Made by a program: the position numbers and the translations under genes. This document shows, in pieces, positions 1-29,941 of a DNA stretch of 29,941 bases; the stretch's first letter is position 1; the number at the start of each line of letters is the position of its first letter. Source of the stretch: a virus. Taxonomy: Duplodnaviria; Caudoviricetes. The stretch lies in the IMG/VR virus record IMGVR_UViG_3300030606_000037, positions 1 to 29,941 of that record; one strand, 5' to 3'. Below the pieces are notes generated by a model. That model did no database searches, was not told the origin of the DNA, and saw only the letters and a list, made by a program, of their open reading frames with translations.

Positions 1-2
1 CG

Positions 3-248
3 CTCGACATGCGCACTTGGCACCGATGCGAAACGACGCATTGCCGCGCCGGCTGGATCGTGACGCTGGCTGGCGCAGGTGGAGCCGCGCTCGAATTCGC
101 GATGGGCACGGCCGCCGCTGCGACGTTTATCTACCTCAAGAGCGACCCGACGCTCGAGCGCGTGCCGGATTTCCACGCTGACAACCAACCCGCGCTCGAC
201 GACATGCGTCGACTGGCTGAACTGGAAGCGGAGCGGGAGAAGGCGTGA
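3..248 (+). CDS. 3' part of a phage protein truncated by the window edge; C-terminal WHxCETTHCRAGW domain
   Basis: The frame is open from the window edge. I recall this motif at the C-terminus of phage pentapeptide-repeat proteins. The stop overlaps the next start (GTGA). Confidence 0.6.
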   Translation, partial: LDMRTWHRCETTHCRAGWIVTLAGAGGAALEFAMGTAAAATFIYLKSDPTLERVPDFHADNQPALDDMRRLAELEAEREKA

Positions 249-580
249 TGGCTCTGCACGACCACACCGACTTCGAATACGACCGCCCGAGCTGGCGCGA
301 CGCGTATCAGGAGCTCGACCTCATCGAGTTCCTGCACACGCTCGCCGCCACGATGAACGAGCAGCACGCCTACTCGGTCGCACAGAGCCTCATCGTCTGC
401 GCGCAGTACATCGAGGGGCGGCGACACGGACAGCCGGCGGCGCATGCGGAGTTCCTGCGGGACTTCGCGCGCTCGCTCACCGACAAGGACGGGCTATCGG
501 CGTATCTCGTCTGTGATCGGTTGTTGGCCGCTGCTGAGTGCATCGAGGAGCTTGGTCTCGAGCGGGTGTCGGCGGCGTGA
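245..580 (+). CDS. hypothetical protein (111 aa)
   Basis: GC3-rich codon usage; 4-nt overlaps with both neighbours. Confidence 0.7.
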   Translation: MMALHDHTDFEYDRPSWRDAYQELDLIEFLHTLAATMNEQHAYSVAQSLIVCAQYIEGRRHGQPAAHAEFLRDFARSLTDKDGLSAYLVCDRLLAAAECIEELGLERVSAA

Positions 581-813
581 GCGCCATCCTACGCGTCGGC
601 GACACCGTCCTGCACCGGAGCGGCTTCGGCCTTCATGAGCCGCGGCCGGCGAAGGTGCTGCACATCGAGCACTGCCAGGACGACCCGAAGTACGGATTCG
701 ACGTGCCGGAAATCGCATGGGCGTTACGCAATCAGATCGTCGTCGATCTCGACAACGGACATTGGGCGTTCGGGATTCAGATCGAGCCGATCGAGCGGGA
801 GGCGTCAGCATGA
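577..813 (+). CDS. hypothetical protein (78 aa, MSAILRVGDTV...)
   Basis: GTG at 577 overlaps the previous TGA; the stop overlaps the next ATG. Confidence 0.7.
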   Translation: MSAILRVGDTVLHRSGFGLHEPRPAKVLHIEHCQDDPKYGFDVPEIAWALRNQIVVDLDNGHWAFGIQIEPIEREASA

Positions 814-971
814 GCGCGCAACGCCCGCCAGCGGAGAACCGCCTTAAGCGCCTCGAAGTCTGCAGCCTCAAGGTGCACGAGGCGATCGTCTCGCTGCGGC
901 GAACGCTGCGGGAGTCGAAGATGGCGCGGGCGAAGCTCGGCGCGGTACGCATTCGAGCGTCGAGACGATGA
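810..971 (+). CDS. small basic hypothetical protein (53 aa)
   Basis: GGAGG upstream of ATG 810; ATGA overlaps at both ends. Confidence 0.6.
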   Translation: MSAQRPPAENRLKRLEVCSLKVHEAIVSLRRTLRESKMARAKLGAVRIRASRR

Positions 972-1834
972 GCGCCGTTCCCGAGCCCTCGGCGCGCGCG
1001 CGCATTCTGCCGGTCACACCGGACGAGTACTTCCTCGATCCGTGCGAGCGGCCGTCGCTGTCGCAATCGATCGCGCGCACGCTGATCACGCGCTCGCCGG
1101 CGCATGCGTGGACCGAGCATCCGCGGTTCGGCGGGATCCGGCGGGCGCCGACCAAAGCGACCGACGACGGCTCGATCATCCACAAGCTGCTACTCGGCAA
1201 GGGCGTCGACGTCGAAATCATCAGCGGCTTCAACGACTTCAAGAAAAAGGCCGCGCAGGAAGCGCGCGACGCCGCGAAGGATGCCGGCAAGATCCCGATG
1301 CTCGAGCACAGGTTCGCCGCGATCGAGACCGCGGCCGACCGATTGCGAACGACGATCGCGCGGCACGGCATCGAGCTCGACGGCGAGAGCGAGATCGCGT
1401 TCGAGTGGCACGAGCCGGGCTTCGAGGGCGACGTCCTCTGCCGGGCCCTCATGGATCACGTCATCCTCTCGCGCGGCCGCATCATCGATCTCAAGAAGAT
1501 CGTCTCGGCAGACGCGCGCACGTGCTCGCGGCATGCGTACGACTACGGCTACGACATCCAGCACGCCGCCTACACGTCGGCGATCGAGAAGCTCAAGCCC
1601 GAGCTCGCGGGCCGGATCGAGTTCCTGTTTGTCTTCATGGAGCTCGAGGAGCCGTATGCGGTCGTGCCGGCGGCGCCGGATGGGATGCTGCGCGAGCTCG
1701 GCGAGCGGCGATGGCGGCGGGCCGTCGAGCTTTGGGAAAAATGCTTGAACGCCGATCGTTGGCCGAGCTACTGCTCGTCGGTGACGAGCCTGGAAGCGCC
1801 GACCTGGGCTTTGTATCAGGAGGGGCTCGCCTGA
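968..1834 (+). CDS. PD-(D/E)XK exonuclease, RecE/exonuclease VIII (DUF3799)-like
   Basis: SLSQS...SPAH N-terminus, CRALMD...IIDLKK catalytic motif, YGYDIQHAAY, FLFVFMELEEPY; lies upstream of a Sak4-like ATPase. Confidence 0.88.
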   Translation: MSAVPEPSARARILPVTPDEYFLDPCERPSLSQSIARTLITRSPAHAWTEHPRFGGIRRAPTKATDDGSIIHKLLLGKGVDVEIISGFNDFKKKAAQEARDAAKDAGKIPMLEHRFAAIETAADRLRTTIARHGIELDGESEIAFEWHEPGFEGDVLCRALMDHVILSRGRIIDLKKIVSADARTCSRHAYDYGYDIQHAAYTSAIEKLKPELAGRIEFLFVFMELEEPYAVVPAAPDGMLRELGERRWRRAVELWEKCLNADRWPSYCSSVTSLEAPTWALYQEGLA

Positions 1835-2364
1835 TGGCTCGCAAACCGCTCGACGTCCTTGGGCGCAAGTTTCATCGGCTGACTGTTCTCGCACGAGCCG
1901 ACAGCCAGAACGGTAACGCTCGCTGGCAGTGCCGGTGCGACTGCGGCGAAGTAGTCGTAGTGTCCGGCGCAAAGCTCGTCAATGGCACGACACGGTCGTG
2001 CGGATGCCTTAAACGCCGGCACGCCGCTGACTTGAACCGGACGCACGGCCACAGCCGCACACCCAGCTACGAAATCTGGAAAGCGATGCGACAGAGGTGC
2101 ACCAATCCACGGCATAAGGATTGGCACTTCTACGGCGGCCGCGGCATTCGCGTCTGCGCGCGCTGGGACAGCTTCGAGAACTTCCTTGCGGACATGGGGC
2201 CCAGACCGTCGTTGCAACACTCCATTGACCGTTACCCGAACCAGAACGGCAACTACGAGCCCGGCAACTGCCGCTGGGCGACCGCCGCCGAACAAGCCCA
2301 GAACCGCCGCCCGCGCAGTACGCGGCGAGCGCCAACTTCCCAAGGGAGCGAACATGGCTGCTAA
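1834..2364 (+). CDS. free-standing HNH (homing-type) endonuclease (176 aa)
   Basis: ATG 1834 overlaps the exonuclease stop (TGATG); motifs WQCRCDCG, TRSCGC, YGGRGIRVCARW, SIDRYPNQNGNYEPGNCRWAT. Confidence 0.88.
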   Translation: MARKPLDVLGRKFHRLTVLARADSQNGNARWQCRCDCGEVVVVSGAKLVNGTTRSCGCLKRRHAADLNRTHGHSRTPSYEIWKAMRQRCTNPRHKDWHFYGGRGIRVCARWDSFENFLADMGPRPSLQHSIDRYPNQNGNYEPGNCRWATAAEQAQNRRPRSTRRAPTSQGSEHGC

Positions 2365-3514
2365 CCCCCGTAGATTCGAGCACCGCCCCGCCGTCCGTGC
2401 CGCAACGCCGCTTCTGTTCGGCATTGTCGGCCCGAGTTCCAGCGGCAAGACCTTCAGTGCGTTGCGCCTGGCGACCGGCATGCAGCGCGTCGCCGGTGGT
2501 GAGATCTTTCTCGTGGACACTGAGCACAATCGGGCGCTCGCGTACGCCGATCGCTTTCGCTTTACGCACGTTCCCTTCGCGCCGCCGTTCTCGCCGCTCG
2601 ACTACATCGACGCGATCGAGCACTGCGCCCATGCCGGCGCGCGAATCATCGTGATCGACAGCCTGTCGCACGAGCACTCAGGCCAAGGCGGCGTGCTCGA
2701 CTGGCACCAAAAGGAAGTCGACCGCCTGTCAGGCGGTGACGCCGACAAGGCGGAGCGCGTGAAAATGCTCGCGTGGGCAAAGCCGAAGGCCGCCCGCCGC
2801 AAGCTCATCAATGCGATTGTGCAGGCGAACCTCAACATCATCGCGTGCTTCCGGGCGAAGGAAAAGCTCAGGCTCGTTCGCGGGAAGGAACCCGTGCCGC
2901 TCGGTTTCATGCCAGAGGCCGGAGAAGAATTTGTTTACGAGCTGACCGCGAAGGCGCTACTGATGCCGGGCGCCGAGGGCGTGCCAACGTGGCAGCCCGA
3001 GCGCGAGGGCGAAAAGATGATGGTGAAGCTACCCGAGCAGTTCCGCGGCATTTTCACCGGCGCCAAGGGCAAGCCGCTCGACGAGGACATCGGTGAGCAG
3101 CTTGCTCAGTGGGCGGCCGGCGGAATCGGCATCGAGCTCGTCGACGCCTACTCGCACTGCGCCGACAAGGTCGCCTTCGACGCGCTCGAGAAGCGCCGGG
3201 CCGAAGCCTGGCCGCAGCTCGCGCCAGCCGAGAAAAAGACGGTCAAGCAGGCAAGCGACGAGGCCGCCGCGCGCATCGCGTCGCAGGCGACGGACGCGGC
3301 CGCCGAACCGCAGCAGGCCGATCTCGCGGCACCCGCCGACGCGGCATCCGCATTCGACGAGGACTCGGCCGTCAAGGCGCTGATGCAATGCAAGTCGCCG
3401 AAGAAGCTCGCCGACACGTGGGCCGCGATCGTCGCCGACTACCAGTCGAGCGACCGCGAGCTCCCGCTGCCGGTCGAGGCGAAGTACGAGGAGATGAGGG
3501 ACGCGCTGCAGTGA
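2354..3514 (+). CDS. AAA-family ATPase, Sak4/AAA_24-like recombination protein (386 aa)
   Basis: GGGAG RBS before ATG 2354; Walker A GPSSSGKT, VDTE, Walker B IIVIDSLSHE; acidic, Ala-rich C-terminus. Confidence 0.85.
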   Translation: MAANPRRFEHRPAVRAATPLLFGIVGPSSSGKTFSALRLATGMQRVAGGEIFLVDTEHNRALAYADRFRFTHVPFAPPFSPLDYIDAIEHCAHAGARIIVIDSLSHEHSGQGGVLDWHQKEVDRLSGGDADKAERVKMLAWAKPKAARRKLINAIVQANLNIIACFRAKEKLRLVRGKEPVPLGFMPEAGEEFVYELTAKALLMPGAEGVPTWQPEREGEKMMVKLPEQFRGIFTGAKGKPLDEDIGEQLAQWAAGGIGIELVDAYSHCADKVAFDALEKRRAEAWPQLAPAEKKTVKQASDEAAARIASQATDAAAEPQQADLAAPADAASAFDEDSAVKALMQCKSPKKLADTWAAIVADYQSSDRELPLPVEAKYEEMRDALQ

Positions 3515-3741
3515 CCTTCGACACCGACACCACCGAAGCCCATGAGCGCCGCATCACCCGCTGCCGCGAGCCGTCCTGCCGCGCGCGCATCGTATGGCTC
3601 AAGACTGCGACCGGCGCGAACATGCCATGCGATGCCGACACCGTCGAGGCTGACGACGACGAATACGACGCCACCAAACACGTCAGCCACTTCAAGACCT
3701 GCCGTGCGCCGAATCGGTTCAGCGGGCGGCGGAAGAAATAG
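3511..3741 (+). CDS. small zinc-binding phage protein (76 aa)
   Basis: GTG 3511 overlaps the upstream stop; CREPSC...IVW...SHFKTC Cys/His pattern. Confidence 0.75.
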   Translation: MTFDTDTTEAHERRITRCREPSCRARIVWLKTATGANMPCDADTVEADDDEYDATKHVSHFKTCRAPNRFSGRRKK

Positions 3742-3770
3742 GCCAGCGTCCGGTTTAGGCACGAGGACTC

Positions 3771-3971
3771 ATGTTCACCTTCACCAAAAACGGTCAACGC
3801 TACGCGGTCATTCACACGCCCTGGTCCGGTACGTGGATCGTCGGCGAATACGGGATAGCGTATCGAGGTTTATCAATGGGACGCCAGCAAGGCCCTCACC
3901 GCGGATCAGAGAGTGTCAGTGGACGCGCTGACTTGTCTGCGGTCATTCCTGCTGGCGGCCCGCCTTTTTAG
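3771..3971 (+). CDS. hypothetical protein (66 aa)
   Basis: GAGGA RBS before the ATG; codon usage in the 3' half is atypical. Confidence 0.4.
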   Translation: MFTFTKNGQRYAVIHTPWSGTWIVGEYGIAYRGLSMGRQQGPHRGSESVSGRADLSAVIPAGGPPF

Positions 3972-4072
3972 GTCACCGCCGCCAAGATCCGCATCACGAA
4001 CGAAAGCTAAAGCCAACTGGACAACCAACGCAGATCACTGTAACCACGGGACGACCCCGTAAGGAGATAGAG

Positions 4073-4210
4073 ATGGATGATCGAGAGTATCAGTTGCGAG
4101 TTGAGGCGTTGGCCAACGCGGTGCGGCATCGACTCAAAGAGGAAACCGCTGACGACATAGTGAAGTCGGCAGAGAAGTATTTCGCGTTTCTTAAAGGCGA
4201 GCAGGAGTAA
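4073..4210 (+). CDS. small hypothetical protein (45 aa, MDDREYQLRVEALANAVRHRLKEETADDIVKSAEKYFAFLKGEQE); not in the ORF track
   Basis: Strong AAGGAG RBS at 4061-4066, ATG 4073, TAA 4208-4210; amphipathic helical pattern. Confidence 0.7.
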   Translation: MDDREYQLRVEALANAVRHRLKEETADDIVKSAEKYFAFLKGEQE

Positions 4211-4218
4211 CCGCGAAT

Positions 4219-4244
4219 GGCAGGGGCGGGCAACCGCTCCTGCC
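4219..4244 (+). promoter_or_regulatory. 11-bp GC-rich hairpin with GCAA tetraloop (possible terminator, pause or mRNA-stability element)
   Basis: GGCAGGGGCGG-GCAA-CCGCTCCTGCC with one G-U pair, intergenic, no U tract directly after the stem. Confidence 0.5.
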
Positions 4245-4274
4245 TCAACCATCCAGTTTCCTTTAGGAGCAAAC

Positions 4275-4781
4275 ATGCAAGCACGAGAATGGCGAACTGT
4301 CGATAAGTCCGAATGGGACCGCGGCGAATGGGATGACGAGCCGGACAAGATGCAATGGCAGGACGAGGCTACCGGCCTGCCATGCTTGATCGTTCGTAAT
4401 CCGTCAGGCGCGCTGTGCGGCTACGTGGGAGTCGCTGAGGGGCACCCATGCTTCGGCATCAATTACGACGACGCCAAGCCCGTCACTCCCATAGATGACG
4501 ACGAGAGCGACTACATCGACGTTCACGGCGGGCTCACGTTCGCCGACTTCTGCGCCGACACTGGCGACGAGTCGAAGCATGTCTGTCACGTTCCTGATCC
4601 TGGGGAGCCCAAGCACGTATGGTGGCTTGGTTTCGACTGTGCGCATTCGGGCGATCTGAGCCCGAAGTACGCGAGATATTACCGCGAGAGAGGCTTGGGA
4701 CTCAGCGACAGGTATGAAACGTACAAAGCTCTCGGCTACGTCAAAAGCCAAGTAGCGAAGCTCGCGCGTCAGCTCGCATAG
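4275..4781 (+). CDS. conserved phage hypothetical protein (168 aa)
   Basis: AGGAG RBS; motifs CGYVG..GHP, VHGGLT and WWLGFDCAHSGD that recur in phage proteins. Confidence 0.85.
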   Translation: MQAREWRTVDKSEWDRGEWDDEPDKMQWQDEATGLPCLIVRNPSGALCGYVGVAEGHPCFGINYDDAKPVTPIDDDESDYIDVHGGLTFADFCADTGDESKHVCHVPDPGEPKHVWWLGFDCAHSGDLSPKYARYYRERGLGLSDRYETYKALGYVKSQVAKLARQLA

Positions 4782-4802
4782 CGCGCGCGCTTTCAGCCAG
4801 CA

Positions 4803-6179
4803 ATGACCTATTCAACCTTCATCGCGAACAAGCTTGCCCGCTTCCGCCCGGCCGGCTTCGAGCCCGCGGCCGTGAATCCGCACCTGTTCGATTTCCAAGA
4901 CGCCCTCACACGATGGGGGCTGCGGACCGGGCGTTGCGCGCTGTTCGCAGATACGGGCCTCGGCAAGACGCGCATGCAGCTCGCTTGGGCCGATGCCGTC
5001 CGGGTGCACGCTGGCGGCTCCGTGCTGATCCTTGCGCCGCTGGCCGTTGCAGAGCAGACCGTCGAGGAAGGCGCGGCCATGGGCATTACGGTGCGTCATG
5101 TCCGCGAAGCTGCCGCCATCGAGGGTATCTGCATCACGAACTACGAGCGCCTGCACAAGTTCGATACGTCCGCGCTGGCCGGCGCCGTGCTGGACGAATC
5201 GAGCATCATCAAGCACCACGACTCAAAGTCGTTCGGGCTGCTCACCGAGGCCTTCGCAGATACGCCGTACAAACTCTGCGCGACCGCGACGCCGGCGCCG
5301 AACGATTGGACCGAGCTTGGGACACATGCCGAGTTCCTGGGCGTGTGCTCGCGCCCGGAAATGCTGGCCGAGTTCTTCGTCCACGACGCCGCGAAAACGC
5401 AGGACTGGCGCCTCAAGGGGCACGCACGGGCAGCATTCTGGGAGTGGGTTAGCTCGTGGGCCGCGGTCGTGCGGAACCCTGCTGATATCGGCTTTGACGG
5501 CTCCCGATACGAGCTCCCATGGCTCAACGTCCAGCAACACACGATCGAGAGCGAAGCCGCGCCACTCGCTGGGCAGCTATTCGCAATGGAGGCCTCGACG
5601 CTGAGCGAGCGCCGGAACGCGCGACGCAAGTCCATCGACGCGCGCGTATCGGCATGCGCAGCTCTCGCCAACGAGACGAATGGCGCGTGGGTCGTATGGT
5701 GTGACCTCAACGCTGAATCCGAGATGCTGGCGGACGCCATCGATGGCGCCATCGAGGTCCGTGGCTCGCAGTCTCTCGACGAGAAGGAAGCGGCGCTCGA
5801 TGCCTTTAGGCACGGCAGCGCGCGCGTGATCGTCACAAAGCCATCGATCGCGGGATTCGGGCTCAACTGGCAACACTGCGCACATATGGCGTTTGTCGGC
5901 GTGACAGACAGCTACGAGAGCTATTACCAGGCGGTTAGGCGTTGCTGGCGGTTCGGTCAAACGCGGCCTGTCCAAGTGCACGTGTTCGCCTCTGATCTTG
6001 AGGGCGCCGTTGTCGCCAATTTGAACCGGAAGGAGCAGTCCGCTGCCGAGATGGCGGCCGAGATGGTCTCATTCACTGCTGAGGCCGTTCGCCGAAACGT
6101 CGTCGGCGCTCAACACTCCACGAACGAATACGAGGATCGCCACCCAATGAAGCTCCCGGAGTTTATATGCGCTGCGTAG
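4803..6179 (+). CDS. SF2 (SNF2-like) helicase of the helicase-methylase gene pair
   Basis: Walker A DTGLGKT, LDESS, TATPAPND, GFGLNWQ, QAVRRCWRFGQ. Confidence 0.9.
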   Translation: MTYSTFIANKLARFRPAGFEPAAVNPHLFDFQDALTRWGLRTGRCALFADTGLGKTRMQLAWADAVRVHAGGSVLILAPLAVAEQTVEEGAAMGITVRHVREAAAIEGICITNYERLHKFDTSALAGAVLDESSIIKHHDSKSFGLLTEAFADTPYKLCATATPAPNDWTELGTHAEFLGVCSRPEMLAEFFVHDAAKTQDWRLKGHARAAFWEWVSSWAAVVRNPADIGFDGSRYELPWLNVQQHTIESEAAPLAGQLFAMEASTLSERRNARRKSIDARVSACAALANETNGAWVVWCDLNAESEMLADAIDGAIEVRGSQSLDEKEAALDAFRHGSARVIVTKPSIAGFGLNWQHCAHMAFVGVTDSYESYYQAVRRCWRFGQTRPVQVHVFASDLEGAVVANLNRKEQSAAEMAAEMVSFTAEAVRRNVVGAQHSTNEYEDRHPMKLPEFICAA

Positions 6180-7039
6180 ACCAACGGACGGGCAAGGACT
6201 GGGCGCTGTATCTCGGCGATTGCGTCGAAGTGCTCAAGGGCATTCCCGAGCGCAGCATCCACTACTCGATATTTTCCCCGCCGTTCGCGTCGCTGTACAC
6301 GTACTCGAACAGCCCGCGCGACATGGGCAACTGCAAGACGCAGGAACAGTTCTTCGAGCACTTCGGCTATCTCGTAGACGAACTCGTGCGGATCATGCAG
6401 CCCGGCCGGGATGTGTCGTTCCATTGCATGTTGCTCCCGACGTCGAAGGCCATGAGCGGCGTGATCGGGCTCCGCGACTTCCGCGGCGAACTGATCCGAT
6501 GCTTCGAGGCTCGCGGCTTCATCCACCATTCCGAAGTCGTGATCTGGAAGGATCCAGTGACCGCCATGCAGCGCACGAAAGCGCTCGGGCTGCTGCACAA
6601 GACGGTACGCAAGAACAGCAGCATGGCGCGTCAGGGGATACCCGATTACCTCGTGACGATGCGTGCGCCTGGCGACCCCATCGAACGGGTCACGCATGAC
6701 GATTACCCGGTCGATAAGTGGCAACGCGTCGCGTCGCCCGTGTGGACCGATATCAATCCGTCGGACACGCTGCAATACCGGAGCGCGCGCGAGCACGACG
6801 ACGAGCGCCACATCGCGCCGCTGCAGCTCGAGGTCATCCGCCGCGGCATCGAGCTTTGGACGAATCCGGGCGATATCGTCCTCTCGCCGTTCGCCGGCAT
6901 CGGTAGCGAGGGATACGTCGCGATCGAGCTCGGGCGCCGATTTGTCGGCGTCGAACTGAAGCGCTCGTACTTCGAGCAGGCGTGCGCGAATCTCGCGAGC
7001 GCCGATGCGCAAGCCGATATGTTCGCGGTCAATACCTAA
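6167..7039 (+). CDS. DNA amino-methyltransferase (N4-cytosine/N6-adenine family, beta-class motif order)
   Basis: GDCVE, catalytic SPPF near the N-terminus, SAM-binding VLSPFAGIGS near the C-terminus, GVELK. Confidence 0.92.
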   Translation: MRCVDQRTGKDWALYLGDCVEVLKGIPERSIHYSIFSPPFASLYTYSNSPRDMGNCKTQEQFFEHFGYLVDELVRIMQPGRDVSFHCMLLPTSKAMSGVIGLRDFRGELIRCFEARGFIHHSEVVIWKDPVTAMQRTKALGLLHKTVRKNSSMARQGIPDYLVTMRAPGDPIERVTHDDYPVDKWQRVASPVWTDINPSDTLQYRSAREHDDERHIAPLQLEVIRRGIELWTNPGDIVLSPFAGIGSEGYVAIELGRRFVGVELKRSYFEQACANLASADAQADMFAVNT

Positions 7040-7155
7040 CTGCCGCACGGACACACGAACCCAATGACTTTTATTCTCACAATCGGGACGATTAGGCAAA
7101 ACCCTGAAACCGTTAGGATTTATTGGGACGGATTGCGATGAATAGGCTTTTGATA

Positions 7156-7203
7156 TGGCGTCCCCACGGGGATTCGAACCCCGGTTGTCGCCGTGAAAGG
7201 GCG
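7156..7203 (-). mobile_element. attP-like core: 3' half of tRNA-Glu(UUC), from the anticodon arm to CCA
   Basis: Reverse complement is CGCC-CT-TTC-AC-GGCG-ACAAC-CGGGG-TTCGAAT-CCCCG-TGGGGAC-G-CCA. No D-arm or 5' acceptor strand upstream, and phage genes lie on both sides. Confidence 0.85.
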
Positions 7204-7273
7204 TCCGAAAGAATAGCCCGCTCAATTGCCTGCGCGCAATCCTACTAGCTGCGGCTACTAGGAGAAACAGTCT

Positions 7274-7888
7274 ATGGTGGGCAACGGACAAGCCGAGCCG
7301 GTCACAGCGTTCCCGCTGCAATGGCCGGCCGGTCGCAAACGAGCGCGCTGGCGCAAACATGCCCGCTTCGGTGCGAAGCATGGCCTGACGCTCGGCAAAG
7401 CTCGCGACGACGCATTTCGTCAGATCAAGTTGCTCGGCGGCAAGCTGCCGATCCTGTCATCGAACCTCGAATTGCGGCTCGACGGGCTTCCCTATGCGAA
7501 CCAGCGCCAACCGGACGATCCTGGAGTCGCCGTCTACTTCATGTACAAGGGCACGCAGCACTGTTTCGCGTGCGACGAGTGGCACAAGGTCGAGGACAAC
7601 GTGTTCGCTATCGCCAAGACGATCGATGCCCTTCGAGGGATCGAGCGATGGGGAACTGGCGACATGCTCGAACGGGCCTTCCAAGGCTTCCAGGCGCTCC
7701 CGAATCCCGCTCAGTGGTGGCACGTGCTCGGCTTCGATTCTCTCGTTGGCGTAACGCGAGAGACGCTTGAGGACCGCTACAAGCGGCTAGCGATGCAGCG
7801 GCACCCCGACCGCGGCGGAACAACGGACTCGATGGCCGAGCTCAACTGGGCTCGCGACAAGGGCTACGAACATTTGGGAACTGGATGA
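7274..7888 (+). CDS. phage protein with C-terminal DnaJ (J) domain
   Basis: AGGAG RBS; WWHVLG...YKRLAMQRHPDRGG...ELNWA J-domain signature; FPLQWP...DPGVAVYF N-terminal domain. Confidence 0.88.
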   Translation: MVGNGQAEPVTAFPLQWPAGRKRARWRKHARFGAKHGLTLGKARDDAFRQIKLLGGKLPILSSNLELRLDGLPYANQRQPDDPGVAVYFMYKGTQHCFACDEWHKVEDNVFAIAKTIDALRGIERWGTGDMLERAFQGFQALPNPAQWWHVLGFDSLVGVTRETLEDRYKRLAMQRHPDRGGTTDSMAELNWARDKGYEHLGTG

Positions 7889-7889
7889 C

Positions 7890-8039
7890 ATGAGCAGCCG
7901 ACGTAAAAAGCGCGTGAGATTCAATTGGATGGTCCGCGCGTGGGTCGAGAACGATAGCCCGCTGGCGTTGCCGCATCACACCTACTGGTGGTGGTCGTAC
8001 ACGCACAAGAGCTGGCTCGTCAGATACGTACCTGTCTAG
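7890..8039 (+). CDS. possible small Trp-rich basic protein (49 aa)
   Basis: ATG 1 nt after the upstream stop, fills the gap; no recognisable motif. Confidence 0.35.
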   Translation: MSSRRKKRVRFNWMVRAWVENDSPLALPHHTYWWWSYTHKSWLVRYVPV

Positions 8040-8142
8040 CGCAGAGAATTTACCAATGGGCAGTCTCGGACAACTCCGGCCAGGAAACCACGTCAAAAAC
8101 GACATGGCGTCCGGGGCTGCCCGCCACTGCTGGGAGTAATCA

Positions 8143-8337
8143 GTGCCGGTATACGCCTCATACGGAACGCGCGACAAGGAAGCCAAATGCTGCGGCACTT
8201 GCGAGTACAGCTTTGGGAGCAGTGCCGCCGTAGGCATCCGGCTCGGCTGTTGGAAGGGGCACGTTAGCTGGTTTTCGATGCCGGACGACAAGCCCTGCAA
8301 TGGTAAGGACTGGGCGCCTCGAATGCGCCCGCGCTGA
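8143..8337 (+). CDS. small Cys-rich hypothetical protein (64 aa)
   Basis: GGAG RBS before GTG; CCGTCEY...C...C pattern. Confidence 0.55.
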   Translation: MPVYASYGTRDKEAKCCGTCEYSFGSSAAVGIRLGCWKGHVSWFSMPDDKPCNGKDWAPRMRPR

Positions 8338-8346
8338 GGTAAGACA

Positions 8347-8607
8347 ATGGATGATAGATCACGCGGCCTCTACGACAAGTTCCACATCGAGCGGATGGAC
8401 GGCTCTAGCGAGCCTGGCGGAAAGCACGAAGACTGCGAGTATTTCGTGCTCGACCTGACGCACGATCCGCACGCGCTACCGGCTCTCAAGGCATATGCCG
8501 ATAGCTGCCGCGTGGATTATCCGCTGCTCGCTGCCGACCTCGACAATATCCTTAGCCACAGTGGGCCGGACTCTGATGATCGCCTGCCCTCAAAGAACTC
8601 AGCATGA
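8347..8607 (+). CDS. conserved phage hypothetical protein (86 aa)
   Basis: GAGG RBS; GLYDKF..ER.DG...YFVLDLTHDPHALPALKAYA motif. Confidence 0.8.
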   Translation: MDDRSRGLYDKFHIERMDGSSEPGGKHEDCEYFVLDLTHDPHALPALKAYADSCRVDYPLLAADLDNILSHSGPDSDDRLPSKNSA

Positions 8608-8927
8608 AACAAGACATCATCAGCAAGGGCTTCGGTGCCCAGCCTGGAGAGTTCGTCTCCGTCCGCCCATGTGGCGACGAGCACGGCAACAAGACATATC
8701 TCGGCATCTATGTCGGCGACGTGAATATCGGCATTCCGAACCCGTGCATTTGGGTGCCCGATCTCAAGGAGTACATCTTTGGCTGCGAGTCGTGGTGGGG
8801 GAGGATCAAGAGCCCTGAACAGCTACGGCAAATCACCGATGCGGACATCGAGAACGTCTGGTACGTGCGGGCGCTTCGCGAGATCGAGTCAAAGCCCGCG
8901 CCTTCGGAGGACGCGAACCGTGGATAA
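8604..8927 (+). CDS. phage hypothetical protein (107 aa)
   Basis: ATGA overlap; VRPC..TYLG..NP...ESWWG...ITD.DIENVWYV. Confidence 0.8.
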   Translation: MKQDIISKGFGAQPGEFVSVRPCGDEHGNKTYLGIYVGDVNIGIPNPCIWVPDLKEYIFGCESWWGRIKSPEQLRQITDADIENVWYVRALREIESKPAPSEDANRG

Positions 8928-9123
8928 GCCGCTGCCATGTCCGTTTTGCGGCGCCGCGCCGGTCGTCGGGCCGAAAGATCCGGAGCGCGAAGGTAACGCG
9001 ATCGGGACCGTCAACTGCCAAAACAAGGAATGCTGGGCGACCGTGCAAGTCACGGTTTATCAGGACCGAGAACCGATCGCCGAGGCAATTCGGCAATGGA
9101 ATCGGAGGGACTCCGAACGATGA
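8920..9123 (+). CDS. Lar-family (restriction alleviation-like) zinc-ribbon protein (67 aa)
   Basis: GGAGG RBS, GTG 8920; LPCPFCG...CQNKEC...AIRQWNRR. Confidence 0.75.
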   Translation: MDKPLPCPFCGAAPVVGPKDPEREGNAIGTVNCQNKECWATVQVTVYQDREPIAEAIRQWNRRDSER

Positions 9124-9269
9124 AAACCGTATATGTCGTCAAGAAAGGCCGCAACGTGATCGCACTCTATGACACGCAAGGAGCTGCCGAGGCGCATTGC
9201 CGCAAGGAACCGGGTACGCGGTGGGTCGTGATGTACATGCACGAGTCTCGGGAAGGCACGCGCTCGTGA
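9120..9269 (+). CDS. small hypothetical protein (49 aa, MKTVYVV...)
   Basis: GGAGG upstream; 4-nt overlaps with both neighbours. Confidence 0.6.
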   Translation: MKTVYVVKKGRNVIALYDTQGAAEAHCRKEPGTRWVVMYMHESREGTRS

Positions 9270-9805
9270 TCTATTGGCAGCGAGTGACGAAATTCGACGT
9301 TCGCGGCTGCGCGCTAGCGGATCGTCACTACAGCCGCCGAAAGGTCGGCTCGCCTCAGTTCATGCCGCCAGGGCAGACGATTGTCTTGATCGCAGATAAC
9401 GCCGTATGGGGCTGGTGGCGTCCTCACCCTGACTCCGGGCTCAAGGCTATGAACGGGCTCGATGGCTGGACTTGTACGATCTTCCGCAACGAGGGACGGT
9501 TTCTATCTAGCGAGCTCGTGCTGGACGCCGAACGAGCGATTTCGGAAGCTGGACATAGCTGCGGCCCTGACGGCTTCCTTACCTACGTTTGGGACCGCAA
9601 AGTGCGGTCGCCTAATCCTGGGTACTGCTTCAAAATGGCAGGATGGACGGTCAAGGGGCGCAGTGCAGACGGACGTAAGACGCTGCTACAGAAACCGTGC
9701 GCGGCTAGCTCAATGGTAGAGCAGATGGCTTCCAACCATCCGACCGGAGTTCGATTCCCCGGCTGCGCTCCAACCCAACTGCCGCTGTACTCGGGAGACA
9801 CGTAG
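9266..9805 (+). CDS. putative Mom-like GNAT-fold DNA-modifying protein (179 aa)
   Basis: GTG 9266 overlaps the upstream TGA. ADRHYS near the N-terminus, FRNE..LSSELV, and LTYVW....NPGYCFKMAGW.VKG resemble the Mom-family 'HY' and 'SYAD...G.IY.A.(N/G)W...G' motifs. The ORF is well supported; the function is inferred. Confidence 0.6.
   Translation: MIYWQRVTKFDVRGCALADRHYSRRKVGSPQFMPPGQTIVLIADNAVWGWWRPHPDSGLKAMNGLDGWTCTIFRNEGRFLSSELVLDAERAISEAGHSCGPDGFLTYVWDRKVRSPNPGYCFKMAGWTVKGRSADGRKTLLQKPCAASSMVEQMASNHPTGVRFPGCAPTQLPLYSGDT
9699..9772 (+). tRNA. tRNA-Gly(UCC), 74 nt, CCA encoded, nested within CDS 9266-9805
   Basis: Acceptor GCGCGGC/GCTGCGC; TA; D-arm GCTC-AATGGTA-GAGC; anticodon arm GATGG-CT-TCC-AA-CCATC; 4-nt variable loop; T-arm CGGAG-TTCGATT-CCCCG (one A-C mismatch); discriminator T; CCA at 9770-9772. 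Confidence 0.92.
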
Positions 9806-9807
9806 CG

Positions 9808-10053
9808 ATGAGCATGCCACACGAATGCAGGTGCGAAATTTGCGGGTGCTCTATGTGGGGGCACGGCCCTAACTCTGTCGATCCAGCCGACAGACAAGAC
9901 ATCATCAACGAATTGATTCAGAAAGTACGTCAGTCGCTCGAAACGCCAACAGGACACCTAAGCCACGGCCGAATCAACATTGGCGCTGAACTCGCGAATC
10001 ACGTTGTGAGCCTGCTTAGGGCTCCCGTGATTACTGGAGGCAGCGATGCTTAG
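9808..10053 (+). CDS. hypothetical protein (81 aa)
   Basis: GGAG RBS; CRCEICGC motif; overlaps the next ORF. Confidence 0.6.
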   Translation: MSMPHECRCEICGCSMWGHGPNSVDPADRQDIINELIQKVRQSLETPTGHLSHGRINIGAELANHVVSLLRAPVITGGSDA

Positions 10054-10231
10054 AGCCCTAGCCGTCGTATGCGACCTTTGCGGCGCGACGATCAATGCCC
10101 ACGAACTACGCCCTGGGCATGAACGAGAGCAAGCACGCGCGGAGCGTGGCTGGATATATCGTGACGGCAAAGACATCTGCATGAGCTGTCAAAAACAGCC
10201 TGTTACTGGAAGCGCGGGAGAGACGGAATGA
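10046..10231 (+). CDS. small zinc-ribbon protein (61 aa)
   Basis: GGAGG RBS; VCDLCG...GW....DICMSC. Confidence 0.7.
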   Translation: MLRALAVVCDLCGATINAHELRPGHEREQARAERGWIYRDGKDICMSCQKQPVTGSAGETE

Positions 10232-10917
10232 GCGACAATTGGATCGATAGCCTGGATCACTTCATGACGACAGATGCTGGGCGCACTGCCGCTCGTATGG
10301 CAGCAAAGGAACGTGATGAACTTCTGCTCAAGCTCCACAAGCTCAGCGAGGATCACTCGCACTGCGAGGATGACAAGCACGAGCTTGGACGTCGAGCGTC
10401 CGATGCGGAGAGCAAGCTACGCAGCGTCGAGGCCGAGCGCGACGCTGCCAAGGAGTGCGAAAGGGAACGCGATGAACTGCGCGGCCTAGTTGCCAGCCCG
10501 GCCGTCTGCCAGAAACACGGCTGGCGAGGTTCGCCGTGTGCACTCTGTGAGCGCGACGATGCTCTGCGCAGATTAGGCGCGATCCGAAAAAAGTGCGAGG
10601 ACGAGCAAAATCCGTCACCACGACACGGCCGGCTTGATGCCACTGACAGGGGGCGCGTGGACTTCGCTCTGACGATTCTAGACTTGCTGGATGAGGCACC
10701 CGCCGTAGAGAAGCGCAAGCCTTTGCGAGTTACCGAAATAGAGCAGGACGGCGATGAAATCCTGTACCACTTGTCGGACGGACGTTGCGCCGTCAATCAT
10801 GTGCCATTGCTCCCTGCTGATGGAGCGCGATATATCATCGGTGACGTTTGTGCTGAATGCGGCGCAGCGCGTGGAACGCAGCACGAGCCAGAATGCGAAT
10901 GGCGCGAGTCTGAGTGA
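10228..10917 (+). CDS. hypothetical protein with coiled coil and Cys/His clusters (229 aa)
   Basis: GGAG RBS, ATGA overlap; EAERDAAKECERERDEL coiled coil; CQKH..CALC and CAECG...H...C. Confidence 0.7.
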   Translation: MSDNWIDSLDHFMTTDAGRTAARMAAKERDELLLKLHKLSEDHSHCEDDKHELGRRASDAESKLRSVEAERDAAKECERERDELRGLVASPAVCQKHGWRGSPCALCERDDALRRLGAIRKKCEDEQNPSPRHGRLDATDRGRVDFALTILDLLDEAPAVEKRKPLRVTEIEQDGDEILYHLSDGRCAVNHVPLLPADGARYIIGDVCAECGAARGTQHEPECEWRESE

Positions 10918-10919
10918 AT

Positions 10920-11066
10920 CAGTGGTCTTTAGGGATGGCGAAAGGAACTCCCGGCTTGAAAGTACGCATCAACTCCGGCCAAGAGTCATGCGGAAGCCTG
11001 CACCGGGATGAGCGATCAGCGAGCCGCCGGAGTAGCTCACCGGCCGCCATCCACTAAAGCCCTCTG
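10920..11066. ncRNA. candidate structured non-coding RNA at the early/late convergence point
   Basis: Nested complementary segments: 10927-10940 with 11045-11059, 10949-10954 with 11003-11008, 10965-10969 with 10988-10992, 10972-10975 with 10983-10986, 11026-11030 with 11040-11044. Confidence 0.55.
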
Positions 11067-11093
11067 GACGAACGAAGCACACTCAGTTAGCCA

Positions 11094-11501
11094 TTACCTG
11101 ACCAAGCGCTCACAATCGGGTTCCTGATAATCGTCCCCCGTTCTGAATCGATAGTCTCTTTTCAGGCGCGTGATCGTTGAGTTGACGCCAAATTGCCCCA
11201 TGCAGCGCAACGCAATCAAGCTGCGGAGCTCGGGCTCGATGTCGAGCTTTGCCTCGAGGCGCGATAGCCGCATTGCGAGCGCAGCGTTATTCTCATTGAA
11301 TGCGGTCTCAAGCTGCACCGCGCGCTCTGCCGTTGAGGTCTCGAGATCCCTGATGCTGTTGCGCACATTCTCGGTGATGGCTTCCTGAATGATCGGTTTC
11401 GCCACCACCCACGCCGCACCCGAGACCACGGTCAAGATAGTGATGCCCTGCACGGCTACGGAGAGCCACGGGGCTAGCGTCTTGAATGCCCCTTCGGTCA
11501 T
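11094..11501 (-). CDS. membrane-anchored coiled-coil protein in the lysis region (135 aa)
   Basis: N-terminal hydrophobic segment, then helical heptads and two Cys; ATGA overlap with the upstream gene. Confidence 0.7.
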   Translation of the reverse strand: MTEGAFKTLAPWLSVAVQGITILTVVSGAAWVVAKPIIQEAITENVRNSIRDLETSTAERAVQLETAFNENNAALAMRLSRLEAKLDIEPELRSLIALRCMGQFGVNSTITRLKRDYRFRTGDDYQEPDCERLVR

Positions 11502-11764
11502 GGCTTATCGGCCTTCAGCGCACCGGAGATTTTCTCATTTCCCTTAGATTTCTTGCCTGCCGCAAAGCTGGCTGCACGCACCTCGGCAACTAGCTCGTCC
11601 TTTATCGAATTCGTGTTATGAGCGACTTCGTGCATTGCCTTTGCCTGCGCCTGAAGTTCTTTTGAATTACGGTATGTAAGCCAGACGTTGACAAGTGTCG
11701 CGAGCGCATTCACCAGCCAGCCTAGCGACAGCAGCAGGAAGGCGATAGCAATGGTGTCGGTCAT
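11498..11764 (-). CDS. small single-TM membrane protein, lysis region (88 aa)
   Basis: IAIAFLLLSLGWLVNALATLVNVWL hydrophobic stretch and a basic C-terminus. Confidence 0.7.
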   Translation of the reverse strand: MTDTIAIAFLLLSLGWLVNALATLVNVWLTYRNSKELQAQAKAMHEVAHNTNSIKDELVAEVRAASFAAGKKSKGNEKISGALKADKP

Positions 11765-11782
11765 CGCGTCTGCGGCCCAGAG

Positions 11783-11944
11783 TCAGTTGCGCTTGTTGAC
11801 GACGATCAGCGGGCCGCTCGGCCAGCCGGTCAGGACGTGCACCGCGCCGACGATCAGCAACACCAGCGCGATCACAAAATTCGTGTCCGCGCTGAACCGC
11901 AAAAAGTCGAGCGCGAGCATGAACAAGATGAGAAATAAGATCAT
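11783..11944 (-). CDS. small two-TM membrane protein, holin-like (53 aa, MILFLILFMLALDFLRFSADTNFVIALVLLIVGAVHVLTGWPSGPLIVVNKRN); not in the ORF track
   Basis: Strong AAGGAG RBS, two hydrophobic segments, basic C-terminus. Confidence 0.7.
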   Translation of the reverse strand: MILFLILFMLALDFLRFSADTNFVIALVLLIVGAVHVLTGWPSGPLIVVNKRN

Positions 11945-11976
11945 GGTCTGTCTCCTTTGGGGTCAGCCCGCCGACC

Positions 11977-12387
11977 TTACACCGGCCCCGGCTGGATCGG
12001 GCTCTTGACGAAACGGCCGAGAATGACCGTCGCCAGCAGCAAGAGGCCCTGCGCGAACATATCGCTGTTCGTGAACGCCTCGAGCCACGGCCACGGGAAG
12101 TTGATCTCTTGAATCCCCTGAATGATCGGGATCAACGCGGCGGCTCCGACGACAGCCTGCTTGCTCGAAGTGCGCAGCATTACCGTCGGCTCGGTGCGAG
12201 TGAACTTCTCGCCGCTGGGCATTTCTACCTGGGCTTCGTCTTTCTCCTTCATGCGATCTCTCCTTTTAGGTGGAAGTCCTTTCTGCTGGCGGCGAGCGGC
12301 GCGGTCAGCCTTGCGCCGCTCTCGCTTATCGGCGCTCAACGGCCGCCACTCGCGCCAGATTTGAACCGCGAATGCCCCTAGGTTCAT
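11977..12387 (-). CDS. putative holin (136 aa from ATG 12387, or 91 aa from ATG 12252)
   Basis: Directly follows the endolysin with an ATGA overlap; two C-terminal hydrophobic segments; second in-frame ATG with AAGGAG RBS. Confidence 0.6.
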   Translation of the reverse strand: MNLGAFAVQIWREWRPLSADKRERRKADRAARRQQKGLPPKRRDRMKEKDEAQVEMPSGEKFTRTEPTVMLRTSSKQAVVGAAALIPIIQGIQEINFPWPWLEAFTNSDMFAQGLLLLATVILGRFVKSPIQPGPV

Positions 12388-12803
12388 GGCCTGACGATCC
12401 GGACCCCCGGCGCCGCGTTGTTGCGGCGGTCGACGTGCAACCACGTCTTCGTAACCTCAACGTCCTCGAGCGTCGTGAACGGGAACGCGTCCGGGTGCTC
12501 GACGATGTAGTCGAACATCTCCCGCGGCGTGGACTCCTGCGGCTTCAGGTCGAACCCGCGGCCGAAGCGGTGCATCGAGTAGCGGGCGCCCGTCGACGTG
12601 TCGAAGCTCCGCAGGCCGGACTCGCGGTACGGCCCGCCCCAGTAGTAGTTGTTGACGATGATCCGGCCGAAGCAATCGCGCAGCGCGTCGAGGCCGGCCA
12701 GCGACTCCGCGTCGAGCTGCTCCCATGCGGCGTCTCCACGCGCCTCGAGGAGCTCCGGGTACACGAGCTCGTGCAGGGCGAAATGGCGTGGGCGGTAGAT
12801 CAT
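12384..12803 (-). CDS. endolysin, peptidase M15 (zinc DD-peptidase fold), 139 aa
   Basis: HFALHEL, SGLR, SMHRFGRGFD (H-x6-D) and WLHVD zinc ligands; GAGG RBS before ATG 12803. Confidence 0.88.
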   Translation of the reverse strand: MIYRPRHFALHELVYPELLEARGDAAWEQLDAESLAGLDALRDCFGRIIVNNYYWGGPYRESGLRSFDTSTGARYSMHRFGRGFDLKPQESTPREMFDYIVEHPDAFPFTTLEDVEVTKTWLHVDRRNNAAPGVRIVRP

Positions 12804-12805
12804 GG

Positions 12806-15800
12806 TCACGAGAACCTCACCGAAATCTTCGAGATGAAGATGTCGAAATCGTTTGTACCAATACCGTCGGCGGTGATGACTGGCGCGATGGCGTCGCCGC
12901 CCACAAAAGCGCCAGAGATGTCGAGCGTGATGGTCGCCGTGTTCCATGAACCGTCCGATACCAGTCCTGAGACCTGATCGGTGTCTAGCGAGCTTTGCGC
13001 GATCCACCGGCGCCCGGCTGCTTGTGACGCCCTGTAAGGCGCCGCGGACGCCCGGATGCGCGAGCTGGCGTTCACCGTGCCGCCGGGCTCGATTCGGTAG
13101 CGGACGCGCACGGTCATCGTGTCGCCGGTGACCTCGAGCAGCGTGTTCGGATTCAGCTGCGCACCCTCGTCGCCGTCGATGTGGACGTAGGCGGCGCCCC
13201 CTCCGCCCTCACCGCTTGTCGGCTGGAATTCAAACGGGTCGCCGCCCTCAAGACCCTGAGTCCTCCAGAAGTACGTGGGGTCCGTGTCGAAGCTCTGGTC
13301 CGGCAGGATCGCAAACACAGGTGTAAGGAACGGCTGGTCGATGACTAGGCTATCGACTTCGCAAACTGCCACTGATGTCGTGCCAGCGCCGTCGTTGACT
13401 TCGAACGCAGGTCGAAAATAGCGCGTCTTCGTTTGCGCCGTGCCCGGCAGATACAGATCGCGTTGCCCCTGAAATCCTGACGTGAAGTTCGCGGTCGAGG
13501 TGCGCTGAATCAAATGCGCGAACACCCGCCGCCATTCATCGGTCCCGTATTCCTCATCGGCCTGCCAGAGGATCACCGGCCTATAGTGCGCAGTCCATGA
13601 CGCCGGGTCCGTCGTCTCCGAGCCGCCGCTGCTTGTAAACGAGGTGAGTCCGTCCTCTTTGAGCGGCAGGTAGCCGATCGACGTCTCCTCTCGGCCCGCG
13701 TCCGCCGTTACCCGCTTGTGCTGCACCTTGAAACGATAGGTGAAGCCCTCCGCGTCGTACGGAATCAGAGAGCGATGGACGAACGTGGCAGCGCCCTCGA
13801 TGCGCATGACCTTGCCGCCGTTCTCGCCGGTCTGCGGGAACGAAATCGTCGGCGAGCCGAAGAGCACGTCCCAGTGCTTGTAGAAGTCCTCCTCGGTCTC
13901 GTAGCCTTCGAAGTGCTCCTCGAACACAGTGACCGATGCGGCCTTCGGGCGCGCCTCGATCCCGGCGGTCGACGAGCTCGGGAAATAGTCGCCGACGTTG
14001 CCGTACAGGTCCTCGATCCGCGCCCACAGGTAGTGCTTCTTCGAACCGCCCGGAAGGGGCAAGAACCAGTCGAGCCGGTCCGGGTTTTCGAGGTTGTTCG
14101 TGAGCGGAAACCAGTACGACGTCGTCGTCGCGTGGTCACGGTCGTTGACGGTCCCGACGCGCACGTGGATCCGGTCCATCGCCCGCTGGTCGAGATTCGT
14201 GACATTGAGCCGAAGTGTCAGCCCGCCCACCTCCGGCAGGACGGTGAAGTCGTCCGGCGTGGGGGTCGCGAGCGTCAGCGCTTCCACTTCGTGCTGCGTC
14301 GTCGCGGACCAGCCGGAGCGCGCTCCGTAGACCGTGAGCAACTCGAGCTGCACCTCATAGGTTTCTCCCGGCTCCACGTCGAACGTAGCTGTCGAGCCAC
14401 CGCGGACGCCCTGCGCCGGCAGGATGACCCAGGGCTGCTCCTCATCGGCCTGCACGACGCGGATGCGCGCCTGCACGCGGTCGTAGAGCGTCCCCTGGAA
14501 GCTCGGCAGCCGATAGGCGACGACCATGCGGGCCGCGCGCTCGCCCGACGGCATGATCACGTCGAGATTCGGCTCCGACGAGATCTGGATGACGATCGGC
14601 TTGGGAGGAATAACGTCCTCGGGCCGCACCGGCGCCGTGATGTTCGGGTCGTAGTCCGGTATGTCGCCCGTGTCGGCGTCGAGGATCTCAGGCGCCGCGT
14701 CGACGGCCGTGATCTCTGCGCGCAGTCCCTGCCGCGGCTGCACCCGGATGATCTTGAGCGCGATGTCCTCGCTGCCCGAGACGCCGATCACCGCCATGTC
14801 GCCGACGCGAATGTCGGCGTCGAGCGTCGTCGAGGCTTTGAACGTGCGGACCGCGACGCCGGCCGGCGCCGTCACCGCATAGTCGATGACCTCGACGTCG
14901 CCGTCGGCGCGCACGACCCGGACCTTGAGCACGTAGCTCGTGCCGCTCGTGATAATGAACGACTCGTCGAGCGTGACGTTCTGTCCCCACACGCGCGTGA
15001 TGCGCCCGCGCCCGACGTTCCACAGCACGACATCGTGCTCCACGTGCACCAGGTCGCCGCGGATGCAAGCAAGGTGCTCGACGTCCATGCTCCACGTGTA
15101 GAGCGCGGGCCTGAGCCTCGCCTGCGCAAGGTGATAGCGGCCGAATTTCCACACCTCGTCCGGATCCGTCTTGCCGTCGAAGGTGACGGTCTCGAACTTC
15201 GTAGCAGTGTTCTCGTCGTAGCCGTCGTCATAGACGACGATCTCGTCCTGCTGCCAGCCCTCGTCCTCGGACAGGAACCGGCACTTGAGCCCGTGCGGCA
15301 TGTCGACGAAGCGATGCTCGAACGAGAAGCCGGACGAATTACGCGGCGTGATGAGCTGCGTCGGGACGGTCGCCTGCTCCTCGCGGATGACCGTATGCTT
15401 CGCGTCTCGAAGGCTCCGCCCGGCCCTGCCGGCCGCGGCGCAGGTACCGAGCGCATCGAACACCGTCGTCTCCTGATCGAATACGCGATCGAACTTCCGA
15501 TCGGCAGCAGCGCACGCGGCCGCCCAGGCCGCGAGCTCGTCGAGCCAGATGCGGTCCTCCGGATCGGTCACGGGACGCGCATTCGCGGGCCCGGTCAGCA
15601 TGTCGAGATAGGCCCAGGCCGGATTCCGGGTCGCCGCGGCTGCCGTGAAGGCGCTGCCGTTCCAGGTCCGCAGCTTCCGGGTCGCGACGACGTTTAACTG
15701 GTCGATGACGCCCTGCAGCGTGTCCGACGCCTTGATCCGGAGCTTCAGGAACTCGACGCCCTGATCGGTCGAGACGGCCGCAGAGTCGACGTCATGCGAC

Positions 15801-17077
15801 CGCAGCGACGTCCAGATGAACGCCTGCAGGTACTTCTCGAGCTCTGTGTCGGTGCCGTTGAATTGCACGAGGTTCTGCCACAGCGTCGTGCGCGTGACGC
15901 GGACGTCCCATTGCCCCGAGCTGCCCGTCTTCCACTTGATGCCGAAGCGCATTGCGTCGCGGCTTCGGCCGCTGACCCGGAAATCCGTGGCGTTCGCGGG
16001 GCTTGCCCGCACAGGGCCGACGTAACTGTCGGGCGCGAGCCCCGGCGTGCCGAAGATCGTGTTTGGACCAATCGTCATTTCGATCCACGTCTGCCCATCG
16101 CCGGCGACGAGCGTACGGACGTGTTGCCATGGGTCGCTCGAGCCCGCGGCACGGAACTCTATTTGGAAGTCGATCGAGACCGTACGCCGCTCACCCTTCG
16201 TGTTGACGTAGATCAGCCCGACCGGGCAGATGAAATCGACCGAGATTTCCTCGATGTCGTCCTCGGTCGTGAAGGTGGCCGTCGACGTCGGGGTGCCGGG
16301 CTTCGCCGGGTCGTCGAGCTCCTGGTTGAGCGATTGCTCAATGATCAGCGGCCAGCCCGGACTGGTCGTCTTCTCGATCTCGACGCCCTGATAGTTCGTG
16401 AGCAGCGTCTCGCCGATCTTCGCATCCGCGACGTCGTGAGAGCCGATGCCGAGCGCGAACAGCCCGTTGAAGTACTGATCGTCGCCGACGATCTCGGTAT
16501 AGGGGAGCGCGGCATAGGACGGATAGACGCGGTGACGACCGTACATCGTCGGCACGACGTCGAAAGGGCGGAACTCGTTGCGCACCCCAGTGACGGCCTG
16601 GAGCTGCCGCGGTGTTTTCTCTGGCTCGAGCGTCGGCGGCGGGATCAGAGCGTTGATCGCAAGCGAGCCTACCGCGTAAATTGCGCCGGACCAGAATGCC
16701 GCGCCGGTCGTGCCGCCTAGAAGCGCCGAGCTGCCGAACACCTTTAAGCCCGCGATCGCCGGGCCACCGAAGGCCGCAGCGGCGATGAGCCCTGCCGTCA
16801 GGATCAGTTGCTTGACGCCATCGTCCTGCGGGACGGGCACCACGGTCACGATGGCGCCGTCGGCCGGCACGAGCTCGTCCCACAGCGCGGACGGCGCCGG
16901 CTGCCCACCGACCGTCACGCAGTACGCGTTCGAGTCGCTACCGATCAGCTCCCGCAGCGTGAGGCCGGCCGGCGCGACACATTCGAATACCTCCTGGCTA
17001 AGCGCGTGGCGGACGGCGACCAGCCGAATGCCGGAAGTAGCGCGCGGTTCTTCCGTCGAGGCGGGTGATGACTGCAT
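12806..17077 (-). CDS. tail tip / host-specificity protein (lambda gpJ-like, with gpI-like N-terminal region)
   Basis: 1423 aa; VP.MYGRHRVYP, TRNPAW, IRGDLVHVEHD, FN3-like GETYEVQLE..TVYGARSGWS; last tail gene. Confidence 0.9.
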   Translation of the reverse strand: MQSSPASTEEPRATSGIRLVAVRHALSQEVFECVAPAGLTLRELIGSDSNAYCVTVGGQPAPSALWDELVPADGAIVTVVPVPQDDGVKQLILTAGLIAAAAFGGPAIAGLKVFGSSALLGGTTGAAFWSGAIYAVGSLAINALIPPPTLEPEKTPRQLQAVTGVRNEFRPFDVVPTMYGRHRVYPSYAALPYTEIVGDDQYFNGLFALGIGSHDVADAKIGETLLTNYQGVEIEKTTSPGWPLIIEQSLNQELDDPAKPGTPTSTATFTTEDDIEEISVDFICPVGLIYVNTKGERRTVSIDFQIEFRAAGSSDPWQHVRTLVAGDGQTWIEMTIGPNTIFGTPGLAPDSYVGPVRASPANATDFRVSGRSRDAMRFGIKWKTGSSGQWDVRVTRTTLWQNLVQFNGTDTELEKYLQAFIWTSLRSHDVDSAAVSTDQGVEFLKLRIKASDTLQGVIDQLNVVATRKLRTWNGSAFTAAAATRNPAWAYLDMLTGPANARPVTDPEDRIWLDELAAWAAACAAADRKFDRVFDQETTVFDALGTCAAAGRAGRSLRDAKHTVIREEQATVPTQLITPRNSSGFSFEHRFVDMPHGLKCRFLSEDEGWQQDEIVVYDDGYDENTATKFETVTFDGKTDPDEVWKFGRYHLAQARLRPALYTWSMDVEHLACIRGDLVHVEHDVVLWNVGRGRITRVWGQNVTLDESFIITSGTSYVLKVRVVRADGDVEVIDYAVTAPAGVAVRTFKASTTLDADIRVGDMAVIGVSGSEDIALKIIRVQPRQGLRAEITAVDAAPEILDADTGDIPDYDPNITAPVRPEDVIPPKPIVIQISSEPNLDVIMPSGERAARMVVAYRLPSFQGTLYDRVQARIRVVQADEEQPWVILPAQGVRGGSTATFDVEPGETYEVQLELLTVYGARSGWSATTQHEVEALTLATPTPDDFTVLPEVGGLTLRLNVTNLDQRAMDRIHVRVGTVNDRDHATTTSYWFPLTNNLENPDRLDWFLPLPGGSKKHYLWARIEDLYGNVGDYFPSSSTAGIEARPKAASVTVFEEHFEGYETEEDFYKHWDVLFGSPTISFPQTGENGGKVMRIEGAATFVHRSLIPYDAEGFTYRFKVQHKRVTADAGREETSIGYLPLKEDGLTSFTSSGGSETTDPASWTAHYRPVILWQADEEYGTDEWRRVFAHLIQRTSTANFTSGFQGQRDLYLPGTAQTKTRYFRPAFEVNDGAGTTSVAVCEVDSLVIDQPFLTPVFAILPDQSFDTDPTYFWRTQGLEGGDPFEFQPTSGEGGGGAAYVHIDGDEGAQLNPNTLLEVTGDTMTVRVRYRIEPGGTVNASSRIRASAAPYRASQAAGRRWIAQSSLDTDQVSGLVSDGSWNTATITLDISGAFVGGDAIAPVITADGIGTNDFDIFISKISVRFS

Positions 17078-17339
17078 TCGTGCCTTTTTTCGAATGGAGG
17101 ATCAGGTTCGGCTCGATGACGACGCCCACGTGCCAGCCGCCGGGCGCTCGCATGAGCGCAAGATCAAACGGTTGCGATTCGGGCACGGGCACCTCAGCGA
17201 ACAGTCGCCGGCAGGAGATCGGCTCAGCCGGCACCTCGACGCCGAGCTCCTGGCTGTAGATGAGCCGCGCCAGGGCCCAGCAGTCGTGATCCTCGTAGGG
17301 CGTACCGACATACTTGGCAGCCCACGTCGATACGCTCAA
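16998..17339 (-). CDS. NlpC/P60-family tail assembly protein (lambda gpK-like)
   Basis: YVGTPY..HDCWAL...HVGVV...ILHS catalytic Cys/His pattern; TTG start. Confidence 0.85.
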   Translation of the reverse strand: MSVSTWAAKYVGTPYEDHDCWALARLIYSQELGVEVPAEPISCRRLFAEVPVPESQPFDLALMRAPGGWHVGVVIEPNLILHSKKGTNAVITRLDGRTARYFRHSAGRRPPRA

Positions 17340-17357
17340 GGCGTTTCTCGCGAAACG

Positions 17358-17843
17358 CTAGCTGGTCCGCTTGTGCAGCGCCGGGAAGTGCACCGGGCTG
17401 AACGACAGGAACGGAAACGCTTCCTGGATGAACTCGCTGAAAATCATGTCGAACACGAGCGTCTGAGCGTCGCCCCGCACCGATAGCACCGTGAACGGAT
17501 GCGGGTTGAACTCGTACGTATCCGGGTCGCTCGCCGTCACGACGGCGATCAGGAACGACGGCCGGCCCTGCAGCCCGCGCACCGCCTGCACGATGGACTG
17601 GTCGACGCTCGATACCGTGAGCGTGCACCGCGGCTCCTTGTTCTCCTCGTCGCTCGGAAGCTCAGCGAAGAACGGGAACGCGTTGAACGTGTCGCCGTTC
17701 GAGACGACATTGACCGCGTTGTTGCAGAGCCGGATCGGCTCGGCCAGGTCCGCGTGATCTATCGTCAGCAGCTCGATGAATACCTCGGACGTCGACTGCG
17801 CGAGCATGGCGCGCATCGCGTCGTGGGAGATCGTGCGTGGCAC
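17358..17843 (-). CDS. minor tail protein (DUF1833-like)
   Basis: EVFIELLTIDH...IRLCNN...FPF.AELP...FSP.HFPAL; position between the distal tail gene and NlpC. Confidence 0.8.
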   Translation of the reverse strand: MPRTISHDAMRAMLAQSTSEVFIELLTIDHADLAEPIRLCNNAVNVVSNGDTFNAFPFFAELPSDEENKEPRCTLTVSSVDQSIVQAVRGLQGRPSFLIAVVTASDPDTYEFNPHPFTVLSVRGDAQTLVFDMIFSEFIQEAFPFLSFSPVHFPALHKRTS

Positions 17844-17847
17844 GCGG

Positions 17848-18198
17848 CTACTCTGTGTACTCGAGCTGCAGCGCCACGCGCCAATAGAGGTCCTCGCGGA
17901 TCATCTGTGGCTGAGCGATGACGAAATATTCACGCGAGACGCCGTCCGGATCGTCGAGCGCGAACGGTATCGTCCCTTCGAACAGCACCTGCCTGAAGAA
18001 GTCGTTGAACGTCAGCCGCTGGGAGTCGGTCATCCGCATCGCGGCCGTGACGCGAACGACAGCGATCGTCGACCGTCGGCGCAGCTTCGGCGGGCCGACG
18101 TCCATGGTCTCGCGGATCACGTTGTCCACCGGCGCGATCGAGTAGCCGTCCTGCAGGAAGCGCTGCGGCAGGTCGGGCGCCCAAGGAATAGCGGACAT
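17848..18198 (-). CDS. minor/distal tail protein (lambda gpM-like position)
   Basis: WAPDLP..LQDGYS...IRETMDVGPPKLRRRST...GTIPF; directly after the tape measure gene. Confidence 0.8.
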   Translation of the reverse strand: MSAIPWAPDLPQRFLQDGYSIAPVDNVIRETMDVGPPKLRRRSTIAVVRVTAAMRMTDSQRLTFNDFFRQVLFEGTIPFALDDPDGVSREYFVIAQPQMIREDLYWRVALQLEYTE

Positions 18199-19974
18199 CT
18201 ACCGCCTCCCGGCCAGCGCAGGCGCGAGGCCGAATCGGCCCCGGAATGTGTCGTCATGGGCACCGCTCGCGAGATTCCGATCGACCATCTGCCCGATCGT
18301 CACGAGCAGCTCGGACATGCCGTTGCTGCGCTCCCGGCGCTCAGTCGTCACCTGCGCGCCCACGTGGTTGTGGACGACGACATTGAGGCCGCCGCGGGCG
18401 CCGCCCATCTTGTCGACGGTCCCGCCGCGGCCGAAGCGCACGAGCTCGGGACCGCGCTCGCCGATCATTAGCGGCTGGCCGGCCGTGAAGCCTCCGCCCG
18501 AGGCTCTGGCGGTGGGCTTGCCGAACATCTTGCCGAGAATCCCTGTGTTGTCGCCGACGGCGCCGCCGAACGCGCCGAACAAGGCGCCGACGAACTGCTC
18601 GGAAAAGAACCGCGCCGCCATGCGCTTGAGCAGCTCGTCCCACTCCTGGTCGATGCCGAGAAACGCGCTCGTGAGGGCATCGGAGAGCCCCGCGGCCAAG
18701 GAATCACGAAACGTGCCGAAGCTCGTATTGACCTTGGCGAGCTCCTCCTCGACGTCAAGCAGGTCGATCGTCGGCGTCATCTTGACCGGCACCTTTGCGA
18801 TGTCCGGCAGCTCGATCTCCTGCAGTCCGGGCTTCGTCGGGTCCAGCAGCTCGAACTTCGGTTTGACCCGCAATTCTATCGGGCCGATGCGGTTCGAGAG
18901 CCGGATCTTCTCGAGCTCGGCGTTGACCTCGGAGACGATGGCGTCGCCCGTCGGCGCAACCGGAACCGCGCCGCCCGCACCGAGCCCTAGCGACTGCTGC
19001 TGCAGATGCCGCAGTTCGATCAGCTTGGCGATCGCTTCGTTCAGTTCCTCGAACTCGAAGTCCTGCAGGAAGCCTTCGCGCGCGAGATCGCGACGAAGGT
19101 CGATGAATTGCTCAAGCTTGCGGATTTCGCTTTCGAACGGGACCGGGGAGGTATTGCCGAGCGCGGCACCGATGCCTCGGGCGGCAGCGGCGCTGAAATC
19201 CGCCAGGGATGAGAGAGCGCCAATGAGCCCGCTGTCCGCGATCGCCACCTTGAGATCGAAGACGGCGGTGCGAAACCGCTCGTAGGCGGCCGCGGCGTCG
19301 TTCGCCGCAGACTCGACCTCTGGCCCGAACGTCGAGCGGAGCTCGCGCGCCATGGCCGGCAGCAGCTCCTCGGCCGTGAGCTTGCCCTGCTTGAGCATCT
19401 CGTCGAGCTTCGCCGTCGTGACGCCGATCGACCGCGCAGCGATCTGAAAGGCTCCCGGGAGCCGCTCGCCCAACTGGCCGCGAAGTTCCTCAGCGGAGAC
19501 CTTTCCCTTGGAGATGATCTGCTCGATGGCTGTCAGCGCACCGCCGGTCTGCTCGGCAGAGAGCCCAAGCACGCGCGAGGCCTCCGACACCGCAACGAAG
19601 ATGTCCCGTGACGCTTGGCCGGCCAGTGTCGTGCCGCGCGCCGCGGCCGTCAGCTTCGTGTACTGCTCGGCCGCCGACTCGAGGTTGAGCCCAAGCCGAT
19701 CGGCCTGCTCGCGGACGAAGGCCAGCTCGGCCGCGCTCTGCGCCGCGGAGCCGGTGGCCGCACGCAGACCGCGCTCGAAGCGCTCCATCTGCACCGATGC
19801 GCGCGCAATCTCGCCGGTGAGACGGACGACCGCCGTCGCCGCGAACGCGCTTACGAAGACACGGGAGACGGTCTCGACACGGCGCTGCATCCGCTGCAGG
19901 TTCGTCTCGACCTGGCGAAAGGCGAGGTCCGTTCGGTTCTCGCCCTCGATCCGAAATCGGACGCGCTCAGCCAT
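18199..19974 (-). CDS. tape measure protein (591 aa)
   Basis: Ala-rich helical protein; QIISKGKVSAEELRGQLGERLPGA tape-measure domain; C-terminal RASGG...IGERGPEL. Confidence 0.93.
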   Translation of the reverse strand: MAERVRFRIEGENRTDLAFRQVETNLQRMQRRVETVSRVFVSAFAATAVVRLTGEIARASVQMERFERGLRAATGSAAQSAAELAFVREQADRLGLNLESAAEQYTKLTAAARGTTLAGQASRDIFVAVSEASRVLGLSAEQTGGALTAIEQIISKGKVSAEELRGQLGERLPGAFQIAARSIGVTTAKLDEMLKQGKLTAEELLPAMARELRSTFGPEVESAANDAAAAYERFRTAVFDLKVAIADSGLIGALSSLADFSAAAARGIGAALGNTSPVPFESEIRKLEQFIDLRRDLAREGFLQDFEFEELNEAIAKLIELRHLQQQSLGLGAGGAVPVAPTGDAIVSEVNAELEKIRLSNRIGPIELRVKPKFELLDPTKPGLQEIELPDIAKVPVKMTPTIDLLDVEEELAKVNTSFGTFRDSLAAGLSDALTSAFLGIDQEWDELLKRMAARFFSEQFVGALFGAFGGAVGDNTGILGKMFGKPTARASGGGFTAGQPLMIGERGPELVRFGRGGTVDKMGGARGGLNVVVHNHVGAQVTTERRERSNGMSELLVTIGQMVDRNLASGAHDDTFRGRFGLAPALAGRR

Positions 19975-20448
19975 GCTTTCTCCGATCGTTCACGATCTGA
20001 ATCCAGGCCAGGTGCAGGCCGAAGACGTCGGCCGCCATGTCGAGCACCGATTCGAACGGCAGCTTGTAGTAGTCGACGACCGCCATGATTTCTTGCAGCA
20101 CGGGGTCGCTCAGGATTTTTTTTCCGATTCCTCGGCGTTCGGCGTCTTGAGGTGCTCCCATATCTCCCGAGCGACGCGCGTGATCAATCCGGGAGGGATG
20201 GCCTCGAGATCGGCCTTGTTGGCGTCCGTGAACAGGCGCTTGCCGTCGGCGGTTTTGGCGAGCACCAGCACCGTCTCGAGGGACCAATCGATGCCGGCCG
20301 GAATCGCATTGATGCGCCGGTAGTCCCGCAACGACATCGTCGTCGACGCATACCAGGTCTCCTCGATTTCCGGCACCGGGATTTCGATGAGATCGGCGAA
20401 CGCCGCCTCGCGAAAGGCTTTCAGCTTGTTGAGCGTGTCTTTGCTCAC
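19967..20448 (-). CDS. tail assembly chaperone, frameshifted gpGT-like product (~160 aa)
   Basis: A AAA AAA slippery site (T8 at 20116-20123 on +); the -1 frame continues ILSDPVLQEIMAVV...RRKHG to the stop at 19967, overlapping the tape measure start. Confidence 0.8.
20110..20448 (-). CDS. tail assembly chaperone gpG-like (112 aa)
   Basis: GTG 20448 overlaps the tail tube stop; ADGKRLF...DLE motif; ends EESEKKS at the slippery site. Confidence 0.85.
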   Translation of the reverse strand: MSKDTLNKLKAFREAAFADLIEIPVPEIEETWYASTTMSLRDYRRINAIPAGIDWSLETVLVLAKTADGKRLFTDANKADLEAIPPGLITRVAREIWEHLKTPNAEESEKKS

Positions 20449-20855
20449 GGAACGACGTCCTCCACGATCTCGCCCGTCGACTTGCCGAACTCGAACGTGC
20501 GCTCGAGCAGCTCGTCGATGCCGCCGGAGTCCGAAACACCGAGCAGCACGCCGTTCGCGATCGTAATCCTCGGCAGGTTCGATTCGTTCCCCTTCGGGTA
20601 CAGCACGATCGAGACAGTCGTCTTGTCCTCGAACGCCGCCATGAGCGCTTCCTGGCCGTTCGCGTCGGTCTCGTCCCATGCAACGGTGAGCGACCCCGTG
20701 CCGTCTGCGAACCCCGCGAGACTTGAGCGGGAGCTCTGCCCGAACACCGTTGCGTCGACCCGGTTCGCCGTCCGGTCCAACGTCCAGCCGCGAATCTGCG
20801 CGACAGCATTGCCGCCGACGTGAATCGCGCCATCGTTGCCTGTTGCAACACCCAT
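20445..20855 (-). CDS. major tail tube protein (136 aa)
   Basis: AGGAGGT RBS; G.DG.I.VG..AVAQIRGWTL...DAT.FG...LAGF.DGTGS; position. Confidence 0.8.
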   Translation of the reverse strand: MGVATGNDGAIHVGGNAVAQIRGWTLDRTANRVDATVFGQSSRSSLAGFADGTGSLTVAWDETDANGQEALMAAFEDKTTVSIVLYPKGNESNLPRITIANGVLLGVSDSGGIDELLERTFEFGKSTGEIVEDVVP

Positions 20856-20867
20856 TGCCTATACCTC

Positions 20868-21314
20868 CTAGTGAGTCGTCGATCCGGGATCGTTGGACGC
20901 GGTCATGTAGCGGAAGGCGTAGGCGAGCCGCACCGACGCGACCTCCTGATCGCCCTCGCCATGCCGTTCGAATTCGGTGCTCGTCAACATGCCTTCGTAG
21001 GCGAGCCCGCCGAGCTTGCGGGTAATCGTCTGCTCGATCCGCTCGGCGATCGCGTCGAGCGTGTCCTCGACGTCCGCGACGGCCGCGGCGAAGGCCTCGA
21101 TGAGCAGATGGACTTCGCGGTCGAGCTTCCCGCCCATGGCGCCGGTCTGCACGGCCTCGCTCTCCGGGTCGTAGTAGACGGCGATCAGGGGAAACAAGGC
21201 TTCCTCCAGCGGGAAGAAGATCGTGCGCTTCACGTTGGCGCCGACGGATTCGATGCTCGCGTCGACGAGGTCCGCAACGATCTTGTCGCGGATTTGCTTG
21301 CGGACGTGGGTCAT
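20868..21314 (-). CDS. tail terminator / completion protein (lambda gpU-like)
   Basis: HVRKQIRD...FPLIAVY...EDTLDAIAERIE; precedes the tail tube gene. Confidence 0.75.
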   Translation of the reverse strand: MTHVRKQIRDKIVADLVDASIESVGANVKRTIFFPLEEALFPLIAVYYDPESEAVQTGAMGGKLDREVHLLIEAFAAAVADVEDTLDAIAERIEQTITRKLGGLAYEGMLTSTEFERHGEGDQEVASVRLAYAFRYMTASNDPGSTTH

Positions 21315-21601
21315 GCTTTCTTGAGCCGCACGGCAATCGTTCCGACACCGTCGTCGTCAAAGGTGCCCATGATCGGCACGAAGGACGCGCCGGCGCGCAC
21401 GATGACGGTATCCTTCGTCAAGTGCTTGAGGTCTGGAGAGCGTCCAGTGATCTGGACCTCTCGCGCGCCGCTCGAGTGCAGGCCGATTGCGGCGTCGACG
21501 AGATCCTGCTGCCAGACGACCCACGTCGACACGCCGTCGACGTCGACCTGTTCGCCGACCGCCTGGATCATCGCCAGGCGGTCGGCGTCAGAGATCAGCA
21601 C
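21311..21601 (-). CDS. head-tail joining / head closure protein (gpFII-like position)
   Basis: Size, position and C-terminal DDDGVG..AVRL pattern. Confidence 0.6.
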   Translation of the reverse strand: MLISDADRLAMIQAVGEQVDVDGVSTWVVWQQDLVDAAIGLHSSGAREVQITGRSPDLKHLTKDTVIVRAGASFVPIMGTFDDDGVGTIAVRLKKA

Positions 21602-21610
21602 GGGAGCCGA

Positions 21611-21994
21611 TCAGGTCGCGTACTTCGGCGTGCCGAGGATCGTATACGTGGTCGGACCGGAGTCCGTCGTCACCGTACCGACGATCTTCAGGAAGCCGGC
21701 GAGCTGCGTCGTGTCGAACACGGCCATCTGCGTCAACGGCTCGTTCTCCTCGTCCGCTGCGTCCAGCGCGCCGCTCACCGGCACAACTGCCGCCTCTCCC
21801 GTGCCCTCGTCGTCCGAGGCCGTGAGGAACGAATACGCGACGGAGCCGCCGGCGCCGATGATGCCGTTGCTCACTATCACGGCGATCTGGCCCTCGTACC
21901 CTGTGACGTCGATATACGCACTCGTTGCCGCGGCCGTGTCGGCCGGATCCGTCGCGAGCGCGCCAATGACGTTCATCGCACCCAAATTGAACAT
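21611..21994 (-). CDS. putative head decoration / virion structural protein (127 aa)
   Basis: AAGGAG RBS; Ala/Thr/Gly-rich beta-type sequence (TSAYIDVTGYEG); follows the capsid gene. Confidence 0.6.
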   Translation of the reverse strand: MFNLGAMNVIGALATDPADTAAATSAYIDVTGYEGQIAVIVSNGIIGAGGSVAYSFLTASDDEGTGEAAVVPVSGALDAADEENEPLTQMAVFDTTQLAGFLKIVGTVTTDSGPTTYTILGTPKYAT

Positions 21995-22030
21995 GGTCTC
22001 TCTCCTTGCAGATGCCGAAAGCTGAAACGA

Positions 22031-22258
22031 TCAGGCCGCGCCGGATTGCTCCTTGCCGCCCTTCTTTCGCCCCATCCGGGGCTCCGGAAGCTCGGTCTTG
22101 TGGACCGGCTTCACGTCCGCCTGGACGAACTCGACCTTGTTGGCGGTGCGAAGCTCCGTCGCGACCCCCTTGTCGAGACCGAGAACGGAGCCAGGTGCGA
22201 ACACCTTGCTCTGATGCCGAAAGCCGCGAAGCACGCGGACCTGCTGCTGAACTGCCAT
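22031..22258 (-). CDS. small basic protein downstream of the capsid gene (75 aa)
   Basis: GAGGG RBS; VRVLRGF...PGSVL...A.EL..ANKV and a Lys-rich tail. Confidence 0.75.
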   Translation of the reverse strand: MAVQQQVRVLRGFRHQSKVFAPGSVLGLDKGVATELRTANKVEFVQADVKPVHKTELPEPRMGRKKGGKEQSGAA

Positions 22259-22295
22259 GGGTGATTCCCTCTACTGGATTGGAGATGGTTCGCGA

Positions 22296-24224
22296 TCAGC
22301 TGATGCTGGTCGTGATCGAGAACGCGGCCGGATAGCGGACGCCGACATCGACCGAGTACATCGCGCGCACGCCGATGATGCCGGCCCCGAAGCTCGCGTA
22401 CGGGTTGGTGTCGACTTCGAGCACTCCCCACTCGCCGATGACGAGCTTCGACCAGTCGCCGAAGTACATCGTCGATGCGGCCACCTGGTTCGATGACATT
22501 GCAGGGAAACCCTGCATCGTGCCGCCCCAGATGTTGCCGACCCACAGCGGCGAGGCCGTGTTGGCGTACGCAACCTCGGCAATGAGCAACGCCGCAACGG
22601 CCGGCGTCGTGACGTAGCCGCCGCGCATCGGCATCACGTTCGCCGTCGCAACGTCCGTCTGCGACTCCAACACGCCGGCCAGGCCGAGCGAGGCTCCCGA
22701 AACGGCACCGACGCCGGTCACGTTGTCGAGACCGAGCGGCTGACCGCTCGCGCCCGTGCCGCGCAACGCGGCGACGTCCACGGCGAGTGCCACGACCGCA
22801 GCCAGGTCGGCATTGACCAGCCCCTCGACGTCGAGCGACGCCTGCAGGAGCAGCTTCCGCGACAGCTCCGTGTACGCCGAGACCGTCTTCGGCGACATGG
22901 CGAGCTGCACGAATGCCGGCTGGCTTTCGGTCGCCGAGTCCGTTTCGCTCGTGAGCCACTCCGCCGTGGCGGCTGCGCTCTGCCGCGGGATCGTGATGTT
23001 GTCGCGCAGCCCGGAAAGTCGCGTCGCGCCCATGCGGAAAGCGACCGAGATGTTGCGCAGGAGCTCGTCGAAGCCCATGTTGCTCGTTTGCACGAGGAAC
23101 CCGCCGGAGCCCGGCACCGCAACTTGCAGGTCCCGCTGGAGGTGCGGGAAGCGCTGCGCGAGCGCCTGAAGGTCGGTCGGCAGCTGCCGACGCTGGACCT
23201 CGAGCGGAACGTAGAAGCAGCCCGGAGACTGCGCCTTGTCTGTGCGCTTGGCGATCGTCTCGTGGCACTCGAGCTCGTAGCCGGCCTTGCGCCAGTCGTT
23301 CGTGTGGGCCGCCAGGATGGCACGGCTCAGGCTGTACTGCCGCGCCTCGCCGTCGCTGATGCCAAGCGCCGAGATCGAAGCCGGCGAAGACTTACCGCGC
23401 TCCTCGAAGATCTTGAGCAGATCGTCGGCAACGCGGTCGAGCGAGAAGCCGCGGGCGATCCACGCCTTCGCGGTGTCCTCACCGACGCCGTTGATGCGCG
23501 CGAGGTCGAGAATCGCCTTTTTGCGCTTGGCCTCGCTCTCGACAGCGAAGTTCTCGTCCGCTTGCTGCTTGGCGCGCTCGATTTTGGCACTCGCCTCTGC
23601 CGCAGCAGCTTCTTCGGCGGCGGTCCCAGTGGTCACTTCTTCGTCCATCTCTCTACTCCTCTGTGATTCGCGGAACCGTTCCGCTGACTCTGAATTTCTG
23701 CCGATGCCGACCGACTGATCGGCACCCGCGCCGACGACCGACCCTTCGATCGGGCGCCACTTCGTCCACTCGACGCGGGCGACCTTGCCGTCCTCTTCGA
23801 TCCGGCGGATCTCGATCGGCGACGCGCTGATCGACATATCGGTCAACGTGCCCTCGTCGACCATGCCGCGGACGAGGGTGGCCTCCTCGTTGACGCTCGA
23901 AAAGCGCAGCTCGCCGACGAGCCGCTTGCGCTCGATCTTCACGTTGACGATGCGGCCGATGATGCTTTTGAGGTCGTACGATCGATGCGCCGCGACCAGC
24001 GGCAGGCCGCGCTCCGCGGCGCCGCTCAAGTCAATGTTGCCGGCGCCATGCAGCAGCACGTTCGGTGGCCCCCAGTACCAGTCTTTGACCGGCGTCTCGC
24101 TCGACAGCGACACGCGGTACGTGACCTTCTTCTCGTCCTTGTCGTCGAGCAGTCGCTCGATGCGGAACAAGCGGGTGACGACGCTTTCGTCGTGTTCCGG
24201 GGGCTTATCGCGTTGGATGATCAT
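22296..24224 (-). CDS. prohead protease-scaffold-major capsid protein fusion (HK97 fold), 642 aa
   Basis: Protease motifs SSETPV, PLVAAH, IGRI, DMSIS, WRPIEGSVV..GADQSVGIGR; capsid motifs GGFLV, ITIPRQ, SPKTVSA.TELSRKLLLQ, GTG.SGQPLG, FGDWS, DVGVRYPAAF. Confidence 0.93.
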   Translation of the reverse strand: MIIQRDKPPEHDESVVTRLFRIERLLDDKDEKKVTYRVSLSSETPVKDWYWGPPNVLLHGAGNIDLSGAAERGLPLVAAHRSYDLKSIIGRIVNVKIERKRLVGELRFSSVNEEATLVRGMVDEGTLTDMSISASPIEIRRIEEDGKVARVEWTKWRPIEGSVVGAGADQSVGIGRNSESAERFRESQRSREMDEEVTTGTAAEEAAAAEASAKIERAKQQADENFAVESEAKRKKAILDLARINGVGEDTAKAWIARGFSLDRVADDLLKIFEERGKSSPASISALGISDGEARQYSLSRAILAAHTNDWRKAGYELECHETIAKRTDKAQSPGCFYVPLEVQRRQLPTDLQALAQRFPHLQRDLQVAVPGSGGFLVQTSNMGFDELLRNISVAFRMGATRLSGLRDNITIPRQSAAATAEWLTSETDSATESQPAFVQLAMSPKTVSAYTELSRKLLLQASLDVEGLVNADLAAVVALAVDVAALRGTGASGQPLGLDNVTGVGAVSGASLGLAGVLESQTDVATANVMPMRGGYVTTPAVAALLIAEVAYANTASPLWVGNIWGGTMQGFPAMSSNQVAASTMYFGDWSKLVIGEWGVLEVDTNPYASFGAGIIGVRAMYSVDVGVRYPAAFSITTSIS

Positions 24225-25792
24225 TTCACTACCCTCATCGGTCGGTCTTCGTCTTCCGGATCCTCGTCGGCGGGATCAGGTTCGGCCGGCTTGGCCGCGG
24301 CCGGTTGCTTTTGCTCGTAGGCCTCTGGGTCCGTGTCGAACTTGAGCCCCTTCTCCTTGGCGTTCTGGAGCTCCTGCTCTCGCTCTTCGTCGACGTCCTC
24401 GATGTCGTCGCCGCCGCCGGTGGCCGCGATGACCTTCGTGCGGGTCGTGAGACCGGCCTTGATCGCCTCTTTGAAGGCGGTGACTTCCTTCGTCGGGTCG
24501 ACCCAGGACCAGCCGCGGGGCTTGTATTTGACGGATTCGAACTTCTCGCGGTTGGTCGCGTATTCCTGGACCGCGACGCCGGGAATGGCGCGCGCCAGCA
24601 CGGCCTGCTGTAGCCACGCGCGGTGCACTTCATCTCGGAATGCCCGGATGAACCACATCTGCAGCACGCGCCACAGGTCCCTGTCGTCCAGCAGAGCCAG
24701 CCGGCTCGACGAGTAGTTGCTCTGCGAGTAGTCGCGCGACAGCGACTCGTAGCTGACGCCCGTGCCCGCGGCGACCTCGCGCAGCATGTAGCGCATGAAC
24801 GGATCGAGCGCCGAGTTCGGCCGGTTCGGCGTAAAGAAGCTGAACTTCTTGCCCGGCGGCGGCCGCAGGATGATGCCGGGCGCGATCTCGGTCTCGAAGG
24901 TGCCGTCTTCCTGCTTTTCTGCACCCATGTCGAGCGGGTCGGCGCTATCGTACGAGCCAAGGTAATTCGCCGCGCCGCGGGCAGCGACGAGCTCAGCCTC
25001 CGAGTAGCCGTCCATGTCATTGAGCTTCCGCGCCACGGCGTGCAGCCACGGGATCCCTCGCGTCTGCGGCCAGCGCTCGACGACCCGAAGATGGATCATC
25101 TCGTTCGCGGGGATCCGCCGAATTTCCTCGCTCGAATATCTCGACTGACCGGCCGGATAGTGGAAATCGGACGGGTGCCGGTCTCTCACCCAATAGGCAA
25201 TCGGGCGGTAGTAGGGGTCGACCTCGATCCCCATCCGAATTTCGTTCGCGCTGCCGACGACGTGCGGATGGATGCCGTGAGGCACGCGCTCGGACTCGAT
25301 GAGCTCTAGCGCGAACGGCACGTCTGAGCCCCCGAAGGGCTGCCGGTGCATGCGGATAAAAACTTCGCCGGCCTCGAACACTTCGCTCATGAGCGCTCGC
25401 TCGAGGTCGGAGAAGTGAAGGCCGCCACCTGTGTGGCAGAATTCGGCCCGATTCCAGCGCTTCCACACTTCCTCGATCGACGTGTTGACCTTGGTCATCA
25501 GCCGATTGCGCGTGCTCTTGACCTGCGCCTGCAGGCCCATGCCGCCGCCGATGACGTTGTTCACGACCACGACACGCGCACGCTTGGCGTATGCCGAGTC
25601 GCGGGTCAGCGCCCGAGACCGCGCGCGGAGGTTCGTCAGGCTCGAGCGAATCTCGGTGTCGGCGCTGCTGGTGGCGGTCACCCAGCCGGACGTGAGCCTG
25701 GAGGGCTGGGCCGCCGAGTACACGCGCTGCACGGGCACGGGCGGGCTGTCCGTCTTCGAGAAGACGGACTTGAGCCAGTCGAGGGCCTTCAC
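24221..25792 (-). CDS. portal protein, lambda gpB family (523 aa)
   Basis: LRARSR.L.R, GEVF, QTRGIPWL, GVSYESLSRDYSQSNYSSSR, WVDPTKE. Confidence 0.95.
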   Translation of the reverse strand: MKALDWLKSVFSKTDSPPVPVQRVYSAAQPSRLTSGWVTATSSADTEIRSSLTNLRARSRALTRDSAYAKRARVVVVNNVIGGGMGLQAQVKSTRNRLMTKVNTSIEEVWKRWNRAEFCHTGGGLHFSDLERALMSEVFEAGEVFIRMHRQPFGGSDVPFALELIESERVPHGIHPHVVGSANEIRMGIEVDPYYRPIAYWVRDRHPSDFHYPAGQSRYSSEEIRRIPANEMIHLRVVERWPQTRGIPWLHAVARKLNDMDGYSEAELVAARGAANYLGSYDSADPLDMGAEKQEDGTFETEIAPGIILRPPPGKKFSFFTPNRPNSALDPFMRYMLREVAAGTGVSYESLSRDYSQSNYSSSRLALLDDRDLWRVLQMWFIRAFRDEVHRAWLQQAVLARAIPGVAVQEYATNREKFESVKYKPRGWSWVDPTKEVTAFKEAIKAGLTTRTKVIAATGGGDDIEDVDEEREQELQNAKEKGLKFDTDPEAYEQKQPAAAKPAEPDPADEDPEDEDRPMRVVK

Positions 25793-26301
25793 GGTCTGCC
25801 GAACCTGATGAAGACGCGATCGGCGCCGCCGCCGGCGTCATTGGCGGCCGCGATCTTGAACCGATCGTAGGCCTTGAGGAGATCGTCCCAGCTCATGCGC
25901 GAAAGCGACTGCCCCGCAATCGTGAACGACAGGTGGTCATTGGTCGCTCGTCCCTCGATCACGGCCTGCAGGGCCTCGAACGCCCGCTGGTTGAAACTGC
26001 GGTGGTCGATGGCCTCGTTGGCCAGGTTCGGTTCGACCTCGAGCTCGCCCGAGGCGATCGTCTTGACTGTGCTGCCATCGGTGACCCTCGCTATCCACTC
26101 GTACGAGCCGTGCTTGTAGCCGCCGGTCGTCGCCGCATCGACCGAGACCGCGTGATCGTCGCCGTCGGCAGACGCGGCCACGCTGAACTTCGCGGGCCCG
26201 CTGAAGTAGTAGGTCAGCGTCCAGGTCGACGCCGGATAGTCGCCAAGGCTATCCGTCCAGCTCCACGTGTCGCCGGCCGTGAGTGACTGCGGGATGTTCA
26301 T
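25789..26301 (-). CDS. head-tail joining protein (gpW-like C-terminus with N-terminal extension), 170 aa
   Basis: ATG 26301 overlaps the upstream stop; P.SLTAGDTWSW N-terminus; SFTIAGQSLSRMSWDDL; directly precedes the portal gene. Confidence 0.75.
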   Translation of the reverse strand: MNIPQSLTAGDTWSWTDSLGDYPASTWTLTYYFSGPAKFSVAASADGDDHAVSVDAATTGGYKHGSYEWIARVTDGSTVKTIASGELEVEPNLANEAIDHRSFNQRAFEALQAVIEGRATNDHLSFTIAGQSLSRMSWDDLLKAYDRFKIAAANDAGGGADRVFIRFGRP

Positions 26302-26954
26302 CGCTGCGTGGCGAACCTTTTGTAGAGCTTGTCGTAGACCGCCCCGAGCGCGGCGAACCGTTGCTGATCCGTCATTCGCTTGTGCTCGAGATCGTCGATC
26401 ACGACGTGTAGTCGATCTAGGATTTCTCGATCCTCCGCGCTCGGGACGCGCGACTGGAACCATGTCACGGAGACGAATCGTTCGCCCTTCGTGACCGGGA
26501 GCACCCAATGCGGGCGCCAGCACTCGTACACGACCGCGTGACCCGGCGGCGCCTTGACCCTGGCGTGCAGCCCGTTCGGCATCACGCCGTCGATGCAGAG
26601 CTCGCCGCCCTCGTAATCGTCGTTCAGGAACAGCGTCATCGCGAGATCGGTGCGGACCGTTCCCATGTAGGCCGAGTCGGCGTGCACCTGGTACTGCCCG
26701 CCCTCGCCGTAGCGGCTGAAGCGCGGGGCGTAGGCCGACTCGAGGAACTCCCGCTGATAGAGCGGGCTATCGATCACGGCCTTCATGATGGCGTCGAGGT
26801 GCGGCCGCGCCGCTTCGCAGTCGTTGCGGAGCTCCTGGGTGACTTTCACGCCGTCGTTGCCGCGCGCCGTCTTGCCTTCCGTCCATTGCTGGTCCCGAAT
26901 CGCCGCCACGATCTCGGCGCAGCGCGCGGGAGCCAGGAGCGGATACAACCTCAT
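26298..26954 (-). CDS. 2OG-Fe(II) dioxygenase, PKHD-type hydroxylase (YbiX/PiuC-like), 218 aa
   Basis: W.EGK.TA, PRFSRY, HAD, RTDLAMTLFL..DYEGGEL, H.VLPVTKGER.VSVTWFQS.V; HxD...H triad plus Arg. Confidence 0.92.
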   Translation of the reverse strand: MRLYPLLAPARCAEIVAAIRDQQWTEGKTARGNDGVKVTQELRNDCEAARPHLDAIMKAVIDSPLYQREFLESAYAPRFSRYGEGGQYQVHADSAYMGTVRTDLAMTLFLNDDYEGGELCIDGVMPNGLHARVKAPPGHAVVYECWRPHWVLPVTKGERFVSVTWFQSRVPSAEDREILDRLHVVIDDLEHKRMTDQQRFAALGAVYDKLYKRFATQR

Positions 26955-26958
26955 GCGA

Positions 26959-29034
26959 TCACCATTGCGTCGTCCAATTCCTCCGCTTCGGGGGCTTCCG
27001 TGGTTTCGAATCGTCGTCGGCGACGACCTCGCGTTCGACGCGGTCCTCGATCGGGCGCGCCCATTCCGGCGGCTTGTCCCACTTGATCGTTTCGGCCTTC
27101 AGGATGATGCAGGCTGCCCGGTTGTACGCGTGCAGGTCGAATGCCTCGTTCGGAGCGCTCGTCGCCCGCTCCCATCCCTTCGCGGTCCGCGTCTCGGCCG
27201 TGATCTCGGTGAAGTACTCCGGGTCCAGCCAGTCGGGCAGATGCACGAATCCCGGCCCGTACTCCTCGCGGCCGAGATCCCCAGCGACGCCGTCCTTGAT
27301 CTGGTTGACGTTGAGCAACCACACCGGCACGTCGCCGCGGCCGGCCTGGCGATCCTTGCGCGCGCGGGCATCCGGATACGTGAGCGCCGTGCGCTGCGCG
27401 TTCAGGTTGCCGACGCCCTTGACCAGCATGAACAGCTTACCCAGGCCCTTCGCGCGCATCGTCCGCCAGTAGCGGTATGCCTTGTCCGTCACGCCGTCTC
27501 GGCCACCGGAGTCGCAGAGCACGAGCACCGGCTTGAGCTCGATCTCCGTGTCGACGACGCGATAGCGCTTCGCGACGACCTTATCCTCGAGGATGAACCA
27601 ATCCTCGACGTACGCCGCCGGGTCGAGTACCGCAAAGCCGTCTTCCTCTTCACGCCGGCTGCGGCTGATCGTGAACCGCTCGATGAGCCACGACTCGAGC
27701 CCGACGCCCCATCCCATGACGTGCACGACGAAGCGGTGCGCCTGGACGTCGACGGCCGCCGTGAGAAACCGAACGCCGGCTGGAATGGCTCCGCGCGGCC
27801 AGGATTCGAGCCGCTCCATGAACTCCTCCGGTGTCCGGCGTTTCGCGGCAGCGCGCGGCATGTACGGCGCGCCCTGGTCCTGATAAGTCGTGTTTCGCAG
27901 CGGAGATTCGTCGCCGGTGCGCACGTACGTCAGGACCGCCTGCAGGTACTTGTGGAGCAATCCGTCCCAGCGCTGATACGGTGCGGCGGCGCCGCCGAGC
28001 CAGTAGCTCGCGTAGGGCGTCCCGCGGCGCTCACCTTCGACCGTGCCGTCCGCGCGCACCGTTTGCCCCTCGTGGATCCACACGCCGCGCAGATTCATTT
28101 CGCGCCGATGCGTCATATCGGCCGCGGCGCCACAGTGCGGGCAGATCACCTTCGCGTAGCGCGCCGCGATCGACATCACGTCCTCGGCCAGCACGAGCTT
28201 CGTGAGTTCCTTAAACTCCGGCAGCGCAAACGGCTTTAAGCCGGGAGTCGGCTCCCAATACTCGCCACAGTGGACGCACGGCCAGTACCACCGCGCGCGC
28301 GTGCCCATGTTGTAGAGCGACAGGATCCCGTCCGCCGGCGGCGCTTCGTGCGCGGTCTGCGCTCGCCACTTCGGGTCGTCGTAATCCTCGCCCGGCGAGC
28401 TCTCGGCGAGGCACTTGCCGCGGCTCATGTACGTCTGGATCCGCTTGTACGCGAGGTCCCACAGCGTCCCCTCGCCGCTCACGTTGTCGCGGTTCTCCGG
28501 CCGGTCGTAGTCGGTGAGCAGGACGTACTTGATCGTCTTGCTCGAGAGCTGGCTGACCGCCGGCCAGCCGAGCTTGAGCACCATGCCCGACCGGAAGAAC
28601 TTGTCGTACGTGTTGTCGTCGCGCGCCCGCGGGCTCAACCGCCGTGCGAGCTCGGGGCTGTGCCGGATGACGCGATCGACTTCCATGCGGCTGAAGTCGC
28701 GCGCCGCATCCTGCGACATCTGCACGACCAACGTGTCGCCCGGCGCGCACGTGACGACGTACGACACGGCCGCATGGATCAGACTGAAGGTCTTACCCGT
28801 GCGCGCCGGGCCCACGAACATGATGCCGGTGTACTCACGGCCCGCGATCAGATCGAGCGGCTCGACCATCATCGGCGCCTTGGCCGCCGCCCAGGGTCCA
28901 CGATCGTTCGACAGGTACTCGGTCGCCGCCTCGCTCGGCCTCAGCCGCCGCGGCGGCCGCACGAGCTCGGCGACGCCGCGCGTAACGTCGCGCGCTCGCG
29001 CGTACGGCGCGCTCAGGCATCCCAAGATCGCCAA
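26959..29034 (-). CDS. terL: terminase large subunit, lambda gpA family (start uncertain)
   Basis: Walker A GPARTGKT, LTDYD, ESSP, CVHC/CPHC, LTAAVDVQ, DSGG, NEAFDL. Confidence 0.95.
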   Translation of the reverse strand: MAILGCLSAPYARARDVTRGVAELVRPPRRLRPSEAATEYLSNDRGPWAAAKAPMMVEPLDLIAGREYTGIMFVGPARTGKTFSLIHAAVSYVVTCAPGDTLVVQMSQDAARDFSRMEVDRVIRHSPELARRLSPRARDDNTYDKFFRSGMVLKLGWPAVSQLSSKTIKYVLLTDYDRPENRDNVSGEGTLWDLAYKRIQTYMSRGKCLAESSPGEDYDDPKWRAQTAHEAPPADGILSLYNMGTRARWYWPCVHCGEYWEPTPGLKPFALPEFKELTKLVLAEDVMSIAARYAKVICPHCGAAADMTHRREMNLRGVWIHEGQTVRADGTVEGERRGTPYASYWLGGAAAPYQRWDGLLHKYLQAVLTYVRTGDESPLRNTTYQDQGAPYMPRAAAKRRTPEEFMERLESWPRGAIPAGVRFLTAAVDVQAHRFVVHVMGWGVGLESWLIERFTISRSRREEEDGFAVLDPAAYVEDWFILEDKVVAKRYRVVDTEIELKPVLVLCDSGGRDGVTDKAYRYWRTMRAKGLGKLFMLVKGVGNLNAQRTALTYPDARARKDRQAGRGDVPVWLLNVNQIKDGVAGDLGREEYGPGFVHLPDWLDPEYFTEITAETRTAKGWERATSAPNEAFDLHAYNRAACIILKAETIKWDKPPEWARPIEDRVEREVVADDDSKPRKPPKRRNWTTQW

Positions 29035-29039
29035 GGCAG

Positions 29040-29840
29040 TCAGCCGGCCTGACTGTCTTGATCGCCTTCGAGCGACCAGGCCCAGCCCTTGCCGGCGCGC
29101 TTCGCCGCGATCGGCATCTTCGCCTTCGCGCGTCGCAGCGACGTCTCGGAGATCCCGGCAGCCTGCGCCTCGGCGATGAGCTCAGCCGCTGCGCGCGGGC
29201 CCTCGCGCAGCGCGACGATCAGGAAGTCGGCCGCGGCATCGGCTGTCGTGGGCTCGCGTGGCGCGGTCACTTGACGTTTCGCGTCTGAATCCGCGGGCTG
29301 CTTGACGCGTTTCTCGCGAAACGCCTCCGCCGGCTCCTCGACGACGTCGTCGCCCTCGCCGGCGGCGCTGAGGCGCTCGTACATCGCTTCGCGGACCTCG
29401 TCCACGGTCTGCTCGATCCGCTCGAGCTGCTGCGGCGTCGCGCCGCAGTCGCGCTCGAGGATGTCCGGCAGCGTGTCGAAGAACTCGACCGCGATCTTCA
29501 GCACGCCGGCGAGCTCCTGCTCGAGCTCGAGAGCCGGCACGACCTCGCCTCGGCGCTGACGCACTCTGAGCTCGATCTCGTCGGCCTGCACGCGGGCGCG
29601 CCTCTGAAACTGATTCTCAGTCGAGAACGCTGAGAACAAATCGGCGATTCGGTAGTAGCGCCGCCCCTTGTTCTCGACAACCGCGTCTATCCCGGCCGCG
29701 ACGACACGGGTCTTGATGCTCGTGGCGTCGCCCCCGACCCACGTCGCGAACCTGTTGATGGTCGCGATGTCCTGTTCGTCGATCGCCGGTGATGCACCAG
29801 GCAGCATGTCGAGTTGTGGTGCAGCTGATCCGTGAGCCAT
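29040..29840 (-). CDS. terS: terminase small subunit (Nu1/DUF1441-like) with an extra C-terminal HTH-like domain, 266 aa
   Basis: Upstream of terL; N-terminal HTH (TINRFATWVG..ATSIKTRV...YYRIADL); RGEVVP...DTLPDILERDCG.TP. Confidence 0.85.
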   Translation of the reverse strand: MAHGSAAPQLDMLPGASPAIDEQDIATINRFATWVGGDATSIKTRVVAAGIDAVVENKGRRYYRIADLFSAFSTENQFQRRARVQADEIELRVRQRRGEVVPALELEQELAGVLKIAVEFFDTLPDILERDCGATPQQLERIEQTVDEVREAMYERLSAAGEGDDVVEEPAEAFREKRVKQPADSDAKRQVTAPREPTTADAAADFLIVALREGPRAAAELIAEAQAAGISETSLRRAKAKMPIAAKRAGKGWAWSLEGDQDSQAG

Positions 29841-29902
29841 TTTTTTGCGCTAGCGTTAGTTAGTCATGCTATCTAATAGCATTAGAAAACCTGTCTGTCT
29901 TA

Positions 29903-29941
29903 GGGGCCGGAAAACTGTCGAAAACCGCGCGCGGCGTCGCT
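29903..29941 (-). other. cos-like packaging-initiation sequence
   Basis: The minus strand reads AGCGACGCCGCGCGCGGTTTTCGACAGTTTTCCGG, similar to the lambda left end GGGCGGCGACCTCGCGGGTTTTCGC...TTTTCCGG, about 100 bp upstream of terS. Confidence 0.6.

What the first reader, a model, noticed from the sequence alone, without database searches (positions are those of the whole stretch)
9266..9805. Mom-like GNAT gene containing its own tRNA-Gly: candidate self-supplied, tRNA-dependent DNA hypermodification module
Seen: a complete cloverleaf tRNA-Gly(UCC) at 9699-9772 with the bacterial GlyRS identity elements (G1-C72, C2-G71, U73, C35-C36) and encoded CCA. It lies on the same strand inside the ORF and occupies codons 145-169 of 179 (CAASSMVE...FPGCAP), beginning where the protein-like domain appears to end (...KTLLQKP). 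The preceding domain has ADRHYS and LTYVW....NPGYCFKMAGW.VKG, resembling Mom-family GNAT motifs. Established: phage Mu Mom hypermodifies DNA adenine and protects against restriction, and some GNAT-fold enzymes (Fem/MurM, L/F-transferase) use aminoacyl-tRNA as donor. I recall a recent report that Mom uses Gly-tRNA(Gly); that should be verified. Inference: this divergent family carries a dedicated glycyl-donor tRNA in cis. It is the only intact tRNA in the window, and by eye the late genes use mainly GGC rather than GGA, which argues against simple codon supplementation.
Basis: partly seen in the sequence, partly recalled or inferred. Interest (0 to 1): 0.92.

Follow-up and report, generated by a model that had tools for sequence, protein, structure and literature searches.

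The report
Phage GNAT gene fused to tRNA-Gly
A real glycine tRNA gene starts right after the last conserved codon of a phage acyltransferase-fold gene that is predicted to modify DNA, and because true Mom genes in other phages also sit beside the same kind of tRNA, the tRNA may be the enzyme's own glycine donor, which is untested.

Summary
A tRNA-Gly(UCC) with encoded CCA lies at 9699-9772, on the same strand and inside ORF 9266-9805. The window is a 64% GC phage contig.

The ORF's first 144 codons belong to a very large, highly conserved phage family (phrog_24928, no Pfam match). It has a GNAT fold. It is not a member of the Mom family: it gets no PF25680 hit, profile comparison finds only an HYS(R)R motif, and Mom's essential HTH-like insertion is missing. 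The family is repeatedly fused to, or placed next to, DNA methyltransferases, so a DNA-modifying role is predicted.

The tRNA is not a family trait. Only 1 of 116 testable related loci has it, plus four close protein relatives. In that small clade the tRNA is strongly conserved (71 of 74 bases, with compensatory changes), although synonymous sites in the gene are saturated.

Six of 103 contigs carrying a true mom gene have a tRNA-Gly(UCC) 120-210 nt upstream of mom on the same strand.

My reading is a co-transcribed glycyl-donor supply (about 0.4). An ordinary tRNA for decoding GGA/GGG is nearly as likely (0.35).

The parts
9266..9697 (+). Conserved GNAT-fold domain (codons 1-144) of the phrog_24928 family. 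It starts at a GTG that overlaps the stop of the upstream small ORF. Family-wide conserved residues include H21-Y22-S23, F73-R74-N75-E76, S82, and N117-P118-G119-x-C121-F122..A125-G126-W127.
   Evidence: PHROG hit at 7.2e-34 covering residues 4-143. 1576 homologues at E<=1e-3 and 1434 clusters at 50% identity. AF2 model with pLDDT 84.6. GNAT fold. Conservation in 137 diverse members. dN/dS 0.026 against L051.
9699..9772 (+). tRNA-Gly(UCC) gene with encoded CCA. It has G1-C72, C2-G71, G3-C70 and U73, and an A.C mismatch in the T stem that L051 also keeps.
   Evidence: ARAGORN. Rfam at 61.8 bits. 71 of 74 bases identical to L051, with a C7-G66 to U7-A66 compensatory change. Cloverleaf covariation across 7 tRNAs.
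9698..9805 (+). Read-through part of the ORF: codons 145-179 plus the TAG stop at 9803-9805. It is encoded by the tRNA and its 3' trailer. It replaces the short, variable C-terminal tail and stop codon found in other family members.
   Evidence: ORF list and sequence. Tail lengths in 116 relatives have a median of about 9 codons and a range of 1-63. Tail residues co-vary as tRNA base pairs would.
9773..9807 (+). tRNA 3' trailer. It is partly conserved with L051 and includes CTCGGGAG, an RBS-like stretch ahead of the next ORF's ATG at 9808.
   Evidence: Alignment with L051. ORF 9808-10053.
6167..7039 (+). DNA methyltransferase gene in the same early, + strand gene block (context).
   Evidence: phrog_67 DNA methyltransferase at 8.6e-38.
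8924..9123 (+). Lar-like restriction-alleviation gene, two genes upstream of the GNAT gene (context). It lies within ORF frame 8779-9123.
   Evidence: phrog_599 at 1.6e-09.

Best explanation
A functional tRNA-Gly(UCC) gene abuts the last conserved codon of a GNAT-fold phage gene, and this tRNA would serve as a co-transcribed glycyl donor for an enzyme predicted to modify DNA in a Mom-like, aminoacyl-tRNA-dependent way.

Shown here:
- The tRNA is real and is under purifying selection as an RNA.
- The protein has a GNAT fold, carries Mom's HYS(R)R motif, and is under strong purifying selection.
- Its family is recurrently fused to or adjacent to DNA methyltransferases.
- In this small clade the tRNA replaced the usual C-terminal tail and stop codon, so the ORF runs through the tRNA only because that frame happens to be open.
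- True mom genes in other phages are directly preceded by the same isoacceptor type.

Inferred:
- The GNAT acts on DNA.
- Its acyl donor is Gly-tRNAGly rather than an acyl-CoA.
- The phage tRNA feeds it, sparing or bypassing the host pool. The tRNA can still also decode GGA/GGG.
- Because RNase P cleavage at the tRNA 5' end would cut the message before any stop codon, each transcript would yield either a mature tRNA or a full-length tailed protein. This would couple the two products.
For: 1. The tRNA is real and selected. Rfam gives 61.8 bits. Against L051 the GNAT synonymous sites are saturated (pS 0.75, third-position identity 48%), yet the tRNA is 71 of 74 identical with a compensatory pair. 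Tail residue covariation in P0003, P0004 and L051 fits stem pairs (inferred from single-base codon changes).
2. The GNAT fold is solid. The AF2 model has pLDDT 84.6. Foldseek's top hits are GNATs. VIA-align ranks Mom 8bv8_B first of 943 chains and second of 48,161, at Z 10.0, rmsd 3.2 and 127 residues aligned, with all top-50 hits being GNATs.
3. There is a Mom-specific motif. HYS(R)R follows helix 1 in both families. H21 and Y22 are 99% conserved in 137 diverse members. Mutating Mom H58 or Y59 to alanine drastically reduces activity (PMC13219725 section 13). The nearest named ESM-Atlas cluster is PF25680 Mom at 0.87, which is a lead only.
4. There are links to DNA. Fusions with PF01555 or PF00145 DNA methylases occur in both orders (P0244, P0248, P0250, P0260, L024, L028). 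A methyltransferase is adjacent in L008 and in Paenibacillus phage Lily. In the window, a methyltransferase and a Lar-like gene lie nearby.
5. The sequence shows no conserved Q/R-x-x-G-x-G/A CoA-binding motif between strand 4 and helix 3 (the motif is recalled).
6. There is an independent parallel. Six of 103 distinct IMG/VR contigs with bona fide mom carry a tRNA-Gly(UCC) 120-210 nt upstream on the same strand (L180, L181, L185, L224, L228, L249). Rfam scores three of them, L180, L181 and L185, at 59.6-71.4 bits. The only other tRNA in those flanks is a tRNA-Ala on the opposite strand near the end of its locus. In L185 the tRNA lies beside mom but 1.16 kb from Q.
7. Mom accepts all three tRNAGly isoacceptors, UCC included (PMC13219725 section 10).
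Against: The tRNA is absent from 115 of 116 testable family loci and from 97 of 103 mom contigs, some with 94% identical Mom. At best it is an optional add-on.

No sequence test links the family to Mom beyond 10-14 aligned columns (probability 1.5-6%). There is no PF25680 hit. Mom's structural rank is tied with ordinary acetyltransferases. The HTH-like insertion, whose deletion abolishes Mom activity, is missing.

Other tRNAs also occur near family genes: Arg(UCU), Glu(UUC) and Lys, at 0.5-1.3 kb.

tRNA-Gly(UCC) reads rare GGA/GGG codons, and these make up 25-34% of this phage's Gly codons. The Q-to-lysis site where the mom-linked tRNAs sit is, from my recollection of lambdoid phages, a usual place for tRNA morons.

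The mom-linked tRNAs may descend from one or two insertion events, and zero-distance linkage needs no selection to persist. The finding was also picked because it was a GNAT beside a tRNA-Gly, which is a look-elsewhere bias. There are no expression or chemical data.
Confidence: 0.4

Rival explanations
1. The tRNA is an ordinary phage tRNA used only for translation. It decodes GGA/GGG codons that are rare in a high-GC host. It happened to insert at, and delete, the 3' end of a conserved GNAT gene, and the pairing with a GNAT is coincidence kept by zero-distance linkage.
For: GGA+GGG make up 34% of early and 25% of late Gly codons, and GGA is twice as frequent in early genes (12.3 against 5.9 per 1000). 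The GNAT genes of the two tRNA-bearing loci use GGA/GGG above the family median (0.60 and 0.45 against 0.38). The tRNA is found in 1 of 116 testable family loci. Other family loci have Arg, Glu or Lys tRNAs nearby. Broad-pattern tRNA-Gly(UCC) genes also sit in the tRNA arrays of phages over 100 kb, and one is solitary and away from mom. From recollection, T4 and other phages carry tRNA-Gly(UCC), and GGA is a classic rare codon.
Against: The same isoacceptor lies directly next to the one enzyme known to consume Gly-tRNAGly for DNA modification, in 6 of 103 mom contigs, and no other same-strand tRNA type occurs there. The mom genes themselves have only 0-2 GGA codons, and those with a tRNA do not differ from those without. 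The narrow-pattern tRNA occurs in IMG/VR only next to mom, in 4 of 4 hits. This rival does not explain why both GNAT families pair with Gly.
Confidence: 0.35
2. The tRNA is a counter-defence spare. It would replace, or act as a decoy for, a host tRNA-Gly that is cleaved or acetylated by a host defence or toxin such as an anticodon nuclease or a TacT-type GNAT toxin. It would be unrelated to the neighbouring GNAT's chemistry.
For: The tRNA sits in an anti-restriction neighbourhood with a Lar-like gene and a DNA methyltransferase. It is under strong purifying selection. Phage tRNAs that counter tRNA-degrading defences are cited as a proposed role in PMC10865867 (passages read). TacT targets Gly-tRNAGly (PMC13219725 section 13).
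Against: No tRNA-targeting system or matching feature was identified here. This rival does not explain the repeated pairing with GNAT or Mom genes. It involves a single tRNA rather than a set.
Confidence: 0.1
3. tRNA-dependent lysogeny. The phage would integrate into and disrupt a host tRNA-Gly gene and carry its own complete copy to complement the loss.
For: The mechanism is documented for actinobacteriophages that carry a single cognate tRNA (PMC10865867, abstract and passages read). This phage has one solitary tRNA and a high-GC, soil origin.
Against: No integrase or attP is present in the 29.9 kb window, which is 69% complete. So this cannot be tested here. It does not explain the abutment to a GNAT or the mom parallel.
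Confidence: 0.07
4. The read-through tail is itself the point. The 35 residues encoded by the tRNA and its trailer would form a functional C-terminal extension of the GNAT protein.
For: The frame is open through the tRNA in all six clade members.
Against: Openness follows from the roughly 96% conserved tRNA sequence, and one of its three frames is open anyway. Tail residues change in pairs that match tRNA stems. Other family members end 1-63 codons after K143 with unrelated tails. Third codon positions in the tail are conserved, unlike those in the gene.
Confidence: 0.03

Closest known systems
Phage Mu Mom (PF25680; PDB 8bv8), a Gly-tRNAGly-dependent N6-adenine DNA hypermodifying GNAT
   Same: Both are phage-encoded and have a GNAT fold. 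Mom is the top or second structural match (Z 10.0). Both carry an HYS(R)R motif after helix 1. Neither has a recognisable CoA P-loop motif. Both sit in a DNA-modification or anti-restriction context. A tRNA-Gly(UCC) gene lies directly beside the gene in a minority of phages in both families.
   Different: There is no PF25680 match and no significant profile-profile similarity. The protein is 144 aa against 231 aa. It lacks the HTH-like insertion (about residues 175-209) that is essential in Mom. Equivalence of R111, S124, D149 and R151 is not established. In this family the tRNA lies downstream and overlaps the ORF, whereas it lies 120-210 nt upstream of mom. No chemistry is known for this family.
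Other aminoacyl-tRNA-dependent GNAT-fold transferases (FemX/FemXAB, L/F-transferase, MprF, PacB) and the dedicated non-proteinogenic tRNAGly of staphylococci
   Same: They use a GNAT-type fold with charged tRNA as the acyl donor. They also give a precedent, cited in PMC13219725 and otherwise recalled, for tRNA isoacceptors reserved for a non-ribosomal use.
   Different: Those enzymes acylate peptidoglycan precursors, proteins, lipids or natural products, not DNA. No sequence similarity to them was found here. The staphylococcal tRNAs are host genes that are not fused to the enzyme gene. The window tRNA keeps G18-G19 and the T-loop, so nothing marks it as non-proteinogenic.
Solitary tRNA genes of temperate and lambdoid phages (codon-supplementing morons; tRNA-dependent lysogeny, PMC10865867)
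   Same: This is a single tRNA gene in a mid-sized phage genome. It reads codons that are rare in the likely host. In the mom phages it sits between the antiterminator Q gene and the late genes.
   Different: Here the tRNA replaces the stop codon of a conserved gene and is read through by its ORF. The same amino-acid identity recurs next to two GNAT families, one of which is proven to consume that aminoacyl-tRNA.

Membership tests
Mom family (Pfam PF25680) | Match to the PF25680 profile | tested here: not met
   There is no PF25680 hit at E<=1 for the window protein (179 or 144 aa) or for 12 divergent family members. Mu Mom itself scores 2.1e-75.
Mom family (Pfam PF25680) | Significant profile-profile similarity to a Mom alignment | tested here: not met
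   hhalign aligns only 10-14 columns around HYS, with probability 1.5-6% and E 0.006-0.034. Family profiles of Neff 1.8, 2.7 and 4.3 were used.
Mom family (Pfam PF25680) | HTH-like insertion (about residues 175-209), essential for Mom activity | tested here: not met
   The conserved domain ends at residue 144 after a short strand 6 to strand 7 hairpin (DSSP; alignment). The essentiality of the insertion is from PMC13219725 section 13.
Mom family (Pfam PF25680) | Active-site residues H58/Y59, R111, S124, D149, R151, Y159 (paper numbering) | tested here: inconclusive
   H-Y-S is present and 99% conserved (H21, Y22). Conserved R74, S82 and 'RNE(S/G)' may correspond to R111, S124 or the 'RNSES' stretch, but only by eye or in a forced alignment. 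No residue-level superposition was available.
Mom family (Pfam PF25680) | Transfers glycine from Gly-tRNAGly to N6 of adenine in dsDNA | not testable with these tools
   This needs biochemistry. The only indirect evidence is DNA methyltransferase fusions and the adjacent tRNA-Gly.
GNAT superfamily (fold) | GNAT alpha/beta fold | tested here: met
   The model has pLDDT 84.6. In one search, 79 of 48,161 chains score Z>=8 and all top-50 are GNATs. In one search, 190 of 943 score Z>=8. Foldseek's top hits are GNATs at E about 1e-3.
GNAT superfamily (acyl-CoA-dependent members) | Q/R-x-x-G-x-G/A pyrophosphate-binding motif between strand 4 and helix 3 (motif recalled) | tested here: not met
   In the window this segment reads R74-N75-E76-G77-R78-F79. 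The last motif position fails, and residue 77 varies between G and S across the family.
Bacterial-type tRNA-Gly | Cloverleaf that scores as a tRNA, with a Gly anticodon | tested here: met
   ARAGORN calls Gly(tcc). Rfam RF00005 gives 61.8 bits. Across 7 tRNAs, 97.3% of cells are paired and 14 of 21 pairs show compensatory change.
Bacterial-type tRNA-Gly | GlyRS identity set G1-C72, C2-G71, G3-C70, U73, C35, C36 (set recalled) | tested here: met
   All are present in the window sequence and invariant in the 7 aligned tRNAs.
Bacterial-type tRNA-Gly | Expressed, processed and charged | not testable with these tools
   No RNA run holds the region. Purifying selection is only indirect evidence.
phrog_24928 (phage family of unknown function) | Match to the PHROG profile | tested here: met
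   E 7.2e-34, residues 4-143 on profile positions 3-138 of 157.

The most novel reading that the evidence does not exclude
Phage-encoded tRNA-Gly(UCC) genes are dedicated, co-expressed glycyl donors for DNA-hypermodifying GNAT enzymes. The pairing has arisen in Mom proper (tRNA just upstream) and in phrog_24928 (tRNA fused to the 3' end). On this reading, phrog_24928 is a second, compact and far more abundant family of aminoacyl-tRNA-dependent DNA-modifying enzymes, one that works with or is fused to DNA methyltransferases.
Probability: 0.3. Interest if true: 0.85.

Novelty: new variant of a known kind. Interest (0 to 1): 0.62.

Why it matters
Mom was shown only in 2023-2026 to take glycine from charged tRNA to hypermodify DNA, and the authors describe it as drawing on the host pool (PMC13219725, Discussion read). 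A phage that brings its own tRNA-Gly beside the enzyme gene would be the first case of a virus supplying the donor for a tRNA-dependent DNA modification. It would also give a new role to phage tRNA genes.

Independently of the tRNA, the GNAT family here is huge: 1434 clusters at 50% identity. It is unannotated, strongly conserved and repeatedly fused to DNA methyltransferases, so it is a good candidate for an undescribed DNA modification or anti-restriction activity. It is present in cultured phages (Lily, M8CR30-2, pMLP1), where it can be tested directly.

Tried and rejected
- PDB sequence searches gave no GNAT. The single sequence hit T7 DNA ligase 1a0i at E 6.6e-4 in three weak pieces. With the family profile that hit fell to E 2.7 and nothing was significant, so I treat it as spurious.
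- Pfam gave no family for the window protein or for 12 divergent members.
- The AF2 fold of the full 179-aa ORF, using the 6-sequence clade alignment, was poor (pLDDT 38.4) and says nothing about the tail.
- The sigma-70 promoter and terminator scan of 8000-11800 found nothing near the gene or the tRNA. This scan is weak for high-GC phages.
- The repeat search of 9000-10300 found no direct repeats flanking the tRNA.
- blastn of the tRNA against 50,697 phage records gave no match. A window-type tRNA pattern gave 0 hits in IMG/VR.
- Sequencing runs: no RNA holder is listed, only two DNA runs of one soil sample and a 0.04-share run.
- No neighbouring gene of the window's GNAT has a homologue in any related locus, so synteny could not date the insertion.
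- megablast of the mom-plus-tRNA region against E. coli genomes gave no match.
- GGA usage of mom genes with and without the tRNA showed no difference.
- The search of earlier findings returned nothing for this place.
- The ViennaRNA MFE of the tRNA alone had z -1.5 and an alternative T arm. I relied on Infernal and covariation instead.
- The 150 listed hits of the representative search all have E<3e-33, so the weak tail of hits, where a bridge to Mom might appear, was not visible.
Full report
**What the window is.** The window is a complete IMG/VR virus record of 29,941 bp, linear, with a CheckV estimate of 69% complete and 64% GC. Bases 1-10917 carry + strand early genes: an exonuclease, a helicase, a DNA methyltransferase at 6167-7039, and a Lar-like restriction-alleviation gene ending at 9123. 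Bases 11094-29840 carry - strand structural genes: terminase, portal, major head, tape measure and tail. The finding lies near the end of the early block.

**Checking the observation.** ARAGORN reports one tRNA in the window, tRNA-Gly(tcc) at 9699-9772 on the + strand.
- Rfam's tRNA model scores it at 61.8 bits against a gathering score of 29. It is the only Rfam hit, and it has one A.C mismatch in the T stem.
- The sequence shows G1-C72, C2-G71, G3-C70, U73, UCC and an encoded CCA.
- The frame from GTG 9266 is open to the TAG at 9803-9805.
- The tRNA begins one base after codon 144.
- Only one of the three frames through the tRNA is free of stops, and it is the one in use.

The open frame alone is roughly a 1 in 3 event.

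**The protein.** Residues 4-143 match phrog_24928, a family of unknown function, at E 7e-34. Pfam gives nothing.
- The family is very large: 1576 clusters at 90% identity with E<=1e-3 and 1434 clusters at 50% identity.
- It is unusually conserved, at 70-78% identity to the query across phages whose neighbouring genes share no detectable homology with the window's.
- An AF2 model built on 32 homologues has pLDDT 84.6 and a beta-alpha-beta3-alpha-beta-alpha-beta2 order.
- Foldseek's best PDB hits are all GNAT acetyltransferases, with E about 1e-3 and TM about 0.55.
- VIA-align places the Mom crystal structure 8bv8_B first among 943 Foldseek candidates and second among 48,161 representative chains (Z 10.0, rmsd 3.2, 127 residues). 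It is tied with ordinary GNATs at Z 10.2-8.5.

The fold is therefore GNAT. A specific kinship to Mom is not resolved by structure.

**Is it Mom-like?** Silva et al. 2026 (PMC13219725; abstract and sections 10, 13 and 14 read) show that Mom transfers glycine from Gly-tRNAGly to adenine N6 in dsDNA. They also show that all three E. coli tRNAGly isoacceptors work. H58, Y59, R111, S124, D149, R151 and Y159 line the proposed active site. An HTH-like insertion at about residues 175-209 is essential. I took Mu Mom from the phage record and built a Mom-family alignment.
- Profile-profile comparison aligns only 10-14 columns around a shared HYS(R)R motif, even with family profiles of growing diversity (Neff 1.8, 2.7 and 4.3). 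Probability is 1.5-6% and E is 0.006-0.034.
- PF25680 does not hit the window protein or 12 divergent members.
- The protein ends after a short strand 6 to strand 7 hairpin, so Mom's essential insertion is absent.
- In favour of a link, H21-Y22 are 99% conserved in 137 diverse members and correspond in position to Mom's H58/Y59. A forced alignment also puts the family's FRNE(S/G) opposite Mom's PRNSES, but that is not a statistical result. The nearest named ESM-Atlas cluster is a Mom cluster at 0.87, which is only a lead.

My conclusion is that this is a distinct GNAT family that may work like Mom. It is not a Mom-family member.

**What the family probably acts on.** Long forms of the family are fused to DNA methyltransferases from two unrelated families, in both orders:
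- PF01555 then GNAT (P0244)
- GNAT then PF01555 (P0248)
- PF00145 then GNAT (P0250, L024, L028)
- GNAT then PF00145 (P0260)

Two further long forms carry a YunG domain. A methyltransferase gene is the immediate neighbour in L008 and in Paenibacillus phage Lily, where LILY_60 precedes an N6-adenine and a cytosine methyltransferase. Elsewhere the gene sits among replication and recombination genes or next to terminase genes. In the window a methyltransferase and a Lar-like gene lie just upstream. This is guilt by association, but it is recurrent and independent, and it points to DNA as the substrate. No conserved CoA pyrophosphate-binding motif is visible between strand 4 and helix 3 (the motif is recalled).

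**Is the tRNA a family trait?** It is not.
- I collected 36 IMG/VR loci, 11 genome loci and 79 metagenome loci, excluding the window's own copy. At least three metagenome loci duplicate IMG/VR ones.
- 124 of these encode the domain at E<=1e-4, and 116 include its end plus at least 110 nt downstream.
- Only L051 (86% protein identity) has the tRNA-Gly, again abutting K143.
- Other tRNAs in these flanks are Arg(UCU) 0.5 kb upstream in L041 and Glu(UUC) 1.3 kb upstream in L113. Salinibacter phage M8CR30-2 has a tRNA-Lys 0.55 kb upstream.
- Among the 120 listed protein hits, only P0001-P0004 (76-90% identity) carry a tRNA-derived tail.
- Other members stop 1-63 codons after K143, with a median of about 9.

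So in one small clade the tRNA replaced the normal tail and stop codon.

**Is the tRNA functional there?** It is.
- Between the window and L051 the GNAT gene's synonymous sites are saturated (pS 0.75, third-position identity 48%, nucleotide identity 75%).
- The gene is under strong constraint (dN/dS 0.026).
- The tRNA is 71 of 74 identical and has a C7-G66 to U7-A66 double change.
- In the protein tails, A147V goes with G166D (L051, P0003, P0004), A146V with C167Y (P0004), and G161A with P165R (P0003). Each pair is the single-base signature of a compensatory change in the acceptor or T stem (inferred, since I do not have their DNA).

The 'tail' therefore evolves as an RNA. One consequence, which is inferred, is that RNase P cleavage at the tRNA 5' end would leave the GNAT message without a stop codon. 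Each transcript could then give either a tRNA or a full-length tailed protein, but not both.

If phages supply their own donor, true mom genes should sometimes sit beside a tRNA-Gly. I fetched mom loci from IMG/VR with the Mom alignment and with one mom protein and scanned 125 loci. By contig name these represent 103 distinct contigs.
- Six contigs (L180, L181, L185, L224, L228, L249) carry a tRNA-Gly(UCC) 120-210 nt upstream of mom on the same strand.
- Rfam scores the three that were scanned, L180, L181 and L185, at 59.6-71.4 bits.
- The only other tRNA in those flanks is a tRNA-Ala on the opposite strand near the end of its locus.
- The gene order is antiterminator Q, then tRNA-Gly, then mom, then lysis genes. 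In L185 the tRNA stays beside mom although Q is 1.16 kb away.
- Loci with 94% identical Mom lack the tRNA and have a terminator hairpin in its place.
- The mom-linked tRNAs differ considerably from each other and from the window's. Even so, 97.3% of stem cells pair, 14 of 21 pairs show compensatory change, and G1-C72, C2-G71, G3-C70 and U73 never vary.
- A narrow pattern for this tRNA finds it in IMG/VR only next to mom, in 4 of 4 hits. A broad pattern gives 9 hits: 5 next to mom, 3 in tRNA arrays of phages over 100 kb, and 1 solitary elsewhere.
- The Silva paper's text does not mention phage tRNA genes (0 hits for 'phage-encoded tRNA'; Discussion read). Two full-text searches turned up no report of a tRNA-Gly beside mom.

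**Weighing the explanations.** For a donor-supply role:
- The amino-acid identity is the same next to two GNAT families, one of which is proven to consume that very aminoacyl-tRNA.
- The tRNAs are close and on the same strand in every case.
- The tRNA has been retained over deep divergence.
- The family has links to DNA and carries the HYS motif.

Against it:
- The tRNA is optional, being absent from more than 94% of loci in both families.
- The window family is not demonstrably related to Mom and lacks Mom's essential insertion.
- tRNA-Gly(UCC) reads rare codons that this phage uses at 25-34% of Gly positions.
- The mom-linked cases may stem from one or two events at a site that commonly hosts tRNAs.
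- The finding was selected for its coincidence.

I put the donor-supply reading at 0.4 and a translation-only tRNA at 0.35. Counter-defence spare is at 0.1, tRNA-dependent lysogeny (PMC10865867) at 0.07, and a functional peptide tail at 0.03.

**Verdict.** The tRNA-in-ORF layout is a clade-specific accident of insertion, not a family design. The pairing of tRNA-Gly(UCC) with Mom-type enzymes does seem to recur and is worth testing. The GNAT family itself is a strong candidate for an undescribed DNA-modifying activity, and it can be tested in cultured phages.

Noticed in passing
L180 2806-2879, L181 2800-2873, L185 2724-2797, L224 1806-1879, L228 1801-1875, L249 633-706: Bona fide mom genes (67-68% identical to Mu Mom in L180, L181 and L185) are directly preceded by a tRNA-Gly(UCC) on the same strand in 6 of 103 IMG/VR contigs. 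In L180 and L185 a Q antiterminator gene lies upstream of the tRNA. Close relatives with 94% identical Mom have a terminator hairpin there instead. I found no report of this in the searched papers.
   Followed up: partly
P0244, P0248, P0250, P0260; L024 1675-3435; L028 1495-3435: The GNAT domain is fused to DNA methyltransferases of two unrelated families (PF01555 and PF00145), in both orders. L024 and L028 are two copies on one 130.9 kb contig.
   Followed up: partly
P0254, P0256: Two long forms carry a C-terminal YunG domain (PF24585) after the GNAT domain. The meaning is unknown.
   Followed up: no
L130 (phage Lily) 3462-3920; L131 (Salinibacter phage M8CR30-2) 3501-3980; Micromonospora phage pMLP1 32214-32645: Cultured phages encode family members annotated as hypothetical (37-45% identity). 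In Lily the gene is immediately followed by an N6-adenine and a cytosine DNA methyltransferase.
   Followed up: partly
window 9747-9761 (T arm) and L051: An A.C mismatch at the fourth pair of the T stem is kept in both the window and L051, and the tails of P0001-P0003 are consistent with it. It is unusual for a conserved tRNA and is unexplained.
   Followed up: no
window 26298-26954 (- strand): A 2OG-Fe(II) oxygenase-like gene (phrog_61, 1.8e-32) sits between the terminase and head-tail joining genes of the structural module. This is an odd place for such an enzyme, and it may be another nucleic-acid-modifying function.
   Followed up: no
window 9266-9697: The GNAT gene itself uses GGA/GGG for 9 of its 15 glycine codons, near the top of the family range (median 0.38 in 84 relatives of similar GC).
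   Followed up: partly
window 9773-9800 and L051 409-436: About 26 nt after the tRNA are partly conserved between the window and L051, including CTCGGGAG. The downstream genes are unrelated, so the gene-plus-tRNA-plus-trailer appears to move as one cassette.
   Followed up: no
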